Origin: Minisyncoccota bacterium | GTDB lineage: Bacteria; Patescibacteriota; Minisyncoccia; Phycocordibacterales; XYD1-FULL-46-19 | Length of the DNA: 64,000 nucleotides | Direction: 5' to 3' | Assembly: GCA_040879645.1 (NCBI GenBank) | Contig: JBBDJY010000013.1 | Location: forward strand, 30,366 to 94,365 | In this document: positions 1-64,000 of the stretch, in pieces | How positions within the stretch are numbered: the stretch's first letter is position 1 | How the letters are laid out: every line of letters begins with the position of its first letter | Made by a program: the position numbers and the translations under genes | Notes under the pieces: model-generated | What the model was told of the DNA's origin: nothing | The model's database searches: none | What the model saw: the letters and a program-made list of their open reading frames with translations, nothing else

Positions 1-330
1 CAAGATATATCAATCATTCCAACCGAAAGAGATAATACTTATATTCCCAATAATACTCCGGAAGTATTAATCAATATGCCGGAGATAATAAATGATCTAG
101 ACAAAGTGGTTAAAATCAGTTTAACCACGACAAATAATATTCCAATTAAACAGGTTGATTATTTTATTAACGGTGTTTATTTGGGAGTAACTAAAAATAA
201 TCCTTTTTCTTTTTCTTTCATTCCTCAAGATATTAACGGTTTAAAAGAAAAAAATACTCTTAAAATTATTGTTTATAATGAATTTGGTAATAAAAAAGAC
301 TTTTATCAGACTTTTACTATTGAATTGTAA
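1..330 (+). CDS. 3' end of a larger ORF entering from upstream of the window; C-terminal beta-rich, Ig-like domain, hypothetical
   Basis: Frame 1 is open from position 1 with no upstream stop. The track ORF at 76..330 is only the segment after the first Met. Composition is Thr/Asn/Ile-rich and beta-sandwich-like. Confidence 0.4.
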   Translation, partial: QDISIIPTERDNTYIPNNTPEVLINMPEIINDLDKVVKISLTTTNNIPIKQVDYFINGVYLGVTKNNPFSFSFIPQDINGLKEKNTLKIIVYNEFGNKKDFYQTFTIEL

Positions 331-352
331 ATATAACTCTTAGAACTTAATT

Positions 353-610
353 TTATTTAATATCAATTACCGATTCTTTACCGACAGTATTATTTATCCG
401 CGAAAGTAATTCTTCTTTATTAATAATTATTTCGGTTTTAATTAATGGAGAAGTTTTTATATAAATTTTTTTATTTTTATAAGTTATTTTTTTAGCCTCA
501 ATTTCTATTTTTAATAACTCTTTAATGGTTTTTTGTGCCGTTTCTATTATTATTTGCCATTCAAATAAACCTTTTTTATATTTAGCTAAAAAATCACCCA
601 GTAAAGCCAT
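353..610 (-). CDS. DUF721/DciA-like small protein immediately downstream of dnaN
   Basis: 85 aa. The motif LGDFLAKY...W...Q followed by ITYKNKKIYIKTSPL..KTEIIINKEELLSRIN resembles DUF721 (DciA helicase-operating factor). The gene is adjacent to dnaN. Confidence 0.45.
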   Translation of the reverse strand: MALLGDFLAKYKKGLFEWQIIIETAQKTIKELLKIEIEAKKITYKNKKIYIKTSPLIKTEIIINKEELLSRINNTVGKESVIDIK

Positions 611-611
611 A

Positions 612-1709
612 TTATCGGTTTAAAGGCATAACAATATAAGAAAAATTATTATTATCACTTCCTTGAATAAATAAAGGTTTATTAGGCTCATTGAAATTAA
701 TAATCACTTCACCGGTAATTAAATTTAAAACCTCACTTAAATAGCGGGCGTTTAAATTAATTGACATTCCTTCATTGTCTATTTTTGACGGTAAAGTAAT
801 GGAATTCTCACCGATTTCTTGATTTTGTGATTTTATCGTCAGTAAACCCTTATTATCAACGGAAAATGATATTTGATTAAAACGATCCAAGAAAATATTA
901 GATATTTTAAGCGCACTAATAAATTCTTCTTTATTAATTATAATTTTAGTTTTAAATTGTTTAGGAATAATTTGACGATAATCAGGATAAACCCCGTCAA
1001 TAATTCGAGAAGTTAAAAATAATTCATCAGTGTGAAATGAAATCTGATTCTTATCGGAATAAATATCAATATTACCCTGACTGTTATCAAAAACCCTAAT
1101 TATCTCGGAAATATTTTTAAACGGTAAAATAACCGGATTAAACTCACTTTTATTATCAAGTGGAATTTTTATTTCCGCCAAACGGAAAGAATCCGTAGCA
1201 ACAAAAATTAAATTATGATTTTCTTGATAAATATAAACACTGGATATTTCCGGTTTAATATCTGAAGAAGAAGCGGCAAAAAAAACCGATCTTAACCCAT
1301 TAATTAAATCAATTGCCGGGATGGTTAATTTATTACCTTTATTAATAACCGGAATAATTGGAAAATCATCGGCCGATTCGCATTTTATAACCGTCTGACC
1401 ACTCTTGGTATTAATATTAATATTATTATTAACCGCTTCCAGACTTATTTTTTCTTCCTTAAGATTATTAATAAAATTACCTAAAATCCCAGGTTTAACC
1501 GCTAAAACCCCGTCTTTAGCCACCAGGGCCGGGATTTTTACTTCAATACCGATATCTAGATTAGTTGCCCGAATAATTAATTGTTTATTCTGACTTGAAG
1601 CGGATAATAAAATATTACTTAAAACTGTTAAAGATAAATTCCGACCGGTCATTTTTTCCGTTAAATATACTCCTCGTTGTAATTTATCTTTTAAGCATTC
1701 TAGTTTCAT
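612..1709 (-). CDS. dnaN: DNA polymerase III beta sliding clamp
   Basis: 365 aa. N-terminus MKLECLKDKLQRGV...LSLTVLSNILLSASS is typical of beta clamps. The gene sits directly downstream of dnaA. Confidence 0.95.
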   Translation of the reverse strand: MKLECLKDKLQRGVYLTEKMTGRNLSLTVLSNILLSASSQNKQLIIRATNLDIGIEVKIPALVAKDGVLAVKPGILGNFINNLKEEKISLEAVNNNININTKSGQTVIKCESADDFPIIPVINKGNKLTIPAIDLINGLRSVFFAASSSDIKPEISSVYIYQENHNLIFVATDSFRLAEIKIPLDNKSEFNPVILPFKNISEIIRVFDNSQGNIDIYSDKNQISFHTDELFLTSRIIDGVYPDYRQIIPKQFKTKIIINKEEFISALKISNIFLDRFNQISFSVDNKGLLTIKSQNQEIGENSITLPSKIDNEGMSINLNARYLSEVLNLITGEVIINFNEPNKPLFIQGSDNNNFSYIVMPLNR

Positions 1710-1946
1710 AATATAAGAATAAAAAATATTTTAAAAAACCTTTATTACTATTAGAACTGTTAATTCGGTGTATAACCGGAATTTAACCTGTGTTTTGATA
1801 ATAAATTCATATTCATGACTTGGGTATAAAGTTGGTAATAATCTTTGTTTTTAATTTTACTGTTTTTAGGTGGGGAAAAGTACCTACTTTATCAACAAGT
1901 TAATTCCTTAGATATTATTAGTTTATACACAGATTAATCCTTAATT
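1710..1946. promoter_or_regulatory. dnaA-dnaN intergenic region, candidate oriC or DnaA-box region
   Basis: 237-nt AT-rich spacer with a TTATACACA site (one mismatch to the TTATCCACA consensus) at about 1927..1935. dnaA-dnaN spacers are a common oriC location. Confidence 0.3.
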
Positions 1947-3308
1947 TCAAGTGTTATATAATTGTAATCTAATTTGATCAATTTCTTGATTTAATAATTG
2001 ATTTTGTTTGATTTCATTTTTTATTTTTTCATAAGCATGAATAACCGTCGTGTGGTCCCGGCCACCTAGTTTTTGGCCGATATAAGGATAAGAAGTATTA
2101 AAATCTTCCCGTAATAAATACATTATTATTTGTCTTGGTTTAACCACTTCTTTCCGTCTAGTTTTTTCATAAAGGAATTTTTCATCAATATTATAATAAT
2201 CAGATACAATCTTCATTACATCTTTAATGGAAACTTGTTTTTGTGGTTTAATGTTGTTTTTAATTAGAATTTTAACTTCATTAGGAGTTAAAATTTTATT
2301 TTTGGTTTTAGATTGAATAATAATCGAGTTAAGGGCTCCTTCTAATTCTCGGATATTATCTTGAATAACTGAAGCTAAATATTCCAAAACTTCATCAGAA
2401 ATAGTAAATTCCGGGCTTTTAACTTTATTTTTAATAATTGCCAGTCGAGTCTCATAATCCGGTTTACCAATATCCACAATCATTCCCCCTTCAAAACGCG
2501 AACGCAAACGATCTTCTAAATTATCTATATATTTTGGCGGTTTATCTGAAGAAAAAATAATTTGCTTATTATTTTCGTAAAAATTATTAAATAAATGGAA
2601 TAATTCCTCTTGAAATTTTTCTTTTTTAGAGAAAAATTGAACATCATCCATAACTAAAATATCATATTTCCGATATTTTTCCTTAAATTTATTAACTCGA
2701 TTATTTTGAATTGAAGAAATTAAATCCATCCCGAAATTTTCCGAGGTAATATAATAAACCTTTTTATACTCATTATTCTTTTTTATTTGATTACCGATTG
2801 CTTGAGTTAAGTGAGTTTTACCGACACCGGTACCACCATAAACAAAAAGCGGATTATAATTCATCCCCGGATTTTTAATAATTGCTTGAGAGGCGGCATA
2901 AGCAACTTCATTAAAAGAGCCAACAATAAAATTATTAAAAGTATATTTAGGATTAAGATTATTTTCCTTATTGATATATAAGTCATTTAAACCCAAATCT
3001 TCACCAATAGTCTCTTTAATATTATTTTCTATCGTCTGACATTTGTTTTTATCCTCGCTTTTAATAATAATGTATTCAACTGAATGAATAATTAAAGAGG
3101 TGTTACGCAAAGCCTTAATGATTAATTTATGATATTTATTAATTAACCAATCACGAACAAAAGTATTAGGTACGCTTAAATAGACAATACCATCATTATA
3201 TTTATAAATATGGGTATTTTTAAACCAGGTGCCGAAATTAGCTTTAGAAATGGATAATTCTATTTCTGATAAAATATCCCCCCAAAGTTTATTGTAATCT
3301 ATCAACAT
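1947..3308 (-). CDS. dnaA: Chromosomal replication initiator DnaA
   Basis: 453 aa with Walker A GGTGVGKTHL and the MDDVQFF box. The C-terminal DnaA-box binding domain is present (IGQKLGGRDHTTVIHA). Confidence 0.97.
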   Translation of the reverse strand: MLIDYNKLWGDILSEIELSISKANFGTWFKNTHIYKYNDGIVYLSVPNTFVRDWLINKYHKLIIKALRNTSLIIHSVEYIIIKSEDKNKCQTIENNIKETIGEDLGLNDLYINKENNLNPKYTFNNFIVGSFNEVAYAASQAIIKNPGMNYNPLFVYGGTGVGKTHLTQAIGNQIKKNNEYKKVYYITSENFGMDLISSIQNNRVNKFKEKYRKYDILVMDDVQFFSKKEKFQEELFHLFNNFYENNKQIIFSSDKPPKYIDNLEDRLRSRFEGGMIVDIGKPDYETRLAIIKNKVKSPEFTISDEVLEYLASVIQDNIRELEGALNSIIIQSKTKNKILTPNEVKILIKNNIKPQKQVSIKDVMKIVSDYYNIDEKFLYEKTRRKEVVKPRQIIMYLLREDFNTSYPYIGQKLGGRDHTTVIHAYEKIKNEIKQNQLLNQEIDQIRLQLYNT

Positions 3309-3492
3309 AAAATTTATTTATTTGGCGAGTTTTTAATTTACCTTTAAATTATAGTCCAGTACTGTATTATAACAAACGTTTGCAGACTGTTAATAACCAG
3401 TGGATTACTTCTTAAATTATATTTTTTACGAATAATATTAAATTATAAGTCAAGGTTGCTAAAAAAATCCTTTTATTATATGATACTGATTA
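3309..3492. promoter_or_regulatory. rpmH-dnaA divergent intergenic region; AT-rich candidate DUE/oriC and promoters
   Basis: 184 nt, very AT-rich, lying between the divergent dnaA and rpmH genes. There is no perfect DnaA box, only a degenerate AGTGGATTA. Confidence 0.3.
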
Positions 3493-3627
3493 ATGTCAGT
3501 AACCTACCAACCAAAAAAACGAAAAAGGAAGAAAACTCACGGTTTTTTAGTTAGAGCTAAAACCGCCACCGGCCGTAATATTTTAAAAAACCGCCGGCGA
3601 AAAGGCCGAAAGAAATTAGCGGTTTAA
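3493..3627 (+). CDS. rpmH: 50S ribosomal protein L34
   Basis: Hand translation gives [44 protein letters not shown] (44 aa), a classic L34. It is missing from the ORF track because it is under 60 aa. The conserved rpmH-rnpA-yidC order is preserved. Confidence 0.9.
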
Positions 3628-3644
3628 TTGATTTTGATCAAATA

Positions 3645-3971
3645 ATGATTCCCCAAAACCGGCGAATCGGTAAAAGACTGATTGAACAAGTTATTAAAGA
3701 TGGTAAAAGTCTTTATTCTCCTTATTTAACACTAAAAATCCTTCCGACTGAGGGCCCTAGTTTATGGGGTTTTGTTGTTTCTAAAAAAGTCAGTAAAAAA
3801 GCGGTTGAACGCAATTTTATTAAACGGCGAGCCCGCTATATTGTTAGAAAAAATATAAACAAACTGGCTGACGGTTATTTATATGTTATGATATTTAAGC
3901 CTGAAGCTCGTCATTTAACCTTTAATGAATTGGAACAGGAAGTGGTTAAATTATTGCCGATAAACAAATAA
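3645..3971 (+). CDS. rnpA: RNase P protein component
   Basis: 108 aa with the basic RNR motif FIKRRARYIVRKN. The gene follows rpmH. Confidence 0.9.
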   Translation: MIPQNRRIGKRLIEQVIKDGKSLYSPYLTLKILPTEGPSLWGFVVSKKVSKKAVERNFIKRRARYIVRKNINKLADGYLYVMIFKPEARHLTFNELEQEVVKLLPINK

Positions 3972-4017
3972 TTGATTAATTTGAATTTTTAAAATCTCCC
4001 TCTAATTAATAATAAAA

Positions 4018-4761
4018 ATGGTAGCTCTATTTAATTTAATCCTATTTAATCCGCTTTATAATGCTTTGGTGTTTATTACCGACATTATCCCCGGTAATAA
4101 TATTGGCGTAGCAATAATTATTTTGACGATTATTGTTAAAATAATTTTATTTCCCTTATACCATAAATCGGTTAAAACCCAATCTAAAATCAAAGAAATT
4201 GAGCCGGAACTTAAGTCTTTGAAAAATAAATATAATGACGATAAGCAAGAACAAGCCAAACAAATAATGGAGCTTTATCGCCATCACGGTATTAATCCTT
4301 TTGTTTCCATTGTTCTTTTATTTATTCAATTGCCGATATTTATTGCCTTATTTTATGTCTTTTTTCGGGGTTTTGAATTAAATTTAGATATCTTATATTC
4401 TTTTATTCCCCCACCGGCGGTAATTAATACCGAATTATTCGGTTTATTGGATATCGCCGAAAAAAGTTTTATCCTCGCTTTATTGGTTGGTGGAGCCCAA
4501 TTTATTCAGATGAAATTTTCTTTACCTCCCCTGCCGCCGATTGATCGGAATAAAAAAGAAAGATCAATTAAAGATGATTTTGCCCGCAGTTTTAATATCC
4601 AAATGCGCTATATTATGCCGATTATTATTGTCTTTATCGCTTCATCTTTACCGGCGGCTGTCGGTCTTTATTGGTTAACCAGTAATTTATTCGCCATTGG
4701 TCATGAATTACTGGTTAAACGAAAAGCTTTAAATATTTTAACCGGACGGTCAATCACTTAA
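4018..4761 (+). CDS. yidC: Membrane protein insertase YidC/Oxa1 family (short form)
   Basis: 247 aa, multi-TM, follows rnpA. It has the conserved C-terminal amphipathic and basic region seen in short YidC proteins. Confidence 0.85.
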   Translation: MVALFNLILFNPLYNALVFITDIIPGNNIGVAIIILTIIVKIILFPLYHKSVKTQSKIKEIEPELKSLKNKYNDDKQEQAKQIMELYRHHGINPFVSIVLLFIQLPIFIALFYVFFRGFELNLDILYSFIPPPAVINTELFGLLDIAEKSFILALLVGGAQFIQMKFSLPPLPPIDRNKKERSIKDDFARSFNIQMRYIMPIIIVFIASSLPAAVGLYWLTSNLFAIGHELLVKRKALNILTGRSIT

Positions 4762-4821
4762 TTAATTGATGGAAGTTTGGAATTTTTCCAGATAGGATTA
4801 GAATATTCCGGAACGCCAATA

Positions 4822-4893
4822 AAAAATAAAGTTAGTAGTTAGGTAACCCAGACCCAAGCCCAACCATTACCTAACTACTAACTTTATTTTTAT
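4822..4893. terminator. Bidirectional Rho-independent terminator between yidC and the convergent operon
   Basis: Perfect 19-bp stem (aaagttagtagttaggtaa / ttacctaactactaacttt) with a 20-nt loop, flanked by an A-run and a T-run. Confidence 0.6.
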
Positions 4894-4906
4894 TAAGAAT
4901 TTTATT

Positions 4907-6145
4907 CTAATAGCGCAAAAATACCGACCATAAACTGCCGTCTTTTTTATTCTGCCACCAAATCATATTGTCTTTAACTTTTAGATTAACAACATCCAAA
5001 TTACGGTTAATAGAAGTTAATCTGAATAAAGTCGAGTCGTCAATGATATAAACCCAAATATCATCATTGGGAAAAGATATTTTTCCTTGATACCACTCGT
5101 CGGGATATTGACCGGCACTGATTCTTTCGGACACACCGCAATAAATGGCACCGGCATCGTTTTGCCAAACACATTTATCGGTTAAGGTTTTTATCGCCAG
5201 TGTTTTTTCCGTTCCGGTGTCTAAATTTTTTAATTTTAAATTAAGGTTATTACCGGCGCTTTCCGAATACAATAATTGCTTACCGTCGGGACTAGGTAGA
5301 GCGGTTAAACCGCTTTTATTACTCAAAATCTTATCAGTCATTTCCCGATTAAGATCCAATGAATATAAATTACGCGACAAAGACCAAGCCGGTGGTTGGC
5401 TTAATATAATTGACCCGGTACCGGCCCAACTTGCCTGCCAAGACAATAAACCGGTTCGCCAGACCTGGCCGGCACCGCTTAAATCCGGATTAGCCACCAG
5501 ACCGACAACATCATCGTTAAAGCGTTTTAAATAAAAGATTCGGCCAGTCTCACGATTAATCGCCGGTTGGGCGAGAAAATTGGATTGACGGCGGACAAGG
5601 TTATTTTTTTCAGTCTCGCCACTAATCGCTTCAAGTGGAATATTGATAGAGGTTATAACCCCATCCCGATCTTCAATAAAAGCGTAGAGATGGTTGGTAT
5701 CGGTGGTAAACAAAACCGACAGCGGATTAGCAATAGTGGTATTGGATATTCGTTTAAAGGTTAATTCTTCATCAGTTAAATCGGCGGTATAAATATGGCC
5801 GGTACTTTGTTCGGCATAAACCAAATAATCATTATCACTAATAGTGATTAATTCGTAACCGGCAATTGATTCATCGATGATTTTTTCCGGGGTGGCAATA
5901 TCTTCCGTTTCGAGGTTGTTGGTTGGAGTGGAAATGGTTTGGCCGGCATTATCACCTTCTCGGCCGGTGAAAAAATCAAATAAATTACCAACCGGGAAAA
6001 ATCCCCGATCGTCCCCCGTCTCGCCACTTGGTGTTGGTCGGGAGATTAAATAAAAACCAATCCCGGCCGCGATGACAATTAAAATAATTAAGATGGTTAA
6101 AGTTTTTTTCATATTAAAATTCAATATGCCAATGGTCTCCTTCAT
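4907..6145 (-). CDS. Membrane-anchored TolB-like (PD40) beta-propeller protein; last gene of the T4SS-like operon
   Basis: 412 aa with an N-terminal TM anchor. Repeated SPDGKQLLYSE...NLDTG-type motifs are typical of TolB/PD40 propellers. Confidence 0.5.
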   Translation of the reverse strand: MKETIGILNFNMKKTLTILIILIVIAAGIGFYLISRPTPSGETGDDRGFFPVGNLFDFFTGREGDNAGQTISTPTNNLETEDIATPEKIIDESIAGYELITISDNDYLVYAEQSTGHIYTADLTDEELTFKRISNTTIANPLSVLFTTDTNHLYAFIEDRDGVITSINIPLEAISGETEKNNLVRRQSNFLAQPAINRETGRIFYLKRFNDDVVGLVANPDLSGAGQVWRTGLLSWQASWAGTGSIILSQPPAWSLSRNLYSLDLNREMTDKILSNKSGLTALPSPDGKQLLYSESAGNNLNLKLKNLDTGTEKTLAIKTLTDKCVWQNDAGAIYCGVSERISAGQYPDEWYQGKISFPNDDIWVYIIDDSTLFRLTSINRNLDVVNLKVKDNMIWWQNKKDGSLWSVFLRY

Positions 6146-6995
6146 AAATTAACCTATTCCCATTTATTCCCAAGTCACCCAATCCTCCTTCAGCGATAGT
6201 TCTATTCATAAAATTATCAAAATTATTAGTTGACCTAATATCAACCGCCGTGCCGGTATAATGGTTACTTCCAACCGAGTGACCACCTTGTTCGCCTGCG
6301 CCGGTAATGACTATCTCACAATTACATTCTTGACTTAATCCCACTACTCCATTTATTTGATTTTGATTTAAATTGCCGACATATGTTCGGCAGGCGGATA
6401 AATTATCAGGCCGGCAAGCACCTTCATCGTTAATTAAAATTCCTCTCCTTTTTAACCTATTTCTGACTTCAAATTCATTACTCGGAACCGGGCCATACAC
6501 TCCTTCTCCTAATGATGATCCATCTCCGGGTATGGCGGTAATATCGTCTTGTCCACTAGACCCACTACCGGTATTAACTGCCACATCGGTTGATATCGTG
6601 CCGGCTCGACCGCCGAAATCAAGTGATAAGTTTATTAAATTAGGGTTAATGGTATTTAAGATAAGCCAGGCGGTTAAGGCGATTAATAAGCCGAAAAAAG
6701 CGGCACTCATTCGGCTTTTGGCATCGGCTTTAATCCCCGGAATCCCGCTAACCATATATTCAATACCGGCCCAGGTAAAAATAACTATCGATAGAACAGT
6801 GGCAATGACCAAAATGGTGGTAATGGCCGCCGCCGCATAATCCAGCAAATTACTCGTCTCGCCTTCACTCCCCCCAATTACTTCCGGCTGGAGTAAAACA
6901 TAATCCTGGGCCAAAGCCGGTATCGCCACCAATAAACCGGCAAAAAACAAGCCGATAAACAGATAAGGAATCATTTGTTTGGTGGTTTTTTTCAT
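6114..6995 (-). CDS. Membrane-anchored peptidase M15 (VanY-like D,D- or L,D-peptidase) with an N-terminus of VirB2/TrbC pilin-like topology
   Basis: 293 aa. A signal peptide (...AIPALAQD) is followed by two TM helices separated by a short charged loop. The C-terminal domain carries the LAS-metallopeptidase motifs SNHYTGTAVD (SxHxxGxAxD) and EGDHWH (ExxH/HxH). Confidence 0.6.
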   Translation of the reverse strand: MKKTTKQMIPYLFIGLFFAGLLVAIPALAQDYVLLQPEVIGGSEGETSNLLDYAAAAITTILVIATVLSIVIFTWAGIEYMVSGIPGIKADAKSRMSAAFFGLLIALTAWLILNTINPNLINLSLDFGGRAGTISTDVAVNTGSGSSGQDDITAIPGDGSSLGEGVYGPVPSNEFEVRNRLKRRGILINDEGACRPDNLSACRTYVGNLNQNQINGVVGLSQECNCEIVITGAGEQGGHSVGSNHYTGTAVDIRSTNNFDNFMNRTIAEGGLGDLGINGNRLIYEGDHWHIEF

Positions 6996-6998
6996 TGA

Positions 6999-8018
6999 TT
7001 ATTGTCCAAAAAATTCATTAAGGTTTAAATTAACCGAGGCTTGGCCGGTTTGTTTGGGATTTCTTGGATTATTAACCTCAACGGATATTATTGATGACCC
7101 GGCTGAAGATTGGTTGGTTTGGAAGGTGATTTCTCTTTGGCGGCTAGAAATATCTTTAATTACTTCCTCACCGGCTTTCCAAATATATTGTAGTTGAGAC
7201 AAAACATCATTAATTGGGAAATAAAACGGTTCGGCTTTAAGTGAAATAACATCGCCCTCGGCTTGATGGTTTTGATTATTTAAAACCTTGGCCTGATTAA
7301 CGCCACTTAACGGCTTAACCTCATATAATAAAATCTCGGCTTGATTGGCGTTAATGGTTAAATTACCACTGGCGGTAATCCCGGATGAAGGATGGCTTAC
7401 TTTGACGCCGACGACCGCTCGCTCGGTTTCGGGATTAAGTGTAAAAGTGATGGTATTTCGACCGAGACCGGAAGAACCGGTTAAGCGAGTATTGTTTCTC
7501 GTCCATTCAAAAACCAATTCTCGAGCGTCAATTAATTGGTCAAAAACCCTGATATTCGGCTCGGCCATAACCGTCAGTAAAGAGCCGGCCGTCGGCAGGG
7601 CCGCTCCTCGGTACCAGTTTGGAATGAAAGAATTTGCTTCAAACAACAATTCAACCTCGGCCGGCCGGAAAGTCAGATTTTTGACAATAAAACGATTATC
7701 CGGGGTGGTAATAATGGCATCAACCGAAGTTATCCAACCAACCCGACCATTGCGGAAGGAAAATTCAGCCAAGCCGATACCCTCGGCCAAAACCTCGTCA
7801 TTAACCGCCCAAGTTACCTTACTTAAATTAAGATTAAAACCAAAACCTTTTAATTTGACGGTAATCATTTCATTGGGTTTTGGCTCTTTCGGCTTGACTT
7901 CGGCCTCCAGAGTTCCGCCAACGGTACTTTCTTGGTAATTAGCCGAAGCGATGACCGGAAAAATCCACAAGATTAAAATAATCAGCAAAACGATTTTATT
8001 TTTTAAGATATTGGTCAT
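6999..8018 (-). CDS. Secreted or membrane-anchored all-beta protein, hypothetical (possible VirB8-like channel component)
   Basis: 339 aa with an N-terminal hydrophobic anchor and a beta-rich remainder. It sits inside the T4SS-like operon. Confidence 0.45.
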   Translation of the reverse strand: MTNILKNKIVLLIILILWIFPVIASANYQESTVGGTLEAEVKPKEPKPNEMITVKLKGFGFNLNLSKVTWAVNDEVLAEGIGLAEFSFRNGRVGWITSVDAIITTPDNRFIVKNLTFRPAEVELLFEANSFIPNWYRGAALPTAGSLLTVMAEPNIRVFDQLIDARELVFEWTRNNTRLTGSSGLGRNTITFTLNPETERAVVGVKVSHPSSGITASGNLTINANQAEILLYEVKPLSGVNQAKVLNNQNHQAEGDVISLKAEPFYFPINDVLSQLQYIWKAGEEVIKDISSRQREITFQTNQSSAGSSIISVEVNNPRNPKQTGQASVNLNLNEFFGQ

Positions 8019-8053
8019 TACTCTATTTTAAACTAATTTGTCCGGATAAGGAA

Positions 8054-8398
8054 TCATTTGGCCCCGGTCAGCGCTTTTTTAAATTTGGGCTTGGCTGATA
8101 AGGATAAACCGGTTTTGTCTTCAGTCCGGGTAAAAATAATGACCGCGATGACGCCGGCGGTAATGCCGGGTAGAAAAGGGATAATCGCCAATACCCCGGC
8201 GGTGAGGTAAGTCAGCATTTTTCTGGTACTGATTAAGGGAATATTTTTTAAATAAAACCAAAAACCGAAAACCATAAAAGCGGTGGCGGTGGTGATAAGG
8301 TTAACAATGGGAATTAAGGCAATCAAGTCAATTAATAAAGCGGTGACAATCATTCCGCTGGCGGATAATCGACTGATGCGGTAAGTGGTTTCAGCCAT
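8054..8398 (-). CDS. Small integral membrane protein, hypothetical
   Basis: 114 aa with a long N-terminal hydrophobic hairpin, a second TM and a basic tail. It ends 6 nt after the VirB4 gene. Confidence 0.45.
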   Translation of the reverse strand: MAETTYRISRLSASGMIVTALLIDLIALIPIVNLITTATAFMVFGFWFYLKNIPLISTRKMLTYLTAGVLAIIPFLPGITAGVIAVIIFTRTEDKTGLSLSAKPKFKKALTGAK

Positions 8399-8404
8399 AA
8401 TTGT

Positions 8405-10237
8405 TTACTGACTGTTATTAAATTCGTCCTTGGCTTTTTTAATCGCCAGAAGTTGCGACGGATCGGAAGTGATAATTTGATCTTCGGTATAAGAAGCAAT
8501 GATTTTAATCGCCACTCGTTTCAGGCCGGCAAAAAAGATACCCTCACCGACACTTGATTCCAATAATAGAAACTTTTCTTCCTCGGTTAAATTGAAAGTC
8601 TTTTGCACCAAGTCAATGGTGGCCGGTGATTGCTTTAAAATGAGTTGAATTGATGAGTTGGTGATAATCGGCGTACCGTAAGGCGAACGGAGGAAATCAC
8701 CGACATCCTGGGTAATGGTCGCCACCCCCAAAAAGTATTTTCGGCCGCGTTTAACCAAAGAAAAGAGAAAAGAAGCGGTATCTTCTTGTTTCATCATCCA
8801 CCAAGCCTCATCAACCACCAAGAGGCGTTTTTTTAAGTTGCGTCGGATAGTATTCCAGATATGATGCATTACGATATACATTGCCACCGGTTTTAATTCG
8901 TCTTCCATATCTCGGACGGAAAAAACAACCATATTTTTATTGATATCGACATTGGTCGGCCGGTTGATAAAACCGGACCAAGTGCCTTGAGTATATTTAC
9001 CCAAGCGCTGGGCCAAGGACTCCCCGCCTTCCATTCCGGCCAAGACCAATTCCAAGTCGGACAAAAGCGGTGCCGGTTTGTTGGTAAAATCGGAATCGGC
9101 GGTAATATCTTTTAAGGCGTAAGTTTCGGTAATCGCCCGGTCAATGATTGAATCTTCTTCGGCTGACAATCCGCCGAGCATAATACGGAATAAGCCGACC
9201 AAGGTGATGGTGTTTGACCGCAAAACATCAGCCGGCGACTCGTCTTCGCGCGGGAAGGGTAAGTCAAAAGGATTGATATGGTGTTCGGAGGTCAGTGAAA
9301 CATTAAAATAACGCCCACCAACGGCTTCGGCTAAAAATTCGTATTCTCGTTCCGGGTCAATAACAATGACATCGGTTTCGTACATGAGACTGCGCAAAAT
9401 TTCCAACTTGGTGGCATAAGATTTACCGGCGCCGGATTTGGCAAAAATGACCGAATTGTAATTTTCCAACGAGAAGCGGTCAAAAAGCACCAATGATGAA
9501 TTGTGGCGATTAATACCGTAAAGAATTCCCTTATTGGAAGTCAGGTCAAAAGAAACAAACGGAAACAGACTAGATAGTGGTGAGGAGTTTAATTTGGAAT
9601 TTATCCCCAAAAGATCTTTGGCGATGGGAATCGTGCTCTTGAAACCGGCTTCTTGTTGGAATAGGGCCGGTTTTAAATAAACCAATTTGGAATCCAAGAT
9701 TGATTTCAGATCCGATTCGGTATTGTCCAAATCATCTTCATCTTCGCCATAAATGGTAACATATAAACCGACATCAAAGATTTTTTCTTGAGCTTGTTGG
9801 AGTTGATTACGCAAGTTTTCAATGTCTTCATGGGCGGTGTCCAATTTAGGGTCTCGAACATAACCTTTTTCTTCCCGGATACTGATTTGACTTTGGACTT
9901 CAGCCAGTTTTTTTTGCAATTGCTTTAAAGCCAAACTGGAATCAATCGGGTGGATAAAAATAGACACATCAAAAACCCGATCCAAGTTAATCACCGGCGA
10001 AAACCACTCCTCGTTTAAGAAACGAGGATAAGAGATAACAAACATCGTTCGGGCCATTTTTTCGCCCAAATTAAGGTTTTTTGGACTGATTTTAAGGGCC
10101 GAGGGAGCGATAATATCACGCAATTGCAAAACTCCCATCTCATAGATGTCTTGCGGTAAGACCGGGGTGATAAATTCCTCGGCCTGTGATTGTTTTTTTC
10201 TGCCGAATAAAGCCATATTAAGTGGCGCTCGGGACAT
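8405..10237 (-). CDS. VirB4/TraC/CagE-family T4SS ATPase, C-terminal 610-aa part
   Basis: Walker A GAGKSYATK, Walker B LLVVDEAWWM (the DEAW motif of VirB4), and a CagE_TrbE_VirB-like N-terminal region (YPRFLNEEWFSPV). Confidence 0.85.
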   Translation of the reverse strand: MSRAPLNMALFGRKKQSQAEEFITPVLPQDIYEMGVLQLRDIIAPSALKISPKNLNLGEKMARTMFVISYPRFLNEEWFSPVINLDRVFDVSIFIHPIDSSLALKQLQKKLAEVQSQISIREEKGYVRDPKLDTAHEDIENLRNQLQQAQEKIFDVGLYVTIYGEDEDDLDNTESDLKSILDSKLVYLKPALFQQEAGFKSTIPIAKDLLGINSKLNSSPLSSLFPFVSFDLTSNKGILYGINRHNSSLVLFDRFSLENYNSVIFAKSGAGKSYATKLEILRSLMYETDVIVIDPEREYEFLAEAVGGRYFNVSLTSEHHINPFDLPFPREDESPADVLRSNTITLVGLFRIMLGGLSAEEDSIIDRAITETYALKDITADSDFTNKPAPLLSDLELVLAGMEGGESLAQRLGKYTQGTWSGFINRPTNVDINKNMVVFSVRDMEDELKPVAMYIVMHHIWNTIRRNLKKRLLVVDEAWWMMKQEDTASFLFSLVKRGRKYFLGVATITQDVGDFLRSPYGTPIITNSSIQLILKQSPATIDLVQKTFNLTEEEKFLLLESSVGEGIFFAGLKRVAIKIIASYTEDQIITSDPSQLLAIKKAKDEFNNSQ

Positions 10238-10892
10238 CCCGTTCGCCCGGATTAAAGACTCGGAAATATAATTCGACCAGTTCTTCAGTCCCTAAAATGG
10301 CGGTATTAACGCCAAAACGGCTTAAACCTTGTTCAATGACGCTCATCCGCTGTTCCAATTGAATCTTGTTTTCTTCAAACGGATCATCTCCTTGGTCGGT
10401 TTTTGGCCGATCTTTTTTCCGGCCGAATGGTAATTTAGCCCAAAGTGAGTTGCGGTCTTGGAAAATCGGCGGTGAATAAGGAATGACGATGAAAAAATTT
10501 TTAGTCATTACTTTGGTTGATTGGGTAAAACTTTTGATAAACTCCATATATTCCCGGGTCTGAATTTTAATTAAATCATTGGTTTGGTTTTTTAAGCGTT
10601 CTTCAATCAGTTTCAAATATGGCCGAATATCCAATTTGCGTGATTGGATGAATATTTGGATGTCAAAATCCAAAGAATTAAGAAAATTTTGATATTGCAT
10701 AATAATCGCCGTTTGTTCGTCACTGGATTTAAGAGAAAAGTTAAGCGAGGAGGCAATCATCACCGCCCGAAAAGAACCGTCATTCAAGATAACAACCTGA
10801 TCGCGTATTTCTTTGATCGAGGTGAAGTCTTGGGTTGCTTTAGTGGTTTTATTAGCCATTATTTTACCTTTTCTTTTACATCTAAATTCCAA
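10218..10892 (-). CDS. VirB4-family ATPase N-terminal domain fragment (split or frameshifted gene)
   Basis: The 224-aa ORF overlaps the next ORF by 20 nt in a different frame. ILNDGSFRAVMIASSLNFSLKSSDEQTAIIMQYQNFLNSLDFDIQIFIQS matches the N-terminal domain of Gram-positive VirB4/TraE-like ATPases. Confidence 0.6.
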   Translation of the reverse strand: MEFRCKRKGKIMANKTTKATQDFTSIKEIRDQVVILNDGSFRAVMIASSLNFSLKSSDEQTAIIMQYQNFLNSLDFDIQIFIQSRKLDIRPYLKLIEERLKNQTNDLIKIQTREYMEFIKSFTQSTKVMTKNFFIVIPYSPPIFQDRNSLWAKLPFGRKKDRPKTDQGDDPFEENKIQLEQRMSVIEQGLSRFGVNTAILGTEELVELYFRVFNPGERDVPSAT

Positions 10893-11263
10893 GATAGGTC
10901 TTCCAACCGGCTATTCGACAGTCGGGGCAGGGCCGGCTCATTACTGTTTTCTTTATTTCCGCCGACACTTTTGGTTTTAATTTTTTCTGATTTTCGCCAG
11001 ATATATAATTTAGCGGTGAGTAAGTAACGGAAGAACATTTCAACCACATGAATAAACGGTCGGTTGTTAACTTGGTAAAAAGCCAAAGCCAAACCGAAAG
11101 CGATAATTATAATCATCGGGATAATGGCCAAGTAAATAGGTAATAACGCGTAGAAAATAAAAGCCAAACCGCCACTACCGGCCAGGTAGAGAAATTGTTT
11201 AAAAGTTAGGGGGCCGAAGATTCGGTCCTCAATCTCAATAAATTGTGGCACTTGAAAATTCAT
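10859..11263 (-). CDS. PrgI/VirB3-like small membrane protein
   Basis: 134 aa. MNFQVPQFIEIEDRIFGPLTFKQFLYLAGSGGLAFIFYALLP followed by two TMs matches the PrgI family. It lies immediately upstream of and overlapping the VirB4 gene, as in Gram-positive T4SS. Confidence 0.6.
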   Translation of the reverse strand: MNFQVPQFIEIEDRIFGPLTFKQFLYLAGSGGLAFIFYALLPIYLAIIPMIIIIAFGLALAFYQVNNRPFIHVVEMFFRYLLTAKLYIWRKSEKIKTKSVGGNKENSNEPALPRLSNSRLEDLSWNLDVKEKVK

Positions 11264-11376
11264 TACCCGATACGCTTAATTGTAGCATTGATTGAAAACG
11301 GACTCAAAGCAAAATCGCCTGACAATACCCGATAATCGACGGTTTTTAATTAAAGTCCACCGGCTTTTCTTGTCGA

Positions 11377-11988
11377 TTACTCCAACGGTTCTTTATAGGG
11401 GTCTTTTTCTATCCTTTCTTTGGATAAGGCCAAGTTATCGGTATCACCATCATTTTGTTTTTCGGTTTTGTCTGGGTTTTCTTCGTCTTCAATATCGGCC
11501 CGCCGATTGGTAAATAACGAACTCATTTTTTCAGCAAAAATATCCCGCCGATTTTCTTCTCCACTTTCGTTTTCAGAAGGTTTTTGCTTGTCCCCGGCTT
11601 CTTTTTCAACTTCTTTGTTTTCCGCCGGTGGTTCGGCCGGCGGTGTCGCCACTGTCGGGTCTTCGACTTCAAAACCGCGGACTTTTTGTAAAGAATCTTT
11701 AACCGGTCGGAAAATTTTCTCGTCTATTTCTTTGGCAATTTCTCGGGCCAGATCATTGGATATATGTAGTCGGCGAGCCAAGTTGCCGATATATTGCCCC
11801 GGTCGAGTTAGGCCCATCATTACCAAGCCGGTTTCTTCGGCCAACTCACCCATTTGGTCCACATGCAGGTGGTGCTTGACGCTTGCCTGACGGATAATGT
11901 CAGCCGTTTCGACGGCGACAATGGCGTCTTTCAAGTCCGTCGGTAATTTTTTAAAGACTTCATCTAATTGTTCTTGAGTGTAGTCCAT
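11377..11988 (-). CDS. Hypothetical protein with a structured N-terminal about 100 aa and an acidic disordered tail
   Basis: 203 aa, no TM, C-terminus rich in E, D and K. Part of the operon. Confidence 0.45.
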   Translation of the reverse strand: MDYTQEQLDEVFKKLPTDLKDAIVAVETADIIRQASVKHHLHVDQMGELAEETGLVMMGLTRPGQYIGNLARRLHISNDLAREIAKEIDEKIFRPVKDSLQKVRGFEVEDPTVATPPAEPPAENKEVEKEAGDKQKPSENESGEENRRDIFAEKMSSLFTNRRADIEDEENPDKTEKQNDGDTDNLALSKERIEKDPYKEPLE

Positions 11989-12004
11989 ATGATTGATTTG
12001 ATTA

Positions 12005-14623
12005 TTATGAATTTCCTAAGTCGGTTGGCGGGTTCTTTTTCTTGGCTTTCCGCGCCGCGCCGGCGGTACTCTCGAGATAAGCTCTAGCTTCCGGCATGCC
12101 GTTACCGGCTAGAATTTCCTTCTCGACTTTACCCCAAGTCCCACGGGAAATCCCCTCTCCTTGAGTGGCGGCTCTTTGAATGGCGGCGACATCCTCTTTG
12201 TTTAAGAGTTTGATGACCGCTTCATTTTCCAAAATTTGACTGTCGAGGGCCGCCACTTGTTTACTGCTCAGTTCATTTAATTGCGTGGTCAATCGGTTTA
12301 AGTCGATTGGCGCTCCGTCATTTTGATTTCTGATGGATTCCCCGATGCCATCCATAGCTTGGCGGACAGTATCACTTACTCCGACTTTTTTCATTTCGGT
12401 CACCAGTTTATTTTGGTCTTCAGCCGACAAAGAATATTTAAGACCGATATCTTTATTGGTTGTTGGATCAGCGGTTTCTTTGGTAATTTCTTCGGCCGCT
12501 TCCAAGTAGCCGGGTTCAACTTTTCTAGCGCCGGCGGTTATTTCTGTTTCCAATCCGGCCCGATCAGTATTACTTAAGTTGCCATATAGAATTTTGCGAT
12601 CGGCCGGATCCAAGGATACATAGAATTTACCTCGCTCTTCCCGATTTCCTTTATCTTGATATTCTCGTTTAAAGCGATTACCGATTTCTTTTTCTATGCT
12701 GTCTTTCTTTTCTCCCTTTAATCCTTGACGCAATTCCGTAAGGACATTAACCAATTCGGTATTACCCGATTGGCGGGCGGCCATTTCCATATCCGCCTTT
12801 TCGCGATCAGGTAGTCCTTCATACATCTTCTTTCGATCTTCTTTACCGCCAATCATTAAGAGTTTTTCACCAACATTCTTTAAGTACTCGGCCTTTTGTT
12901 CCGGATTCATACCCTTGGTGGTCTCCATTCTCCTTTCTTGGCGCTTCTTAAGGCGGTCTTCATAAGAGGTTTCGCCACCGAACTTCAGGCCGGCCGTCTT
13001 TTGAGCGGTCTTTTTGACTAAACCGCCGATAACCGGACTCTTGGCCGCCCAAGATTTGAGTCGATCTGAGCCGGCAATTTTATTAGCCGTTTTGCCGGCG
13101 GTATAGACACCGGCACCAGCAACAGTACCTATTCCGGCTTTCTTCCCCCACTTTTTTGAACGATCAACAGCAAAACCTTTAGCCCAACTCCCGCCGTGAG
13201 CACCGAGTTTGGAAGCGATGATAATCGCCGCTAAGAGAAAGCCGACGAGGAAGATGAACATAATAGTGTCTTGCAAAGCCCCACCCCAACCTTCGCTTGC
13301 GGCCATAATGTCATGGCGATTATCGGCAATTTTCAAAGTAATGAAAAGCATCACCATAAAGACCGGCGCGAATATCGCTTGATTAGTTAATTCTTTAACC
13401 CATTTGTCAAAAGTGTCCCCTTTCAATTTTGGTATGACATAACCGACAAAAGCCAAAGGTGCCAAGATAATTAACAGGAGGAGAATTATAGTACGGATGA
13501 TGAATAAAACGGCGGCGGCAAGAATAACCAAAGTGGTAACGATTATCAAAATAGACGAACCGAGTGCGCTGATAATAACTTTATCAAAACTCAAACCGCC
13601 GGTTTGACCAAAGACGGGCGCTTGGCCGGATTTAGCGCCAACGAATTGACTAGGACCGACACCGGTAATAAAAATAGCACTAATATCCGGCGCAGTGTTT
13701 CCATCTGTTTCTGTCCCGATATTATTGTAAAAAGAAACGGAAATAACATTGGAAACATCAATCACCACGCGAGTCAGGACGGCGCTAAAGTTGACCAAGA
13801 GGGCGATGATAATGATATGGCCGATCATTTTTTTGGCTTGGCCGCTGTTGATTTGCAAAATGGTGCTGATGGCGATATAAAGGAGGATAAAAATAAAAGC
13901 GATATTGGCCAGATCGCGGACCATCCGCCAACTTTCGGCGACAAAAGTCATATCAGCCAAATCTTTGAAATTAACGATTGATAATTGAATACTCCAATTA
14001 AAAAGTATGCCGGCGAAATCAAGGGCCAAACTTAAAAGCCATAAAGTTAAAGAGGCCAGCCAGGCGACTCCTTCAGTGATACAAGCTCCAATACTAAAAT
14101 TCGTCAAATTGGTGCAGGTAGACACCCCATCTCTCCTTATTTGATCAACAGCCGCAGTGCTTCCGCTCCAATCATCTTGGCGAACAGTAGATAAAGCTTG
14201 GTTGTTTTCCTCTATTTTTTCTCTAAAATCCTCTATGTTTTGTTGAAGTTCAGACAATCTTTGTTGTTCTTCCGAGGTGGCGGAGCGATTTTCTGCCGCG
14301 ATTTGTGATTGGATTGTTTCAATTTCATTTTGATTTTCTCCTAGCAACCTATTTAATTGCTCGTCGAGTCGTTGGTGCATCTCCTCTACTTCTTGGATAC
14401 TTTCTCTGTCCCGAAATATAGCGAGAAGAGGTCGATCAAACACCATGCCTATCATATAGTCGTCCGCGGTAAGTACCATATCCCAGATATCTCCCCAATT
14501 AATAAAAGCGGATGCCGGAATTGGTGCCGACAGAGTCAATGCCAATAAGGCAATAATTACTACCGTTTTTAAGTTTCGGCGGTTAATTGCCGAGAGTAAT
14601 TTCTTTGGTGATTGGATCGCCAT
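12005..14623 (-). CDS. Large polytopic membrane protein, VirB6/TrbL-like candidate
   Basis: 872 aa. A signal or TM is followed by a coiled-coil ectodomain, then at least 6 TM helices, then a long charged cytoplasmic tail. This architecture and operon context fit Gram-positive VirB6 analogues. Confidence 0.5.
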   Translation of the reverse strand: MAIQSPKKLLSAINRRNLKTVVIIALLALTLSAPIPASAFINWGDIWDMVLTADDYMIGMVFDRPLLAIFRDRESIQEVEEMHQRLDEQLNRLLGENQNEIETIQSQIAAENRSATSEEQQRLSELQQNIEDFREKIEENNQALSTVRQDDWSGSTAAVDQIRRDGVSTCTNLTNFSIGACITEGVAWLASLTLWLLSLALDFAGILFNWSIQLSIVNFKDLADMTFVAESWRMVRDLANIAFIFILLYIAISTILQINSGQAKKMIGHIIIIALLVNFSAVLTRVVIDVSNVISVSFYNNIGTETDGNTAPDISAIFITGVGPSQFVGAKSGQAPVFGQTGGLSFDKVIISALGSSILIIVTTLVILAAAVLFIIRTIILLLLIILAPLAFVGYVIPKLKGDTFDKWVKELTNQAIFAPVFMVMLFITLKIADNRHDIMAASEGWGGALQDTIMFIFLVGFLLAAIIIASKLGAHGGSWAKGFAVDRSKKWGKKAGIGTVAGAGVYTAGKTANKIAGSDRLKSWAAKSPVIGGLVKKTAQKTAGLKFGGETSYEDRLKKRQERRMETTKGMNPEQKAEYLKNVGEKLLMIGGKEDRKKMYEGLPDREKADMEMAARQSGNTELVNVLTELRQGLKGEKKDSIEKEIGNRFKREYQDKGNREERGKFYVSLDPADRKILYGNLSNTDRAGLETEITAGARKVEPGYLEAAEEITKETADPTTNKDIGLKYSLSAEDQNKLVTEMKKVGVSDTVRQAMDGIGESIRNQNDGAPIDLNRLTTQLNELSSKQVAALDSQILENEAVIKLLNKEDVAAIQRAATQGEGISRGTWGKVEKEILAGNGMPEARAYLESTAGAARKAKKKNPPTDLGNS

Positions 14624-17600
14624 TGTTGGTTGTACACCTTAACTGGTAATTGGTTTTTGGTTTGATGGTAATTGTTCCCGTCGTCGGCCGGAAATTAAAA
14701 AGGTATTTATTGAATTCATTCCTCTGAATAGTGTTTTCGTTAGTGGAACTGATGGTATTATTAATTGTTTGTTTAAAAGTCTCCACCATCCCGGCCTTAT
14801 CTCCGCCGTCTGCGTGAATTTGGATGGCGACGGAATAGGGATCTCTGGCTCCGGCTGAGGTTGAGTTGGCATTGGGGCCGAGAGCGATCCTAAAGGTGTC
14901 ATTACCTTGGATATCATCAGGCATGGTAATGGTCGTTATTTGATGACTGCCGTCATTGGCTGATTGGGAAATTACCGTCCCGGTAACAATTCGAGTGATA
15001 TCACCCGGTCTTTCTCGTAAAAAGTTAACACCGAAATTAAGCGGTAGAGTTATTTCTCTTTCTCCATTACTATCCAAAGTTTCACCATCGGTGACAATCG
15101 GAACAATCCCCGATCCGGTCGGATTACCGGCCGGCCAATTGTTATCGGCAACACAAGTGTCTATGCCTTGCCCTTCCCAGTTTAACACGGCGATGTTGTT
15201 GCCGGCGGCAATTTGATTGGCCGTCGGTTTGGCGATATTAAAAGTCAGTTCGGGTGCGGTGTAAGTTTCGCGATTACGCAATGATGATAAAACATCAAGA
15301 ATTCTCTGAATCATATCGCCGGCTCCTCCACCACCGGCGGCGGCGGCCGGACTGCCTCCCCCCCCACCGGTGCTTTGCGGTTTAAAACTCAAGACCTCTT
15401 GAGCGGTTGGTTCATTACCCGGCGCAAGATCACCCGGTTCGGGGTCGGTATAGAGTTCTTGTCGATAACTGAAAGCATCGGCCACGCTCTCTTTAACTTG
15501 AATTGCCGGCGTGGTAATTTCCCATTTGGCACAAGCTCCACTTGCTGTGGGTTCAATACAGTTTCTGATTGGTAGGTACCCTTGACCGGCGACCAGTTCA
15601 TTACGGAAGTTTTCCTCGGCCTGTCTTTGGCGCAAACTCAAAGCTGTTTGATTAAGCATAAAAGAGGTGGCCGGATTGTTGGCCTCAAACGGATTATTGA
15701 TGGCAATTAAGTTTTGGAAAACATCAGCGGAACCGGTATTGCCGGAAACAAAATTATTGTAAACTTCTCGGCTAATACTTGAGCGTGGAATGTCCGGTTG
15801 GCTGATTTGTCGGCGCAGGGCGGCGGCGGTTTCGGCCTTGAAAGCATCTCCCGATTCTTCTCCTTCGAGTTGGTCTAAATAGACTTGATTGGTTTCCGGT
15901 TGGATAACTTCTCTTAGATATCTTTCGGTGTCGGTAACATAGAGGGGCGATTCGGTACCTTCGCCATCAGTTTTGTGCCCCCGGTCGACCAAGTCGGCCA
16001 GTTCATGGCGGTATTGTTCAATATTACTGGCCGCTTGCCGGCGTAAATCGGGATTTTCCATTACCTCTCTTTGTTCGGCCGCCGTTTGGATGCGTTGGAT
16101 GGATTTTAGATACATACACATCTGGACAGTTAATTCCTGGATACTTTTAGTGCTTTCATCAATATTTTGATTGCTGGACAAAAGCGGACCGTCAACTTCT
16201 TTAACCGGAACATATAGACCACCACCTAAGCCGGGAATTAAATTAAGACCGGGAAGAGATAAACCGCCCAGTCCGCCGGTTAGGGCTTCAACCGCACCGC
16301 CAACCGCTTCTCCCAGTGGACCGGTTAAAGAACCGAGGTTTAATCCCCCGAGAACATTTTCGGTCATACTGCCTAAAGCGCCATTAAAAGCTTCACCGAC
16401 ACCGCCCAAGACATTATTAAAAACGCCGGTTACCGGATCTAATACCGTCCCCATCACCGAATCAACCACCTCATTTAAGGGGTCCAAGACCGTCCCCATG
16501 ACCGAATCAACCACATCATTCAGAGGCGCTAAAACACTGCCGGTAACCTGATTAATTAGACCGTTGGCCGAGCCTAAAAGCGAACCGGTTAAGTCATTTA
16601 CCGTTGTGTTTATAATATTACTGAATTGATTATTAACTCCGGCCATCAGTTGATTCATATTGGTCCCGCCCAAAATCTCGGTGACCGCTTGATTAACAAA
16701 ACCACCAGCCGAACCGCCAATCGAACCATTACCCAAGCCTTGGCTTAGTTGGGCAACAATCTCGTCAAGTGCCCCGCCGTTATCTTCCAGGACGGTGGCT
16801 AATTGTTCGCCGAATATACCGGTAAAATCTTCAGTCAATAAATTGTTTTGATTGTTGATACTGGCGACGGCTTGGGTGGATATTTCCGCCAATAAATCGT
16901 CATTTAATTGCTCCAATACTTGAGCGGTTAGGCCGTCAAGGCCGGCGGTTTCAGTAGTTAGAAAATCAAGGGTAGTTGCCGACAGGTCACGATTGAGAAT
17001 TTCCGGTAAATCCGTTTCAATCGCCCCGGGTAAATTTTCAGTCATCACTCTCTCCAGGGCGGTCGGCAACCCTTCTTCCAAAACACGGCCAAAAGCATCG
17101 GGTAAAGCTTGGTTAAGGGTTCGTTGCAGGGCATTGGGTAAATGAGTTTCAACTGAAGTGGTAAAAGTATCGCGGAATATTTGTTCAAAAGTTTCGGCGT
17201 CGATTGTTTGCCCGGGATTTAGATTTAGATTAGCGGCCAGGGCTTCTTCAAAACTCGGTCGGGTGGCCGTACCGAGACGAAGAAGGCGGGATAATTGATC
17301 CGGTAAATTGTTCTGAATTCCCCTCTCCAGTTCGGCCGGTAATCTTTCGGTTACTTCTCTCTCCAATTCAGCCGGTAAATGTTCATTAACCGTTTCTTGG
17401 GTGATGGTGGCCAGCCCGTTATGAGCGGCTTGACCCAGGGCCCCACCGACTTCACCACCGCCACCTAAGCCGGCTTGGGCTAAACACTCTTGCCGGTCCT
17501 CGTTTTGTAATTGCTCAATATAATCGGCTTCACTCTCCAGGGCTTCTTGGTCGGTGCCGGTCCTCTCTTCCAAACTTGGCATCGTTTCCAGATGTTGATT

Positions 17601-17723
17601 AGGGTCTTCCTCTTGGGCAAAAATATTTCTAACCGAGTCATTGAATACCGAGTAATAGATGAGGCCGGCACCGGCGCTTACCACCAGGGCGGTGATAATC
17701 ATTTTTTGTTTGGTCAGATTCAT
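14583..17723 (-). CDS. Giant secreted or surface protein with LPxxLxR tandem repeats and Gly-rich repeats
   Basis: 1046 aa with an N-terminal TM or signal. About 11-aa periodic LPAELER/LPNALQR/LPTALER motifs, repeated DVVDSVMGTVLDPLNE units and Gly-rich linkers. Overlaps the downstream gene by 41 nt. Confidence 0.6.
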   Translation of the reverse strand: MNLTKQKMIITALVVSAGAGLIYYSVFNDSVRNIFAQEEDPNQHLETMPSLEERTGTDQEALESEADYIEQLQNEDRQECLAQAGLGGGGEVGGALGQAAHNGLATITQETVNEHLPAELEREVTERLPAELERGIQNNLPDQLSRLLRLGTATRPSFEEALAANLNLNPGQTIDAETFEQIFRDTFTTSVETHLPNALQRTLNQALPDAFGRVLEEGLPTALERVMTENLPGAIETDLPEILNRDLSATTLDFLTTETAGLDGLTAQVLEQLNDDLLAEISTQAVASINNQNNLLTEDFTGIFGEQLATVLEDNGGALDEIVAQLSQGLGNGSIGGSAGGFVNQAVTEILGGTNMNQLMAGVNNQFSNIINTTVNDLTGSLLGSANGLINQVTGSVLAPLNDVVDSVMGTVLDPLNEVVDSVMGTVLDPVTGVFNNVLGGVGEAFNGALGSMTENVLGGLNLGSLTGPLGEAVGGAVEALTGGLGGLSLPGLNLIPGLGGGLYVPVKEVDGPLLSSNQNIDESTKSIQELTVQMCMYLKSIQRIQTAAEQREVMENPDLRRQAASNIEQYRHELADLVDRGHKTDGEGTESPLYVTDTERYLREVIQPETNQVYLDQLEGEESGDAFKAETAAALRRQISQPDIPRSSISREVYNNFVSGNTGSADVFQNLIAINNPFEANNPATSFMLNQTALSLRQRQAEENFRNELVAGQGYLPIRNCIEPTASGACAKWEITTPAIQVKESVADAFSYRQELYTDPEPGDLAPGNEPTAQEVLSFKPQSTGGGGGSPAAAAGGGGAGDMIQRILDVLSSLRNRETYTAPELTFNIAKPTANQIAAGNNIAVLNWEGQGIDTCVADNNWPAGNPTGSGIVPIVTDGETLDSNGEREITLPLNFGVNFLRERPGDITRIVTGTVISQSANDGSHQITTITMPDDIQGNDTFRIALGPNANSTSAGARDPYSVAIQIHADGGDKAGMVETFKQTINNTISSTNENTIQRNEFNKYLFNFRPTTGTITIKPKTNYQLRCTTNNGDPITKEITLGN

Positions 17724-17749
17724 TTTTAAAATAATTGATGATTCGGCAA

Positions 17750-18478
17750 TTAATCGTTATCAGAAATTATGCCGATACTGTCATAAATTTGGGCGGTTTC
17801 GTCTTTATTAAACATTATACCTTTTTTGGTAAAATAAACATTAATTCCTTCCACAGCTTGAAAAAATAAAGCGTAATTTTTAATATAAGCCTCGGCACTT
17901 TCCAACGCCAAAATCGGTTCGTCAAAAATAGCGCTCATATTATCAAGATTAATGGTTAATTGATGGATATTATTCAGTAAGCGTAAGTGGACAACTTGAG
18001 CGTCTTTTGGGATGGCTACTTGGCGGAGTTCATTTACCACCAATTCATTTAATTCTTTGGCTTTTACCAAGTTAGTCAAAAGTGATGGTTGAGACAGTCT
18101 GACGGCTTCCAACATTAAAACAATTTCGTTGTCGCGAGGCGCTTGATAGCGGTTTAAGATTTGGCCCATTTCCCGTCCGTATTGACGGAGGGTTTCGTCA
18201 TTGGAATTTTCAATAATATTAAGATCGGCCACGGTAAAATGAGGCCGGTTAAGGTTATCCTCAATGTCTGACAATTCCAGTAAGACGCCTTTGGCGGCCA
18301 AGTTTTTGGTGATTAAAGACTGTAAATCCCGGTCTTCTTTGATTAATTGAGCGTAATAATCCAGGCGCTCGGCTTCCCGCTTTTTTTCGGCCAAACCGCC
18401 AACCAACCAAAGCAAAATACCGCCGATTAAAACAATCAACAGCAATGACCAAATAATGATTTTTATTCTCATCACCAC
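17750..18478 (-). CDS. N-terminally membrane-anchored protein, hypothetical; first gene of the operon
   Basis: 242 aa with a single N-terminal TM and the remainder probably extracytoplasmic. Confidence 0.45.
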   Translation of the reverse strand: MVMRIKIIIWSLLLIVLIGGILLWLVGGLAEKKREAERLDYYAQLIKEDRDLQSLITKNLAAKGVLLELSDIEDNLNRPHFTVADLNIIENSNDETLRQYGREMGQILNRYQAPRDNEIVLMLEAVRLSQPSLLTNLVKAKELNELVVNELRQVAIPKDAQVVHLRLLNNIHQLTINLDNMSAIFDEPILALESAEAYIKNYALFFQAVEGINVYFTKKGIMFNKDETAQIYDSIGIISDND

Positions 18479-18600
18479 TATATTATGGCATAAATCAAGG
18501 GATTTTTATCTTCCTTTAAGATTTTAGGAGTGGATAAAATCGCTATTTTGTCGGCCGGAGAGGCGGAAAAGAAAATGAAAAAATGTTAAGATGAGTAATC

Positions 18601-19416
18601 ATGAAAAAATTTGTCGGTTTTTTGTTTCTGGTGCTTGGTTTTTTAATCTTGGGTCAAACGGCCGAAGCGTTTTTAACTCGTGACCTAACGCTTGGTAGTC
18701 GGGGTGAAGATGTTCGCCAATTGCAAAAATTCTTAAACCGATCTGGCTCCCCGGTGGCTTCAGTCGGCCCCGGTTCACCGGGACAAGAAACGGCTTTTTT
18801 CGGCCAATTAACCAAACAAGCGGTTCGTCGCTATCAAGAATTGCATCAGGCGGAAATTTTGGCGCCGATTGGCCTCGCCACCGGCACCGGCTATGTCGGC
18901 CGGCTGACTCGGAGGCAGATTAATTTGGCGGCCGATTTCGCTGACCATCAGCCGGTGACCGATACGATAACTCCGTCGCCGGATAGTTCGGAGCCGGAAA
19001 TCTTGGTGACCGAACCGCTCGTTTCCAGGGCCAAAACGAATGAGCCGACACCAAAATCGGTGTCGGCTGAAACTTCCGTCTTAAATAATAACCTGACCCC
19101 CGACTTTTCTCTTCCTTCACCACCGCCAAGATCGGCCACCATGAGTCTATTCTTAGTCAACCCTTCAACCGGTCGACCGGGAACAATGGTAACTATTGCC
19201 GGCGAGGGTTTTGATACCAAAGCCAATACCGTCTATACCGGTAGTGAAGTTTTGTCGGCCATACCGTCGGCCGATGGTCAAAGTCTGACCGTGACAATTA
19301 ACAGTCCTTTTACCGGCGAAGCTGATCCCGAGGGTTTTGATTTACCCCTGCGTCTTTATGTGGAAAATGATACCGGCATCAGTAATCCGCTTATTTTTAA
19401 TTTAGTTTTTGATTAG
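18601..19416 (+). CDS. Secreted protein with a PG_binding_1-like peptidoglycan-binding domain and a C-terminal IPT/TIG-like domain
   Basis: Signal peptide present. LGSRGEDVRQLQKFLN...FGQLTKQAVRRYQ matches the putative PG-binding repeat. Confidence 0.55.
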   Translation: MKKFVGFLFLVLGFLILGQTAEAFLTRDLTLGSRGEDVRQLQKFLNRSGSPVASVGPGSPGQETAFFGQLTKQAVRRYQELHQAEILAPIGLATGTGYVGRLTRRQINLAADFADHQPVTDTITPSPDSSEPEILVTEPLVSRAKTNEPTPKSVSAETSVLNNNLTPDFSLPSPPPRSATMSLFLVNPSTGRPGTMVTIAGEGFDTKANTVYTGSEVLSAIPSADGQSLTVTINSPFTGEADPEGFDLPLRLYVENDTGISNPLIFNLVFD

Positions 19417-19497
19417 GGTTCGCTGGCGGACCTTTGATTTTATTGTCGCTAAAGCTGTTACTACTTATTCTTAACCGCTTTATGTTAGAATAAGGTA

Positions 19498-19884
19498 ATG
19501 ACTAAAACACTTTTCAGCTTATCGGCGATTATTTTATTTACTTTTTTTCCGCTTACCGCTTTGGCGCAATCGGCCGGCATTCCTTTCGGTGGGCAAATTA
19601 TTGCACCACCTATTCCTTGTACTTGTCCCTTTACCCCCGGAGTACAAATTATTATCAAACCGGCTTTACCGGCTTGGCCGACGCACTTGGTGTATTTACC
19701 CGGTGTCAGTATTTTATATCAGTACTACCAAATCTTTCGTCCCGGCCCTCATTTGCTTGGTTTGGTTGCGCCGACACCGGTTCCTTGTTTAATGGTGGCA
19801 CCCCCGCCGTTTTTTTGTCGCCCGCCTTTGGCTCCATATTTACCGGCCGGTTTGCCGATTATTATGACCGGTACTTCACTTTAA
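19498..19884 (+). CDS. Small secreted Pro/Cys-rich protein, hypothetical
   Basis: 128 aa with a signal peptide and Pro-rich composition. Confidence 0.4.
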   Translation: MTKTLFSLSAIILFTFFPLTALAQSAGIPFGGQIIAPPIPCTCPFTPGVQIIIKPALPAWPTHLVYLPGVSILYQYYQIFRPGPHLLGLVAPTPVPCLMVAPPPFFCRPPLAPYLPAGLPIIMTGTSL

Positions 19885-20394
19885 TTCCAAAGTATTACCG
19901 ATGGTGAGGTTTAATCGTTCAACCAGGCCGGCCTTGATTTCCAAAACATATTTAGCCGGTTCTTTTGAGGTGATAGTTTCGGGATAGGTTTCGGGCGAGA
20001 AATTTTCGGTCAGATCAATAATCGTTAAGTCTTCATCCAGCCAAATAATATCAAGCGGGAAATTCATCTCTTTCATCCAAAAATTATAATTTCCGGCGGT
20101 TGGGAAAATAAATAACATTCCGTGATTGGCGGGCAACTCTTGGCGACCGGCTAGGCCTTTGGCCCGATCCCTTGGCGTATCGGCAATCTCCAAAGTAAAA
20201 ACTTGTCCGGCGATTAAAACGGATGACGGCACCGTTTTATTTATCGAATTGTCTGTCTCTTCCGGCCGCGGAGTTACTGCTCGGTCCGCCGGCGCCCTTG
20301 TTTCTTCCGGCCAAATAAACAGCAGGCCGGTTAAAACGACGGCGATAAAAATAAAGACAATTAGTCGGTTAACTTTTGAGCCAAACATTGCCAT
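19876..20394 (-). CDS. DUF192 (COG1430) family protein
   Basis: N-terminal TM followed by DTPRDRAKGLAGRQELPANHGMLFIFP...NFWMKEMNFPLDIIWLD, typical of DUF192. Confidence 0.75.
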   Translation of the reverse strand: MAMFGSKVNRLIVFIFIAVVLTGLLFIWPEETRAPADRAVTPRPEETDNSINKTVPSSVLIAGQVFTLEIADTPRDRAKGLAGRQELPANHGMLFIFPTAGNYNFWMKEMNFPLDIIWLDEDLTIIDLTENFSPETYPETITSKEPAKYVLEIKAGLVERLNLTIGNTLELK

Positions 20395-21134
20395 TGTTTA
20401 ATCGTAAGCTCTTCCGGCCGGCAAGTCGAGACCAGGCCGCATTTGGCCAGAGTTTTTACGGGGACGGAAAGGTTGTTTTTTAATTGTTTGCGTTTTTGAC
20501 CGAAGGCTTGTTTAATGATGGCAAAAAAAGTTTCTTCATTAATATCGGTAAAATAATTTTTATTAATATCGGTAATTTTAATAATCGCCGAATCAACTTT
20601 CGGTGGGGGGTGAAAGGCACCGGCCGGCACGGTTTTTAATCGTTTGGCTCGGCCATAGACCTTAACGCTAATTGATAATAAACTTTCCCGGCCGGCGGTG
20701 GCGATAATTCGGTCGGCGACTTCTTTTTGGACCAAAGCGACAATCAAAGACGGTTGGCGTTTGGTTTGTAAAAAACGGCGAAAAAATTGGCCGGTTAAGT
20801 AATAAGGGATATTGGCAATAATCTTATAATCCCCGGTTGGTAATTCTTTTTCCGGTTTAAAGTCCAAAATATCTCCTTCAACGATGTTTAATTGCCCGGT
20901 TTTGACCGCCGACGCAAATTTAGTGGTTAAAAAAGGAATCAAGTCGCGGTCCTTTTCCACCGCTACGACTTTTCCACCGGCGGTGATGAGTTTTTCGGTC
21001 AGAGCGCCCCGTCCCGGGCCGATCTCCAGGATCGTTTCACCCGGATTTATTTCACCGGCCTCGGCGATGTCGGTTAAGATTTTGTCGGAAGTCAGGAAAT
21101 GTTGGCCGAGTGATTTTTTGGGCGAATTAAGCAT
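20361..21134 (-). CDS. rsmA: 16S rRNA (adenine1518/1519-N6)-dimethyltransferase
   Basis: LGQHFLTSDKILTDIAE...ILEIGPGRGALTEKL is the KsgA SAM-binding motif. Confidence 0.9.
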   Translation of the reverse strand: MLNSPKKSLGQHFLTSDKILTDIAEAGEINPGETILEIGPGRGALTEKLITAGGKVVAVEKDRDLIPFLTTKFASAVKTGQLNIVEGDILDFKPEKELPTGDYKIIANIPYYLTGQFFRRFLQTKRQPSLIVALVQKEVADRIIATAGRESLLSISVKVYGRAKRLKTVPAGAFHPPPKVDSAIIKITDINKNYFTDINEETFFAIIKQAFGQKRKQLKNNLSVPVKTLAKCGLVSTCRPEELTIKQWQCLAQKLTD

Positions 21135-21136
21135 AT

Positions 21137-23104
21137 TTAGATAATAACCGATTCCTCGATCGAGGGAAGGGCGGTCAGGTATTCTTCCGGCAGGTCAATC
21201 AGAAATTCCGACGGCAGATTGGTTTGTCGACTGCCGTAAATCGTTCGGACTTGGGCATAGGAAAGAAATAATTTGCGTCGGGCCCGGGTAATGGCGACAT
21301 AAAACAGACGCCGTTCTTCTTCTTCATCTCGGTCGCTGTCATTCCCCATCATTTGATGCGGGAATAAGCCTTCTTCCAAACCGGTGACAAAAACCGCATC
21401 AAATTCCAAACCCTTGGCGGCGTGAACCGTCATTAAGCGGACATTTGGCCGGTCGCTTTGCATCGTGTCTTGGTCAGACAGGAGGGCCATTTCGGCCAGC
21501 AAATCGGCGACGCCGTCAGCGGTCGGAAAATTATCATACTTACCGGCCAAAGTAACCAATTCTTTAATATTTTCAATTCGTTCCAAACCATCGTCACCCT
21601 CTTTTTTTAATTGGTCGAGCAAGCCGGAATGATCAATGACAAATTTAATCAATTGGGAAACCGTTAAGGTATTAGCGGTGATATGTTTTTCAATCCGGTG
21701 TAAAATATTACGGAACTGATCTATTTTTTGACGGACGGTGGCCGGCAATGATGATTCTTCTCCGGCGGCGATTTTAAGCAAAGTGACTTTACCAATCCCC
21801 CGTCGCGGTTTGTTGATAATTCGCTTGATTGATTCAAAATCGGTTTGATTGAGAGCGGCTTTAATGTAAGCCAAGACATCTTTAACCTCTTGGCGTTCAA
21901 AGAACCTGACTCCCAAGACTTGATAAGGTAGACTCTCGGCCAAGAAGGCTTCTTCCAAAATTCGCGACTGAAAATTAGCTCGATACAAAACGGCAATCTC
22001 ATTCGGTGGCAGACCGTCGGCGATTAAACTTTTGGTTTGATGGGCGATAAATCGAGCTTCATCGGCTTCATCCAAGGCGGCATAAAGGCCAAGTTTGTCG
22101 CCGGCCGGATTGGCGGTGAATAAATTCTTTTCCCGTCGTTTGCTATTTTTTTTGATGATGGCGTTAGCGGCGCCGATAATGTTTCCGCTGGAACGGTAAT
22201 TTTCTTCCAACAGAACGGTTTTGGCGGTCGGGTAATCTTCTTCAAAATTTAAAATATTGGTAAAATCGGCCCCACGCCAGCTATAGATCGATTGATCAAC
22301 ATCGCCGACGACGCAAATGTTGTTTCGGCCGGCAGACAACAGGCGGGATAGGCGGTATTGAATCTGATTAGTGTCTTGATATTCGTCAATATGAATATAC
22401 TGCCAATGTTTTTGGTGACGGGCCAAGACTTCCGGCTCTTTTTGCAATAATTGCAAACTCTTAAGTAATAAATCGTCAAAATCAAGAGCCCCGGCCTGAT
22501 TTAAAAGGTTTTCATAGCGATGCCAGATTTGGGCAATCAAACGGGCGCGATAATCAATGCTTGAGGCTTGTTCATAATCATTTACGCTTTGCCCTCGGCC
22601 CTTGGCGGCAGAAATCGCCCCCAAAATCTTTTTCGGTTCCCATTGTTTCGGGTCAATGCCGGCTTCACTCATCGCTCCCTTTAGGCGGGTAATCGATTCA
22701 TGGCGGTCAAGAATATTGAAGTGTCTTTTTAGGCCGATTTTGCCGGCGTCGGCTCGCAGGAGGTGGACACCGAGGGAATGAAAAGTGCCAATAAAAGGCA
22801 TTTGACCGGTCCCTTTAATAAAACGAAGGCGGTTGCGCATTTCACCGGCCGCCTTATTGGTAAAAGTTACAGCCAGAATATTTTCCGGACTGATACCTTG
22901 ACTGATCAATTCATTGATTCGAGCAATGATGGTTTTGGTTTTGCCGGCCCCGGCCCCGGCCATGATTAAAAGCGGCCCTTGTAAATAAGTCGCCGCTTCT
23001 TTTTGTTTGGGATTTAATCCGACTAAGTGATCCACCATCATACTATAGCATAATTGCCGATGGTTTAAGCTTTTAATATCGCCAGAATTAGTTTTAAATG
23101 TCAA
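21137..23104 (-). CDS. pcrA: ATP-dependent DNA helicase PcrA/UvrD (the true start is probably internal, near MMVDHLVGLNPKQKEA)
   Basis: AGAGAGKTKTIIARI Walker A with UvrD motifs throughout. The track start looks like a non-ATG codon, and an ATG about 60 nt downstream is more plausible. Confidence 0.9.
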   Translation of the reverse strand: MTFKTNSGDIKSLNHRQLCYSMMVDHLVGLNPKQKEAATYLQGPLLIMAGAGAGKTKTIIARINELISQGISPENILAVTFTNKAAGEMRNRLRFIKGTGQMPFIGTFHSLGVHLLRADAGKIGLKRHFNILDRHESITRLKGAMSEAGIDPKQWEPKKILGAISAAKGRGQSVNDYEQASSIDYRARLIAQIWHRYENLLNQAGALDFDDLLLKSLQLLQKEPEVLARHQKHWQYIHIDEYQDTNQIQYRLSRLLSAGRNNICVVGDVDQSIYSWRGADFTNILNFEEDYPTAKTVLLEENYRSSGNIIGAANAIIKKNSKRREKNLFTANPAGDKLGLYAALDEADEARFIAHQTKSLIADGLPPNEIAVLYRANFQSRILEEAFLAESLPYQVLGVRFFERQEVKDVLAYIKAALNQTDFESIKRIINKPRRGIGKVTLLKIAAGEESSLPATVRQKIDQFRNILHRIEKHITANTLTVSQLIKFVIDHSGLLDQLKKEGDDGLERIENIKELVTLAGKYDNFPTADGVADLLAEMALLSDQDTMQSDRPNVRLMTVHAAKGLEFDAVFVTGLEEGLFPHQMMGNDSDRDEEEERRLFYVAITRARRKLFLSYAQVRTIYGSRQTNLPSEFLIDLPEEYLTALPSIEESVII

Positions 23105-23349
23105 ATTTTTTGTTTATCCACACCCGCTGGAAAGGCCCTTGATTTATCATCGGAGGCCGTTATAATAGGATTATCGGTTGAATTTTCCGACGATAGAAAT
23201 GGCTTAAAATAACGGTTTTTTCGGTTTCGGAATTATGAGTTAAACATTGGCTTATTTTACTTAAATCACAAGCGGAGGAAGCGGATTCGTCCCCTTTCTC
23301 GAAAATATGGATATTTTTTAAATCTTTCGGTCAAAGGCCGGTTTGGGTT

Positions 23350-24345
23350 TTGATTTTGATTGTTATCTTTTTTAAATTGGTTACGCCGGCTAATGCCGGC
23401 GTTATGTCGGTGTTTAATAATTTCTTCGGCACCGAAGAAATTATTCGTCAAAAGTCAGCCATTAATTCTCAAAACATTCCCCTGCTTCAATCGGCCTCAA
23501 CTTTGGCCGCCGGTTATGGCCGGGGTGGCGGTGGCACGACAGTGGTCAAGGGTAGCTATTTGGAGGCGGCGACCGGGCCGTTATCAACTTCGCCCGATAT
23601 TACCACTCCGCCAAGTGACCAGATTAGTGTTTATGTTGTCCGGCCCGGCGATAATTTATCGCAAATCGCCGAGATGTTTAAGGTTTCGGCCAATACCATC
23701 CGTTGGGCTAACGATATTAATCGGAATGATGTTATTCAAACCGGTCAGGTCTTGGTTATTCTGCCGATTTCCGGTCTTAAATATACTATCAAAGAAGATG
23801 ATACTTTGGCCGGTATCGCCAAAGAGTTTAAGGGCGATTTAAGTGAAATCGCCCGTTTTAACGGTCTGGAAACCGGAGCTCGCTTGACGGTGGGCAGTGA
23901 AATAATTATTCCCAATGCCGATCTTCACACCAGTCCCGTTTCGCGGCCGGCCGGTGGGGCGGTGGCCCGGTCAAATTCTTCTTCGGTCGGCAATACCGGC
24001 GGTTACTTTATTCGTCCGGTACCGGCCGGCGCCGTTCGGACGCAAGGTATCCACGGTTATAATGGTGTTGACTTGGCCGCCGCTCATGGTTCCGATATTT
24101 ATGCCGCCGCCGCCGGAACGGTGATTATCAGTCGGGCCGGTAGTTGGAATGGCGGTTACGGTAATTATGTTGTTGTTCGTCATGATAACGGAACCCAGAC
24201 TCTTTACGCTCACTTAAGTGCCAATCTCGTCAGTCAGGGTCAAACCGTCGTGGCCGGACAAGTTATCGGCCGGATGGGTTCAACCGGATTTTCCACCGGT
24301 AGTCACTTGCACTTTGAAGTCCGCGGTGGCACTAATCCTTTTTAA
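23350..24345 (+). CDS. LysM-domain peptidase M23 (peptidoglycan endopeptidase)
   Basis: Two LysM repeats (YVVRPGDNLSQIAEMF and YTIKEDDTLAGIAKEF) and M23 motifs (HGYNGVDLAAAHGSDIYAAAAGTV and GSHLHFEV). Confidence 0.85.
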   Translation: MILIVIFFKLVTPANAGVMSVFNNFFGTEEIIRQKSAINSQNIPLLQSASTLAAGYGRGGGGTTVVKGSYLEAATGPLSTSPDITTPPSDQISVYVVRPGDNLSQIAEMFKVSANTIRWANDINRNDVIQTGQVLVILPISGLKYTIKEDDTLAGIAKEFKGDLSEIARFNGLETGARLTVGSEIIIPNADLHTSPVSRPAGGAVARSNSSSVGNTGGYFIRPVPAGAVRTQGIHGYNGVDLAAAHGSDIYAAAAGTVIISRAGSWNGGYGNYVVVRHDNGTQTLYAHLSANLVSQGQTVVAGQVIGRMGSTGFSTGSHLHFEVRGGTNPF

Positions 24346-24374
24346 TTTGTCTAGATAATACCCTAAGCGGGTAG

Positions 24375-24406
24375 CCCCTCCTCTCGCGAGGAGGGGTTTT
24401 GATTTT
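24375..24406 (+). terminator. Rho-independent terminator
   Basis: GC-rich stem cccctcctc/gaggagggg followed by ttttgatttt. Confidence 0.6.
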
Positions 24407-24489
24407 AGGGCCGGCCGACGAAGTAAAAAAGCGACCTTGTTTTGGCGATATGATATGATACTTGGTATTAACCAGCTATATTCTAAATT

Positions 24490-25194
24490 ATGAATTTCTT
24501 CAAAAAATTATCCAAACAAGTTGTCAATGAACCGGAAGCCGAATTAAAAGTTACTCCGCCATCCGTCGGCGAAATGGAAGAAGCGATTGCCAAGCGAATC
24601 AGGGTGATTAAAAGAGAGTTTACCGATGGCTTTAATTTTATTAAAAATCATACCCGGTCGGTAACTTTTTTCGGTTCGGCCCGGTTTGATCCGGATCACC
24701 CCTTTTATCGCCAGGCCGAAGATTTGGCGGCCAGATTGTCTAAGGCGGGTTTCACTATTGTGACCGGTGGTGGTCCGGGGATTATGCAAGCCGCCAATCA
24801 GGGAGCAAATGAAGCCGGTGGCCAGTCGCTCGGTCTGACTATTTCTTTGCCCAATGAACAGATAACCAATCCTTATTTGACGGATTATATCGGTTTTAAT
24901 TATTTTTTCACCCGCAAGGTCTGCTTGTCTTTTTCTGCCAAGGCTTTCATTTATTTTCCCGGCGGTTTCGGTACTTTGGATGAATTATTTGAAATTATAA
25001 CTTTGGTCCAAACGATGAAGATTCCCCCGGTACCGATTATTTTGGTTGGCAGTGAATTTTGGCAACCGTTGGCGGATTTTATTCGCCGATATTTATTGGA
25101 AAAAAATCAAACCATCAGCTCGAAGGATTTGGACCTTTTTATCATCACCGACGATTTGGCCGAAGTGGTGGAAGTGGTTAAGCGGACAATCTAA
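24490..25194 (+). CDS. LOG family (TIGR00730) Rossmann-fold nucleotide-binding protein / cytokinin riboside 5'-monophosphate phosphoribohydrolase-like
   Basis: TGGGPGIMQAANQGA and PGGFGTLDELFE are LOG-family motifs. Confidence 0.8.
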   Translation: MNFFKKLSKQVVNEPEAELKVTPPSVGEMEEAIAKRIRVIKREFTDGFNFIKNHTRSVTFFGSARFDPDHPFYRQAEDLAARLSKAGFTIVTGGGPGIMQAANQGANEAGGQSLGLTISLPNEQITNPYLTDYIGFNYFFTRKVCLSFSAKAFIYFPGGFGTLDELFEIITLVQTMKIPPVPIILVGSEFWQPLADFIRRYLLEKNQTISSKDLDLFIITDDLAEVVEVVKRTI

Positions 25195-25204
25195 AAGTAA
25201 AAAG

Positions 25205-26740
25205 CTAGTGGTTTTTCGGCCGATATTGCAAGGCTTCCCATAGATGTTTTTCTTCAATATTTTCCGTTTGCTCCAAGTCGGCAATGGTTCGAGCCAGGCG
25301 TAAAACACGATGATAGGCTCTGGCGGATAAGCCTAGGCGCAAAGCGGCCTGGTCAAACATCTGCCTCCCGGCCGGTTTCAGGGTTGTGTATTTTTTCATT
25401 TCTTTTAAGTCCATTTCGGCATTGGTCGTCGCTTGGCTTTGCCGGAATCGTTTCTCTTGAATCTGACGAGCGATAATAACTCGCTTTCTTTTTTCGGCTG
25501 AAGATTCGCTTTGGCTGTCGGCTGATAATTCCGTCGGCCGGACCGCCGGCACCGGTAGCCACATATCAATTCGGTCAATAATCGGCCCGGATAATTTACG
25601 CAGATAACCGGCTAATTGAACCGGGGTGCAAACGCATTCTCGGTCCGAATCTCGATATCCGCAGGGGCAGGGGTTCATGGCGGCGACGAGAATAAAATTA
25701 GCCGGGAAAGTAAAAGAGTGTTTTACCCGGCTGACAGTGGCCAGGCGGTCTTCAAGTGGTCCGCGCAAGGCCTCAATCACCCGTTTGTCAAATTCCGGGA
25801 ATTCGTCAAGGAACAGGACACCCCCATGAGCCAAAGTGATTTCGCCGGGTTTAGGCCAAGATCCGCCACCGATAATGGCGGCATAACTGGCGGTATGATG
25901 AGGCGAGCGGAAAGGCGGATCAGTGATAATTTGGCGCAATCGGCCGGCGACCGAATGGATGCCGGTTATCGCCACCACTTGATCAAATGACAACGGCGGC
26001 AAAATACCGGCCAAAGCTTTAGCTAAAAGAGTTTTGCCGGTACCCGGTGGCCCGGTTAAGGCAATATTATGACCGCCGGCGACGGCAATCTCCAAACCTC
26101 GTTTAGCGGCGTCTTGTCCTTTAATGTCAGCAAAGTCAATACCGGCCGGTTTTGCTTTACCGGTAATTTCTCTCGGTGGATTGATTTTAATAATCGATTT
26201 AATTGACTGACCGCCGGTATCGGTTTTTGATTGCCAGTGTTCGGTAATTTGTTTTAATGATTGGCAAGGAAAAACAGACAGTCCTTTGACCAAGGCCGCT
26301 TCCCAAGCATTGTCGGTCGGTACGAATATTTCCTTAAATCCTTGGGCTTTAGCCGCTTGAACCAAGGGTAGGACACCGGTAATTGACCGTAGGCGTCCGT
26401 CTAAAGATAATTCACCCAAAAAAAGTTTATCAGTTCCATCTAAAGTCAGTTGCTTGGAAGCGGCTAAATAACCAAGAGCGATGGCCAAATCAAAATGGGT
26501 ACCGTGTTTTTGGATATTACCCGGAGCCAGTGAAATAATGATCCGTTTATTACCTCGAGCCGGTGGTCGAAAACCCGAATTTTTAATGGCGGAATTTATC
26601 CGATCTTTGGCTTCATCAACCGCTTTGTCGGCTAGGCCGATAATGACAAAAGAACGAAAACCTTTCGTGACATCAACTTCCACATCAACAATATCGGCCT
26701 CAAGACCGATATTTTGCGCTGAATATATTATTGACGGCAT
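25205..26740 (-). CDS. YifB/ComM family Mg-chelatase-like AAA+ ATPase
   Basis: 511 aa with an N-terminal Lon-like domain, the AAA motif GPPGTGKT and a C-terminal ChlI-like domain. Confidence 0.9.
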   Translation of the reverse strand: MPSIIYSAQNIGLEADIVDVEVDVTKGFRSFVIIGLADKAVDEAKDRINSAIKNSGFRPPARGNKRIIISLAPGNIQKHGTHFDLAIALGYLAASKQLTLDGTDKLFLGELSLDGRLRSITGVLPLVQAAKAQGFKEIFVPTDNAWEAALVKGLSVFPCQSLKQITEHWQSKTDTGGQSIKSIIKINPPREITGKAKPAGIDFADIKGQDAAKRGLEIAVAGGHNIALTGPPGTGKTLLAKALAGILPPLSFDQVVAITGIHSVAGRLRQIITDPPFRSPHHTASYAAIIGGGSWPKPGEITLAHGGVLFLDEFPEFDKRVIEALRGPLEDRLATVSRVKHSFTFPANFILVAAMNPCPCGYRDSDRECVCTPVQLAGYLRKLSGPIIDRIDMWLPVPAVRPTELSADSQSESSAEKRKRVIIARQIQEKRFRQSQATTNAEMDLKEMKKYTTLKPAGRQMFDQAALRLGLSARAYHRVLRLARTIADLEQTENIEEKHLWEALQYRPKNH

Positions 26741-26748
26741 AGCCGGCC

Positions 26749-27135
26749 TTAGTCGTTAATCGGTGGCAATTGGTTTTCGTCGTCGAGATGGTTTTTACAG
26801 GTGCGAGCGGCCGGATTAGCTTCCAGTCTTTCTTCTTCAATCGGCTCATTACCAAGTTCACATTGACCGAAATGACCGGTTTCAATTTTTTGCAGGGCAT
26901 GATTAACCTCTTTTAAGCGTTTTTCCAAGGGTACTTCCGCCGCTTCTTGTTCGATTATATTTTCCATTCGATCGGCCATTTCATCATGAAATTCAACCGG
27001 TGTATTTCGATTGGCCGGGGCCGGATTCCAATTATCATCACTGCCCGGCTCAAGTACCCCGACTTTATTAAGCTCGTCGGTTAATACTTTCTTTTCCTTG
27101 GTTAATTTGTCTTTGAGATAATTGGTATCAATCAT
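26749..27135 (-). CDS. DksA/TraR-family protein (YocK / general stress protein 16O-like)
   Basis: GHFGQCELGNEPIEEERLEANPAARTCKNH aligns with the YocK C-terminal zinc-finger region. The Cys residues are partly degenerate. Confidence 0.65.
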   Translation of the reverse strand: MIDTNYLKDKLTKEKKVLTDELNKVGVLEPGSDDNWNPAPANRNTPVEFHDEMADRMENIIEQEAAEVPLEKRLKEVNHALQKIETGHFGQCELGNEPIEEERLEANPAARTCKNHLDDENQLPPIND

Positions 27136-27329
27136 TTTTCAATTATAACATAGCCGGATAAAACGGCAATTGCCCAAGTTTTGGAATTACCGGCAATGCC
27201 TAATTTGCCTACCGCTTGCCCTGTCTGCCCTGTCGGCCGGTGGCTTAAGTCGGTCGATGTTTATTGGCGTGCCGAAATACCCCTCCGCTCGCGAGCGGAG
27301 GGAATGGGAGTTAAGGCCTGTTTTATTTT

Positions 27330-28622
27330 TTAACGATTCAGGCCGCCCAAGCGGACAATATATTCAATCACTTCTCGGTCTTGGGTAAAAATGATGGTTT
27401 GTCGATCCAAAAAAGCGTAAAGAGCGATGGTTTCTCCGGTGGTTTGATTCTCCGCCAAGCGAATATCGATATTGTTGATAATCTGATCACTGAAGGCCAT
27501 CCCCTTAAGTTGGCTATCTATACTCGGGTCGAATATTTTAAGCAGAGCGCCGACGATTTCATTTTCGTAATTAAGCAGAGCGCTAAAAGTATTTTCAAAA
27601 GATTTTGTTGTCACGATGATAAACGGCCGGGCCGTTTCACTTTGATAGGCACCAAGCATATATTCCGGCTCGAGAAAATGATGAAAGTCAGTCGGTGTAT
27701 CAAGATTCATGGCGGTTAAAACAGCCGAAGCCCCAAGAAAACTTTCTTGGCTTTCTTGACCGTCGGCGGTTACCAGCTTGCCGGTCAAATAGATATTTAA
27801 AATGGCATCACTCGGCCGGTCTTTGATTATTTCTCGATTAATAGTTCCGATGATCTGGGCCGGTGACAGGCCGGTCACTTCAAGTTTTTTATTTAGATTG
27901 GCCGGAACCAGCGGTTCATAGGCCGGAGCGGTGATGGTTGTTTGGCGCAGATAATTATTGGTGAAATAAACCAAGCCACTGCCACCGGCCAGTAAAATAC
28001 CGACGGTCATAATCCCGGCCAAGTATTTTAAAGTTTTTTTGTTATCGGGCTTTTTTGCCGGTTCGGTTTTTTTCTGCTTTAGAGCAATGTCTGTCAAAGA
28101 TAGATTTTCCGTTGATACGGTTTTGTCTATATCGGTACGCAGGGTGTGATAAGGAGAAGTTTTTACCCGGTCGCGACTGGTGATTTTTTCAATCAAGTCA
28201 TTGGAGGCTTTCAGTCGGGCCAAGTATTCTTCCTCATGTTTTTTTTTGGCTTCAATTTCCTGTTGTTTGGCGTCTTTATGCTCAGTTAACTTCAGTTTTT
28301 CTTCTGTTTCGGCTTGAGTTTTTAATTCCGCCAAGCGTTTTTCCGCCAAAGCGTGATTGCGGGCTTGATTTTCGGCCAATTCCCGCTTTCGTTTTTGTTC
28401 GGGCGTTTCCATTGCCTTGGCCGCCGCCGCTCGGGCTTTAAGTAATTCCCGATCTTGGTTTTCGTTTTTTTCCCGCTGTTTTTGACCGAGCATGGCCGCT
28501 GCCGCTTCTTCGCGACGCTTGGCTAATTCGGCCTGTTTGCGTTTTTTTTGTTGGTCATAGTCTTGGCCGGCCATGGCTTGCCTGGCCCGCGCCATTTTTT
28601 GTTTTAGGTCTTTATCCTCCAT
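27330..28622 (-). CDS. Bitopic membrane protein with a charged N-terminal coiled coil, a central TM and a C-terminal globular domain
   Basis: 430 aa. K/E/R-rich coiled coil in residues 1..200, a TM near residue 215 and a beta-rich C-terminus. Confidence 0.5.
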   Translation of the reverse strand: MEDKDLKQKMARARQAMAGQDYDQQKKRKQAELAKRREEAAAAMLGQKQREKNENQDRELLKARAAAAKAMETPEQKRKRELAENQARNHALAEKRLAELKTQAETEEKLKLTEHKDAKQQEIEAKKKHEEEYLARLKASNDLIEKITSRDRVKTSPYHTLRTDIDKTVSTENLSLTDIALKQKKTEPAKKPDNKKTLKYLAGIMTVGILLAGGSGLVYFTNNYLRQTTITAPAYEPLVPANLNKKLEVTGLSPAQIIGTINREIIKDRPSDAILNIYLTGKLVTADGQESQESFLGASAVLTAMNLDTPTDFHHFLEPEYMLGAYQSETARPFIIVTTKSFENTFSALLNYENEIVGALLKIFDPSIDSQLKGMAFSDQIINNIDIRLAENQTTGETIALYAFLDRQTIIFTQDREVIEYIVRLGGLNR

Positions 28623-28623
28623 T

Positions 28624-30054
28624 TTATCTCAGCCAAGGATAGCGTTTTTTAATTTTCTTGAGTTCGGCCGGGTCGATTTTTTGCTGATTGGTGGCTTTTT
28701 CCAAGTCGGAACGAAAAGTCCTCATTTTAGGTAAAGTTGTATCGTTCGGATTAACGGCGGCGGTTTTGGCCGGCGGCGGTTTTGGTATCGGTGACGGGCT
28801 CGTCGCCTTGGTCTCGGCTTTGGTGTTTGGTTTAGGTGTTGGTGCCGATTTTGGTGTGGCCGATGATTCGCTCGAACCATCATCGTCGTCGGTAAATTCT
28901 ACTCTGATTCGAGGGCTCACCCTGGTGGTGGCCGGTGTCTGACCAAGTGGTTGGCGGTTTTCTTTTTGATTGGCGGCCCGCTTTAATTCCAATTGTTTGC
29001 GGACTTCATTTTGCCGTTTGATTTCCATTTCCGCCCGTCGTTTTTGTTCGGCTTTTATTTTTTCCAGCCGTTCATCGTCCTCGGTTTCTTTAACTTTACT
29101 CTCTGCTTGTTTTTTAGTTTCAGCGGCCGCTTGTTTTTGTTTGGCGGCTTCGGCCTTAGCCTTAGCCTCGGCGACGGCTTTTTGTTTGGCGACCAATTCT
29201 CGGCGTTTTAATTCTTCTTCTTCCAATTGATACATCGCCTGTTTTTGCCGTTCTTCTTTTTTCTGTTTGATTTCGGCTTCCAGGGAAATTAATCTGTGGT
29301 CCAAATCAGCCAATTCATTTTCCGCTTGATCTTCTTCTTCCAGTAACTGTTGATAGGTTTTGGTATTATCTTTGATCGCTTCTTCAACTTTTCTTAATTT
29401 TCCCTCCAACTCCCATTTCTTTTTTTCAATTTCTCGTCGTTTGTCTTGAATCGCCCAGCGTTTTTTTTCCACTTCTTGTCGTTCTTCGGGGATGGGGGTG
29501 GTTCGCTCAATCGCTTCCAATTTTGATTCCTCTAATTCCACCGTTTCTTCTTCTTCCAGCATCGGCTCCAATACTTTATTGATATCCGAACGCTTACTGT
29601 CCAAGGCCACCCAATTAATCTCCAGTGATTCTTTCCCAGTTTTTAGGTCGTCTAATTTTTTCCGGATTGATTTTTTTTCCTCTTCAATCTCCCTTTCTTT
29701 TTCTTCCCGTTCTCTTTCAAAAGTTCGTTCCGGTCCTTCCATCACTCGTCGGGCTTCTTCCAATTGTTTTCTAATGTCCATTTCGGATTCATTACCGGAT
29801 TCATCTGTTGTTTTCGGCGCAGGTATTACTTCGGTTTCAGTCGCCGAGCCTTCTGCTTTTACCTCGATTTTAGTAGGGGGATTTTCCGACTCTGGCGCTT
29901 TTTTTTCGTCGGTGATTTCCGGTTTAGTCTTGTCGCTAGCGGCCGAATCAGGGTCACCACCTGCTTGTTTTGGCGAGGGGTTTACCGTTCCCTCAGCCGG
30001 GGCCGATTCTTTTTGCTCGAGGTTTTGCTCGGTTGTTTGAGTTTTTTCGTCCAT
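28624..30054 (-). CDS. Highly charged coiled-coil protein with a Pro/Thr-rich tail, hypothetical
   Basis: 476 aa, E/K-rich heptad repeats, no TM. Separated from the downstream gene by 1 nt. Confidence 0.5.
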   Translation of the reverse strand: MDEKTQTTEQNLEQKESAPAEGTVNPSPKQAGGDPDSAASDKTKPEITDEKKAPESENPPTKIEVKAEGSATETEVIPAPKTTDESGNESEMDIRKQLEEARRVMEGPERTFEREREEKEREIEEEKKSIRKKLDDLKTGKESLEINWVALDSKRSDINKVLEPMLEEEETVELEESKLEAIERTTPIPEERQEVEKKRWAIQDKRREIEKKKWELEGKLRKVEEAIKDNTKTYQQLLEEEDQAENELADLDHRLISLEAEIKQKKEERQKQAMYQLEEEELKRRELVAKQKAVAEAKAKAEAAKQKQAAAETKKQAESKVKETEDDERLEKIKAEQKRRAEMEIKRQNEVRKQLELKRAANQKENRQPLGQTPATTRVSPRIRVEFTDDDDGSSESSATPKSAPTPKPNTKAETKATSPSPIPKPPPAKTAAVNPNDTTLPKMRTFRSDLEKATNQQKIDPAELKKIKKRYPWLR

Positions 30055-30189
30055 GGGGTTTAAATAAAAAAATTACCGTCAAGTGATCGAGTCGGTCAGT
30101 CGCATGTTTATTATAAAAGTTATTAGTTTGAAGAGCAATCCAAATTAAAAATAACGCCACTTAAGTGGCGTTATTTTTTAAACTTTACT

Positions 30190-32328
30190 TTACTTATTTT
30201 TAAAAAAGTTTTCGTCGGCTCGTTTGATTGACAGACTTAACCGGCCTTTATCATCCCGTTCTTTGACATAAATCGGCACTTGATCCCCGACCTTAACAAA
30301 ATCGGCGACCTGATCAACCCGGAAAGGTGCAAATTCGGATACATGGACCAGGCCTTCGGTGTCTCGGCCAATTTTGACGAAAGCGCCGAAGTCCATTAAC
30401 CGGGTAACTTCACCGGTTAGCTTATCTCCCGATTTGTATTCTCGCACCAGGTCGGCAATAATTTCGGTTGCCCGATTAACACTTTCACCTTTGCCGGTAA
30501 GATAAACTGAACCGTCATCCTCAATACTGATCTCGGCGCCGGTTTCCAGGGTGATTTGTTGAATCATCTTGCCGCCCGGGCCAATGATGGTTCCGATTTT
30601 ATTAACCGGTATTTTCATCAGGGAAATTTGCGGGGCCGATTCCTTAAGTTTTATCCGTGGGGCAGAAATAGCTTTTTGGATGACTGAGAGAATTTCAGTT
30701 CGAGCCTGTTTGGCACCGGTTAAGGCTTCAAGCAAGATCGGCAAAGGAATACCGCCGACTTTAATATCTAACTGCAGGCCGGTAATGCCTTCACCGGTAC
30801 CGGCGACCTTCAAATCCATGTCGCCGTAATGGTCTTCCGGTCCTTGAATGTCGGTTAAGATTTTGTAATTTTCTTTTTCATCTATCATCAGCCCCATGGC
30901 GATACCGGCCACCGGCCGGCTGATCGGCACCCCGCCATCCATTAAAGCCAAACTTGAGCCACAGACTGAACCCATTGAAGATGAACCGTTGGAGGCCATA
31001 ATTTCGGACACCAAACGGATAGTGTAGGGAAAAGTTTCTCGCTTAGGCAGGACCGCCCGCAGGGATTTTTCGGCCAAAGCACCGTGGCCGATAGATCGGC
31101 GACTCATTCCGCCCAAGCGGCCGGTTTCGCCGACGGAAAATGGCGGAAAATTGTAATGATGCATAAAAAACTTTTCGCCTTGAGTTTCCATCCCCTCAAT
31201 CAATTGTGAATCTTTCGGCCCGCTTAAGGTCAGGGTGGTTAAAACGTGAGTACCACCGCGATAAAAAATACCGGTGCCGTGAACCGAATGACTAAAACCG
31301 CCGGCTTCGGCATAAAGTGGCCGAACCTCGTCTAACTTTCGCCCGTCGGCTCGCCGGGAATTTTTTATTGCTTCCTGATGCAGTAAATCATTAACTTCTT
31401 TTTCAAACAATTCAATGGCCGGTCCGACTGACTCGTCCGGATATTTTTCTTTAAACAAGGTCAACCAGTCTTGATTCAGATCCTTAATTTTTTGGCCGGT
31501 ATCGGCAAATACCGCTTGAGCCAGCCCCGGGGAAATTTTTTTGGCGAATAATTCCGGTAAATCAGCTGGTCCGGTTGGTAAGTCGATTTTAGCTTTGCTT
31601 CGGCCCTGTTCGGTAATGATTTTTTTCTGCCAAGTTTCGACCAAAGTCAATTGTTCCAGCGCTTTTCGTAAAGCTTCGGCCATTGTTTCCTCGCTTGATT
31701 CTTCAGCTTCAGCTTCAATCATATTAACCAAGTTGTCTCGGCCACAAACCAAAAGATCAAATTCCTTATCGGCTAATTGATTATAGGTCGGATTGACCAG
31801 TAGATTTTTGTCAGCTTTCTTTCGGCCGATGCGAATGGCTCCAACCGGTCCGTTCCAGGGAATGTCCGAAGTACCGAGAGCTAAAGAGGCGGCAATAATC
31901 GCGGGAATATCGGGGTCGTTTTGTTGATCAAAAGACAAAACGGTAATGATAATCTGAACTTCTCGGCGCAAGCGATGATCAAAAAGCGGTCGAATCGTTC
32001 GGTCAACCACTCGGCTGGTCAAAATCGCTTCTTCCGACGGGCGTCCCTCGCGCTTAATAAAGCGTCCGCCCAAAATTCGGCCGGCGGCATAAAATTTTTC
32101 TTCATAATCAACAGTCAAAGGAAAAAAATCCAAATCGGATTTAGTGGTTCCCGACATAACCGCGGTGGCCAAAACAATGGTGTCACCCAAACTGACCAAA
32201 ACCGAACCATTGGCTTGATCGGCCAAATCACTGAAAACGGCAACCAATTTTTCGCCGTTAATCTCCAGAACATACTCTTTTTTCTTCATATTTATATTAA
32301 CTTGATTCGGGATAGAGTCCCTCATCAT
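30190..32328 (-). CDS. pnp: Polyribonucleotide nucleotidyltransferase (PNPase)
   Basis: 712 aa with two RNase PH domains, a KH domain (IGPGGKMIQQI) and an S1 domain. Confidence 0.95.
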   Translation of the reverse strand: MMRDSIPNQVNINMKKKEYVLEINGEKLVAVFSDLADQANGSVLVSLGDTIVLATAVMSGTTKSDLDFFPLTVDYEEKFYAAGRILGGRFIKREGRPSEEAILTSRVVDRTIRPLFDHRLRREVQIIITVLSFDQQNDPDIPAIIAASLALGTSDIPWNGPVGAIRIGRKKADKNLLVNPTYNQLADKEFDLLVCGRDNLVNMIEAEAEESSEETMAEALRKALEQLTLVETWQKKIITEQGRSKAKIDLPTGPADLPELFAKKISPGLAQAVFADTGQKIKDLNQDWLTLFKEKYPDESVGPAIELFEKEVNDLLHQEAIKNSRRADGRKLDEVRPLYAEAGGFSHSVHGTGIFYRGGTHVLTTLTLSGPKDSQLIEGMETQGEKFFMHHYNFPPFSVGETGRLGGMSRRSIGHGALAEKSLRAVLPKRETFPYTIRLVSEIMASNGSSSMGSVCGSSLALMDGGVPISRPVAGIAMGLMIDEKENYKILTDIQGPEDHYGDMDLKVAGTGEGITGLQLDIKVGGIPLPILLEALTGAKQARTEILSVIQKAISAPRIKLKESAPQISLMKIPVNKIGTIIGPGGKMIQQITLETGAEISIEDDGSVYLTGKGESVNRATEIIADLVREYKSGDKLTGEVTRLMDFGAFVKIGRDTEGLVHVSEFAPFRVDQVADFVKVGDQVPIYVKERDDKGRLSLSIKRADENFFKNK

Positions 32329-32460
32329 TTTTGGCTCGGGGGACAGAATTCGCCGGAGTGGCCTATCTGTCCGTTCGCGAGCGACGCTGATAATTTACTT
32401 TAAACTTACCACAAAAATATCTGCGGTAAAGAGGGCGTTCTTAATTTTTAAATATTGTTT

Positions 32461-32583
32461 TGTCAGACTTCAGAAGTTTGACAGAAAAGTTTGACAGATA
32501 GGCTTTTTTTCAGACCGAGGTTTAACCTCGGTCCGGACCCATTGTTTTGTCAAACTTCAGAAGTTTGACAGAAGTTTGACAGG
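32461..32583. promoter_or_regulatory. Two copies of a 23-bp perfect palindrome (TGTCAAACTTC-A-GAAGTTTGACA), each followed by an extra GTTTGACAG half-site, flanking a GC hairpin; candidate operator or RNA-processing sites in the pnp leader
   Basis: Copy 1 is at about 32461..32497 with one mismatch. Copy 2 is at about 32548..32583 and is perfect. The hairpin gaccgagg-ttta-acctcggtc lies at about 32514..32534. Confidence 0.5.
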
Positions 32584-32759
32584 TTTTTTCATTTTGGTTT
32601 AACTCCCCCTTATTCAAACCGGTTGATTTGTGACCGGTGCCGGCGGCTAACTGTCTTCGGAAACTTTTCAGTTTTAGACTAAACAAAAAGCCGGTTAATC
32701 CGTCAACGGACTAACCGGCGAGCCGGAATGATAGACCGGCGGTTGGCGATAATTTGTTT

Positions 32760-33182
32760 TTAAGGAGTCCCCTTGTCAGTGTCGATGAGATTACACAGCT
32801 CATCAATGGTGAAAACCGGAAGGATATAGCCAAGATCCCGACATTTTTTCCTGATCAAATCAAGGGTTGCTTGGTACTCATCTTCCTTCTTGGTCAGAAG
32901 ACGGGCGTCACTTTTTCGGCGATGCCTCAATTGCGCCAAGTCTTGGTCGCATCGAACTTGCCGTAACCGGACGGCAGCCAATCCAAGTTTTCGCCATAAC
33001 CGCTCACTCTCGGCATCAGTGTTCTTTAAATTCCAGAACGACTGAATATCTAAAGTAAAACCGTTCACCGCTACTTCCCTTTCGTTTTTGTCCGGCGGGC
33101 AATATCTTTGTTGATGATATCGATAACACTTTTTGCCCACTCGGTTATTTCTTTCCTCTCTAATCCTACCACACGTCTCCAT
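32760..33182 (-). CDS. Hypothetical Arg-rich protein (GC-rich; may be spurious or mis-started)
   Basis: 140 aa. It overlaps the upstream ORF by about 110 nt in another frame and has no recognisable motifs. Confidence 0.25.
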   Translation of the reverse strand: METCGRIREERNNRVGKKCYRYHQQRYCPPDKNEREVAVNGFTLDIQSFWNLKNTDAESERLWRKLGLAAVRLRQVRCDQDLAQLRHRRKSDARLLTKKEDEYQATLDLIRKKCRDLGYILPVFTIDELCNLIDTDKGTP

Positions 33183-33565
33183 TGATTGTCAATTTTATGA
33201 TTTCGACAGTAGCGAGAAAAGGCATTCAGGCAAGAAATCAGCGAATCATGAGCCCGCCTGCGACTTTCGTCTTTTTCCTCCAGATTGGTTGGAGTATCTT
33301 TGGCCAGTTTTGCTTCCGACAATTTGTCGATTTTCTTAATATATGAAATGGTCGCAGCTATTACATCTTCGAGAAGTTGGTTTGCTTGTGAGTCGCCGGC
33401 CGCGGCATTCTTCATATCCAGATAAGCGTTTACTGCCCATTCTTTATTATCGGTCGGGTCTTTTTCCGTTTGACTGGTTTCTTTGGCGGGGTACTCTTTA
33501 TGCTCCGCTCCGTGTTCATTTTTGGCGAGATCGGACCAAAGTCCTTCCAAAAAAGAGTCTTTCAT
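33071..33565 (-). CDS. Hypothetical protein (GC-rich insert between rpsO and pnp)
   Basis: 164 aa, acidic N-terminal half, C-terminal RRRAHDSLISCLNAFSRYCRNH segment. No confident family. Confidence 0.4.
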   Translation of the reverse strand: MKDSFLEGLWSDLAKNEHGAEHKEYPAKETSQTEKDPTDNKEWAVNAYLDMKNAAAGDSQANQLLEDVIAATISYIKKIDKLSEAKLAKDTPTNLEEKDESRRRAHDSLISCLNAFSRYCRNHKIDNQWRRVVGLERKEITEWAKSVIDIINKDIARRTKTKGK

Positions 33566-33567
33566 AA

Positions 33568-34113
33568 TTAAGTGGTTGGCGCGGTTTTGCGCGTTGTCCG
33601 TTGGGGGCGATAATTAATTAAATATTTCTTGGGATTGGTATCCAAGTCAAAAAAATCATCAGCCGCCTCTTTGAGTTTACCGGAAGCGCTTTTGCCAAAA
33701 GAAATTATTTCCACTTGGCAACCGAGATCTTGCAGATATTCAACTAAGGGAATAAAATCGCCATCGCCGGACATAATGATAACCACGTCCAATTTATTGG
33801 CTTGTTTGATGGTATCAACAGCCAGACCGACATCCCAGTCGGCTTTTTTTGCTCCACCCAAGAAAACTTGCAAGTCTTTGGTTTTAATTTCAATCCCGAT
33901 ATTTTGCATGGCGGTAAAGAACGGTCGTTCTTCCCCGCTTTCGGTATTGACGACATAGGCTCTGGCCCTGATCAAATTTCGACTGCCGACGGCGTCTTTT
34001 AAGATGGCACCAAAATTAACTCGACAGTGATAAAGGTTCTTGGCGCTATGATAAAGGTTTTGCGTGTCAATAAAAATGCCGACACGCTGGCTTTTATGTT
34101 TAATAACAGGCAT
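33568..34113 (-). CDS. NYN-domain (LabA/DUF88-like) protein
   Basis: GIFIDTQNLYHSA ... VVIIMSGDGDFIPLVEYLQDLGCQVEII is the NYN/PIN-like signature. Confidence 0.75.
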   Translation of the reverse strand: MPVIKHKSQRVGIFIDTQNLYHSAKNLYHCRVNFGAILKDAVGSRNLIRARAYVVNTESGEERPFFTAMQNIGIEIKTKDLQVFLGGAKKADWDVGLAVDTIKQANKLDVVIIMSGDGDFIPLVEYLQDLGCQVEIISFGKSASGKLKEAADDFFDLDTNPKKYLINYRPQRTTRKTAPTT

Positions 34114-34214
34114 AAAAAAATATTAAAATGTAAAATAACCACCCTCATCCAGATTATAGCAAATCACATCAGATTTGTTTTATTTTTTCAAAATCGACAG
34201 GATGGAGTCCCCAC

Positions 34215-34487
34215 TTATGACTTGACCTCAGCGTCTTTTAGTTTTTCGGCTTTGTCGTCCGCTTTCTTTTTCTTCTCTTCAAGAAACTTCAAATGAGCCC
34301 GTCGTTTGGAAACAAGCTTAAGTAAGCCACGACGAGAGTGGTGATCTTTGGCGTTTTTCTTTAAGTGGCCGGTCAGTTCTTTGATTCTTTCCGTCAGAAT
34401 TGCTACCTGGACTTCCGAAGAGCCGGTATCAGTATCATTGATGCCGGTTTTTTTGATGATTGTTTGCTTCTTTTTGGTTGTGAGCAT
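34215..34487 (-). CDS. rpsO: 30S ribosomal protein S15
   Basis: [49 protein letters not shown] is a canonical S15 sequence. Confidence 0.9.
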
Positions 34488-34652
34488 GGCTTGATAGTAG
34501 CATTTTTAGCCATTTCTTGCAAGGGCCGAGCTTACTTAAAGTTATTTGATTTCCTCATTAGTCAAAATACTGTTTATTTACAAGGGTTTATTCCGAAAGA
34601 CTAATTTTTTCTTTTAATTACTCTAACTATGTTATAATATTGTGCGACACAT

Positions 34653-35558
34653 ATGACCGAAATTCAAAGTCTAAAAACCAAATTTTTGGAATATCTGGAA
34701 ATTGAAAAAGGCCGGAGTTTAAAAACGGTGGAAAACTACGACCGTTATTTAAATCGGTTTTTTAATCAGGCTAAAATCAAACAAGCTGAAGATATTACCG
34801 ATGAGGCGGTGCGGGAATTCCGTTTGTGGCTTAATCGCCAACCGGGGACTTTGGGGGCCGAAACAATGAAAAAGAGCACACAAAATTATTATCTCATTGC
34901 TTTGCGCTCATTTTTGAAATATTTGGCCAAACAAAAAATTACCTCGCTTTCGCCGGAGCGGATTGAATTGGCTAAAACCCCGGGCCGGCAACTGGATTTA
35001 ATCAGTGAAGAAGAGTTAAATCGCCTACTTGAAGCCCCGGTCGGACAGACGGAAAAAGTGTTGCGGGATAAGGCGATTTTGGAGCTTTTATTCTCTACCG
35101 GTTTGCGAGTATCAGAGTTATGCAGTCTAAATATTGATACGGTTGATTTAAAACAAGATGAATTTTCCATTCGTGGTAAAGGCGAAAAAGTCAGATTAGT
35201 CTTTTTGTCGACTGAAGCCAAAACCTCATTGATAGCCTATTTACAAGCTCGCAAAGATATGGAGGAACCACTTTTTGTCGGCCAAGATCGATCCGGCCAG
35301 CCTCGGCGTTTAACTCCCCGGAGTATTGAGCGAATTGTTAAACACTATGCGATTGTCGCCGGCATTTCTCGTAAGGTTACACCCCATATTATCCGACATA
35401 GTTTTGCCACTGATCTTTTGCGAGGCGGAGCTGATATTCGTTCGGTCCAATTAATGCTTGGTCATGCCAATGTGGCGACAACTCAAGTTTATACTCATGT
35501 TACCGACCGACAATTAAAAGAAATGCACCGTCATTTTCACGGCAAGAGTCGCCACTAA
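34653..35558 (+). CDS. Tyrosine site-specific recombinase XerC/XerD
   Basis: 301 aa with an N-terminal SAM-like core-binding domain and the C-terminal catalytic residues (IRHSFATDLL...LGHANVATTQVYTHV). Confidence 0.85.
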   Translation: MTEIQSLKTKFLEYLEIEKGRSLKTVENYDRYLNRFFNQAKIKQAEDITDEAVREFRLWLNRQPGTLGAETMKKSTQNYYLIALRSFLKYLAKQKITSLSPERIELAKTPGRQLDLISEEELNRLLEAPVGQTEKVLRDKAILELLFSTGLRVSELCSLNIDTVDLKQDEFSIRGKGEKVRLVFLSTEAKTSLIAYLQARKDMEEPLFVGQDRSGQPRRLTPRSIERIVKHYAIVAGISRKVTPHIIRHSFATDLLRGGADIRSVQLMLGHANVATTQVYTHVTDRQLKEMHRHFHGKSRH

Positions 35559-35811
35559 TCTAAAGGACAAAAAGTTATCCACAGTTAAAATTTGTCCTTT
35601 ATCATGTCCGATAGTAGAATAGTAATTAGATATGATTTGGTCTTAATCGGACTTGTATTGTCAGCCAAGTCCAGCTGAAAATTAATCTCCACCTTTCAGC
35701 CCTTAGCTGAACACACTGGTCCAAGCCCGCCTACTGTCACGGCGGGCTTTTTTGTTTATGTAAAAACCCGACTGTTCGTCGGGTTTTTATCGGTTTCACG
35801 ATTAACAAAGA

Positions 35812-37290
35812 TTACCTTACTCCGTGCTTCTTTCTGATTTTAGCCAATTCCTCCGCTTCTTTCTTGTTTTTCTCTTGTTTGCCGCTCTCGCCTAGCTCTT
35901 TGAGCTCATCATTGGTTAATTTAGCTAATTCCTCGGCTTTAGCTTGGAGGTATTCGGCCTTATTCTTAGTCGGGTCGGTTAAAACTTCATCTAGTAAGGC
36001 GTGGAGAATAAAACCAATCTTGGGACCGGGTTTCACGTTTAACAGCTTAATTAGATCATTACCGTCTATTTTCAGCATTCCGACGGAAGTCGGATCTCGC
36101 AGGGCTTCATCAATCATTGACTCGTATTTTCTCAAGCGATAGGGATTTTCTTTTGGTCGGCCCATCCCGATTCGGTCGCAAGCCCGGACTTTCATTAAAT
36201 CCCAAACAGCCTCCGGTCCGACTTTACTTATTATCCGCCTAACCGCTGACAGGGTGATTTGTTCAATATCGCTGAAAAACATATGGTTTCTGACCAGTTT
36301 CACGATTAACATCGTCTCTTTGGTCGGAAATTTCAGTCTGGTTAGTATTTTTTCAGTCAAACGGGCACTGACTACCTCGTGGCCGTAAAAGGTATAATCC
36401 CCTTTCTCATTATCTCGGCGCTTGGTTTTAGGCTTACCGATATCGTGAAATAAGGCGGCTAAACGGATTACCAGAGGCCAGTTACGATTAGCGGCATGTT
36501 GCATTGCTCTTAATGAATGTTCCCAGACATCGTAAATATGGTTTTTGTTCTGTCCAACGCCGATAGCGGCACTTAATTCCGGCATTATTTGTTTCAAAAC
36601 GCCGGTTTCGGCCATTAAAAGGTAGCCGTCCTTTGGTTGGGCTGATTCGGTTATACGTGAAACCTCATTTCTTATCCGTTCGACTGAAATATCTTTTAAT
36701 AAGTGGACATTTTCCTTTATCGCTTGTTTTAGGTCTCGGTTAATCATGAAACCCAGTTCTACTGATAAGCGGATAGCTCGCAGTATCCTTAAAGGATCCT
36801 CACTTATTCTTTCAGCCGGTTGACCGACGGCCCTGATGGTTTTGTCCTTTATGTCTTTTATACCGTCATAAAGGTCAACAATAGAATTGTCCTTTTCTCT
36901 ATAGGACAAGGCATTAATGGTAAAATCTCGTCTTTTAAGATCGTCCTCAAGTTTGTCACTGAAAGTTACTTCATCAGGATGTCTTTTATCGGAATAGGTC
37001 GCTTCGGTCCTAAAAGGAGTTACCTCCACTTGACCCAATGATTCTTTATTTGTTTCTTTATTGACAATCGTTACTGTGCCGAAACGATTTTCGTAGATTG
37101 TTTTATCAAATAAAGAAATAATCTCTTCCGGTTTGGCATTGGTGGTAATATCCCAATCTTTAGGTTCCCGACCGATCATTAAATCCCGAACACAACCACC
37201 GACCAAATAAGCTAAATAACCCTTATTTTCAAGGGTTTTGGTTATTGTTGTAATTTCTGTCGGGATGTCAAATTTTGGATTCATGGACAA
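35812..37290 (-). CDS. cca: CCA tRNA nucleotidyltransferase with HD domain
   Basis: N-terminal YLVGGCVRDLMIGREPKDWDITT (polymerase-beta head) and an HD domain (HDIGKP). Confidence 0.85.
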   Translation of the reverse strand: MSMNPKFDIPTEITTITKTLENKGYLAYLVGGCVRDLMIGREPKDWDITTNAKPEEIISLFDKTIYENRFGTVTIVNKETNKESLGQVEVTPFRTEATYSDKRHPDEVTFSDKLEDDLKRRDFTINALSYREKDNSIVDLYDGIKDIKDKTIRAVGQPAERISEDPLRILRAIRLSVELGFMINRDLKQAIKENVHLLKDISVERIRNEVSRITESAQPKDGYLLMAETGVLKQIMPELSAAIGVGQNKNHIYDVWEHSLRAMQHAANRNWPLVIRLAALFHDIGKPKTKRRDNEKGDYTFYGHEVVSARLTEKILTRLKFPTKETMLIVKLVRNHMFFSDIEQITLSAVRRIISKVGPEAVWDLMKVRACDRIGMGRPKENPYRLRKYESMIDEALRDPTSVGMLKIDGNDLIKLLNVKPGPKIGFILHALLDEVLTDPTKNKAEYLQAKAEELAKLTNDELKELGESGKQEKNKKEAEELAKIRKKHGVR

Positions 37291-37346
37291 AGTGTAACTT
37301 AAATTTTGATATTTTCCCAGTTTTGTTGTATTTTAAGTAAGCAGTT

Positions 37347-37419
37347 GCACCCGTGGCTCAAAGGATAGAGCGTCTGGCTTCGGACCAGAAGGTTGGGGGT
37401 TCGAGTCCCTCCGGGTGCA
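37347..37419 (+). tRNA. tRNA-Arg (anticodon TCG); no encoded CCA
   Basis: Hand-folded cloverleaf: acceptor GCACCCG/CGGGTGC, D stem GCTC/GAGC, anticodon stem TCTGG/CCAGA with loop CTTCGGA, T arm GGGGG-TTCGAGT-CCCTC. Confidence 0.85.
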
Positions 37420-37513
37420 CAAAATTAAAACAAAACATTAAAATCAAAGTCGCCTAAATCAAAGGTTACTCGTTTAAGAAAATAATCATTGTCACCTGAA
37501 ACTCCGTTTCAGT

Positions 37514-37543
37514 CTCGTTATTTTGTGCGGGTAGGGAGAATCG
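37514..37543. repeat. 30-nt direct repeat of the tRNA-Gly(GCC) 3' end plus 12-nt trailer
   Basis: ctcgttattttgtgcgggtagggagaatcg is identical at about 37514..37543 and 37755..37784. Confidence 0.6.
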
Positions 37544-37766
37544 GTGTCAGCTCACCGCGCTATAATTGTTCGCTCATTCTTTGCTCCTAAGTTGAGTTTT
37601 GAAAAGCTCCAAGTCTTCGCTTTCCAACTACCCGGACTCTCCCTCCCCAGTTTTGTATTTTGGAATTTTCTAATTCCAAAACTGGAGAGGGATGCGCCTT
37701 TCGCTTCTCCCTACCCCTAAGACAAAATATAGTCGTCCAATACTCTGTATTGTCCTCGTTATTTTG

Positions 37767-37837
37767 TGCGGGTAGGGAGAATCGAACTCCCGTCTTATCC
37801 ATGGCAAGGATACGTCATACCACTAAACTATACCCGC
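37767..37837 (-). tRNA. tRNA-Gly (anticodon GCC); no encoded CCA
   Basis: Reverse complement gives GCGGGTA...TATCC-TTGCCAT-GGATA...GGGAG-TTCGATT-CTCCC-TACCCGC-A, 71 nt. Confidence 0.8.
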
Positions 37838-38315
37838 AACGATTCCATTATATCTTTTTATCCTAAAAAGTAAATCTACTTTACTGTTAACCATCTGAGG
37901 TGATATTTCTGCCAACTTGGAGTGACAAAGGTTAATCGGGCCAATGGTGGTCTTGCTGACAATTTACCAAGATCATAAAATATAGACAGTGTTTTGTTTA
38001 GCGGTTATTTAGCCGGGTATCAGACAAGTCTTTTAGTCAATCATTTTTAGGATCAAAGACAATTTATTTTGACCTATAAAATACTCTCTTTTCACGGGAA
38101 ACCTTTAAAAAATGGCTAAATATGGGGATAACTATGGGGACAATGTGTATAAGAGACAGTATTATTAAAGATGTCTTTGACCCTTATAAATCAAATAAAT
38201 GTTTAATAATAAGGGTATTTTAGTAAAAGTCCTTAAAAAAGCTTAATTTTAACTGTCCTTTTCCCGAAAGTGTTTCTTATGAAACACTTTCGGGAAATAA
38301 AATAATAAAAAATCT

Positions 38316-38714
38316 ATGAATAATAATAAAAAACCGACGGAAAAACAGGTTATTGGTCGGCTGGGGGAAGACCTAGCGGCCGAATATTTAAAGAAAAATA
38401 AGTTTAAAATCAAGGAAATAAATTACTGGAAGCCGTGGGGAGAGATTGACATTATCGCGGTCAAAAATGACATTCTTCATTTTGTCGAAGTAAAGACAGT
38501 AACTGTTAAAAGTGTTAATCATGAAACCTATGATCGTTATGAACCGGAAGATAATATCCAACCGTGGAAATTAAGAAGATTATATCGGACGATTGAAAGT
38601 TATTTAGAAGAAAAGAAAATTGATGATGAGGCCGATTGGCAATTAGATGTGATGGCTGTTTATCTGGATCCGCAACGAAAATTATTGCAAATCGAATATT
38701 TACCCGATATTTAG
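38316..38714 (+). CDS. YraN/UPF0102 family endonuclease
   Basis: GRLGEDLAAEYLKKNKFKIKEINYW...GEIDIIA...HFVEVKT matches the UPF0102 signature. Confidence 0.8.
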   Translation: MNNNKKPTEKQVIGRLGEDLAAEYLKKNKFKIKEINYWKPWGEIDIIAVKNDILHFVEVKTVTVKSVNHETYDRYEPEDNIQPWKLRRLYRTIESYLEEKKIDDEADWQLDVMAVYLDPQRKLLQIEYLPDI

Positions 38715-38838
38715 CCGTTAAATATCAAGTTTCAAAAGGACAAGGCAGGGGAGTCGATTATCTTAAACGAGGGGATTGCCGGTAAAAATTTTAGCGAATT
38801 GCTTTAACCCCTTATTTTGCTATAGTTAGGCTGTTTTG

Positions 38839-38911
38839 CGGAGCGTAGTGTAACGGCTAACATGCCTGGTTTGGGACCAGGTGATTCCGGGTTCGAATCC
38901 CGGCGCTCCGA
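38839..38911 (+). tRNA. tRNA-Pro (anticodon TGG); no encoded CCA
   Basis: Acceptor CGGAGCG/CGCTCCG, anticodon stem CCTGG/CCAGG with loop TTTGGGA, T arm CCGGG-TTCGAAT-CCCGG. Confidence 0.85.
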
Positions 38912-39127
38912 ACGATAATGAGGACGCAGCAAGCCAACTGCTTGGCTTGCGTCGGGATGCGAAAGGCGCAGCGATGTTTTTGTTTGGCGGAGCCAAGGCA
39001 AAAACCGCGAGCCGGGGCTGACAAATTTTTCCGTCAGGAAAAATATTGGTGGCCGAATCCCGGCGCTCCGAACGATAGTGAGGACGCAGCAAGCCAACTG
39101 CTTGGCTTGCGTCGGGATGAGAAAGGC
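38889..39127. repeat. 78-nt direct repeat (2 mismatches): tRNA-Pro 3' 23 nt plus 55-nt downstream hairpin, duplicated 161 nt apart
   Basis: Copy 1 is at about 38889..38966 and copy 2 at about 39050..39127. Both contain the hairpin gacgcagcaagccaa-ctgc-ttggcttgcgtc. Confidence 0.6.
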
Positions 39128-39204
39128 GTGGGGACCCAGGTAGGTCCGCCCGTACCGAACGACGCTCAGTCGGGCGGGAAGTTGTCGGGATATTTCGGCA
39201 GGCC

Positions 39205-39243
39205 AATAAAAAAACCGCTGATGTCAGTTGGAGATCAGCGGTT
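39205..39243 (-). terminator. Rho-independent terminator of the HAD phosphatase gene
   Basis: Perfect 10-bp stem aaccgctgat/atcagcggtt with an 11-nt loop and a U-run on the minus strand. Confidence 0.6.
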
Positions 39244-39292
39244 AGAGATGAGGTGGATCGTTTAGATTGAGCCGGCGATAGGGGAGTCGGGA

Positions 39293-39841
39293 TTAACCGA
39301 ATCTCTTTTTGTCGCGAATAATCAAATCACAAATTTCGCGGACGGCTCCATTGCCGCCGAATCGGCGGGTGATGTGACAGGCGGAATCTCTCACTTTGCC
39401 GATGGCATTGGCTACGGCTACCGGGTAGCCGACGGTTTCAAGTACCGGCAGGTCGCCGACATCATCGCCGACGAAGCAGACTTCGTCAAGATTGATGTGG
39501 CAGAATTCTTCGCGTTCCAGTACTCGCTTGAGTTCAGTCAACTTGTCGTCAGTCGGCGGACTGCACCAGATTTCCAGCTTGTCGCAACGATGTTGGACAT
39601 AGGCCGAACGCTGACCGGAGATGACAATCACCACGACGCCAATTTGGCGAAGATCCTTGATCCCCTGGCCGTCGAGGTGGGAACAAGTTACCATCTCGTG
39701 GCCGTCGGAAGAGGCAATCACTTGGCCGTTGGTCAAGACGCCGTCAAAGTCAAGGGCCAGAAGTTTAATCCGGTTAAACCGAACTCCATCAGGGTCGTCT
39801 CTGGCCATTGGTCGAAGCATTTGTTTGAGATCACTTGTCAT
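39293..39841 (-). CDS. HAD-IIIA phosphatase, KdsC/YrbI-like
   Basis: LLALDFDGVLTNGQV, FVGDDVGDLPVL and the C-terminal GGNGAVREICDLI motifs; sits in a GC-richer patch. Confidence 0.75.
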   Translation of the reverse strand: MTSDLKQMLRPMARDDPDGVRFNRIKLLALDFDGVLTNGQVIASSDGHEMVTCSHLDGQGIKDLRQIGVVVIVISGQRSAYVQHRCDKLEIWCSPPTDDKLTELKRVLEREEFCHINLDEVCFVGDDVGDLPVLETVGYPVAVANAIGKVRDSACHITRRFGGNGAVREICDLIIRDKKRFG

Positions 39842-40007
39842 TAAAATCCTCCTTTCTTGTTGTCTAGGGTCTTTCTTATTACTGTCTGTTTAAATAATCT
39901 CTGTCAAGTTTTTATCGGTGTGTCGAAATATCTCGCTTGATTGTCGGTAGAGAAGACAAGAGCTTGTTTTATTTAATTAAATTTTTTGGCTTATTACCGG
40001 TTTAAGC

Positions 40008-41039
40008 TTAAAGTAAATTAAGTAAAAAAGTGGCAAGGGAAAAATAAATGATAACCGAAATAATGTCTCGGATGATGGTGGCCAACGGTCCGGCCGAAAT
40101 TGCCGGATCGGTTTTTAAGCGGACAAAAATCCAAGGCATAACCACACCGGTAAAAGCGGCTAAGATAATTGTCAGAAAAAAAGATAAAAAAAGAATCAAG
40201 CCCAAGGTTGGCGATTGCCACCACCAGCCGGTGAACAAGCCACCACCGGAACTTAAAACCAAAGCCAATAGACCGGCGACAATCATTTCGCGTTGCAGGT
40301 ATTTTTTAAAATTTAATTTATCAGTCAAAGCTAAACTGCGGACAAAAACGGTTTGACTTTGTGCGCCGACGGCATCAGCCAGATAGACAATGGCCGGAAT
40401 AAAAGCGGCTAAGACAATCATCTCGGTCAAAGTTTTTTCAAACCAACTGATAACCCAAGCGGCTAAAACTCCGCCACCCAAACCGGCCACTAACCAAGGC
40501 AAGCGCTTGTTAAAATAACGCACCGGTGAAATGGTTAAAAGTTCGCGGGCCGGATCACTGAAAGGATGGATACCGGCGGAATGTAAGGCATCTTCAATTG
40601 TTTCTTGATTTAAAATATTTAAAATCGTATCGGAGGTTACCACCCCCAACAATCGATGATTATTATCAACCACCGGAATACTTTTTAAATTATGTTTAAT
40701 CGCCAGCCAGACGATTCGCTCTTGATCGGTATGAGGTCTGACCGAAACAAGATTAGTTGTTCGACCGGTGCCGACTGATTCGCTTTTGGATAGGCGATAG
40801 AGTTCTTTGATTGAAATGACGCCTCTTAATTTTCGTTCATGGTTGACGATGTAAATGTAATTAATCGTTTCAAATTCACGAATTTGTTTTAATAAAAAAC
40901 TTTCAATCTCGGCAATGGTCATGCCGGCGGTCGCCAAGGGGACACTGACGGCCATCAAGCGACCGGCCGTCTCAGGCGGAAAAGCCGAAGGCTTAATGGT
41001 TAAATCAAAAACCGTTGATTGATTGTTTTTTTCCTTCAT
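40008..41039 (-). CDS. mgtE: Mg2+ transporter MgtE (CBS pair plus TM domain; short form)
   Basis: CBS motifs (IPVVDNNHRLLGVVTSDTIL) followed by 5 TM helices with an MgtE-like PWL...GLGGG segment. Confidence 0.75.
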   Translation of the reverse strand: MKEKNNQSTVFDLTIKPSAFPPETAGRLMAVSVPLATAGMTIAEIESFLLKQIREFETINYIYIVNHERKLRGVISIKELYRLSKSESVGTGRTTNLVSVRPHTDQERIVWLAIKHNLKSIPVVDNNHRLLGVVTSDTILNILNQETIEDALHSAGIHPFSDPARELLTISPVRYFNKRLPWLVAGLGGGVLAAWVISWFEKTLTEMIVLAAFIPAIVYLADAVGAQSQTVFVRSLALTDKLNFKKYLQREMIVAGLLALVLSSGGGLFTGWWWQSPTLGLILFLSFFLTIILAAFTGVVMPWIFVRLKTDPAISAGPLATIIRDIISVIIYFSLATFLLNLL

Positions 41040-41146
41040 CTAAAAATTATAACAATTTGTTATTTAATCGACTATCGGTTTTTTTAAATTAACAATTGAA
41101 TTAAAATTTCTGATTTAAAAAAGTGGCCGAAAAAATTTTCGGCCAC

Positions 41147-41443
41147 TTAACGCGCTTCCCGTTGATTGTTCAACCTTTCCACCTCTTGCTTCAAGATCCC
41201 CGTGATCTTTTTTGCCTTGTCTCGAAAACCGGTGACGACAGTGACTTGGCATTGTCCGTCTCGACGGTTAATCCGAATCCGAATCGTTCCCGGATGTTCG
41301 GCTCGAAGTTGGCAAGTAAATTCTTCCGCTTCGTGAGTCGTTTCCTTGGTCATGATCCAAGAGCCTTTCGACAAGTGGATCGGAATAGCGGCTCGGAGCA
41401 ATCGCTGAAGAATTTGTTTTCGACGGTTGTCATCTAGTGTCAT
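41147..41443 (-). CDS. Hypothetical small basic protein (GC-rich)
   Basis: 98 aa with no confident family assignment. Confidence 0.35.
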   Translation of the reverse strand: MTLDDNRRKQILQRLLRAAIPIHLSKGSWIMTKETTHEAEEFTCQLRAEHPGTIRIRINRRDGQCQVTVVTGFRDKAKKITGILKQEVERLNNQREAR

Positions 41444-41696
41444 GGCCGGACCTCCTTGTTTATGGGAGCGCGAGCCAATTCTTCTTTAAGTTTAATTCGC
41501 TGGTGGTAAAAGTCAATGCAAGGTCAAAAAAATCGTTATTTTACAATAGTTACACAGCTTTCATGAATAAATTAGGGCTTGATGAAACGATGATAGATTT
41601 AAAAAATTATTAAGTAAATTTATTTAGGGTTCGATTCTCCCTACCCCTAAGACAAAATATAGTCGTCCAATACTCTGTATTGTCCTCGTTATTTTG

Positions 41697-41767
41697 TGCG
41701 GGTAGGGAGAATCGAACTCCCGTCTACTGCTTGGAAGGCAGTCATTCTACCACTAAACTATACCCGC
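41697..41767 (-). tRNA. tRNA-Gly (anticodon TCC); no encoded CCA
   Basis: Reverse complement gives GCGGGTA...ACTGC-CTTCCAA-GCAGT...GGGAG-TTCGATT-CTCCC-TACCCGC-A. The acceptor and T arm are identical to those of the GCC isoacceptor. Confidence 0.8.
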
Positions 41768-41903
41768 AATTCAGATGTTTCATTATGCTAGCAAAAACTC
41801 GTCGTAAAAACAATTGCCAAAATTTTGGCCGGCGGATATTTTTAATTGATTTACCCTGATTGTTTCTCGGTAAAATAATCGGCAGATATGTTATAATCGA
41901 GCG

Positions 41904-42884
41904 ATGCCGATTTTGTATTTAATCATCTTTTTGTTTTCCTGTTTTTTATTATATTGGTCGGGAGAAATCCTTATCAACCACTTGATTAAGTTGTCCAAGT
42001 TTTTAGGCTTGACGGAATTTGTTGTCGCTTTTTTTGTTATGGCCTTAGCCGCCTCTTTGCCTAATTTTTTTGTCGGTTTAACTTCGGTTTGGCAAGGGGT
42101 GCCGGAATTGTCACTCGGTGATATTTTTGGTAACAATATGGCGGCACTGACTTTGGCCATTTTTTTCGCGGTGCTTTTTGCTCCCGGTCGGGAGATCAAA
42201 GCCGATGGCGAAACGGTGCAAATCAGTGTTTGGGCGACGGCCCTGGCGGTCGTTTTACCGCTCATTCTTTTGGCCGACAATGTTATTTCTCGTTCGGACG
42301 GTTTCATTTTAATTATCGCTTTCTTGATTTATGTCTTTTGGCTCTTATCCAAAAAAGAACGGTTTAGTAAAATTTATGATGGCGAACCGGAAGCGAACAA
42401 GGGGCCGACGATTAAAAAATTATTCGGCGTTATTAAATCTTTAACTTTAATTTTTCTTGGGGTGGCTTTGCTTTTGTTAGCCGCTCAGGGGATTGTTTCC
42501 TCGGCGATTTATTTTGCCGTTTTCCTCGGCTTGCCACTCATCTTGATTGGTTTTTTAATTGTCGGTTTTGGCAATGCTCTGCCGGAAGTTTATTTTTCTT
42601 TTATCTCGGCTCGGCGTGGTGAGACTTCGCTTATTTTGGGTAACGTGATGGGTTCGGTAATTTTCCCGGCGACTTTGATTCTTGGTTTGGTGGCGGTTGC
42701 CGAACCGATTGAAGTCAGTAATAATGATTTTCTGGTTTTGTCTCGTTTCTTTTTATTGTTGGCCAGCGGTCTCTTTTTATTGGCGGCCCGGACACATAAA
42801 AAGATTTCTCTCAATGAAGCGGCGGCTCTCGGTTTGGTTTATGTTTTATTTATGGCCAGCATCATTTGGTTTTTTGCTTTATAA
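41904..42884 (+). CDS. Na+/Ca2+ exchanger (CaCA) family cation antiporter
   Basis: Two alpha-repeat signatures, GDIFGNNMAALTLA and GFGNALPEVYFSF, with 10 TM helices. Confidence 0.8.
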   Translation: MPILYLIIFLFSCFLLYWSGEILINHLIKLSKFLGLTEFVVAFFVMALAASLPNFFVGLTSVWQGVPELSLGDIFGNNMAALTLAIFFAVLFAPGREIKADGETVQISVWATALAVVLPLILLADNVISRSDGFILIIAFLIYVFWLLSKKERFSKIYDGEPEANKGPTIKKLFGVIKSLTLIFLGVALLLLAAQGIVSSAIYFAVFLGLPLILIGFLIVGFGNALPEVYFSFISARRGETSLILGNVMGSVIFPATLILGLVAVAEPIEVSNNDFLVLSRFFLLLASGLFLLAARTHKKISLNEAAALGLVYVLFMASIIWFFAL

Positions 42885-43063
42885 CTAAAATTAATTTCCG
42901 GCGGTTTTTAAAATTGACGGTTTGTCATTTTGGCTGACGGGCGGCCAAAATCTTTAAAAAACTGAAGACCATTTTTCTCGGCCGGTTAAGACCTGGCGAC
43001 GATTTTGCGGTGGTCGAAAAAACTGTTATCATCTTTTTGTTACTAATCAGTTTTAACTAATTA

Positions 43064-43894
43064 TTGATGGAAAAATATTGCTATGCCGACGGGAAGATAA
43101 TTCCCTTGACTCGAGCTTGCTTGCCGGTTAATGATTTGGGACTTTTGCGCGGTTACTCACTTTTTGATTTTTTGTGGGTGGTGGATGGTAAGCCGTTTCA
43201 TTACCAAGATCACTTTGCTCGGTTTAAAAAATCAGCTCGTTTTCTTAATTTACTGTTGCCTAAAACGGCTCACGAAATTGCCACCATTATCAATCAATTG
43301 GTCAAGAAAAATAAATGCCCCAATGCCGGTGTCCGTTTGGTTTTGACCGGTGGGCCGGCTCGGGACGGTTTAACCCCAACCAAACCGACTTTCTATATTT
43401 TACTGGAGGACCGTTACTTGCCTTCGCCGGCTGTTTATCAAAAAGGCGGACGATTGATTACTTACGAATATCATCGTTCCCCGTTTGCTATCAAACATAC
43501 CAACTACCTGACGGCGGTTCGTTTGCAAAAGTTAAAAAAGCGCAAACGGGCGATTGAAATTCTTTACACTGACCACGGCCAAGTTTTGGAAGCAACCACC
43601 AGTAACATTTTTCTGGTTTCCGGTGGACAGATTATTACTCCCAAAGTCGGTATCTTGCCGGGGATTACCCGAAAACTGGTTTTGCATTTAGCTCGGCAGG
43701 CCAAATTAAAAACCATGGAACGAGCAATCACTATTAAAAAACTATTGGCGGCCGATGAAGTCTTTATTACCGCCACCAACAAAAAAATCGTACCGATTGT
43801 CAAAATTGATAATCAGCCTATCAGCCTCGGCCGAATTGGCCCGATAACTCGTCGACTGATGGATAGTTTTGATGATTATTTAAGGAATTATTGA
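43064..43894 (+). CDS. Class IV PLP aminotransferase (branched-chain or D-amino-acid aminotransferase family)
   Basis: 276 aa with N-terminal GLLRGYSLFDF and a fold-type IV pattern. Confidence 0.75.
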   Translation: MMEKYCYADGKIIPLTRACLPVNDLGLLRGYSLFDFLWVVDGKPFHYQDHFARFKKSARFLNLLLPKTAHEIATIINQLVKKNKCPNAGVRLVLTGGPARDGLTPTKPTFYILLEDRYLPSPAVYQKGGRLITYEYHRSPFAIKHTNYLTAVRLQKLKKRKRAIEILYTDHGQVLEATTSNIFLVSGGQIITPKVGILPGITRKLVLHLARQAKLKTMERAITIKKLLAADEVFITATNKKIVPIVKIDNQPISLGRIGPITRRLMDSFDDYLRNY

Positions 43895-43918
43895 GGTGTG
43901 GTGTTCGAAATCAGACGC

Positions 43919-43956
43919 AAAAAAACCCCTCCACTCGCCAGCGGAGGGGCTTTTTT
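43919..43956. terminator. Bidirectional terminator between the aminotransferase gene and hup
   Basis: aaaaaa-cccctccactcgccagcggagggg-ctttttt. Confidence 0.65.
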
Positions 43957-43971
43957 GCGTGGGGAGGAATA

Positions 43972-44244
43972 TTATCTGACCGCGTCCTTTAAGGCCTTGG
44001 CTGCTCTAAACTTGGGAACTTTCATTTCCGGTACTTCTACCGCTTCGCCGGTCCGCGGATTGCGGGCGGTGCGAGCCGCTCTGGTCTTAGCCGAAAAAAT
44101 ACCCAAGCCGGCGATAGAAACCTCTTCGCCTTTTTGCAAGGTAGAGACAATGGAGCTGATCATCGTATCGACCGCCTTCTCGGCGACACTTTTGGTGCCA
44201 CCAATTTCTTCGTGGACTTGGTCGATAATTGATTGCTTATTCAT
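43972..44244 (-). CDS. hup: DNA-binding protein HU
   Basis: 90 aa with GLGIFSAKTRAARTARNPRTGEAVEVPEMKVPKFRAAKALKDAV, a classic HU arm. Confidence 0.9.
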   Translation of the reverse strand: MNKQSIIDQVHEEIGGTKSVAEKAVDTMISSIVSTLQKGEEVSIAGLGIFSAKTRAARTARNPRTGEAVEVPEMKVPKFRAAKALKDAVR

Positions 44245-44362
44245 AATTTACGGTTAAAATAACTTTATAATAAACGACCAAAAAGCTTATAAACAGTATA
44301 TAACTCGGACCACAGGGGTGCAAGCAATCTGCTGGCAATCGATTAATCAGTCATTTTCGTTC

Positions 44363-45892
44363 TTAACGGGCGTATTCAATGACGCGATTCTCTCGAATGA
44401 CATTGATTTTTATTTCGCCGGGGTATTTTAGGTCGTTTTGGACTCGAATGGCAATATCGCGGGCCAATTGCTTGGCTTCCAGGTCGGATATTTCTTCCGG
44501 TTTGACAAAGATTCTGATTTCCCGGCCGGCGGAAATGGCATATGATCGCTCAATACCCTTGAAGGAATTGGCAATATCTTCCAAATCTTTCAATCGTTTC
44601 AGATAATTTTCAATACTGTCGCGCCGAGCACCGGGCCGGCCGCCGGAGATGGAGTCGGCCACCTTAACAATTACCGACTCGACCGTTTCAAAGGCGTATT
44701 CTTCATGGTGAGACTGCATTGCCTTGATGACCGCTTCACCGGCATTAAATTTTTCGAGAATTCGTCGACCGATTTCGACATGGGTACCTGATATTTCATG
44801 GTCAACCGCTTTACCGATATCGTGTAATAGGCCGGCGGCTTTGGACACTTGAACATCGGCATCCAATTCTTCAGCCAACATTCCGCAGAGATGAGCCAGT
44901 TCAATCGAGTGTTGGAGAACATTCTGGCCGTAACTGGTACGGAAGTGGAGTCGACCCAAGATTAAGAGAATTCGCGGATCGAGATTTAAGACCCCGGTAT
45001 CGTAAGCGGCTTGTTCGCCTTTTTCTTTAATGATGCGAGAAATATCTTCTTTGGCTTTTTCCACTGCTTCTTCAATTTTCGCCGGTTGGATTCGTCCATC
45101 GATGATCAAATTGTCCAAGGCAACCTTGGCAATCGCTCGTCGAACCGGATCAAATGAAGATAAAACAATCGAGCCGGGTGTATCGTCGATGATAACTTCA
45201 ACCCCGGTCGCTTTTTCAAAGGCGCGAATATTCCGCCCTTCCTTGCCGATAATTTTACCTTTAACATCATCGGACGGGATATCCACGGTAGTGGACATGA
45301 CTTCCGGAACGGTTGAGGTCGATAGACGTTGAATTGTCGTGGTCAGGATATCTTTGGCTTTTTGTTCGTATTTGTCTTGACCCAGGGTCTCCAATTTATG
45401 AAGTCGAACCAATAAGTCTTCCTCATACTCTTTTTTGATGATGGCAAACAATTCCTCTTTGGCTTTTTCTTGATCCAAGTTGGCGATCCGTTCCAATTCT
45501 TTGGTTCTTTCTTCCCGTAACCGTTCAACTTCCGCTTGATCGGCTTTTAGTTTTTCGGCCGACCGTTTAAGTTCTTCGGTTTCGGTGTCAATGTCGGCTT
45601 GGCGCTTGTCTAAGAGTTCGTCTTTTTTTAACAACCGATCCTCGCGTTTTTTAATTTCCTCTCCCTTTTCTTTTTCCGTTTTCTTTGCTTCTTTGATAAG
45701 TCCGGCGGCGGTAATTTCGGCGGTTTTGACGATATTTTGGGCTTCATCCCGGGCTTCCAGGATTGCCTGTTTAACCTTCAATTCCATTGAGCCTTTTTGG
45801 CCCAAAGTTACCAACCAGCGCAGGAAATATCCAATGGCGACACCGCCGAGGCCGGTTACCCCGATGATGAAGATAAAAGTCAATAATTCCAT
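44363..45892 (-). CDS. rny: Ribonuclease Y
   Basis: N-terminal TM, coiled coil, KH domain (GKIIGKEGRNIRAFE) and HD domain (HDIGKA). Confidence 0.9.
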   Translation of the reverse strand: MELLTFIFIIGVTGLGGVAIGYFLRWLVTLGQKGSMELKVKQAILEARDEAQNIVKTAEITAAGLIKEAKKTEKEKGEEIKKREDRLLKKDELLDKRQADIDTETEELKRSAEKLKADQAEVERLREERTKELERIANLDQEKAKEELFAIIKKEYEEDLLVRLHKLETLGQDKYEQKAKDILTTTIQRLSTSTVPEVMSTTVDIPSDDVKGKIIGKEGRNIRAFEKATGVEVIIDDTPGSIVLSSFDPVRRAIAKVALDNLIIDGRIQPAKIEEAVEKAKEDISRIIKEKGEQAAYDTGVLNLDPRILLILGRLHFRTSYGQNVLQHSIELAHLCGMLAEELDADVQVSKAAGLLHDIGKAVDHEISGTHVEIGRRILEKFNAGEAVIKAMQSHHEEYAFETVESVIVKVADSISGGRPGARRDSIENYLKRLKDLEDIANSFKGIERSYAISAGREIRIFVKPEEISDLEAKQLARDIAIRVQNDLKYPGEIKINVIRENRVIEYAR

Positions 45893-46220
45893 GGCATTGC
45901 GCCCTTCCCAGTTTCTTGTTTAGTCGGTCAGCTGTCAGCGAAAGCCTAGACCCTTTTCATGGCTAAAAATAAGGATATTTTATTGGTTTCGATAATTTTT
46001 TTTGGACAAGCCATAAGACGAGTAAACTGTAGAAGGATTTTAGTTAAAATTTATTAATGCTAAAACTTTTTGATTATATCAGACCAAAAATATTCTGTCG
46101 AGTAATCAAAAAAAACGAGATAATCCGGTTTCGTCACTCAACCCTCAAATTAGCCGGATGGAATAATTTTATTATTTATAGTATGGTTGTTGGATTAAAA
46201 ATAATCAATTTTAATTTAGT

Positions 46221-46826
46221 ATGAGTATGCGAAAAATCCCTGATTCTCTCATAATGAAAAAAATACAAGACATCGCAGTTTTCTTTTTTATCCTATGTGT
46301 TGCCACTTTATCCTTTATTTCTATTTTGGGAATTTGGGAATTTTTTGAAGAAGAGATAATTTTAAAATCATTTCAAACAATTGGTCTTTTAGCGATTGTG
46401 GCCGTGAATGTAATTATTGTAGCCGTTTTTCGATTGGCGCTTTGGCGTGTTTCAATTGATACTAAAATCAGCGGGAATACTCATCTTCCAACGCCGCCGG
46501 TTGAAGTTAATCCGGTTTTTGCCGTTTTGCGTCATGGAATGATTATCTTATTGATTATCTCGGTGGTTTTATTGGCCCTATTTGGGATTTTGGCTATTTG
46601 GGAAGTTTTACCTAAGGATATTATTGGTAAATCATTAGCCTCAATTGCGACAATTGTTTTTGCTTCTTTTATTATCGTCTTTACTTGTCTTAGTCGGGAA
46701 AATCATAAATTATTACGGCCCAAAAAAGATAATCAACATCTATCGGCCGGCCGAATCATCCTATATGTTATTTTGGCTATTATTTTTATACCGTGGTTTG
46801 TTTCCCTTATGTTTTCTTTCTATTAA
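46221..46826 (+). CDS. Integral membrane protein, hypothetical (4-5 TM)
   Basis: 201 aa, hydrophobic. Confidence 0.45.
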   Translation: MSMRKIPDSLIMKKIQDIAVFFFILCVATLSFISILGIWEFFEEEIILKSFQTIGLLAIVAVNVIIVAVFRLALWRVSIDTKISGNTHLPTPPVEVNPVFAVLRHGMIILLIISVVLLALFGILAIWEVLPKDIIGKSLASIATIVFASFIIVFTCLSRENHKLLRPKKDNQHLSAGRIILYVILAIIFIPWFVSLMFSFY

Positions 46827-46905
46827 TTTACCGAGGAAGAAATAATTACGAATAAAAATAAACAAAATTCTTTTTAGGTTGGTTCGTAAATTCAATTATG
46901 CTTAA

Positions 46906-46942
46906 GCAAAAAAGACTGGCGCGGATGCGTCAGTCTTTTTTG
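46906..46942. terminator. Bidirectional terminator between the membrane protein gene and clpP
   Basis: aaaaa-gactggcgc-ggat-gcgtcagtc-tttttt. Confidence 0.55.
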
Positions 46943-46961
46943 TTATCAACCGTAAATCGGG

Positions 46962-47543
46962 CTATTTGGCGGTGGCGACGATTTTGTCGATGACGCCGTA
47001 TTTTTTGGCTTCTTCGGCTGAGAGGTAGTAATCACGATCGGAATCTTTTTCAATTTGAGCCAAATCCTGGCCGGTATTTTTGGCCATAATTTTATTGAGA
47101 TTTTCTTTAATCTTGAGGATTTGTTTGGCGGTAATGGCAATATCCGAAGCCTGGCCTTCAATCCCGCCAAGCGGTTGGTGGATCATCACTTCGGCATTGG
47201 GCAGAGCAAAACGCTTGCCCTTGGCACCGGAGGACAAAACTACCGCTCCGCCGGAAGCGGCCAAGCCGATGCAAATAGTGGAAACATCCGGTTTGATATA
47301 GTTCATCGTATCGATCACCGCCAAGGTTGAGGTAACCGAACCGCCGGGCGAATTGACATACAATTTAACATCCTTTTTCGGGTCGGCTGATTCCAAGAAT
47401 AAAAGCTGGGCGATAACAATATTGGCCGATTGGTCGTCAATTGGCCCACCAAGGAAAACAATTCGCTCTTTTAATAAACGAGAATATATATCGTAGGCTC
47501 GTTCGCCATATTGGGATTTTTCGATAACGGTAGGAATAAGCAT
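46962..47543 (-). CDS. clpP: ATP-dependent Clp protease proteolytic subunit
   Basis: 193 aa with the catalytic Ser context [10 protein letters not shown] and the His/Asp region. Confidence 0.95.
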
Positions 47544-47602
47544 ATTTTTATTGATTACCGGCCATTGACTGATTCAATCGCCGAATTTGTATTATAGAAC
47601 GA

Positions 47603-48655
47603 TTAAGCGTCTTTTTCAAGCAATTCCAAGGCTTTTTCATTAAGTAAAACGCCTTGGGCGTAACGGCGAACGGCCGCCGGGTCAATATTTTCGTTAGCTT
47701 GATGGTGTTTGAGAATGGCTTCGGTGTATTGATCAACTTCATCTTGGCCGACTTCCAGTTTTTCGGCGGCGATGATTTTTTCCAGAATCAGACCGACTTT
47801 GACTCGCTTGGTGGCATCGTCTTTCCAGCCGGCCGTTAATTCATCAGTGGTTTTCTTGAGGTGATTTAGGTAATCGTCAAATTTAATTCCCATTTGCTCG
47901 ATTTGGCCTTTAAGTTCGGCCAACATTTTTTGCAGTTCTTGGTTGATTAGAATATCGGGCAAGGCCGGATTAACGGCGGCGGCCAGGCGGTCTAAGATGG
48001 CCGCTCGCCGTTTTTCTTTTTGCTTATGAGTTTTTTCGGCGGTCAATTGAGCTTTAATTTTATCGCGAAAATCAGCTACGGTGGCAAAATCACCGAATTT
48101 TTTAATGAAGGCCTCGTCAATCGGCGGCCGGTCTTCGGTTTTGGTTTCACCTCCTTCTTCTTTTTGGGGAGTATTTTTCGCGACCTCCATTTTTTGGAGA
48201 TTGGCGATGAAGTCGTCAATTTCTTTAGCGGTAATTTCTTCGTCGTTAATTGGCGTTTCGGCTAAGGCTTCGGTTGCCAATTGGCGATAGTCGGGTAAGT
48301 CAAAGGTCGGCACGATGGCCGTTTTAATGGTAAAACCTAGCGGATTGTCTTTAGCCAGCTTGGTAATGGTAACGGCTGGCCGGCCAATCGGTGCCAATTC
48401 TTTTTCGGCAACGATTTCCGGGTAGGCCTTTTGCAAGGCCTCCTCGGCCATTTGTTGGAGAATCGTCTCTTCACCTAGACGGTCAATTAAAATTTTTTCC
48501 GGTACTTGACCGGGGCGAAAACCGTCAATGGTGGCGGTGGCTTGCAATTTTTTAATCACCGCCGGCCGGTAAGTGGCAAAATCTTCGGCTGAAACTTCGC
48601 CGCTGATTTCTAGTTGGCCGTCTTTATCTTCAGTAATTTTGAGGTTATAAGGCAT
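47603..48655 (-). CDS. tig: Trigger factor (short form, apparently lacking the central PPIase domain)
   Basis: 350 aa. Ribosome-binding N-domain (GFRPGQVP) and C-terminal chaperone arms are present. The conserved tig-clpP order is preserved. Confidence 0.8.
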   Translation of the reverse strand: MPYNLKITEDKDGQLEISGEVSAEDFATYRPAVIKKLQATATIDGFRPGQVPEKILIDRLGEETILQQMAEEALQKAYPEIVAEKELAPIGRPAVTITKLAKDNPLGFTIKTAIVPTFDLPDYRQLATEALAETPINDEEITAKEIDDFIANLQKMEVAKNTPQKEEGGETKTEDRPPIDEAFIKKFGDFATVADFRDKIKAQLTAEKTHKQKEKRRAAILDRLAAAVNPALPDILINQELQKMLAELKGQIEQMGIKFDDYLNHLKKTTDELTAGWKDDATKRVKVGLILEKIIAAEKLEVGQDEVDQYTEAILKHHQANENIDPAAVRRYAQGVLLNEKALELLEKDA

Positions 48656-48744
48656 ATTAATTTTTATTTATTTTAAACCGCTTTTCAGTCTAACCCAATC
48701 GGCCTTTTTTTCAAAGCCTTATTTTTTATCACCGTTTGGGGTCA

Positions 48745-48774
48745 TAAAAAAATCCCGCCGGAGCGGGATCTTTT
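48745..48774 (-). terminator. Rho-independent terminator (usable in both orientations)
   Basis: aaaaaa-atcccgc-cgga-gcgggat-ctttt. Confidence 0.55.
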
Positions 48775-48801
48775 AAGTTGAGGGAATTAGTTTGATTGAG
48801 C

Positions 48802-49137
48802 TTACAATTCCGCTTCCAAATCTTCTAATTCTTGGTCAAGGCCTTCCAATTCGGTATTTAAAGCGTCGGCCTCAATGGCGTCCAATTCGGTCGATGAGTC
48901 TTGTTCCAACAGGGCTTCGGTTTGGCCATTTTCATCAGTCGGCAAACCTCCTTCCCGGCCGAATAGGACATAGAGACCGCCGAGAACCAAGATTAAGATG
49001 ATGATGATAATCCCAATGGTTGGTCCTTTGGATTCTTTCATCGCCGGTCCGTTGCCAAAACTGTTGTCGTTAAAAGTCGGCTCGTTGTTAATCGCTTGAT
49101 TTTCCCCTTGATTAATTTGCTCGTTATTTTCCTCCAT
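48802..49137 (-). CDS. Small single-TM protein with a Q/N/E-rich N-terminus and an acidic C-terminal tail; paralog of 52259..52660
   Basis: 111 aa beginning MEENNEQINQGENQ, with one TM and a D/E-rich repeat tail. Confidence 0.55.
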   Translation of the reverse strand: MEENNEQINQGENQAINNEPTFNDNSFGNGPAMKESKGPTIGIIIIILILVLGGLYVLFGREGGLPTDENGQTEALLEQDSSTELDAIEADALNTELEGLDQELEDLEAEL

Positions 49138-49158
49138 GAATTAAATGTTAATTGTTAA

Positions 49159-49959
49159 TTATTGATCAATATCCTCGGTTTCATCGTCTTCGGTTTCGTC
49201 ATCATTTTCAGTTTCATCTCCCTCGGCTTCTTCATCGTCGACTTCGTCTTGATTGGCGGAAGACATCCCCCGAGCTTCGGTTATCGCCCGAACGACCATT
49301 TGATGGGCTTCACGGACTTTGGCAATACTGGCCGAAGTGACACTGCGAGCGGCGGCCAGATAATCAGCCGGACCGGCTTCCGGTGTTAAGCTGTCAATGG
49401 CCGTGTGAGCTTGTTCCAGTAATAGCCGTCCATCGGACACTAATTGAGCCGCTTCAACTAAAGTTTGGCGTGGTTGATCGACATTGGCACCATCGGCTTC
49501 AAAAATGTCCAAGCGTTCTTCTAAGCGCAAGGCCAGCATCTCTACCCGGACAAAAGCGGCTTCAATCCGATTAAGCATCCGAAGAACATTTTGTCTGAGT
49601 TTGTCATCTCGATTAGCCATTCGGTCTTCTGCAATATTGGCTTGGTTTTCTCTAACCATTTGGATCCTTTCTTCAATTCGTTCTTTTAGTTGATTTCGCA
49701 CCGCCTCTCGTTCCGCACTGCCGGCCGGCGCTCCCAAGGCCCGAGATGGCAATACCGCTTCGCGTTGTTCGCGAGCGCGCTCTTGTAAAGTTTGACCCGG
49801 AGAGGTTGGTCGCTCCTCGTCAATTGTCGTTTCTATCGCTTCACTATTCCCTCGGTCTCTCGCGGTGGTCGAATCGATATCAGCGGCTTCTTGGCCACTG
49901 GCTGAACCGGCCAAGCCAAAGATGACGAGGAAGGCAATCAAAAAAGCAAAATTCTTCAT
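49159..49959 (-). CDS. Secreted coiled-coil protein with a poly-acidic C-terminus, hypothetical
   Basis: 266 aa with a signal peptide, helical repeats and a terminal DDETEDDETEDIDQ stretch. Confidence 0.5.
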   Translation of the reverse strand: MKNFAFLIAFLVIFGLAGSASGQEAADIDSTTARDRGNSEAIETTIDEERPTSPGQTLQERAREQREAVLPSRALGAPAGSAEREAVRNQLKERIEERIQMVRENQANIAEDRMANRDDKLRQNVLRMLNRIEAAFVRVEMLALRLEERLDIFEADGANVDQPRQTLVEAAQLVSDGRLLLEQAHTAIDSLTPEAGPADYLAAARSVTSASIAKVREAHQMVVRAITEARGMSSANQDEVDDEEAEGDETENDDETEDDETEDIDQ

Positions 49960-50062
49960 AAAATTTTATTATTGATTAATTAAAAATAAAGATAATAATC
50001 GGCCGATACTTGAAAATCAAGTATCGGCCTTATTATACCATAGGGTCAATTGATTTTGTCAG

Positions 50063-50590
50063 TTATGACTGGGGATATTTATTTTGATAGAGTTTAATTG
50101 AGTGTCGCAGGGCTTTTTGGGCTTCTTTTTTGTCTCCCCATTTACCAATCTTGACTTCCTTTTTTTGTAAATCTTTATACACCTTAAAAAAGTGGGAAAT
50201 CTCTTCCAAAATATGCGGTTCGGTGTTGGGCAGATCACGCAAACCGTTAAAGCGGGGATCGGCCACCGGGACGGCCAAAACTTTGGCGTCGGATTTGCCG
50301 TCATCGGTCATATCCATAATGCCGATGGCTCGGGCTTTAACCAAGGCGCCGGGGACGAAAGGTTCGTGAGAGATGACCAAAACATCAAGCGGGTCGCCGT
50401 CGTCCCAGAGGGTTTGGGGGACAAAGCCATAATTAGCCGGATAGTGCATCGGCGAATACAAAACTCGATCAACCTGGATCAAACCGGTTTCTTTTTCCAA
50501 TTCGTATTTAATTCGTGATAATTTGGGAATTTCAACCACGACGTTGAATTCTTCTTCGTCTCCCAGTGGGATATCGTGCCATAGATTCAT
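50063..50590 (-). CDS. ppa: Inorganic pyrophosphatase (family I)
   Basis: 175 aa with DPLDVLV and other conserved Asp clusters. Confidence 0.9.
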   Translation of the reverse strand: MNLWHDIPLGDEEEFNVVVEIPKLSRIKYELEKETGLIQVDRVLYSPMHYPANYGFVPQTLWDDGDPLDVLVISHEPFVPGALVKARAIGIMDMTDDGKSDAKVLAVPVADPRFNGLRDLPNTEPHILEEISHFFKVYKDLQKKEVKIGKWGDKKEAQKALRHSIKLYQNKYPQS

Positions 50591-50656
50591 ATTATTGGGG
50601 ATTATGTGATTTGAAACGCCACTTGAGCGTTTCCGATTAATAGTGGTTTGATTATA

Positions 50657-51991
50657 TTACCCTTTTGGCTCTTCTTCAATGTTTGATTCTTGGTCGGCGG
50701 ATTTTTCAGTGCCCGGGTCTTCCGTCGGGGCGGTTTCCGGTTCTTCTTGGTTTTCGGCGATTTCTTCGGATGAAGTTTCTCCATCTTTTTCTTCAGTCTC
50801 GGTGTCATCGTTTTTGTCTTGGTTGGTTGTCGGGTCGTCGGTCGGGAGTTCACTAGTATCAACTTCGGCCTCGGCCGGAGAGACAACTTCTTCCTCACTG
50901 GTTTCCGGCGATTTGATATCTATTTTCCAGCCGGTTAATTTGGCGGCCAGACGGACATTTTGTCCGCCTTTACCGACGGCTAAGGAAAATTGATCCGGCG
51001 CCACTAAAACGGTAGCGGTGCCGACTTCCTTGTCTAACGTAATATCCAGAATTTTAGCTGGCGACAAGGCGTTGGAAATAAATTCTTCCGACGATTCCGA
51101 CCATTCAATAATGTCTATTTTTTCTCCGCCCAATTCCGAAATGATCGTTGTTACCCGCGAGCCTCTTTGGCCGACACAGGAGCCGACCGGATCAATGCCG
51201 TCATCGTGAGAAAAGACGGCGATTTTGGTGCGAACGCCGGCTTCACGGGCGATTGATTTTATTTCCACCAACCCCTCGGCAATTTCCGGGGCTTCGATTT
51301 CAAACAGTTTTTCTACAAATTTGGGATGAGAGCGAGACAATTTCAAATTGATTCCGCGTGGCGTTTCTTCCACCAGGTATAGATAAGCGCGAATCCGCTC
51401 GCCTTGACGGTAGTATTCGCCGGGAATTTGTTCTTCGTGAGGCAAAAGACCGGTGACTCGGCCCATATCAACAAAAACATTACCGCGCTCGATTTTTTGC
51501 ACTTTACCGCTGGTAATCTCGCCTTCTTTGTCGGAGTATTCGCCCATAACGGAGACTTTTTCCGCTTCTCGCAAGCGTTGAATAATAACTTGTTTGGCGG
51601 TTTGGGCGGCAATCCGGCCGTAATCATCCTTGGTTTCCAAAGGGAAAATCAATTCATCATCCGGTTTGGCATCTTTTTTGATCTTTTTGGCATCAGCTAA
51701 AAAGATATGATGCTCTTCATTAAAGCGAGGCCGTTCGTCTTCGTCGTCGGTTTTGTCTTCTTCGTCCAACCGAACTTGATCCGGATCAACGACAATCTTA
51801 ACCTGGAAAAATTCAATTTTACCGGTATCGGTATCAAAATGCGCCCGAATAATCTGGCCCTTTTTACCATAGTCTTTTTTATAAGCAGCGGTTAGCGAAT
51901 CTTCAATCGCTTCCAAGATTTTTTCTTTGGGGATATTTCGCTCTTCCTCTAATTGTTCCAGCGATGATTTTAAAGCTTTGAGATCAATCAT
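50657..51991 (-). CDS. nusA: Transcription termination/antitermination factor NusA with an acidic C-terminal extension
   Basis: N-terminal domain, S1 and two KH domains (GQRGSRV, GKGGQNVRLA), followed by an E/D/T-rich tail. Confidence 0.9.
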   Translation of the reverse strand: MIDLKALKSSLEQLEEERNIPKEKILEAIEDSLTAAYKKDYGKKGQIIRAHFDTDTGKIEFFQVKIVVDPDQVRLDEEDKTDDEDERPRFNEEHHIFLADAKKIKKDAKPDDELIFPLETKDDYGRIAAQTAKQVIIQRLREAEKVSVMGEYSDKEGEITSGKVQKIERGNVFVDMGRVTGLLPHEEQIPGEYYRQGERIRAYLYLVEETPRGINLKLSRSHPKFVEKLFEIEAPEIAEGLVEIKSIAREAGVRTKIAVFSHDDGIDPVGSCVGQRGSRVTTIISELGGEKIDIIEWSESSEEFISNALSPAKILDITLDKEVGTATVLVAPDQFSLAVGKGGQNVRLAAKLTGWKIDIKSPETSEEEVVSPAEAEVDTSELPTDDPTTNQDKNDDTETEEKDGETSSEEIAENQEEPETAPTEDPGTEKSADQESNIEEEPKG

Positions 51992-52258
51992 ATTTAATGA
52001 ATTAAATTTTAATACTTATATTATGTCCGAGGACGGCACCTAAGGCTAATTTTTTGAAAAAAATTTGCCCGTTTGGCTAACGGACATTGACATCATAAGC
52101 ATACTTGATGGTTTAAATCTTGTCAATCCGCCCGGACTATCCCTGATTTATCAACAGTCCGGCTTGACGATGATTGTTTGCTTATTTGATTATGGTACTA
52201 TTATTGTATCAATTAATATCATTGTCGATTTCTTATCATTAATCCTTAATATTTAAAT

Positions 52259-52660
52259 ATGGAAGAACAAAATCAAGAGAACAATCAGGGCGAGAATCAA
52301 GAATTCAATCCTGAACCGGAATTAGCCCAGCCGGATGAAGTAAAGACCGGCCACTTGGTGCGGAATTCCGCCGCCGCCATCGCGATTATTATTGTTTTGG
52401 CTTTGATTGTTTTGGCGGTAATCGGCAGTCAAACCGAGCCGGAACCGGCCACCGAAACAGCTAATGAAGAATTGACCGAAGAAGATCGGGCCGAAATCCT
52501 TCGACAATTGGAAGAAAATGCTGAAGAAGCCGAGCCCCTAACCGAAGAAGATCGGGCCGAAATCCTTCGACAGCTGGAAGAAAACGCTGAAGAAGCCGAG
52601 CCCCTAACCGAAGAAGATCGGGCCGAAATCCTTCGACAATTGGAACAAGGTTCGCAATAA
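52259..52660 (+). CDS. Small single-TM protein with a Q/N/E-rich N-terminus and three perfect 22-aa tandem repeats in its acidic tail
   Basis: 133 aa beginning MEEQNQENNQGENQ, with one TM, followed by 3x LTEEDRAEILRQLEENAEEAEP. Confidence 0.6.
   Translation: MEEQNQENNQGENQEFNPEPELAQPDEVKTGHLVRNSAAAIAIIIVLALIVLAVIGSQTEPEPATETANEELTEEDRAEILRQLEENAEEAEPLTEEDRAEILRQLEENAEEAEPLTEEDRAEILRQLEQGSQ
52472..52650 (+). repeat. 66-bp tandem repeat, about 2.7 copies, within the coding sequence
   Basis: Units at about 52472..52537, 52538..52603 and 52604..52650 are nearly identical. Confidence 0.8.
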
Positions 52661-52676
52661 TCATTTTTAAATTAAT

Positions 52677-55631
52677 ATGAGTATGCTTTTCAAAAAAAAT
52701 AAAAAACCGGTAGCGATTATCGCTTTCGGTGCGCTTTTGTCTTTGGTTTTGGTTGGTACCGCTTTGGCTCAATATACCGGTCCTTGCGGTACGCCTGAAG
52801 AGTGTAACGCTCCGGCGCCGATTAATGTTAGCGTTGTCGAGCAGACGAAAATTGGATCTCTGATTTTAGGGACTTTAAGAACTCAACTTGGTACGGCTAT
52901 TGGTCATAATGACGGAGTTAGTACCAATGATCTTGGTCGCCGAAGTTTACAATTTACCACCGATACCGAATATGGTGGTATTCATAATGCTCATTCCGGA
53001 TATTTAATGTATTCCACTATGCCCGGTGGTTGGGGTACAGCTCGCCTGCATTTTGCTCGCTCTACTGGATGGAAAACTTATGACACAACTCCAACTTTGA
53101 CTTTGGCTGGCCGTCGAGTTGGCATTGGGACGGATATTCCTCAATATAGTTTGGATGTAGTTGGGAATCTCCGGGGTAGTAGTTTCTTAACAGAAAATAG
53201 CAATGGTTATAGGGGTCTTTTCTTTGTCCATGGTAGCGACCCAAGTAATTATCTTGGTTTGCGGTCAATAGCTATTTCCGGCTCAACTCAATTCCAACCG
53301 ATTCGTTTGCAACAGCAAATAGACGGCGGAAGCTTGACTAATAGGGTAACAATCAATGAGGCCGGCCGGTTAATTTTTCATAATTTACCGCAACAATCAG
53401 CCTATCCGCGGGTTTTAGTTACTGATGCAGATGGCATGATTGGTTTTAAACCGATCGGTGAAATTGACGGTGGCGACGGTGATAGTTTATGGTCCCAAGG
53501 CACGGGTGATAATATTTACCGTTCACTAGGTAATGTCGGAATCGGTGTTATTAGTCCGACTGGTCGACTACAGGTTGATGGAGGCGATGTTATATTCGAT
53601 AGAGGAGATTTTATATGGAACAATCAAAGCGAACCTTATAGGGCCACTTTTCGCGGTTGGAATGGAAATCAAGTTTTGGTAGTTGATGCGCAATCTGAAT
53701 CAGTTGCAATTGGTCATGAATTTCCATCCGCTAAACTTCATGTTTTGGGTTCTACTAGATTACAGTCTTTGCCTGAAAATTCTACCAATAATCGGGTAAT
53801 CACTGCTGATGATAACGGTAATTTAGGTTATAAAGAAATAGATACGCTTGGCGGTGGTGGCTTACCGGCTGGCTCGTCTTCGCAAACTTTGCGCTATGTC
53901 GGTGGTACGACTAATGCTTGGGTGGCTTCTTCCATTCTTGTAAATGACGGTCAACAGATTTTTGTCCTTGGTACCGATCCGCAAACATCCCTGATTACCG
54001 CTCAAAAAAATGCTCCCGATGTTCGAATTTCTCTTACCATTCCTCATTCCAGTGGTAGTGGTAATCATACTTGGAGTATCGCTAATGGTTGGCAGGTTGG
54101 GTCAGCCCCGGCAGATTCTTTCTCTATTCTTGACCAAACGGCGGGTCTTGCTCGTCTGTTGATTGCTCCGAGTGGTAATGTCGGTTTGGGAACCAATAAT
54201 CCCAGGAATAAGCTTCATATGCATCAATCGACTTCCGGGGCAACAAATTATATGCGATTTACCAATGCCACCACGGGCACCGGTTCTGGCGATGGGTCCC
54301 TCTATGGCCTGACCGCCGCCGGTAATGCTTTGATTTGGAATTATGAGCCGACTAATATTTCTTTTGCCACTAATAACTTGGAGCGAGTCAGGATAGCCAG
54401 CAATGGTCATGTTGGCATCGGAACCGCTAATCCGCAGGCACTCCTGGAAGTTGGTGGCGATACTTATGACGCTTCGGCTTTTGTTCGAGTTAATTCGTTG
54501 AGCAGTCGTGCCGCCGGCATTCAATGGGCTACCGCCGGTACTCCCCAGTGGTATCTTTATAAGCCGAATGACTCTTCCGGTAATTTGGTTTTTGCCAATC
54601 AAGGCAATAGTAATAGATTAGTCCTTAAACAAGATGGCGTTATCCAATTATCCAGCTTACCTGAACAATCAGCTCATCCGCGTGTGGTAGTCAGTGATAC
54701 GGCCGGTAATCTGGGGTGGAAAAGCGTAATGGAGTTAGGTGGTGGCGGTCTCCCGGCTGGTAATTCCAGTCAAACTTTGAGACACGATGGTACTAATTGG
54801 GTAGCGGCGAATAACCTGTTAAATTCAGGAACCAGTATAGCGGCGGATAATCAAATTGCAATTATCGGGACTGCTCCTCGGTTGCGGTTATTGACTGCGC
54901 CAGATACCGGTTGGAATCTGGATACTAGTAACGACCGATTTAGGATTTTCCACACTACAAGTCCAAACCCAACGATTGAGAGATTTACCATTATACCCAA
55001 TGGCAATGTTGGGATTAGAAATCCAAATCCCAGCAATTTGCTAGAAATTGGCCATGAGGCATTGTCAGCTGATAGTGTTTTTGTTTCTGTCTGGGCTGAT
55101 AATATTGTAGAAGCGGGATTACAATTAAAATCAGGTGGAACAGATGCGCCTAATGGTTGGGCTTGGGCCATATCTCGAAGTACGGGCAGTAATCCAGTTT
55201 TAAACATTAAAAATCGTACTAATGTACCTATAATGCGATTTACTCAAGGTGGAGATGTGTCTTTACCGACAGTTAGTCAGGATGATGTTGCCACTCGTTC
55301 GGTAGTGATTGACAATAACGGTAAGCTTGGCTGGCAAGAAGAATCCAGTCCTTATCTTTATGCTCAATTTGTCTATGAAGGAGGTAGTAATTTTAGTCCT
55401 TCTTCTCCAAACCCAGATGGTATTATGTGGAACACGGCAGAGAACTGGTGGAATCGTGATATGGCTTCTATGGAATGCCCCGCTGATTATACTCTTATCT
55501 CTGGAGGAGTGATGTGCCAACTAGGAGAAAGAGTTAACACTAATGCTCGGATTAATAATCAATGGGTAGTCAGTTGTGGAACTGAACTTGCCCACATACA
55601 AAGAATGTCAATTACCTGTGCTCGGGATTAA
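52677..55631 (+). CDS. Large secreted repeat protein (tail-fibre or adhesin-like) with GNVGIGTxNP-type motifs and three internal about 50-aa repeats
   Basis: 984 aa with a signal peptide. Recurrent GNVGIGV/GHVGIGTANP/GNVGLGTNNP motifs. Repeated block SLPE(N/Q)S..RV...D..GNLG(Y/W)K...LGGGGLPAG(S/N)SSQTLR. Cys-containing C-terminal domain. Confidence 0.6.
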   Translation: MSMLFKKNKKPVAIIAFGALLSLVLVGTALAQYTGPCGTPEECNAPAPINVSVVEQTKIGSLILGTLRTQLGTAIGHNDGVSTNDLGRRSLQFTTDTEYGGIHNAHSGYLMYSTMPGGWGTARLHFARSTGWKTYDTTPTLTLAGRRVGIGTDIPQYSLDVVGNLRGSSFLTENSNGYRGLFFVHGSDPSNYLGLRSIAISGSTQFQPIRLQQQIDGGSLTNRVTINEAGRLIFHNLPQQSAYPRVLVTDADGMIGFKPIGEIDGGDGDSLWSQGTGDNIYRSLGNVGIGVISPTGRLQVDGGDVIFDRGDFIWNNQSEPYRATFRGWNGNQVLVVDAQSESVAIGHEFPSAKLHVLGSTRLQSLPENSTNNRVITADDNGNLGYKEIDTLGGGGLPAGSSSQTLRYVGGTTNAWVASSILVNDGQQIFVLGTDPQTSLITAQKNAPDVRISLTIPHSSGSGNHTWSIANGWQVGSAPADSFSILDQTAGLARLLIAPSGNVGLGTNNPRNKLHMHQSTSGATNYMRFTNATTGTGSGDGSLYGLTAAGNALIWNYEPTNISFATNNLERVRIASNGHVGIGTANPQALLEVGGDTYDASAFVRVNSLSSRAAGIQWATAGTPQWYLYKPNDSSGNLVFANQGNSNRLVLKQDGVIQLSSLPEQSAHPRVVVSDTAGNLGWKSVMELGGGGLPAGNSSQTLRHDGTNWVAANNLLNSGTSIAADNQIAIIGTAPRLRLLTAPDTGWNLDTSNDRFRIFHTTSPNPTIERFTIIPNGNVGIRNPNPSNLLEIGHEALSADSVFVSVWADNIVEAGLQLKSGGTDAPNGWAWAISRSTGSNPVLNIKNRTNVPIMRFTQGGDVSLPTVSQDDVATRSVVIDNNGKLGWQEESSPYLYAQFVYEGGSNFSPSSPNPDGIMWNTAENWWNRDMASMECPADYTLISGGVMCQLGERVNTNARINNQWVVSCGTELAHIQRMSITCARD

Positions 55632-55647
55632 GGAAATCTTTTACCTC

Positions 55648-55680
55648 TTGACAAAATCATATCTCTCGTTCTATGATGAC
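55648..55680 (+). promoter_or_regulatory. Candidate sigma70-type promoter for the lipoprotein gene
   Basis: TTGACA-N18-TATGAT. A strong AGGAGG Shine-Dalgarno lies 7 nt before the ATG at 55783. Confidence 0.35.
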
Positions 55681-55782
55681 AATAGATAGTCCCGGATGTC
55701 AATCTGGGTTTGACAATTAGAAACTGTCATACTGTCTTCACAAACAAATCGCTTCACTGGGAAGCGAAGAAGGAGGTGTTCA

Positions 55783-56829
55783 ATGAAGCACCTGATTCTT
55801 TTTCTTGTCTGTGTCTCTTTGTTTTTCGGCTGTCCGCCGGTAGAACCGGGAGGCGATCTTTCCTTGAGTGTTTCCTTGCCAAACGGCAACAGCTTCGCTC
55901 AAGGCGAAACCTTTGTCGCCACGGTTACCTATGCCGGTAGTCGGGCGCCGTACTCTTTCAAGGTTGAATTTGATGATGGAGTTAGTGCCACTGGTACTAT
56001 CAACACCGAAAACAAACTCAGCTACTCGGTGGTACCGAGCTCCGGTTCGGTTTCATTGTATCTGGATTCTCCCGGGTATATTGAAGTCAATCGGCCGGTT
56101 TGGACAACAACCAAACCGTCCGGCCAGTCATCAGTGGTGATGACCTTGTCTGGCGCTGACGGGCAAGAGAAGTCCAAGGCTGTATCGGTCCAAGTGCCGG
56201 TATTGTCGGCATTGGCGTTGGAAGTGACGGCCAATGGCGGAGCGTTTGCTGTTGAAGATCATCTGGTATTTACGGTCACGGCTTTTGGTGGTCAACCCCC
56301 ATACTTGCTGGAGGCTGTGTTTCCTCCGGTAGAGGTATTTGATTCTGGTTTCACCGAGATTAGGGCGGAAACCGTAATCAATGCCAACGGAGACATTAGT
56401 TGGCCGTCGGGATTTGAAGACTACAATGTTGTACCTTCTTTGGCTCTGGGGCGTAACGTTGCTCGGATTATCTCATTTAAATCTGGGCATGTCTCGTTTC
56501 GTTACAAATGGTTCGAACTTGTTTCCGAACTTGGTTCAATTCGTGTGTCGGTGACTGATGACTTAGGTCAGGTTGTCACCGACAGCTTTCAGGCTGGGGT
56601 GGTCTTGGAAGAATCGATTCCTGTCATTGTCCCTAGTTTGATTGGTTGGGATGAACAGGAAGCTATTTCGGAGATTTTTAGCCTTGGTTTTTGGCCATCT
56701 TCGCCTAAGGTTTACGATACTTCACCTTTGGGTCAAGTGTTTCGTCAGGATCTTGACCCGGGAGAAGAAATCAATATCGGCAGTGTCTTTACTATTAGGG
56801 TTTCTGCCGGTCCGAACCCCAACCCGTGA
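55783..56829 (+). CDS. Lipoprotein with Ig-like repeats and a C-terminal PASTA-like domain
   Basis: Signal peptide with LFFGC lipobox, tandem beta-sandwich domains, and a C-terminal PSLIGWDEQEAISEIFSLGFWPSSPKVYDTSPLGQVFRQDLDPGEEINIGSVFTIRVS segment with PASTA topology. GC-richer than its neighbours. Confidence 0.5.
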   Translation: MKHLILFLVCVSLFFGCPPVEPGGDLSLSVSLPNGNSFAQGETFVATVTYAGSRAPYSFKVEFDDGVSATGTINTENKLSYSVVPSSGSVSLYLDSPGYIEVNRPVWTTTKPSGQSSVVMTLSGADGQEKSKAVSVQVPVLSALALEVTANGGAFAVEDHLVFTVTAFGGQPPYLLEAVFPPVEVFDSGFTEIRAETVINANGDISWPSGFEDYNVVPSLALGRNVARIISFKSGHVSFRYKWFELVSELGSIRVSVTDDLGQVVTDSFQAGVVLEESIPVIVPSLIGWDEQEAISEIFSLGFWPSSPKVYDTSPLGQVFRQDLDPGEEINIGSVFTIRVSAGPNPNP

Positions 56830-56960
56830 CAGTTTCTTCTCTTTCATCCCCGAGTCTGTTTAGGCGGATCCGGGGGTGGTTTTTGCCAATTTTTTGTTTT
56901 CATACTTGGTTTTTCTTTCTTTTTTTGTTTTTCTTGAGGGTAATCAAAAGGTAATCAATT

Positions 56961-56991
56961 TCGCCCGAGGCAAGTTCTCGGGCGATTTTTT
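56961..56991 (+). terminator. Rho-independent terminator
   Basis: tcgcccgag-gcaagtt-ctcgggcga followed by tttttt. Confidence 0.55.
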
Positions 56992-57083
56992 GGTTTTCTT
57001 TTTTTGTGCTCAGACAAACGACAAAGGCTTGAGCTTGCCACCAGAGAAAGATATTTTTGTTAAAGTTTTCAGACTAAAATCTA

Positions 57084-57122
57084 AATAAAAACGCTCGGTC
57101 AGAATCTAATCTGACCGAGCGT
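57084..57122 (-). terminator. Rho-independent terminator of the ATP-grasp gene
   Basis: Perfect 13-bp stem acgctcggtcaga/tctgaccgagcgt with a U-run on the minus strand. Confidence 0.6.
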
Positions 57123-57137
57123 TAGGGGGCAATAGAA

Positions 57138-58145
57138 TTACCCTTTTTCCAGACTCTTGAGCACTTTCAAGTACAAGTTCTCGACGATGCGCTCTTGCGC
57201 TTTGCCCGCCTTGGCGTAATGGTCGAGACCGGGTGTCGAGTTGACCTCCAAGACCCAATAATGATCGGGCGGTTGACTGAGATCACCGGCGACAATCAAA
57301 TCGACCCCGCAAAAACGCAACCCCATCGCTCGAGTCAACCGGATGGCGATTTGGGCGAACTCGGAGTGAATCTGATTACTAACATCGACCGCGTCGCCAC
57401 CGGTTGAGAGATTGGTATTAGCCAAGAGGAAGACTTGCTCGTTTCGACTTGGCACCGAATCGAAGGTGAGGCCGAGATGCTTTAATTTTGAGCTCATTCG
57501 CGGATCGTCGAGTTTGATCTTAGTATCACGACTGGAGGCGACAAATTGACGTTGTTTTTTCTTCAGCAATCCCAAGATTGTTGAGCGGCCGTCGCCGATT
57601 ACGCTTAGAGGTAAGCGCTCGTAAGCGGAGATGATTTCGTCATCAAGGACGACGATCCGATAATCTCGACCGGAGACCGGACGTTGCACCAGAGCGACCC
57701 GATCGCGTTTGAAGATTCGCCCCAGAGCTTGATCGAACTCAACTCGATTGTGCGCCAGATTGACGTCAAACCCTTGACTGGAACTGTTGGGCTTGACGAT
57801 TACCGGCCAGCCGAGCTTCCGCGCATAACGATAAGCGGCCTCGTGATCGCGCCGGGAATTGATCGCCCGACACCAATCATCAGAATAGAAGGCCTGGCCG
57901 GATACCACCGGATAACCCTCCTTTTTGATAAAGAAGGCGGCAAAGTCCTTGTCACGCGCCAACTCCGAGGCGCCCATCGGGTTAAGGTCAAGGGTTGAAT
58001 ACTTGAAGTAACATCTCCGACCATTCTTGAAAGCGATCTGGCCGACAATCTGCCAATTCGGTTCCATGGTTACCACCGCTCCGATTCGGGGAGCGACTTT
58101 CCGCAAAACTGTCCCGAGTAAGGGAGTGGGGTGTTTCTTTTTCAT
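57138..58145 (-). CDS. ATP-grasp family ligase (RimK/GshB/cyanophycin-synthetase-like)
   Basis: GWPVIVKPNSSSQG, GRDYRIVVLD, NLSTGG and YWVLEVNSTPG motifs. GC-rich relative to the rest of the window. Confidence 0.7.
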   Translation of the reverse strand: MKKKHPTPLLGTVLRKVAPRIGAVVTMEPNWQIVGQIAFKNGRRCYFKYSTLDLNPMGASELARDKDFAAFFIKKEGYPVVSGQAFYSDDWCRAINSRRDHEAAYRYARKLGWPVIVKPNSSSQGFDVNLAHNRVEFDQALGRIFKRDRVALVQRPVSGRDYRIVVLDDEIISAYERLPLSVIGDGRSTILGLLKKKQRQFVASSRDTKIKLDDPRMSSKLKHLGLTFDSVPSRNEQVFLLANTNLSTGGDAVDVSNQIHSEFAQIAIRLTRAMGLRFCGVDLIVAGDLSQPPDHYWVLEVNSTPGLDHYAKAGKAQERIVENLYLKVLKSLEKG

Positions 58146-58343
58146 CGGTTTATCCTTTCGTTAGTTGGTTTAATTTTGGCAAAAAATTGCCTCGATTGTC
58201 AATTTTATCTATTTAATCTATCTTGACATTAAAATAATAATGGTATTTTGTCAAAGAAGAGATCTTGCTATAAAATCATAATTATGGTAGAGTAAAATGA
58301 GATTTAGTGTGATAAAGAAGTTGGACCTTGAAAGCCAAAAGAC

Positions 58344-59675
58344 ATGGAGGCTAATGTTATGGAAGAAGCAGATACTCTAAACATTGAAGGTGGGCATCCA
58401 CTTGAAGGTGAAGTCTTTGTTCGTGGCGCCAAAAACACCGTACCTAAAAGCATGGTGGCGACGTTGCTTACAAATGATACCTGTGTGATTAAAAATGTCG
58501 CGCGTATTGTCGATGTAGATATAATGCGTGACATGATCTCGGCGTTTGGTGGTGATGTGACGTTCACACATGACCACACTCTTCAGATAACCACTCCGTC
58601 GCTCACACAGATTCCTTTAGATCAAATGGGAGAATTCGCTGGCAAGAGCCGTATCCCCGTTCTTGCTTGCGGTCCATTACTGAGACGCACTGGACACGTC
58701 ATTGTTCCTACTCTTGGAGGTTGTCAGATCGGGAATCGTCCCATCGACTTCCACATCGAGGCCCTAAAAATTCTCGGGGCGCGAGTCGAGGTATACGAAA
58801 CGCACCTGGAGATGTTCGCTGACCGTTTGCGCGGAGCGAAAATCAGGTTGCCATATCCAAGTATCGGTGCAACCGAGCAGATTCTTTTTTCTTCGGTTTT
58901 GGCGGATGGGGTTACAGAAATAAGCAACGCTGCTATCGAACCAGAGATTATGGACCTGATTGCGGTACTCCAAAAGATGGGGGCGATCATATCCGTGGAT
59001 ACTCATAGGGTAATCACGATCTACGGAGTAGAGAAACTCTCTGGGTTTACACATCAAGCACTTCCTGACAGGCTGGAAGCGGCATCTTGGGCATGTTTGG
59101 CCGCGGCGACAAATGGTAAGATTTTTGTAAGGGGCGCCGAACAAATGAACATGATGACATTCCTCAACGCTTTTCGTCAGGCTGGTGGTGCCTTTGAGAT
59201 CACGGAATCTGGTATTGAGTTCTCTCGAGAGAGTAAAACCCTTAAGGCGATGGCACTTGAAACAGATGTTCATCCGGGGTTTATGACCGACTGGCAGCAA
59301 CCATTCGCCGTCATGCTCACTCAAGCCGATGGTTTGTCCGTCATACATGAGACTGTCTACGAAGGTCGCTTCGGCTATATCGAAGCCCTCAAGTTGATGG
59401 GTGCTCAAATCCAGCTCTATCAGAAATGTCTCGGGCAAATCAGTTGCCGTTTCGCCAATCGCGATGCATTTCACAGTGCCGTGATTGCGGGACCAACGGC
59501 TCTAAAGGGGGCAAGGATCCACATCCCAGATCTCCGTGGTGGTTTTTCTTACATCATCGCCGCATTGGTTGCTCAAGGTTCCTCAAGCCTAAGTAATATC
59601 GGGCTTATCCGTAGAGGGTACGAGGATATCGTTGGGAAACTCCGAGCCATTAAAGCAAGCATTCAGGAGGAATGA
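58344..59675 (+). CDS. murA: UDP-N-acetylglucosamine 1-carboxyvinyltransferase (MurA/EPT family), canonical-looking copy in a GC-rich context
   Basis: GAKNTVPK, the active-site loop LGGCQIGNRPIDFHI (Cys present), NAAIEPEIMDL, HPGFMTDWQQPF and RGYEDI. Confidence 0.8.
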   Translation: MEANVMEEADTLNIEGGHPLEGEVFVRGAKNTVPKSMVATLLTNDTCVIKNVARIVDVDIMRDMISAFGGDVTFTHDHTLQITTPSLTQIPLDQMGEFAGKSRIPVLACGPLLRRTGHVIVPTLGGCQIGNRPIDFHIEALKILGARVEVYETHLEMFADRLRGAKIRLPYPSIGATEQILFSSVLADGVTEISNAAIEPEIMDLIAVLQKMGAIISVDTHRVITIYGVEKLSGFTHQALPDRLEAASWACLAAATNGKIFVRGAEQMNMMTFLNAFRQAGGAFEITESGIEFSRESKTLKAMALETDVHPGFMTDWQQPFAVMLTQADGLSVIHETVYEGRFGYIEALKLMGAQIQLYQKCLGQISCRFANRDAFHSAVIAGPTALKGARIHIPDLRGGFSYIIAALVAQGSSSLSNIGLIRRGYEDIVGKLRAIKASIQEE

Positions 59676-59701
59676 TTGTCCTTCTAATATCAACACACTC
59701 A

Positions 59702-59733
59702 AAGCACGATATGAAGCCATATCGTGCTTTTAT
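59702..59733 (+). terminator. Rho-independent terminator between the two MurA-like genes
   Basis: 12-bp perfect stem aagcacgatatg/catatcgtgctt followed by tttt. Confidence 0.5.
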
Positions 59734-59843
59734 TGACTAGAGTTAGTTTATCCATAAGAGGTTTGAATCTATTCTTATTTTGTCTTTTTGTCTTCTTTAT
59801 TATACAATAACATCATCAATTTTAACTTTAAAATACGAGGAAA

Positions 59844-61148
59844 ATGTCATATTTCAGTATCAATGGTGGACGGAAATTAAGCGGTTCAATTAAGGTTAAT
59901 TCCTGTAAAAACTCAGCGGTGGCAATTTTGTGTTCCACGATTATGATTAAAGGAGAAACGACCCTTGTTAATGTTCCGGCGATTGAAGAGGTTAAAAGAA
60001 TAATAGAAGTTTTAACTTCATTAGGATTAAAAATTACATGGGAAGAAGAGCATAAATTAAAAATTCTTAACGAGGAACAAATAAAACCGGAAAATCTGAA
60101 TCAAGAATCATTTGCCAAAACGAGATCCGGGATACTTCTTTTAGGGGCGCTTTCTGGAGTAAGTAATAATTTTTCCTTACCAAAAACCGGTGGTTGTAAA
60201 TTAGGAAAAAGAACAGTCAATCCTCATATATTATCGTTAGGACATTTAGGGGTAAAAATACAAGAAACTACCGATTCTTATCTCATTACAAAAGAGGATT
60301 TAAAAAAATCAGAGTTTGTTATGTATGAATCTGGTGATACCGCGACAGAAAATGCTATTATGACAGCTTCCTTGATTCAAGGAAAGACCACAATTCATTT
60401 CGCTTCTTCTAATTATATGGTTAGAGATTTGTGTTATTTTTTAAAACGAGCCGGGGTAAAGATAGGAGACCTTGATTCTTTTAATATAATTATTGATGGT
60501 GTTGAAAAACTGAAACCAGTAAATGATTACTCCATCATGCCTGATCCCATAGAGGCTATGACTTTGATATCAATCGCCATCACAACTAAATCTAATCTAA
60601 AGGTGATTGGTTGCCCTATTGATTTTCTTCGTTTGGAGCTAGAAAAATTACAAACAATGGGGCAAAAATTTAATGTCAGTGAAATATACAAATCAGATAA
60701 TAATTATTTTGACTTAGTCGATATTGAGATTATTCCTTCAAACCTAACAGCATTGCCAGATAAAATTTACGGCAGTCCTTATCCAGGTTTAAATATAGAC
60801 AATCTTCCTTTATTTTTACCAATCCTCACTCAGGCTGAAGGTCAAACATTAGTCCACGATTGGGCTTATGAAAATAGAGCTATTTATTATACAGAAATGA
60901 ACCGTTTGGGGGCTGATATCATGCTACTTGATCCATATCGAGTGATTGTTTCTGGTCCGACACAATTAGAACCTGCCGAAATCATCTGTCCCCCAGCATT
61001 AAGACCATCAATAAATTTATTAACTTGCATGTTAGCGGCTTCAGGGAAATCAATTCTAAGAAACGCTTATCCAATAGATCGAGGTTATGAAAATATTGTC
61101 GGTAGACTTAACGATATCGGCGCTAATATCCAAAGACTGGATGATTAA
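59844..61148 (+). CDS. MurA/EPT-family enolpyruvyl transferase paralog (AT-rich, more divergent)
   Basis: 434 aa. The Cys loop (KTGGCKLGKRTVNPHI) and C-terminal DRGYENIV are retained, but the NAAxEPEI motif is not conserved. Confidence 0.7.
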   Translation: MSYFSINGGRKLSGSIKVNSCKNSAVAILCSTIMIKGETTLVNVPAIEEVKRIIEVLTSLGLKITWEEEHKLKILNEEQIKPENLNQESFAKTRSGILLLGALSGVSNNFSLPKTGGCKLGKRTVNPHILSLGHLGVKIQETTDSYLITKEDLKKSEFVMYESGDTATENAIMTASLIQGKTTIHFASSNYMVRDLCYFLKRAGVKIGDLDSFNIIIDGVEKLKPVNDYSIMPDPIEAMTLISIAITTKSNLKVIGCPIDFLRLELEKLQTMGQKFNVSEIYKSDNNYFDLVDIEIIPSNLTALPDKIYGSPYPGLNIDNLPLFLPILTQAEGQTLVHDWAYENRAIYYTEMNRLGADIMLLDPYRVIVSGPTQLEPAEIICPPALRPSINLLTCMLAASGKSILRNAYPIDRGYENIVGRLNDIGANIQRLDD

Positions 61149-61213
61149 TTAAAAATCACCCAGTCTGTATGACCGGGTGATGTGTTTGTACTATTATTCC
61201 GGAGACTTAAGTG

Positions 61214-61990
61214 TCAATAACCGAATTTTCTGGCGGTTTCCCCGCACATATCTTCGATTATTCGAAACTCAGTCTCAAGCGACCCTGACGATATGTCACT
61301 CCTCCTGCCAAAAAAATCTTCAAGAGAGGATTGCTTGATCTTTGGCAGTTTTTCTTTAAAATCTAATTCAATCCCCAGATGTGTCGCTATCCTTTCTACG
61401 GTAGCGGTTTGGTTTTGAATTAAATCTTCATAACGAACGACATGAACTCCCAAACTACGAGAGGAGAGAATAGTATCGGCAATCAAGTTCCATGCGAGGC
61501 ATTGATTTTTTGTGCCCTCTTTCAGAGCATCAAAGGTTGTCTTCCATGACAAGATGGTAAATTTGGGATCCCTCACAATCACAATTACTCCACCACCTAG
61601 ATCCTTGTTCATCCATTTGACAAAGTCTGGCCATTCTTGAATGAACAATTGAAAGAAATCTTTGTTCGAAAAGGCTGGGAAAGATTTCTTAATTCCAACA
61701 ATCCTCATTCCATCAAGGGAACGTTTTACCATTCCCCATCTGGTTTTTGAAGGAGGAAAAGTATCGGTCACTTCCAATCCTTTAATGTCGATCCTTTGCA
61801 TCATGAAACCATATCGTAAACTTTCTTCGATAAAGTTAAATATGGTTGTGATGTTTGATCGGTCAGAAATGTTCACTGAATTCAATGGCTCGTTGACAAT
61901 TGACATGTTTGTCGTGCAGTTGAGAATCTTGATCAACAAACTACTACCACTTCTTGACGGGGCAGAAATATAAAGTGGCTTAAGTTTCAT
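61214..61990 (-). CDS. Sulfotransferase-family protein
   Basis: 5'-PSB-like P-loop ISAPSRSGSSLL and 3'-PB-like VIVRDPKFTILSW. Confidence 0.6.
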   Translation of the reverse strand: MKLKPLYISAPSRSGSSLLIKILNCTTNMSIVNEPLNSVNISDRSNITTIFNFIEESLRYGFMMQRIDIKGLEVTDTFPPSKTRWGMVKRSLDGMRIVGIKKSFPAFSNKDFFQLFIQEWPDFVKWMNKDLGGGVIVIVRDPKFTILSWKTTFDALKEGTKNQCLAWNLIADTILSSRSLGVHVVRYEDLIQNQTATVERIATHLGIELDFKEKLPKIKQSSLEDFFGRRSDISSGSLETEFRIIEDMCGETARKFGY

Positions 61991-62400
61991 CTTTATACCT
62001 CCTCATGTTATGGCCAGTTTTCAAGGTGCAACTTCGACACAATATCAAAGCTCATCTCACTCTACCATAAATATTATCCTATAGCAAGATATCATTGTTC
62101 TAACTAAAGACATTTGGCTCTTTAATTAATCCTAGTATTTCATTGGGATCCTTGCCATTTAGACCGCAATGTTTCAAATCATTGTCATAGTCATTCCACG
62201 GTTAAGGGTTGATTTTTATTGGACCCTAACAACAAAATTCACAAAATTGAATCAGGCATCCCAAAAACGTCTCAATCGAGCCGTTTTTTGGTGAAGCCGG
62301 AAAAATCAGCTGTTTTCTCTTGCCAACAAAATTAAGGGGAGTAGCTTCAAGATAGGTTCTCCGGAACAGTTCCGGAGAAAAACTTGGTCTTTGAAAGGAG

Positions 62401-63069
62401 GTGAAAATGAGATGCGTCTTTACTTTAACAGATGGTAATCCAGAGTATCTTCAGAACAGAGGGAAAAAATCCCTCGAGTTCTGCGCCGGAACTTATCTAC
62501 GGACTGAGATTGCCAATGCCTTTGATTATTATGGAGTGAAGGACAGGTACACCCTCTTTGTTGACGTGGACACTATGATCTTGAACGAGATTGATCTGGA
62601 TGACGTCGAGACTTCCTATTTTGCGGCATCGCCAGATTGGGATATCTCAGATTGGTCTTCTGTAGGCACAGGAGTGATGCTAATCAACATAGAGAGGATG
62701 AAGAGAGATTATCCCAAGTTGGTCCAACATCTAATCAAGCACAACTTCGATTTTGCTTTTGATGGCAATGGACCATGTAGCCAAGGAGCTTGGAATACTT
62801 TTTTCAGAGGCAAATGGGATAGACTCGATCCTCTCTATGATTGGAAACCATGGTGGGGTTTCAATCCAGAAGCAAAAGTCGTCCATTTTTCTGGTCCAAA
62901 ACCAAAAGAGATTCCTCGTCTTTTGGTAGACCAAACCAACAAGAAAGGAAAGAGTGAGTCAGAAGAGATTAAGCGATTTGTAGTTAACTGCAACAGAGAA
63001 GCTTTCTTGCGATATTCATCCATGTGGGAAGAATATCGAAAAATCTCAGAGTCCAAGGATTTTGAGTAA
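62401..63069 (+). CDS. Glycosyltransferase, GT8-like nucleotide-diphospho-sugar transferase fold
   Basis: DxD motif FVDVDTMIL and a C-terminal VVHFSGPKPKE typical of GT8. Confidence 0.6.
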   Translation: MKMRCVFTLTDGNPEYLQNRGKKSLEFCAGTYLRTEIANAFDYYGVKDRYTLFVDVDTMILNEIDLDDVETSYFAASPDWDISDWSSVGTGVMLINIERMKRDYPKLVQHLIKHNFDFAFDGNGPCSQGAWNTFFRGKWDRLDPLYDWKPWWGFNPEAKVVHFSGPKPKEIPRLLVDQTNKKGKSESEEIKRFVVNCNREAFLRYSSMWEEYRKISESKDFE

Positions 63070-63111
63070 GAAGACTGTCAATTCTAACAACACACAGAAA
63101 GGAACCGTGTC

Positions 63112-63333
63112 ATGAGTTTGGGAATTCTGAACGATCTGGGTGGGCAGAAGTTTGTCAAATCGACCTTCTCCCAATATGTCTGGAACAGGTGCGTCGAGGT
63201 ATCCATCGGCAAGGACCTTGTCGTGGTTCGCGATTCCAAGAACCAGGCCGGACCCGTGCTGAACTTCAACCATGATGAGTGGAGGGCTTTCGTTCAGGGC
63301 GTCAAGAACGACGAATTCGATCTGCCTTCTTAG
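63112..63333 (+). CDS. DUF397 domain protein (actinobacterial type)
   Basis: W...CVEVSIGKDLVVVRDSKNQAGPVLNFNHDEWRAFVQGVKNDEFD closely follows the DUF397 consensus. GC-rich. Confidence 0.7.
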   Translation: MSLGILNDLGGQKFVKSTFSQYVWNRCVEVSIGKDLVVVRDSKNQAGPVLNFNHDEWRAFVQGVKNDEFDLPS

Positions 63334-63399
63334 TCATCTTCTCGAGCATATTTTCACTATCAACACGGCAAAATCGCCAGACCCCGTCTGGCGATTTTT

Positions 63400-63972
63400 T
63401 TATTGACCAGATTTATCAGGTATTTTTGTCCGTAATGGGATTTTTGCTTCAGGTAAATTGCTTTCGAAAAATTGGAGATGCCCGGCACCTGTTACGATCA
63501 CAATTCGATCGTTCTCTATCATTAATTTTTTAATATTTTCAAGCATTATTTTTTCTCTTTGATTTTCGTTATCCATATTGAACAATAACGGTAAGAGTGG
63601 ATCATTTAATAAATTATTAACTGTCTCGTTGTTAAATTCTTTCCAAGAATGTTTCTCGATGATAGATTGTTGATTCTCCATCAATTTTTTATATTCTTGA
63701 TCATTTGGTCCTTTTCCTTTTATAAAATAAGAGTGCTGGCTGTCCACATCAAAAGTACCAACTTCCAGTCCGCGATCTTTGGCCCAATGATAAGCGAAGA
63801 CCAGCTCTTCGGCATAAATTTGTCTCGCCTTCATCTCTAAAGACGGTACTCCTGTTAATTCAACCAAAACCTGATCCGGTTCTAAATCCTCCAAGATTTT
63901 TTGTAACTCTTCTTTAGGAGTATATTTACCGTGGATGGTTCCAATGATGAAAATTTCTCTCATGTTTATCAT
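63400..63972 (-). CDS. TraB/GumN/PrgY-family protein
   Basis: N-terminal IIGTIHGK...PDQVLVEL and C-terminal TGAGHL match the TraB-family signature. Confidence 0.6.
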   Translation of the reverse strand: MINMREIFIIGTIHGKYTPKEELQKILEDLEPDQVLVELTGVPSLEMKARQIYAEELVFAYHWAKDRGLEVGTFDVDSQHSYFIKGKGPNDQEYKKLMENQQSIIEKHSWKEFNNETVNNLLNDPLLPLLFNMDNENQREKIMLENIKKLMIENDRIVIVTGAGHLQFFESNLPEAKIPLRTKIPDKSGQ

Positions 63973-64000
63973 CTATCCTACTATGAGATCAGTGATATTG

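Follow-up and report, generated by a model that had tools for sequence, protein, structure and literature searches.

A type IV secretion cluster without relaxase beside the replication origin of a Paceibacteria genome, probably of the Patescibacteria clade

Eleven minus-strand open reading frames (ORFs) occupy positions 4907-18478 of the window, the 64-kb stretch of DNA analysed here, and are tightly packed between yidC (4018-4761, plus strand) and a divergent gene at 18601 (plus strand). Read from the yidC end, the ORFs encode proteins of 412, 293, 339, 114, 610, 224, 134, 203, 872, 1046 and 242 amino acids (aa), and the junctions between them, from 412/293 to 1046/242, measure -32, 3, 35, 6, -20, -34, 113, 16, -41 and 26 nt. 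The ORF listing and the spacing computation confirmed both the borders given in the original prediction and its packed layout with a single exception, the 113-nt gap between the 203-aa gene and the PrgI gene. Two of the overlaps become smaller once the 224-aa ORF and the 412-aa gene are given more plausible starts. The spacing suggests that the cluster is an operon; promoter and terminator scans of the locus performed no better than on shuffled sequence. Pfam places housekeeping genes on both sides of the cluster. The origin gene set at 612-4761 is context and not a component of the machine, and consists of dnaN (612-1709, minus), dnaA (1947-3308, minus), rpmH (about 3494-3627, plus, read from the sequence), rnpA (3645-3971, plus) and yidC. 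Apart from rpmH, these genes were recognised from their translations, and the Pfam labels of the set were taken from the same genes in L081. An AT-rich trough lies over the origin genes, a small addition to the known system.

The 610-aa protein (8405..10237, minus) is a VirB4 ATPase of the MPF-FATA / CD1110 type. It carries a Walker A motif (GAGKS) at aa 269 and a Walker B motif (DEAW) at aa 476, and scores 378 bits (cutoff 325) against its best curated family in NCBIfam, NF045971 (conju_CD1110), over profile positions 185-733 of 752. Further matches were obtained in Pfam (P-loop_TraG, 7e-25; AAA_10; DUF87) and in the PDB (VirB4 4ag5, 3.7e-42; TrwK, 5e-7). Membership of the VirB4 family, as originally predicted, is therefore borne out by the two motifs, by NF045971 and by 4ag5. 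The 80 best relatives, all Patescibacteria species, have VirB4 proteins 73-82% identical to this one. The ATPase is about 140 residues short of the 752-position CD1110 profile; the N-terminal region that it lacks is found in a protein of its own, the product of the neighbouring 224-aa ORF (10218..10892, minus). The original prediction left this ORF unnamed; we call it TrsD-like since it matches the N-terminal region of VirB4 profiles, namely VirB4_plasma at positions 98-233 (E 2.8e-10, NCBIfam) and CD1110 VirB4 at positions 12-117 (E 2.6e-5). Its match to TrsD itself (NF041427, E 1e-5, 25.5 bits) lies below the cutoff of 200. The TrsD-like ORF is present in 78 of the 80 loci; identity is about 55%, and 37 columns of the alignment are invariant. 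Orthologue N-termini indicate that its true start is probably the ATG at 10859, which would give a protein of 213 aa.

Two further core parts are membrane proteins. The PrgI/VirB3-like protein of 134 aa (10859..11263, minus) is encoded two genes upstream of virB4, with the TrsD-like ORF between them. It matches Pfam PrgI (PF12666) above the cutoff (E 3.1e-10), as the PrgI/VirB3 prediction required, and its hydrophobic segment at aa 24-66 is long enough for a two-transmembrane (TM) hairpin; the gene occurs in 73 of the 80 loci at about 50% identity. The 872-aa polytopic protein (12005..14623, minus) has an N-terminal coiled coil, at least six TM helices and a hydrophilic C-terminal region of about 400 aa. 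The window's own protein gave no direct Pfam match, so membership of the VirB6 family was shown through its orthologous family, which is present in 64 of the 80 loci: TrbL/VirB6 (PF04610) matches nine of 46 aligned members (best E 1.9e-10), and the family profile matches TrwI weakly (E 0.64). The predicted VirB6-like protein, which we regard as an extended VirB6, thus holds through its orthologues and not directly. Taken together, the CD1110-type VirB4, the TrsD-like protein, PrgI and, via orthologues, VirB6 support the component set of MPF-FATA type that had been proposed.

The 293-aa protein (6114..6995, minus) consists of a VirB2-like type IV secretion system (T4SS) pilin followed by a putative LAS / Hedgehog-DD-peptidase (M15-like) domain. 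The N-terminal part contains a signal peptide and two hydrophobic helices, and the protein matches T4SS_pilin (PF18895) above the Pfam cutoff (E 1.1e-6). The C-terminal domain is a candidate zinc peptidase of the LAS/M15 type, as judged from its H-x6-D and H-W-H residues, which are invariant within the subfamily, and from weak matches of the domain profile in the PDB, to Hedgehog N-domains only (E about 0.02). The C-terminal domain differs among orthologues, and the LAS motif is found in 14 of 57. The protein had been predicted to be a membrane-anchored M15 cell-wall peptidase; the peptidase type agrees by motif, and the architecture is corrected in that a PF18895 pilin carries the peptidase as a passenger at its C-terminus. 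This putative domain would be analogous, but not homologous, to VirB1. In Paceibacterales enrichments, T4SS pilins are reported to rank with the extracellular proteins of unknown function that are most strongly expressed (PMC10936435).

The remaining proteins are mostly exported or membrane-anchored. The 339-aa protein (6999..8018, minus) begins with a signal or anchor helix, after which its structure model shows three Ig/FnIII-like beta-sandwich domains in tandem. This fold led us to reject the suggestion that it might be VirB8-like, and no VirB8-like bitopic protein of the NTF2 fold was identified when the 339-aa protein was checked by fold and the 242-aa protein by sequence matches only. 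The 412-aa protein (4907..6145, minus; 401 aa from M12, the NCBI start) has an N-terminal membrane anchor, a disordered linker and a predicted beta-propeller. Its AlphaFold2 model (pLDDT 76) matched TolB, WD40 proteins and oligogalacturonate lyase, among others, in Foldseek, which bears out the fold of the predicted TolB-like propeller; sequence matches to PD40/TolB were marginal. The propeller protein occurs in 61 of the 80 loci, and in nearly all of those possessing the flank. Between the triple-Ig gene and virB4, a 114-aa protein (8054..8398, minus) with two long hydrophobic segments and no Pfam family match is a small polytopic membrane protein, and a small ORF with at least two predicted TM segments fills this slot in 38 of 61 loci. 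The 203-aa protein (11377..11988, minus) is acidic (24% D+E) and lacks a TM helix. Its N-terminal domain (about 100 aa) and a D-P-Y-x-E-P motif at the C-terminus are conserved, and a disordered acidic linker joins them; it had no match in PDB or Pfam, and its family is present in 50 of the 80 loci.

The two genes at the far end evolve fast. The giant protein of 1046 aa (14583..17723, minus) is anchored by a single N-terminal TM helix and does contain the predicted LPxxLxR motifs, eight of which (LPxx[L/F/I]x[R/T]) lie within aa 116-245; the protein also has a region of repeats rich in G/L/V/N, and its C-terminal region is rich in T/N. It matched nothing in Pfam or NCBIfam and was detectable by sequence in only 11 of the 80 loci; nonetheless, an N-anchored ORF of 320-1200 aa fills its slot almost everywhere. 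Likewise, the first gene (17750..18478, minus) encodes a bitopic 242-aa protein with one N-terminal hydrophobic segment (TM helix) and no Pfam or PDB match. It was matched by tblastn in only 25 of the 80 loci, at about 26% identity, and an N-anchored counterpart of 230-350 aa is found at the same position in nearly all loci. The accessory families of the cluster, conserved yet unnamed, are a small addition to the known system. The view that the accessory proteins lack described counterparts needs correction: the Ig-like exported proteins and the Hedgehog/DD-peptidase do have counterparts in the T4SS locus of Saccharibacteria.

The 52 main ORFs of the window were searched with Pfam, a set that takes in every ORF of at least about 100 aa except those lying inside a larger one. 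No relaxase and no VirD4/TcpA-type coupling protein (T4CP) domain was found among them, in agreement with the original prediction, and none was found in the 10 kb beyond dnaN. A T4CP may be encoded elsewhere in the genome. Searches of the eleven proteins with Pfam and NCBIfam found none of the marks of a type IV pilus, Tad or T2SS set (a PilB/GspE-type ATPase, a PilC platform protein or prepilins with a class III signal peptide). A T2SSE ATPase belongs to a separate locus some 6.7 kb past dnaN.

We examined the gene order around the cluster in the 80 best-matching Patescibacteria species, wherever the available flank was sufficient. The order PcrA-KsgA-[cluster]-yidC-rnpA-dnaA-dnaN recurred in essentially all of these, and the cluster is indeed fixed beside the replication-origin genes, as had been proposed. 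An order shared by about 80 independent species-level genomes is more than chance, and the conserved position together with the 73-82% identity of VirB4 indicates that the cluster is vertically inherited and not an integrative conjugative element (ICE). We therefore consider it extremely improbable that an ICE remnant, whether degenerate or integrated, merely happens to lie beside dnaA in this genome. VirB4, PrgI, TrsD and VirB6 do descend from conjugative (MPF-FATA) machinery and a tyrosine recombinase is encoded at 34653-35558, but the recombinase is 16 kb from the cluster among housekeeping genes, and none of the four tRNA genes, found at 37-42 kb, borders the cluster. The GC content of the cluster also matches that of the surrounding 45% GC genome. 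Moreover, relaxases are almost absent from Patescibacteria, having been found in only 103 of 3,035 genomes (PMC12102498). The deep synteny next to dnaA thus upholds the claim that this is not a mobile conjugative element.

Taken together, these data indicate that the locus is very probably the Paceibacteria version of the Patescibacteria-clade T4SS, vertically inherited and derived from MPF-FATA, with the link to a relaxase and DNA processing lost. The identities of the core parts, the lack of a T4CP and relaxase nearby and the deep synteny are shown here, whereas the order of assembly, the substrate and the direction of transport, which the sequence itself does not reveal, are inferred. The TrsD-like N-terminal protein and the 610-aa ATPase would together make up VirB4, with PrgI/VirB3 and the translocon, the extended VirB6, as their docking site at the membrane. 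Powered by the ATPase, the VirB2-like pilin would be extracted and polymerise as a filament or conduit at the cell surface, and the LAS-type peptidase, borne in this genome on the pilin itself, could open the peptidoglycan locally. The triple-Ig protein, the anchored propeller and the 242- and 1046-aa surface proteins would form the extracellular, host-facing part. Most likely the machine serves contact-dependent exchange with a host cell, and we favour export of proteins or effectors, or pilus-mediated engagement of the host, over DNA transfer. More tentatively, a lineage-specific extracellular module might be set on the shared T4SS core in Paceibacteria and form a host-contact structure without described counterpart, a possibility that we consider doubtful. 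Its members would be the pilin with interchangeable C-terminal passengers (here the LAS peptidase), the very large unnamed triple-Ig family, the membrane-anchored beta-propeller and the two hyper-variable N-anchored surface proteins; passenger swapping and hyper-variability would then reflect adaptation of host range.

The role of these systems has been called 'completely unknown' in the field (PMC11665869), and the same source gives import as a candidate role. A T4SS run inward, as in H. pylori ComB or archaeal Ced, to take up DNA or nucleotides for an auxotrophic epibiont was also raised in the original prediction, and would fit the lack of a relaxase or T4CP nearby. VirB4 does match the CedB family (E 1.3e-10), but this partial match covers only the shared P-loop segment of about 80 aa and is far exceeded by CD1110 (40.5 versus 378 bits). 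ComB-type, CedA and CedA1/2 partners were not detected among the cluster proteins with Pfam and NCBIfam. In Southlakia epibionticum, comEC-dependent DNA uptake is dispensable and the T4SS is essential, which separates the T4SS from ComEC-dependent competence without proving import through the T4SS. We regard uptake as unlikely. It is quite unlikely that the cluster is solely a system for pili, adhesion and envelope remodelling, in which VirB4 builds a VirB2-type filament and adhesins and nothing is translocated. The many surface proteins (pilin, triple-Ig, propeller and giant repeat protein) and the lack of a coupling protein in the cluster are consistent with such a role, and a review stresses the potential to elaborate conjugative pili (PMC12857230). 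Nonetheless, the extended VirB6 and PrgI/VirB3 are kept and strongly conserved, seemingly beyond the needs of a filament, and type IV pili already serve adhesion and motility in Patescibacteria. Sequence alone does not separate this pilus-only role from the exchange machine that we favour.

The cluster, in a Paceibacteria metagenome-assembled genome, is typical of the T4SS loci that ultrasmall Patescibacteria carry near the origin, without a relaxase. The original reading was correct but is not new, this system having been described in 2023-2025; all of these traits, down to the absent relaxase, the pilin and the nearness of dnaA, are already published for Patescibacteria (PMC12102498), and the idea as a whole is in print (PMC12102498, PMC10633639, PMC12857230). 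According to PMC12102498 (Quinonero-Coronel 2025, Microb Genom), Patescibacteria VirB4 proteins form a monophyletic clade nested in MPF-FATA, with TrsD, PrgI, VirB6 and PF18895 pilins as well as dnaA, dnaN, rnpA and ksgA nearby, and VirD4 homologues are present in most genomes, encoded away from virB4. The window agrees in its MPF-FATA-related VirB4, TrsD homologue and PrgI/VirB3 (both immediately upstream of virB4), nearby VirB6 and PF18895 pilin, lack of a relaxase, and chromosomal position beside dnaA, dnaN, rnpA and ksgA, and nothing essential differs. The sections of that paper used here do not name the triple-Ig family, the fusion of the pilin to a putative LAS peptidase, the acidic 203-aa protein, the anchored propeller or the two fast-evolving first genes.

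The Saccharibacteria homologue, SEML1_0006-0019 of S. epibionticum, is essential for epibiotic growth and encodes Ig-like exported proteins and a Hedgehog/DD-peptidase beside virB4 (Wang 2023, Cell, PMC10633639). Both loci are origin-proximal, with the order VirB6, PrgI, TrsD-like and VirB4, with Ig/FnIII-type exported proteins and a Hedgehog/DD-peptidase domain (putative here) downstream of virB4, and with PF18895 pilins; neither includes a relaxase or a coupling protein. However, the pilins of S. epibionticum form an array of six genes on the opposite strand, whereas the window has a single pilin with a passenger domain. S. epibionticum also has two VirB6-like proteins, an NTF2-like (VirB8-type) protein and a lysozyme/cysteine-protease protein, and lacks the beta-propeller of our cluster. 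Essentiality was established for S. epibionticum. The MPF-FATA systems (CTn2/CD1110, pGO1 Trs and pCF10 Prg) share the CD1110-family VirB4, the TrsD-like, PrgI and VirB6-like proteins, a cell-wall hydrolase in the operon (putative here) and the lack of an outer-membrane core complex. The window locus differs in having no relaxase, T4CP or oriT and in not lying on a mobile element, and its putative hydrolase is of the LAS type in place of SLT/CHAP. Its VirB4 is shorter than CD1110, with the N-terminal region as a separate protein, and its cluster includes a VirB2-like pilin, which Gram-positive systems lack.

The T4SS cluster comprises eleven ORFs, all on the minus strand (4907-18478), and yidC (4018-4761, +) converges on its last gene; rnpA and rpmH, which together with yidC span 3494-4761, dnaA (1947-3308), and dnaN lie beyond yidC. 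From the junction of the 412- and 293-aa ORFs to that of the 1046- and 242-aa ORFs, the intergenic distances were -32, 3, 35, 6, -20, -34, 113, 16, -41, and 26 nt, so the original prediction of tight packing with a single 113-nt gap was exact. That gap, 5' of the PrgI gene, contains TTGAGT-17-TACAAT (11279-11307, -), which alone among the sigma-70-like matches of the scanned region is TG-extended. It hints that the PrgI-TrsD-VirB4 part may have an internal promoter; the sigma-70 promoter and terminator scans as a whole were not enriched over shuffled sequence and hence uninformative.

The 610-aa protein (8405-10237, -) scored 378 bits against NCBIfam NF045971 ('VirB4-like conjugal transfer ATPase, CD1110 family'; curated cutoff 325), with an alignment covering profile positions 185-733 of 752. 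It matched the solved VirB4 C-terminal domain (PDB 4ag5) at 3.7e-42 and TrwK at 5e-7, and carried the Pfam domains P-loop_TraG, AAA_10, and DUF87. The GAGKS and DEAW motifs predicted for it were found at aa 269 and aa 476. These results place the protein in the VirB4 family, as had been proposed.

Profile matches for the TrsD-like ORF (224 aa, 10218-10892, -), which lies upstream of virB4 and overlaps it, were to the mycoplasma-type VirB4 model (positions 98-233, 2.8e-10), the CD1110 model (positions 12-117), and TrsD; it thus corresponds to the N-terminal part of VirB4, made as a separate protein. A PDB profile search with this family gave nothing significant. We identify it with the TrsD homologue that, according to PMC12102498, outnumbers every other T4SS component in Patescibacteria. 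Judging from orthologue N-termini, its real start is probably the ATG at 10859, which gives 213 aa. Upstream of this ATG (10860-10892), a peptide-like string in the TrsD frame (MEFRCKR / ESRCSRKD) is conserved in five related Patescibacteria loci (L001, L003, L031, L063, and L066) and sometimes interrupted by stop codons. The string reflects nucleotide conservation at the junction of the PrgI 3' end and the TrsD start, which may be a translational coupling region.

The 134-aa protein (10859-11263, -) scored above the Pfam cutoff for the PrgI family, in agreement with its prediction as PrgI/VirB3-like. In the 872-aa protein (12005-14623, -), a coiled coil lies at the N terminus, at least six TM segments are present, and a tail of ~400 aa is hydrophilic. 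Its predicted VirB6-like character was supported through its family: the protein itself had no direct Pfam match, but TrbL/VirB6 matches were found in 9 of 46 aligned members (the window protein and 45 orthologues; best 1.9e-10), and the family profile weakly matched TrwI.

The 293-aa protein (6114-6995, -) matches T4SS_pilin (PF18895) above the cutoff through a signal peptide and a pair of hydrophobic helices. In its C-terminal domain, H-x6-D and H-W-H residues are invariant, and the only PDB matches to a profile of this domain were Hedgehog N-terminal domains (E about 0.02). It is reasonable to regard the domain as a LAS/M15 'Hedgehog/DD-peptidase' fold on these motifs and matches. The cell-wall peptidase that had been predicted is thus a reasonable assignment, but the domain is carried on a VirB2-like pilin. 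The LAS motif was present in 14 of 57 pilin orthologues, the remainder having other C-terminal extensions or none; about 20 species have a pilin-only orthologue of 120-190 aa, and in the other species its length is 250-520 aa (L001-L079, related loci). A search near orthologues without the motif found no separate LAS ORF. The pilin's C-terminal passenger is modular, which is mildly new.

In the model (pLDDT 76) of the protein encoded by the last gene of the cluster (412 aa, 4907-6145, -), a disordered linker joins an N-terminal anchor to a beta-propeller. TolB was one of many propeller matches, consistent with the TolB-like propeller of the original prediction; a Pfam scan of the orthologue set yielded nothing useful. 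The triple-Ig protein (339 aa, 6999-8018, -) belongs to a family whose cluster representatives number 4,171 at E<=1e-3 and at least 2,352 at E<=1e-30, and whose best 150 matches are uniformly ~330 aa long (almost all 313-378 aa). Despite this very large size the family has no Pfam model, and profile queries were required to find it, a single-sequence search having returned only the protein itself. The small polytopic membrane protein (114 aa, 8054-8398, -) has a counterpart at the same position with at least two predicted TM segments in 38 of 61 loci.

The soluble, acidic 203-aa protein (11377-11988, -) has a conserved domain at its N terminus, then a disordered acidic linker, and at its C terminus a conserved D-P-Y-x-E-P, which may be a short docking motif. 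Neither a Pfam scan of the orthologue set nor a PDB profile search gave a match, and a search for 203-PrgI gene fusions found none. Upstream of VirB6, nearly all relatives have two slots, an N-anchored ORF of 230-350 aa and then one of 320-1200 aa. Here these are the 242-aa (17750-18478, -) and 1046-aa (14583-17723, -) proteins, both N-anchored and detectable by sequence in 25 and 11 of 80 loci, respectively. The 1046-aa protein has eight LPxxLxR-type motifs; for the 242-aa family, a PDB profile search found nothing significant and a Pfam scan of orthologues nothing useful. The anchored propeller and 203-aa families are conserved and unnamed and, with the large triple-Ig family, mildly new; these families and the pilin passengers leave the classification unchanged.

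Wall-related secreted proteins are also encoded beside the cluster: a divergent PG_binding_1 and TIG protein (18601-19416, +), which adjoins the cluster in 14 relatives, a proline-rich 128-aa protein (19498-19884, +), and an M23 and LysM peptidase (23350-24345, +). These could be extra accessory factors.

The remaining window genes are housekeeping genes, encoding KsgA, PcrA, the M23/LysM peptidase, ComM, PNPase, a Xer-like recombinase, the CCA-adding enzyme, RNase Y, ClpP, trigger factor, NusA, two MurA proteins, and tRNAs; Rfam found four tRNAs only. A second assembly of this sample, made independently and reaching 10 kb past dnaN, showed PBP1, TyrRS, RuvCAB, a T2SSE ATPase, TsaE, and PolA. 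The two adjacent MurA (EPSP_synthase-family) paralogues (58344-59675 and 59844-61148), followed by a sulfotransferase (61214-61990), differ in GC (about 0.49 versus 0.33), and from this difference the second copy may be laterally acquired.

At least 565 VirB4 relatives emerged when GTDB was scanned with each species represented by a single genome; the best 80 were all from Patescibacteria, mostly Paceibacteria lineages, at 73-82% identity. When all window proteins were searched against these 80 loci (tblastn), the order PcrA-KsgA-(DUF192)-242-1046-872-203-PrgI-TrsD-VirB4-(114)-339-293-412-yidC-rnpA-dnaA-dnaN was kept in essentially all loci with enough flank. The system is thus a fixed, vertically inherited chromosomal one rather than a mobile element; the original prediction had likewise suggested a chromosomally domesticated machine. 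An ICE was ruled out by synteny and domain scans; the Pfam scan of the window's 52 main ORFs found no relaxase or VirD4/TcpA domain, as predicted.

The origin gene set (dnaN, dnaA, rpmH, rnpA, and yidC; 1-4800, and 4800-9600 in the independent Logan assembly) forms a sharp AT-rich trough ~5 kb long, with a GC of 0.27-0.34 against 0.43-0.47 in all neighboring genes and roughly 45% in the genome. The GC rises again to about 0.40-0.46 just past dnaN in the independent assembly; therefore the trough is not a chimera. A chimeric contig at the 27% to 45% break near 4.8 kb was likewise ruled out by the junction shared with that assembly, and relatives have the same dip. The GC of VirB4 was above the dnaA/dnaN mean in 45 of the 48 related species compared; the excess had a median of +0.058 and a maximum of +0.21, and the median GC3 difference was 0.11. 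Transcription of the whole operon, like that of most genes as far as about 37 kb, runs towards the dnaA region, convergent with yidC, and would meet head-on any replication fork that set out from an origin next to dnaA; the orientation is conserved in all relatives. In the window, the cumulative GC skew minimum lay near 36-38 kb, not at dnaA, and a DnaA-box search showed no clear cluster (22 matches versus 15 expected).

We propose that VirB4 and the TrsD-like protein would dock on PrgI/VirB3 and the extended VirB6 and energize assembly of a VirB2-like filament or conduit, for whose passage the LAS peptidase would open the wall locally. The two fast-evolving surface proteins (242 and 1046 aa) would join the Ig-array protein and the propeller to make up the host-facing part. 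The function we favor is contact-dependent protein export or host engagement. A 2024 perspective, which called the role unknown, put forward effector delivery or uptake; we consider both import of nucleic acid by a ComB/Ced-like machine and a purely adhesive role unlikely. Conjugation is very unlikely. In a survey of 3,035 Patescibacteria genomes, relaxases occurred in only 103, and T4CP homologues were mostly distant from virB4 (PMC12102498).

Few machines are known to be essential to epibiotic life in this huge uncultivated radiation, and the Patescibacteria T4SS is one of them. The window adds no new principle, but gives a clean, fully syntenic Paceibacteria example annotated component by component. 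Its unnamed conserved accessory families (triple-Ig, anchored propeller, the 203-aa family with its DPYxEP tail, and pilin-passenger fusions) could steer studies, structural or by cryo-ET, of the way in which the apparatus reaches its host.

The overall interpretation in the original prediction was right and, since it essentially reproduces published conclusions, already known. The same survey described a monophyletic VirB4 clade nested in MPF-FATA, with TrsD, PrgI/VirB3, VirB6, and PF18895 pilins near virB4, and dnaA, dnaN, rnpA, and ksgA enriched there, chiefly in Paceibacteria and Microgenomatia (PMC12102498, 2025). A 2025 FEMS review already sets these systems apart as a newcomer within the T4SS superfamily, and in Paceibacterales metatranscriptomes T4SS pilins rank near the top in expression among unknown extracellular proteins. 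The Saccharibacteria homologue, SEML1_0006-0019, was essential for epibiotic growth by Tn-seq (PMC10633639, 2023) and likewise adjoins dnaA-dnaN. According to the supplementary annotation of that study, Ig/FnIII-type exported proteins and a Hedgehog/DD-peptidase domain lie beside its virB4; the locus also has an NTF2-like protein, a pilin array, and two proteins resembling VirB6.

Follow-up and report, generated by a model that had tools for sequence, protein, structure and literature searches.

In the window analyzed here (the whole 64-kb stretch of DNA), which comes from an ultrasmall member of the Patescibacteria (CPR), a T4SS gene cluster lies on the minus strand together with dnaA (1947..3308, minus strand; Pfam Bac_DnaA, 4e-67), a marker that places the cluster close to the replication origin. 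Read in the direction of transcription, it comprises genes for a PrgI (VirB3-like) protein (10859..11263, minus strand; Pfam PrgI, 3e-10), a 224-aa protein in the "TraC-like" (PF26593) slot (10218..10892, minus strand), a VirB4-type ATPase (8405..10237, minus strand; Pfam P-loop_TraG at 7e-25, AAA_10, DUF87, and TraC_F_IV), a 114-aa polytopic membrane protein (8054..8398, minus strand), a 339-aa secreted protein (6999..8018, minus strand), and a 293-aa pilin-peptidase fusion (6114..6995, minus strand), the last of which is the subject of this report. The 224-aa protein itself had no Pfam match at E<0.01 and was placed by its position and by the PF26593 matches of its equivalents in three related loci (L001, L003, and L004). 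The gene for the 339-aa protein ends 3 nt upstream of the fusion gene, and downstream follows a gene for a membrane-anchored protein of about 401 to 412 aa (4907..6145, minus strand), whose likely start at 6112 is 1 nt past the stop codon of the fusion. Neither the 339-aa and 401-aa neighbors nor an 872-aa neighboring protein had an informative match in Pfam or among PDB sequences. Three slots around the fusion are conserved: in relatives, the counterparts of the 114-aa protein have 117 to 183 aa and those of the downstream protein 387 to 448 aa, while most counterparts of the 339-aa protein have 326 to 349 aa and the one in L004 has 244 aa.

The tightly packed virB4-prgI-pilin genes, all on one strand, together with the TraC-like gene and dnaA, form a conserved Patescibacteria cluster, and this arrangement, dnaA included, was found in most of 80 species-level genome loci, with synteny kept even around homologues of 26 to 38% identity. 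Such an origin-proximal T4SS arrangement near dnaA has been described previously (PMC12102498). Thus, the T4SS operon context proposed in a preliminary description of the gene, made from the sequence alone, is real, as virB4, prgI, and the TraC-like gene attest. A mobile conjugative element was considered and rejected, since the 64-kb window contains neither a relaxase nor a coupling protein and the flanking genes are housekeeping genes, which agrees with the chromosomal, relaxase-less T4SSs described in Patescibacteria (PMC12102498). Moreover, genes for MurA-like, Ddl-like, PASTA, and M23/LysM proteins lie in the window, and the organism therefore makes peptidoglycan.

The fusion gene starts with ATG, ends with a stop codon at 6114-6116, and encodes a protein identical to one named "MAG: pilin [Candidatus Paceibacterota bacterium]" at NCBI (P0001). 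A chance open reading frame or a pseudogene was ruled out, because 2,619 representative clusters match the profile of its C-terminal part and its syntenic position is conserved. The protein consists of four parts, namely, a signal peptide, a two-helix pilin module, a disordered linker, and a C-terminal domain. The predicted Sec signal peptide (residues 1-29; 6909..6995, minus strand) has the N-region MKKTTKQ, a hydrophobic core, and a putative cleavage site A-L-A|Q-D after residue 29; it was recognized by a hydropathy peak at residue 20, by the charge distribution, and by an AlphaFold2 helix at residues 3-28, and the motif AQ(D/E)Y.LL.P is conserved in homologues directly past the predicted site. 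The mature pilin module (residues 30-122; 6630..6908, minus strand), delimited by its Pfam match, its helices, and its profile matches to bare pilins, begins with an acidic segment (residues 30-53, with five D/E and no K/R) that holds Y32-x-L-L-x-P, continues with TM1 (residues 54-78), a basic loop (residues 79-97, with K88, K91, and R94), and TM2 (residues 98-116), and closes with a near-invariant WLILNTINPNL. Hydrophobic peaks at residues 20, 64, and 107 (Kyte-Doolittle hydropathy, 19-residue window) and AlphaFold2 helices at residues 3-28, 50-82, and 86-116 fit this division, so that the signal peptide, polar segment, and two transmembrane helices with a charged loop that had been proposed initially were all recovered. 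A linker of ~36 residues, rich in Gly, Ser, Thr, and Asp and predicted to be disordered (residues 123-158; 6522..6629, minus strand; pLDDT <50), varies in sequence and length among homologues and leads to the C-terminal domain (residues 159-293; 6117..6521, minus strand), which was delimited by AlphaFold2, Foldseek, and profile comparisons and is of predicted LAS, Hedgehog/DD-peptidase (M15A-like) type. According to this topology, Sec would insert the protein into the membrane, the signal peptide would probably be cut after Ala29, and the two pilin helices would span the membrane as a hairpin whose basic loop faces the cytoplasm. This would place both mature termini, and with them the C-terminal domain, on the outer side of the cytoplasmic membrane.

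To establish what the N-terminal module is, the 293-aa protein was searched against Pfam, which returned T4SS_pilin (PF18895) over residues 60-116 at 29.0 bits, above the gathering cutoff of 26.6, whereas TrbC/VirB2 (PF04956) aligned from end to end but stayed below its threshold (13.1 bits, E of 0.12, cutoff of 27.9). A profile of the pilin module matched stand-alone, PF18895-annotated Patescibacteria pilins at E values of about 1e-30 to 1e-38, with signature residues common to fused and bare pilins. Furthermore, bare pilins (P0199 and P0250) occupy the equivalent chromosomal slot in two other loci (L005 and L006), indicating that the fusion protein is the pilin of its cluster. The threshold score, the signal peptide with a two-helix hairpin and a basic loop, and the slot in the virB4/prgI cluster together place the module in PF18895. 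Thus, the VirB2/TrbC pilin likeness suggested in the preliminary description is stronger than had been claimed with respect to PF18895 and the bare pilins, although the TrbC/VirB2 model itself was not reached, and the PF18895 score and the bare pilins in the equivalent slot speak against a merely generic signal anchor. Deeper homology was not detected, as the pilin profile matched no PDB sequence at E<=10, solved VirB2 and TraA pilins included. In NCBIfam, the whole protein resembled a Mycoplasma ICE pilin-like protein only weakly (E of 0.098), and a full-length Foldseek search yielded mostly designed helical bundles and ferritin-like hairpins, with MepA at rank 10, which is uninformative on the pilin part. 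Among known systems, the PF18895 pilins of S. epibionticum (SEML1_0014-0019) resemble the fusion in their signal peptide, hairpin, WLILNTINP-type motif, and origin-proximal virB4 cluster. However, the Patescibacteria pilins described so far are about 120 to 200 aa long and carry at most a short low-complexity tail, while the fusion carries a folded domain of 135 residues.

The first active-site block of this domain, T-G-A-G-E235-Q-G-G-H239-S-V-G-S-N-H245-Y-T-G-T-A-V-D252 (6240..6293, minus strand), contains H-x6-D along with the invariant E235 and H239, and its segment S-N-H245-Y-T-G-T-A-V-D252 fits SxHxxGxAxD; the second block, H288-W289-H290 (6126..6134, minus strand), is an H-x-H motif. H-x6-D and H-x-H together define the Hedgehog/DD-peptidases (PMC6027127). 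Across 153 representative domains, each <50% identical to the others, E235, H239, H245, D252, and H288 were identical in all 153, W289 was present in 93%, and position 290 was His in 87% and Asp in 13%. Two conserved Cys pairs, C194/C202 (100%) and C224/C226 (93%), are peculiar to the family. The predicted structure of the 135-residue domain was confident (pLDDT of 91.4, pTM of 0.87; AlphaFold2), and its top 12 Foldseek matches in the PDB were Hedgehog N-domains (probability of 0.98 to 0.99), followed by 1lbu, VldE, MepA, and LysECD7, with phage L-Ala-D-Glu peptidases and M15 endolysins also among the matches. In BFVD, the matches included a microvirus protein resembling Hedgehog and numerous "Peptidase M15A C-terminal" entries. 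These fold matches were moderate, with TM-scores of 0.40 to 0.52 and best E values of 4e-3 (PDB) and 1.4e-4 (BFVD). At the sequence level, the domain profile reached Ihh/Shh among PDB sequences at an E of 0.015, and hhalign against a Shh N-domain sequence aligned the first motif only, weakly, at 46% probability; this first block aligns with a segment of Hedgehog that the pilin-borne pattern GxxE..GH...S.HY.G.AVD resembles.

On these motifs and the predicted fold, the C-terminal domain is assigned to the LAS group (clan MD), of the Hedgehog/DD-peptidase kind, and not to VanY proper. With Hedgehog/DD-peptidases such as 1lbu (the Streptomyces albus Zn DD-carboxypeptidase), Hedgehog, and phage M15A enzymes it shares H-x6-D, H-x-H, an upstream His, and the fold, but it is only about 20% identical to them, was scored by no Pfam model, and has its own Cys pairs; "bacterial Hedgehog" proteins are >50% identical to Shh (PMC6027127), from which the pilin-borne domain is far more distant. 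With VanY/Peptidase_M15_4 (M15B) it has in common the SxHxxGxAxD block and clan MD, whereas the second motif there is ExxH and here H-W-H, and the residue three before H290 is not conserved (Asp in 43% and Asn in 28% of the 153 relatives). Neither VanY nor M15_4 matched the 293-aa protein, whose C-terminal domain had no Pfam match at all and is covered by no NCBIfam family; among 21 relatives, by contrast, Pfam recognized M15_4 in five (best E of 2.5e-5), VanY in six, Peptidase_M15_3 in three, and HH_signal in two. Hence, the LAS zinc-peptidase signature described at the outset holds for SxHxxGxAxD and for the conserved putative metal ligands, with HxH in place of ExxH, while the label "VanY-like" was imprecise, the nearest sequence and fold matches being of Hedgehog/M15A type.

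Since Hedgehog N-domains are what the domain resembles most closely in sequence and fold, we considered that it might be a noncatalytic adhesin, one that binds peptidoglycan stem peptides or a different surface ligand but leaves them intact and that would anchor the T4SS or a pilus to a wall. As vertebrate Hedgehog shows, the fold can serve binding or signaling rather than a demonstrated enzymatic role. A Calx-beta binding domain occurs as cargo in the equivalent slot elsewhere, and an enzymatic role of the Hedgehog N-domain is still debated (PMC6027127). However, the invariance of E235, H239, H245, D252, and H288, with His or Asp at position 290, throughout 153 diverged representatives favors retained chemistry, and the remaining cargo domains are mostly enzymes, so that we regard this reading as very improbable.

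The family defined by the domain is large. A word-indexed search with the domain profile found only six proteins, whereas an exhaustive search at E<=1e-3 revealed its real size, 2,619 representative clusters; about 1,700 clusters at 50% identity carry the domain, mostly fused to a pilin. About 90% of its top representatives are fused to a pilin, and the search for the same fusion in other genomes found many cases in a conserved syntenic position. The domain combination, which had initially not been recognized, is thus not rare, and the pilin-peptidase architecture is, to judge from the genomes searched, common in Patescibacteria; we found no description of it in the literature. Of the other checks suggested at the outset, the Pfam search identified the pilin and recognized the peptidase domain in relatives only, and structure prediction gave a confident domain model with Hedgehog/LAS peptidase fold matches.

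The composition of this family also bears on whether the hairpin could be a mere Sec-dependent anchor or leader, with the linker cleaved and the LAS domain freed. The domain would then serve growth and division like any other autolysin or wall-turnover enzyme, and its action would not be linked mechanistically to secretion. In favor of this reading, a long linker that is disordered and varies among homologues joins the two parts, and classical P-type pilins, e.g., TrbC and VirB2, undergo C-terminal processing. Moreover, secreted homologues without a pilin exist, such as a stand-alone Streptomyces protein (P0038; hhalign probability of 99%). On the other side, the predominance of pilin fusions among the top domain representatives and the conservation of the T4SS-cluster position across very divergent genomes are at odds with such a detached function, and the fusions have kept pilin signature residues that a simple anchor would not need; we therefore consider release as a free autolysin quite improbable.

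Pilins in the equivalent slot of other genomes carry VanY, M15_4, SLT, Phage_lysozyme, YkuD, or Calx-beta domains, and the type of cargo differs greatly between related species. Genuine VanY or M15_4 domains sit on sister pilins in three loci (L023, L039, and L055) and on P0029. The domain profile aligned with this last pilin-M15_4 protein only weakly (hhalign, E of 0.009), and the two pilin-borne peptidase types are therefore not demonstrably one subfamily. In one genome locus (L003), there are two pilin paralogues, one with a lysozyme head and one with a LAS head. They differ in their signal peptides and heads, whereas their mature pilin cores show 100% identity along about 315 nt. Given that YkuD has a transpeptidase fold and Calx-beta a binding fold, the common denominator of the slot may be surface display rather than wall cutting.

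These observations raise a further reading, an armed pilus, in which the fusion would be extracted by the VirB4 machine and polymerize, so that the surface or tip of the filament displays peptidase heads, together with lysozyme or SLT heads where paralogues exist, which digest the host wall and open a conduit for uptake or delivery. By position, the fusion is the orthologue of the pilin of the cluster, no other pilin gene was found in the 64-kb window, and around half of the LAS-bearing genome loci have no pilin other than the LAS-pilin within 8 kb to either side of it. The outward-facing termini predicted for the hairpin would suit such display, the identical cores in L003 fit a need for identical packing surfaces, and strong variation of cargo between related species is expected of host-directed functions; in addition, the T4SS and pilins of S. 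epibionticum are essential for epibiotic growth. Nevertheless, we found no report of an observed pilus for these systems, pilus formation being raised in the literature as a possibility only, and a globular head of 135 residues on each subunit may clash sterically with VirB2-type packing. The identical L003 cores could equally reflect a recent duplication or an assembly artifact, and the ~36-residue tether would be enough for a purely membrane-anchored enzyme as well. We thus consider a polymerizing, peptidase-bearing filament rather unlikely. The broader proposal that VirB1 and VirB2 functions have merged in Patescibacteria into a modular pilin, with a polymerizing core and interchangeable heads forming an armed filament that cuts the host wall, is likewise speculative, and we think it unlikely.

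The reading we favor, to which we give an even chance of being right, is that the protein is a pilin-tethered peptidoglycan peptidase that gives the T4SS its VirB1-like function. Its pilin module would bring the enzyme to the VirB4/VirB6 machinery, where the peptidase domain, attached by a disordered tether about 36 residues long, would cut peptide stems or cross-links of peptidoglycan beside the secretion machine. H245, D252, and H290 are the likely ligands of the metal, presumably zinc, with H239, H288, and E235 likely catalytic or second-shell residues, and the target wall could be that of the cell itself, of the host, or of both. In this way the fusion would provide the VirB1-like opening of the wall for which most Patescibacteria T4SS clusters seem to have no separate gene. 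A VirB1 hydrolase has been reported to be missing from the majority of genomes with VirB2-like pilins, with the conclusion that the putative pilus may do without it (PMC12102498); our results suggest as an alternative to this "VirB1 not needed" view that the pilin itself often contains the enzyme that cuts the wall.

By operon context, predicted extracytoplasmic and membrane-tethered topology, and domain class, the pilin-tethered peptidase belongs with the T4SS-associated cell-wall hydrolases (VirB1, PrgK, TraG, CwlT, and TcpG), which are a functional class and not a homologous family. PrgK (pCF10), TraG (pIP501), CwlT (ICEBs1), and TcpG (pCW3) are also membrane anchored, extracytoplasmic, peptidoglycan active, and encoded in an MPF-FATA-type operon, but they carry SLT, CHAP, NlpC/P60, or glucosaminidase domains on a simple transmembrane anchor. 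PrgK includes a LytM (M23) domain as well, with a LAS-type site. To our knowledge, none of these four is built on a pilin, and their systems have no pilin. References on the wall hydrolases of Gram-positive conjugation are listed in PMC12102498. Another counterpart by class is SEML1_0007 of the cultured S. epibionticum, which is encoded directly downstream of virB4, has a C-terminus classed as Hedgehog/DD-peptidase, and is essential in Tn-seq (Wang 2023 supplements); however, it is about 1,113 aa long, is not annotated as a pilin, and comes from a genome with six separate bare pilins, whereas the peptidase described here sits on the pilin. The cell-wall-remodeling role put forward in the preliminary description, still a matter of inference, is reinforced by this essential protein and by the wall-active cargo of sister pilins.

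These findings provide a concrete handle on what the T4SS machine does at the cell surface of Patescibacteria and show that the Hedgehog/DD-peptidase superfamily has a large branch that had gone unannotated, comprising the roughly 1,700 clusters mentioned above. If our reading is true, the fusion would be the first case known of an enzyme carried by a conjugative-type pilin, and if the fusion polymerizes, it would represent a new kind of surface filament. Should such an armed filament prove true, it would account for the essential role of the T4SS in the epibiotic lifestyle.

The pilin-peptidase fusion is encoded on the minus strand by an ORF at 6114..6995 (293 aa, ATG start, stop codon at 6114-6116). 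Hydropathy analysis placed hydrophobic peaks at residues 20, 64, and 107 and none beyond residue 125. The first hydrophobic segment, which is preceded by MKKTTKQ and closes with A-L-A|Q-D, has the usual features of a Sec signal peptide with a predicted cleavage site. The following 24 residues are acidic (no K/R, five D/E), and K88, K91, and R94 lie in the 19-residue loop between the pilin helices (54-78 and 98-116). The full-length AlphaFold2 model, based on an 18-sequence alignment, showed helices at residues 3-28, 50-82, and 86-116, disorder at 123-158 (pLDDT below 50), and a C-terminal domain that was predicted well. Hydropathy, charge, and modeled helices thus agreed with the signal peptide and two-helix pilin topology with a charged loop put forward in the preliminary description. 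With the basic loop placed in the cytoplasm, both mature termini, including the C-terminal domain, would be extracytoplasmic.

The assignment of the N-terminal half to the pilins held up in Pfam searches, with PF18895 (T4SS_pilin) scoring 29.0 bits against a cutoff of 26.6, while PF04956 (TrbC/VirB2) stayed below threshold (13.1 bits, E of 0.12), its alignment nonetheless running end to end. The identical protein at NCBI is named "MAG: pilin [Candidatus Paceibacterota bacterium]." Searching with a profile built from the pilin module retrieved 590 proteins, and the best 120 matches were mostly PF18895 proteins of 116 to 250 aa (E of ∼1e-29 to 1e-38). Y32, L35, P37, Y53, G77, Y80, K89, G102, L103, and a W-L-I-L-N-T-I-N-P block were common to 147 fused and 44 bare pilins. 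Judged by its sequence, the N-terminal half is therefore a genuine Patescibacteria T4SS pilin and a PF18895 member. The pilin profile had no match among PDB sequences and a fold search with the full-length protein was uninformative for pilin kinship, so that homology to the structurally known VirB2/TraA pilins is not demonstrated. Conservation across the entire pilin family peaks in WLILNTINPNL (residues 110-120; 6651-6683), located at the exit of the second transmembrane helix and nearly invariant in bare pilins; such conservation exceeds the need of a membrane helix end and could mark a processing, docking, or packing site.

For the C-terminal half, Pfam returned no match, and a single-sequence PDB search yielded only weak Hedgehog matches (E of ∼0.3), based on GAGEQGGHSVGSNHYTGTAVDI aligned with a 22-letter Hedgehog segment; with a 21-sequence domain profile the Hedgehog match strengthened to an E of 0.015. 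Among the 21 relatives, Pfam recognized Peptidase_M15_4 in 5 (best E of 2.5e-5), VanY in 6, Peptidase_M15_3 in 3, and HH_signal in 2. The isolated domain was modeled with a pLDDT of 91.4 and a pTM of 0.87. In Foldseek searches against the PDB, the top 12 matches were all Hedgehog N-domains (E from 4e-3, probability of 0.96 to 0.99, TM of 0.40 to 0.47); next in rank came the Streptomyces albus zinc DD-peptidase 1lbu, the VldE C-domain, MepA, endolysin LysECD7, and a phage L-Ala-D-Glu peptidase. Among viral models, a Hedgehog-like microvirus protein ranked first (E of 1.4e-4, TM of 0.52, rmsd of 2.8), and the lower ranks held many proteins annotated as "Peptidase M15A C-terminal" or with other names of phage wall hydrolases. 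The Hh/DD-peptidase motif, defined as H-x6-D plus H-x-H (PMC6027127), is present as H245-x6-D252 and H288-W-H290. Alignment of 153 representative domains (pairwise under 50% identical) showed the putative metal ligands H245 and D252, together with C194, C202, E235, H239, and H288, to be 100% conserved, W289, C224, and C226 to be 93% conserved, and position 290 to be occupied by His (87%) or Asp (13%). Fold, motif, and conservation together indicate a LAS-type domain of the Hedgehog/DD-peptidase group, in which strong constraint acts on all residues expected to bind metal or take part in catalysis, these roles being predicted from sequence and model; that it is a noncatalytic binding module appears very improbable. 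The earlier label of "VanY-like M15 peptidase" accordingly stands for the LAS type and was dropped for VanY in the strict sense, as neither a VanY match nor an ExxH motif was found in this domain. Beyond the canonical LAS ligands, the invariant E235 (6291-6293) and H239 (6279-6281) upstream of H-x6-D and two conserved Cys pairs (C194, 6414-6416; C202, 6390-6392; C224, 6324-6326; C226, 6318-6320), candidates for disulfide bonding or for a second metal site, define a distinct subfamily.

The fusion gene belongs to a compact operon on the minus strand: 3 nt separate it from the end of an upstream 339-aa gene, and the likely start of the downstream gene falls 1 nt past the pilin stop. As previously proposed, this is a T4SS operon, since VirB4 (8405-10237) and PrgI (10859-11263) are encoded in it, along with large proteins that are polytopic or secreted, followed by yidC, rnpA, dnaA, and dnaN. 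The cluster matches the relaxase-less T4SS that has been described near the replication origin of Patescibacteria (PMC12102498). One large secreted protein of the operon (14583-17723, minus strand; 1,046 aa) has no Pfam match, shows repeated motifs (for example, "LPxxLER..." and "VVDSVMGTVLDP") along with extended Gly-rich segments, and may be a surface or adhesin component. The remaining genes in the window are housekeeping ones, peptidoglycan synthesis included. Wall-related genes flank the cluster on the plus strand (LysM plus Peptidase_M23, 23350-24345; PG_binding_1 plus TIG, 18601-19416), and adjacent EPSP_synthase-family (MurA-like) paralogues (58344-59675 and 59844-61148, plus strand) adjoin a Ddl-like ATP-grasp gene (57138-58145) and a PASTA-domain protein (55783-56829). 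Four other loci (L001 to L004) hold homologues of 26 to 38% identity in the identical position, in the order PrgI, TraC-like gene, VirB4, small membrane protein, 244- to 394-aa gene, fusion, ∼390- to 420-aa gene, yidC/rnpA, and dnaA. In two further loci (L005 and L006), the fusion's slot is taken by bare pilins (193 and 151 aa) whose tails are short and of low complexity, and no LAS domain was found within 10 kb on either side. Hence, the fusion is the positional equivalent of the cluster pilin, not an accessory gene; no second pilin was found in the 64-kb window.

An exhaustive HMMER search with the LAS-domain profile retrieved 2,619 representative clusters at E ≤ 1e-3, of which 1,722 remained at E ≤ 1e-10. 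The search for the same fusion in other genomes was successful, as 126 of the 139 new top representatives contained the pilin module, usually at 275 to 310 aa. A Streptomyces protein (P0038) is a stand-alone secreted LAS homologue (hhalign probability of 99%). A motif-based scan of species-representative genomes gave 80 loci, almost all Patescibacteria, with 101 pilin ORFs and a prgI, virB4, pilin, dnaA arrangement in most. The stretch after the pilin module was under 40 aa in 15 ORFs, 40 to 100 aa in 11, 100 to 200 aa in 36, 200 to 400 aa in 27, and over 400 aa in 12; tails in the virB4-dnaA slot were highly variable, from 0 to ∼970 aa. The LAS domain of the window type occurred in 11 of the 80 loci. 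Among 20 other long-tailed pilins, Pfam identified VanY (L023 and L039), Peptidase_M15_4 (L055), SLT (L013, and a weak SLT_2 match in L070), YkuD (L011), and Calx-beta (L025), and no recognizable cargo domain in 13; protein P0029 is a further pilin-M15_4 fusion. One Paceibacterota locus (L038) carries an array of five short bare pilins (849-3085) and one pilin-LAS gene (7567-8648), indicating that LAS-pilins can coexist with plain pilins, possibly as minor pilins. Four tandem pilin ORFs (tails of 309 to 972 aa) without any peptidoglycan-related Pfam match occur in Candidatus Microsyncoccus archaeolyticus (L085), a name that points to archaeal hosts; as a single case, it suggests that the type of cargo may follow the envelope of the host.

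L003 (contig of homologue P0007) has two extra genes at the position of the 244- to 394-aa gene, one being a pilin-Phage_lysozyme paralogue (7750-8766) two genes upstream of the pilin-LAS gene (10001-10933) in the same T4SS cluster. The mature pilin cores of this pair are 100% identical over ∼315 nt, while signal peptides differ and the heads are unrelated, which could reflect concerted evolution or gene conversion acting on the core or, alternatively, an assembly artifact. These identical cores, the extreme variability of cargo, and the protein's place as the pilin of the slot all favor the main alternative, namely, that the fusion polymerizes into an enzymatically armed pilus aimed at the host wall, which we consider rather unlikely.

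In cultured S. epibionticum, epibiotic growth requires the SEML1_0006-0019 T4SS cluster. The gene immediately downstream of VirB4, SEML1_0007, is itself essential, and the C terminus of its product (951-1105) is classed as "Hedgehog/DD-peptidase"; SEML1_0006 has lysozyme-like and cysteine-proteinase domains, and the six pilins are bare (Wang 2023 supplements). A peptidase of this class thus accompanies the T4SS as a conserved and functionally required partner; the window protein has it joined to the pilin. The individual parts (PF18895 pilins, LAS peptidases, and T4SS-associated hydrolases) are known; the literature searched, including a survey of Patescibacteria T4SSs and a recent review, yielded no account of a pilin fused to a peptidase or hydrolase, and InterPro architecture tables may list such combinations without comment. 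We give about an even chance to the protein being a pilin-tethered peptidoglycan peptidase, which would supply a VirB1-like wall-opening function at the T4SS; a cleaved proenzyme working as an ordinary autolysin seems improbable. VirB1 genes are reported to be scarce beside VirB2-like pilins (PMC12102498), and a pilin-tethered peptidase, if true, would account for this scarcity.

Follow-up and report, generated by a model that had tools for sequence, protein, structure and literature searches.

Near the end of a 64-kb stretch of DNA (the window) from a Candidatus Paceibacterota metagenome-assembled genome, a 6.8-kb run of genes raises the question of whether they arrived together and, if so, from where. 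The initial annotation read it as a GC-rich island that brought in functions for modifying the envelope or glycans from Actinobacteria, perhaps from a host of the organism, and that is interleaved with a native AT-rich MurA. Its gene positions were confirmed, and we also find a mosaic in which horizontal transfer is involved. However, we consider it likely that three things are juxtaposed here rather than one island, and that the central one is a 3.8-kb cassette laterally exchanged among Patescibacteria. The first part would be a lineage-typical, stand-alone ATP-grasp ligase gene in a genome of roughly 44% GC, the second a two-module cassette occupying different chromosomal sites in different lineages, and the third a small variable tail with a GT8-like gene, an orphan DUF397 gene and a short TraB-family gene.

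Base composition and the genes outside the cassette

The window has about 44% GC, or 44.3% over 5001-57137, which serves as its norm, and is therefore not AT-rich as had been supposed; the AT-rich part is only the dnaN/dnaA/yidC patch at 1-5000 (28.5% GC). Its genes have a median GC of 44.6% and a median GC3 of 44.4% (sd 8.5). The first of two patches described as GC-richer, 57138-59675, does exceed the 95th percentile of 2.5-kb windows (49.0% against 47.4%), but the ATP-grasp gene accounts for the excess (GC 52.8%; GC3 61%, +2 sd), while MurA1 is typical for the window (GC 49.3%; GC3 48.5%). The second, 61214-63333, is at 41.5% GC below the window median, and its one GC-rich gene is the 222-nt DUF397 gene (51.8% GC; GC3 70%, +3 sd), the sulfotransferase and GT8-like genes having typical GC3. 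High GC3 among the studied genes is confined to the ATP-grasp and DUF397 genes; MurA2 (34.7% GC; GC3 26%, -2.2 sd) and the TraB-like gene (34.6% GC; GC3 33%) are low outliers.

The ATP-grasp gene (57138-58145, minus strand), near a terminator-like hairpin at 57090-57123, encodes a 335-aa stand-alone amino-acid ligase with matches to Pfam RimK and Dala_Dala_lig_C. The protein is similar to the ATP-grasp portions of cyanophycin synthetase and GshAB: its PDB matches are the ATP-grasp domains of GshAB and CphA, and its match to TIGR02068 covers residues 207-471 alone (153.6 bits vs a cutoff of 850). More than 100 homologous clusters were listed, at 60-89% identity and all of about 335 aa; most had no name and every named one among those listed was from Patescibacteria. 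In Vogelbacteria the gene has different neighbours. Judged by these relatives, it is an ordinary, lineage-typical Patescibacteria gene.

In the tail, assignment of the 222-aa GT8-like (glycogenin-like) protein (62401-63069, plus strand) is weak. It scores 13.5 bits against Pfam GT8 (E=0.055), under the cutoff of 24.3; its only other signal is to glycogenin-2 (4ueg) in the DxD region (E=1.3e-3), its single-sequence structure model is unusable (pLDDT 33), and no relatives were seen in the compared loci except L012. The 73-aa DUF397 protein (63112-63333, plus strand), whose gene lies 42 nt downstream of the GT8-like gene, apparently in one operon with it, and has a terminator-like hairpin after it (63370-63398), matches PF04149 (59.1 bits, cutoff 24) with the family motifs intact, and also phrog_10815. 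Its best match overall is a metagenome contig at 68% identity. DUF397 was correctly described as an actinobacterial family, among named records matched: all matches in the plasmid database, at 38-50% identity, are from Actinobacteria. The last gene (63400-63972, minus strand) is AT-rich and encodes a 190-aa TraB/PrgY/GumN-family protein, which is a marginal match to PF01963 (29.2 bits, cutoff 26.8), matches TIGR00261 at the N-terminus only and has no sequence match in the PDB. The earlier family calls thus stood for the ATP-grasp ligase, both MurAs, the sulfotransferase and DUF397, marginally so for TraB, but not for GT8.

Two types of MurA

MurA1 (58359-59675, plus strand) is a canonical-type UDP-GlcNAc 1-carboxyvinyltransferase of 438 aa. 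The mechanical open reading frame starts at 58344; we chose the ATG at 58359, which has GGAGG 8 nt before it, and public calls are of 438 aa. It passes TIGR01072 (456.7 bits, cutoff 392.7) and keeps 11 of 11 checked active-site positions. Its closest relatives are about 26 clusters at 75-87% identity, most without a name and the named ones from Falkowbacteria, Parcubacteria and Andersenbacteria, all Patescibacteria; the next tier, at 63% identity or less, has Acidobacteria first and also holds one Actinobacteria family and many proteins without a name; one named protein in it, at 61%, is from Solirubrobacteraceae. By these matches MurA1 is of a canonical type found in few Patescibacteria and foreign to the radiation, as the initial annotation had suspected of the GC-richer MurA.

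The AT-rich MurA2 (59844-61148, plus strand; 434 aa) is only 26-28% identical to MurA1. It passes subfamily NF006873 (321.9 bits, cutoff 297) and falls under the equivalog cutoff of TIGR01072 (315.9 vs 392.7 bits). Among 120 clusters listed, its matches have 64-100% identity and the named ones are mostly Patescibacteria, and species-representative genomes contain at least 590 loci that match the type. On these grounds MurA2 is the standard Patescibacteria MurA type. In 80 species no other MurA lies within +/-8 kb of a MurA2-type gene that has the same CPPALRP motif, which, together with the number of loci, fits a housekeeping enzyme of the radiation. Close relatives of MurA2, at 82-86% identity, occur alone. 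Ten of 11 checked active-site positions are kept in MurA2; the exception, D369, is replaced within CPPALRP, an invariant motif of the family. The lack of an Asp369 equivalent counts against a functional reading of MurA2.

A three-gene block at different chromosomal sites

Convergent with MurA2 lies a gene (61214-61990, minus strand) for a 258-aa PAPS-type sulfotransferase-family protein, above the cutoff for both PF13469 (37.9 bits) and PF00685 (34.8 bits). When a profile built from four orthologs was run against the PDB, every hit was a sulfotransferase (best E=1.4e-3), and two stretches, an N-terminal PSRSGSSLL and a second one, IVR(D/N)P, are kept across the orthologs. No PAPS-synthesis genes were seen near any cassette copy.

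MurA1, MurA2 and the sulfotransferase form a block with a shared core at 58247-62004 (3.76 kb) and a repeat-bounded extent of 58239-62114 (about 3.8 kb). The same gene order with the same GC pattern occurs in three ENA assemblies (L002, L003 and L004), and a Logan contig (L001, run SRR27977663) runs from a 984-aa gene through the sulfotransferase with proteins 100% identical to those of the window, so that the window's junctions recur in an independent contig and three assemblies. In blastn, the core is 83% identical over 3767 columns to L002 9898-13605, and the remaining genes common to both are 64-70% identical in the same search. Codon alignment gave 87%, 91% and 87% protein identity for the three cassette genes and 55%, 68% and 70% identity at fourfold-degenerate sites, against 26-75% (at least 50% in 9 of 10) for the proteins, 41-70% for the nucleotides and 33-59% for the fourfold sites of ten background orthologs. 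Intergenic DNA within the block is also roughly 83% identical. By itself the excess at the protein level carries less weight than the evidence from synonymous sites, intergenic DNA and position, because MurA proteins are conserved anyway.

As to position, the window from 23 to 45 kb and L002 from 1 to 21 kb are collinear, and in L002 the block is flanked by rpsO and a xerC-like gene. These two genes are adjacent in the window (rpsO match 34293-34480; xerC-like gene 34653-35558), with an empty spacer of roughly 165 nt at 34488-34652, the start of which is approximate, being set by where the rpsO match stops. Taken together, these comparisons point to lateral exchange within Patescibacteria lineages, and fourfold-site identities of 55-70% indicate that it was not recent. 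The earlier view of MurA2 as native thus needs qualifying: its type is lineage-typical, but it moves inside a transferred block with MurA1. A block lacking in relatives had been expected; the trio is instead conserved in a relative, and the genes around it (ATP-grasp, GT8-like, DUF397 and TraB-like) are not conserved neighbours of the cassette.

The cassette would consist of two modules: MurA1 with its own promoter and terminator, and MurA2 with its own promoter and the convergent sulfotransferase. A promoter-like site (TTGTCA-17-TAAAAT, 58248-58276) precedes MurA1, and a terminator-like hairpin follows it (59696-59735, plus strand), its position kept in L002 (11349-11378). The MurA2 promoter-like site (TTGTCT-17-TACAAT, 59780-59808, plus strand) marks the left edge of what is shared with L011, namely MurA2 and the sulfotransferase only, and another hairpin (61155-61181) separates these convergent genes. 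L011 pairs them with another canonical MurA, 33% identical to MurA1, and L014 has MurA2 with the sulfotransferase only. MurA1-type genes stand on their own in L005, L093 and L175. The sulfotransferase adjoining MurA2 is about 86-87% identical in L002, 75% in L011 and 57% in L014. The cassette parts have a patchwork composition of their own (49%, 35% and 40% GC) whatever the host GC: the GC of MurA2 stays at 35-37% whether the host has 44% or about 50-55%, whereas in 80 other species the GC of MurA2-type genes follows that of the locus (0.29-0.53).

The ends of the cassette carry inverted repeats of roughly 95 nt that would be two inward-facing copies of one promoter and leader. The left arm (58239-58333, plus strand) holds the MurA1 promoter-like site and leader, and the right arm (62019-62114, minus strand), in front of the sulfotransferase, is a diverged copy of it (about 80% identity); a local alignment of the two arms scores 71, where shuffles give 19.5 +/- 2.7. 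The 32-nt repeat core occurs in the window only at the two cassette ends (0 expected by chance), the L002 block is flanked by a direct repeat whose core is perfect over 33 nt and which scores far above shuffles, and the motif was found nowhere else in the window or in the set of loci scanned for it, except in L001 (the same region) and L002-L004. The common promoter and leader suggest co-regulation of MurA1 and the sulfotransferase. The repeats may simply be duplicated promoters and not sites of recombination, and there is no recombinase or transposase among the cassette genes.

Weighing the alternatives and implications

An actinobacterial origin of the whole stretch draws on the DUF397 family, on the GC3 of its gene and of the ATP-grasp gene, and on a MurA1 whose next tier includes Solirubrobacteraceae. 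Yet that tier is mixed, the named best matches of the ATP-grasp ligase and MurA1 are from Patescibacteria, sulfotransferase orthologs (57-86%) adjoin MurA2 in related contigs, the transferred block includes the AT-rich MurA2, and in a window of 44% GC the second patch falls under the median. The DUF397 protein itself is at most 50% identical to sampled actinobacterial copies, and its two closest full-length relatives (62-68%) have a low-GC amino-acid composition. Such an origin is therefore very unlikely; best matches in the organism's own lineage and a conserved block are largely what the initial annotation had named as telling against it, and its suggestion of a Saccharibacteria-like life on an actinobacterial host does not suit a Paceibacterota source for which no such link was found. 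That the steps are an assembly or binning chimera of AT-rich and GC-richer populations is extremely improbable: GC changes sharply at gene borders and the source is a metagenome-assembled genome, but L001 and L002-L004 reproduce the arrangement, and the window's other GC step, close to 5 kb, is borne out by contig L177.

We also find it unlikely that the trio was simply inherited vertically, with selection keeping it unusually constant and a rearrangement shifting it in one lineage. In favour, MurA is essential and evolves slowly, these genomes have a partly rearranged gene order and the block has no mobility gene; against this stand the raised fourfold-site and intergenic identities, a non-essential sulfotransferase as conserved as the MurAs, a block composition that is the same across hosts of different GC, and modules found separately in other genomes. 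Unlikely, too, is that MurA2 and the sulfotransferase form a specialised pathway, e.g., for an enolpyruvylated, sulfated sugar of a surface glycan, while the adjacent canonical MurA does the housekeeping step. Four genome types keep the module, in two independent cases it adjoins a different canonical MurA (MurA1 here and, in L011, one that is 49% identical to E. coli MurA), and MurA2 has no Asp369 equivalent and is under the murA equivalog cutoff; however, in 80 species a MurA2-type gene is the sole nearby MurA, a sulfotransferase is adjacent in only 1 of 80 such loci, and close relatives stand alone. A joint pathway of ATP-grasp ligase, MurA, sulfotransferase and GT8, as first proposed, has no gene-order support, since neither the ATP-grasp gene nor the GT8-like gene is a conserved MurA neighbour.

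Returning to the exchanged cassette, the sulfotransferase probably sulfates some envelope-related acceptor. Both MurAs keep equivalents of Cys115, Lys22, Arg120, Asp305 and Arg397, and both probably transfer enolpyruvate from PEP to UDP-GlcNAc. If both are active, this organism, with two MurA genes within the 64-kb window, would carry out the first committed step in making peptidoglycan with two highly divergent isozymes (28% identity).

The MurA and sulfotransferase block in two genomes

Three adjacent genes towards the end of the window, i.e., MurA1 (58359-59675, + strand), which is of the canonical type, MurA2 (59844-61148, + strand), which is of the Patescibacteria type, and a sulfotransferase (61214-61990, − strand), occur in the same order in a relative represented by three ENA assemblies (L002-L004). 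Protein identities between the window and this relative were 87% for MurA1, 91% for MurA2 and 86% for the sulfotransferase. At the nucleotide level, 58247-62004 aligned with L002 9898-13605 as a single blastn block of 3767 columns at 83% identity, spacers included, whereas the other genes common to both, including PNPase, an NYN-domain gene, rpsO, a xerC-like gene, the CCA-adding enzyme, a Mg-chelatase-like gene, HU and RNase Y, reached 64-70% in the same search. In codon alignments with L002, the three genes were 55%, 68% and 70% identical at fourfold-degenerate sites and ten background orthologs 33-59%, the latter with protein identities of 26-75% (at least 50% in nine of the ten).

The two genomes are collinear over 23-45 kb of the window and 1-21 kb of L002, and the block occupies a different place in each. 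In L002 it lies between rpsO and the xerC-like recombinase gene, which are adjacent in the window and separated by approximately 165 nt (~34488-34652), i.e., an empty site, while the window's own copy is found 23 kb away, between an ATP-grasp and a GT8-like gene. The GC contents of MurA1, MurA2 and the sulfotransferase are 49, 35 and 40% in the window and 49, 37 and 42% in L002, where the neighbouring genes are mostly at 50-55%. An assembly artefact at the junctions was ruled out by an independent Logan contig of the window's own region (L001), which matches exactly, and by the three ENA assemblies. Given that the similarity of the block far exceeds that of the two genomes around it, that its location differs between them and that the other genome shows an empty site, the trio is best explained by lateral exchange within Patescibacteria, a reading which is well supported.

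The cassette resembles small repeat-bounded genomic islets in having another chromosomal position in a collinear relative, flanking repeats, an identity far above background and a composition independent of the host; the excess in identity extends to synonymous sites and the alternative position has its empty counterpart. It differs from typical islets of this kind in lacking a mobility gene of its own and in having repeats that double as promoter/leader copies. No integrase, transposase or tRNA target was found inside 58239-62114 or at its edge, and the xerC-like neighbour in L002 is a resident gene, being present also at the empty site of the window. A dif-like site in the rpsO/xerC spacer was considered, where a 15-nt inverted match between the window and L002 did not align convincingly, by eye, with the E. 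coli dif sequence.

Other loci share parts of the block. L011 shares the stretch from the MurA2 promoter through the sulfotransferase start only (75.5% nucleotide identity) and pairs it with a different canonical MurA, which shares 33% identity with MurA1 and 49% with E. coli MurA, while L014 carries MurA2 and the sulfotransferase only. We therefore regard the cassette as two modules, one consisting of MurA1 and the other of MurA2 with the sulfotransferase; in at least two lineages the latter has been joined by a canonical MurA, not the same one in each. The ATP-grasp, GT8-like, DUF397 and TraB-like genes were not found beside the trio in any relative examined.

An inverted repeat brackets the block in the window (58239-58333 and 62019-62114, approximately 80% identical), with an alignment score of 71 vs 19.5 ± 2.7 in shuffled sequences. 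Its left arm comprises a promoter-like site (TTGTCA-17-TAAAAT) and the MurA1 leader, and its right arm is an inward-facing copy of the same sequence ahead of the sulfotransferase. The 32-nt core has no further occurrence in the window, and a looser 28-nt version was confined to L001 and L002-L004 among the 177 loci compared. The repeat around the L002 block is direct, with a perfect 33-nt core, TAGCACGTAATGCTTAAATTTGTCAAGTGAAGT, whose copies lie at 9880-9912 and 13665-13697, the latter 53 nt upstream of the xerC-like start codon. These flanking repeats are candidate recombination sites.

Within the block, a terminator-like hairpin conserved in L002 (59696-59735) lies 3' of MurA1, MurA2 has its own promoter-like site (59780-59808), and a further hairpin (61155-61181) separates the convergent MurA2 and sulfotransferase genes. 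The duplicated promoter/leader suggests that MurA1 and the sulfotransferase would be co-regulated. The possibility that the repeated 5' region forms a riboswitch or another structured leader was rejected, as Rfam gave no match up to E = 5 and no fold was conserved (alifold −0.18 kcal/mol; single-sequence z-scores −0.05, −1.9 and +0.8). Between the cassette and the GT8-like gene, the Logan assembly of SRR27977663 breaks at 62376-62397 (end of L001, start of L012), next to a short hairpin, TTCTCCGGAAC..GTTCCGGAGAA; the break could reflect population variation or a mere assembly limit.

Two MurA types and a sulfotransferase

MurA1 scored 456.7 bits with TIGR01072, above the equivalog cutoff of 392.7, and its start is most likely at 58359, giving 438 aa, because GGAGG stands 8 nt upstream and public gene calls are also of 438 aa. 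MurA2 scored 315.9 bits with the same model, below the cutoff, and passed only the subfamily NF006873 (321.9 vs 297). The two proteins are 26-28% identical. The nearest relatives of MurA1 form approximately 26 clusters at 75-87% identity, the named ones being Falkowbacteria, Parcubacteria and Andersenbacteria, and the next tier, at 63% or less, has Acidobacteria and one Actinobacteria family as its named members among many without names. These tiers point to a non-Patescibacteria type of MurA which entered the radiation at some point and is now circulating within it, and they single out no donor, actinobacterial or other.

MurA1-type genes also occur alone, in L005, L093 and L175, at 48-54% GC, which exceeds the local background in L005 and L175 and slightly so in L093. 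In a metagenome scan with the MurA1 alignment the patterns proved too generic, and just one of its 80 loci (L093) fell in the Patescibacteria MurA1 clade. On the 404-kb contig L005 (10001-13845), the MurA1-type gene is at 48% GC among neighbours at 33-39%, with acyl-CoA dehydrogenase-like and hexapeptide-transferase genes close by, both at 49% GC, and a NUDIX gene at 37% GC between it and these two; this is the GC-rich-patch pattern that the initial annotation had expected of the window, but in another genome. The lone genes have a conserved stretch just 5' of the ribosome-binding site, TTCTTTCACACAACC in L005 (~9975-10000) and L175 (~7955-7985) and TTCTTTAACACAACC in L093 (~3825-3850), and the leader of the cassette copies in the window and L002 differs from it.

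MurA2, by its relatives, is the standard MurA of Patescibacteria. It showed 64-100% identity across the 120 clusters listed, its type had at least 590 matching loci in GTDB species representatives, and relatives at 82-86% identity occur alone. In 80 loci examined, from 80 other species, a MurA2-type gene was the sole MurA within ±8 kb, with a GC content that tracks that of the locus (range 0.29-0.53). This type thus most likely serves as the working enzyme in Patescibacteria. Approximately 30 of the MurA2-type loci, in addition to L017, L019 and L022, come from species-representative MAGs titled 'uncultured Gammaproteobacteria bacterium', which look like placeholder or mistaken labels because of the Patescibacteria-type MurA and low GC.

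Active-site residues were checked against the E. coli MurA sequence, in its numbering (K22, N23, R91, C115, R120, D305, R331, D369, L370, R371 and R397). All 11 positions are kept in MurA1, and 10 of the 11 in MurA2, which has Pro-Ala at the D369 position, within a motif (CPPALRP) that is invariant in 27 family members. The same active-site motifs were seen in MurA alignments to 5ujs and 3r38. On these grounds we infer that a cell with the cassette would have two isozymes of very low similarity at the first committed step of peptidoglycan synthesis.

Low-GC Gram-positive bacteria are well known for a pair of MurA isozymes (MurAA/MurAB, alternatively named MurA1/MurA2 or MurA/MurZ), which are moderately similar paralogs encoded at separate loci. 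The window resembles this arrangement in having two MurA-family genes in one genome, both with the catalytic cysteine and other active-site residues. It differs in that its MurAs are tandem xenologs of 26-28% identity, from one lineage typical of Patescibacteria and another nearest to non-Patescibacteria bacteria, which move jointly with a sulfotransferase in a laterally exchanged block. No two-MurA arrangement in Patescibacteria was found in the titles and abstracts of the top-ranked papers on MurA, Patescibacteria and peptidoglycan.

The sulfotransferase scored above the cutoffs of both PF00685 (34.8 bits, cutoff 22) and PF13469 (37.9 bits, cutoff 27). As in PAPS-dependent sulfotransferases (Sulfotransfer_1, Sulfotransfer_3), it has a conserved PSRSGSS loop near the N-terminus and a conserved IVRDP stretch, and PDB profile matches were to sulfotransferases only; all solved structures are, however, very remote from it (E about 1e-3). 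A single-sequence model was too low in confidence for use (pLDDT 34). No PAPS-synthesis genes were seen near any copy, and a genome scan for the sulfotransferase alone gave no matches. We know of no other case of such a sulfotransferase conserved beside murA, and none appeared in the titles and abstracts of the top-ranked papers on these subjects. In L002 (12819-13592) a stop codon removes the last 20 residues (238 aa vs 258 aa), which may be early decay of that copy, and in L014 approximately eight tandem copies of the 8-nt ATATCTCA stand upstream of the sulfotransferase gene (~6115-6175).

Neighbouring genes and base composition

The initial annotation had described 57138-63972 as a GC-rich mosaic island of apparently acquired envelope or glycan-modification genes, with Actinobacteria as a plausible donor. 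All seven of its ORFs were found at the coordinates it gave, and six of the seven family calls were confirmed by Pfam or NCBIfam, while its GT8 call was reduced to a weak, sub-cutoff likeness. The premise of an AT-rich norm did not hold, as 5001-57137 is at 44.3% GC, with a median gene GC of 44.6% and a median GC3 of 44.4% (sd 8.5). The sole AT-rich stretch is the first 5 kb (dnaN, dnaA, yidC; 28.5% GC), which was probably the source of the impression. Of the two GC-rich patches proposed, the first (57138-59675) is mildly GC-rich because of the ATP-grasp gene, and the second (61214-63333) is at 41.5% GC, under the median. GC3 values were 61% for ATP-grasp (+2 sd), 48.5% for MurA1, 26% for MurA2 (−2.2 sd), 41% for the sulfotransferase, 44% for the GT8-like gene, 70% for DUF397 (+3 sd) and 33% for the TraB-like gene. 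There was no uniform GC excess over the host genome as expected of an island (gene GC3 spread of 26-70%), and the genes that deviate most are MurA2 and the TraB-like gene, both AT-rich, and the very small, GC-rich DUF397 gene.

The AT-rich patch at the replication-origin genes is sharp (1-4800; dnaN 29%, dnaA 27% and yidC 33% GC), with a GC3 of approximately 21% in dnaN and dnaA, and it also holds an rnpA-like ORF and an 85-aa ORF (22% GC); the remainder of the genome is at approximately 44% GC. Its junction with GC-richer secretion-system genes was confirmed by an independent Logan contig (L177, 4617-9025). These genes belong to a minus-strand, type IV secretion-like cluster (4907-17723), which encodes a protein with a T4SS pilin domain (6114-6995), a VirB4/TraG-like ATPase (8405-10237) and two large proteins, of 872 and 1046 aa, whose family matches are absent or sub-threshold; the cluster resembles the Patescibacteria T4SS of PMC12102498. 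Two further AT-rich genes lie elsewhere in the window, a 201-aa ORF without a family (46221-46826; 34.5% GC, GC3 30%, in a 44% GC background) and a 132-aa ORF (38316-38714; 35% GC) with an L002 ortholog annotated as UPF0102.

The ATP-grasp ligase (57138-58145, − strand; Pfam and NCBIfam; 335 aa) has more than 100 homologous clusters at 60-89% identity among the matches listed, all of approximately 335 aa, and the named ones in this list are all Patescibacteria (Vogelbacteria, Taylorbacteria, Liptonbacteria, Doudnabacteria and Parcubacteria). The Vogelbacteria homologue has unrelated genes as neighbours. This distribution argues for a radiation-wide family and not an actinobacterial import. Its ATP-grasp domain is homologous to that of CphA and GshAB (PDB matches 3ln7 and 7wac), but, unlike these, the protein has neither a Mur-ligase-like nor a glutamate-cysteine ligase domain in its 335 aa. 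With the full-length TIGR02068 model, which includes the Mur-ligase-like domain, it scored 153.6 bits vs a cutoff of 850 and covered positions 207-471 of 862 only, and we consider its public name, 'cyanophycin synthetase', an overstatement. Directly upstream of the whole stretch of seven genes, at 52677-56829, lie the genes of an internally repetitive 984-aa protein that lacks Pfam matches and, after it, of a 348-aa protein with a C-terminal PASTA domain.

On the other side of the cassette, the GT8-like gene (62401-63069, + strand) scored 13.5 bits with PF01501, below the cutoff of 24.3 (E = 0.055), and its product matched glycogenin-2 over the DxD region (E = 1.3e-3); a single-sequence model was of no use (pLDDT 33). 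The short TraB/PrgY/GumN gene (63400-63972, − strand) passed PF01963 marginally with a short match (29.2 bits vs 26.8), and its N-terminus matched TIGR00261 positions 1-39.

DUF397 (63112-63333, + strand; 73 aa) scored 59.1 bits with PF04149, vs a cutoff of 24. Among 72,556 plasmid records its matches were all to Actinobacteria, at 38-50% identity, and its best match anywhere was to a metagenome contig at 68%. Its two closest full-length relatives (62-68%) share the SQY-WN-CVEV motif and its low-GC amino-acid make-up. In Streptomyces, DUF397 proteins form regulator pairs of which the XRE partner is the defining feature (PMC10364602, PMC6262351). The window protein resembles these in being a full domain with conserved family motifs but differs in having no XRE partner, its upstream gene being the GT8-like one, in which no HTH was detected by Pfam even at E up to 10, and in belonging to a Paceibacterota MAG with metagenome proteins of low-GC composition as closest relatives. 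An old transfer of the gene from a GC-richer donor would be plausible. The protein also matches phrog_10815, a phage family whose function is not known (E = 5e-15); the domain therefore circulates in phages too.

Origin and significance of the cassette

The initial annotation was right that the region is a mosaic touched by horizontal transfer (block at 83% vs 64-70%, different site, patchwork GC), but its donor, polarity and extent were not supported. An actinobacterial donor is at odds with the named best matches of the ATP-grasp ligase, MurA1 and MurA2, which are Patescibacteria, and with the sulfotransferase orthologs in related contigs. Only DUF397, alone among the genes of the proposed island, has actinobacterial relatives, at 38-50% identity. 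A joint pathway of ATP-grasp ligase, MurA, sulfotransferase and GT8 finds no backing in the relatives, where the ATP-grasp and GT8-like genes are not beside the trio. Carriage by phages was also considered, and searches of IMG/VR for homologues gave none for MurA2, the sulfotransferase, the GT8-like protein and DUF397. A role in defence was likewise rejected, as none of the seven proteins matched in PADLOC and PHROGs matched DUF397 only. Taken together, the observation is partly confirmed and the interpretation partly supported; lateral exchange of the trio is well supported, while its function is what we infer from sequence.

As to that function, there is a slight chance, in our estimate, that the module of MurA2 and the sulfotransferase is a mobile cell-wall cassette of episymbiotic Patescibacteria which alters the first step of wall synthesis and whose ends are co-regulated through the duplicated promoter/leader. 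Were this so, such a cassette could make the target redundant or allow PEP-analogue inhibitors, e.g., fosfomycin, to be bypassed, or could channel enolpyruvyl-UDP-GlcNAc, or a precursor of the wall, towards a sulfated compound.

These results correct a tempting reading of gene flow from actinobacterial hosts to epibionts, which the data do not support, and they illustrate how estimating base composition by eye can lead to a transfer call of reversed polarity. Though a modest comparative-genomics observation overall, they document the exchange of a gene cassette between distant Patescibacteria lineages, one that involves the essential first enzyme of peptidoglycan synthesis, and a recurrent, unexplained association between the MurA type native to the radiation, a sulfotransferase and a second MurA of foreign type. 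Should the two MurAs be regulated differently or respond differently to inhibitors, or should the sulfotransferase have a wall precursor as its substrate, this association would bear on how ultra-small episymbionts build and protect their walls.
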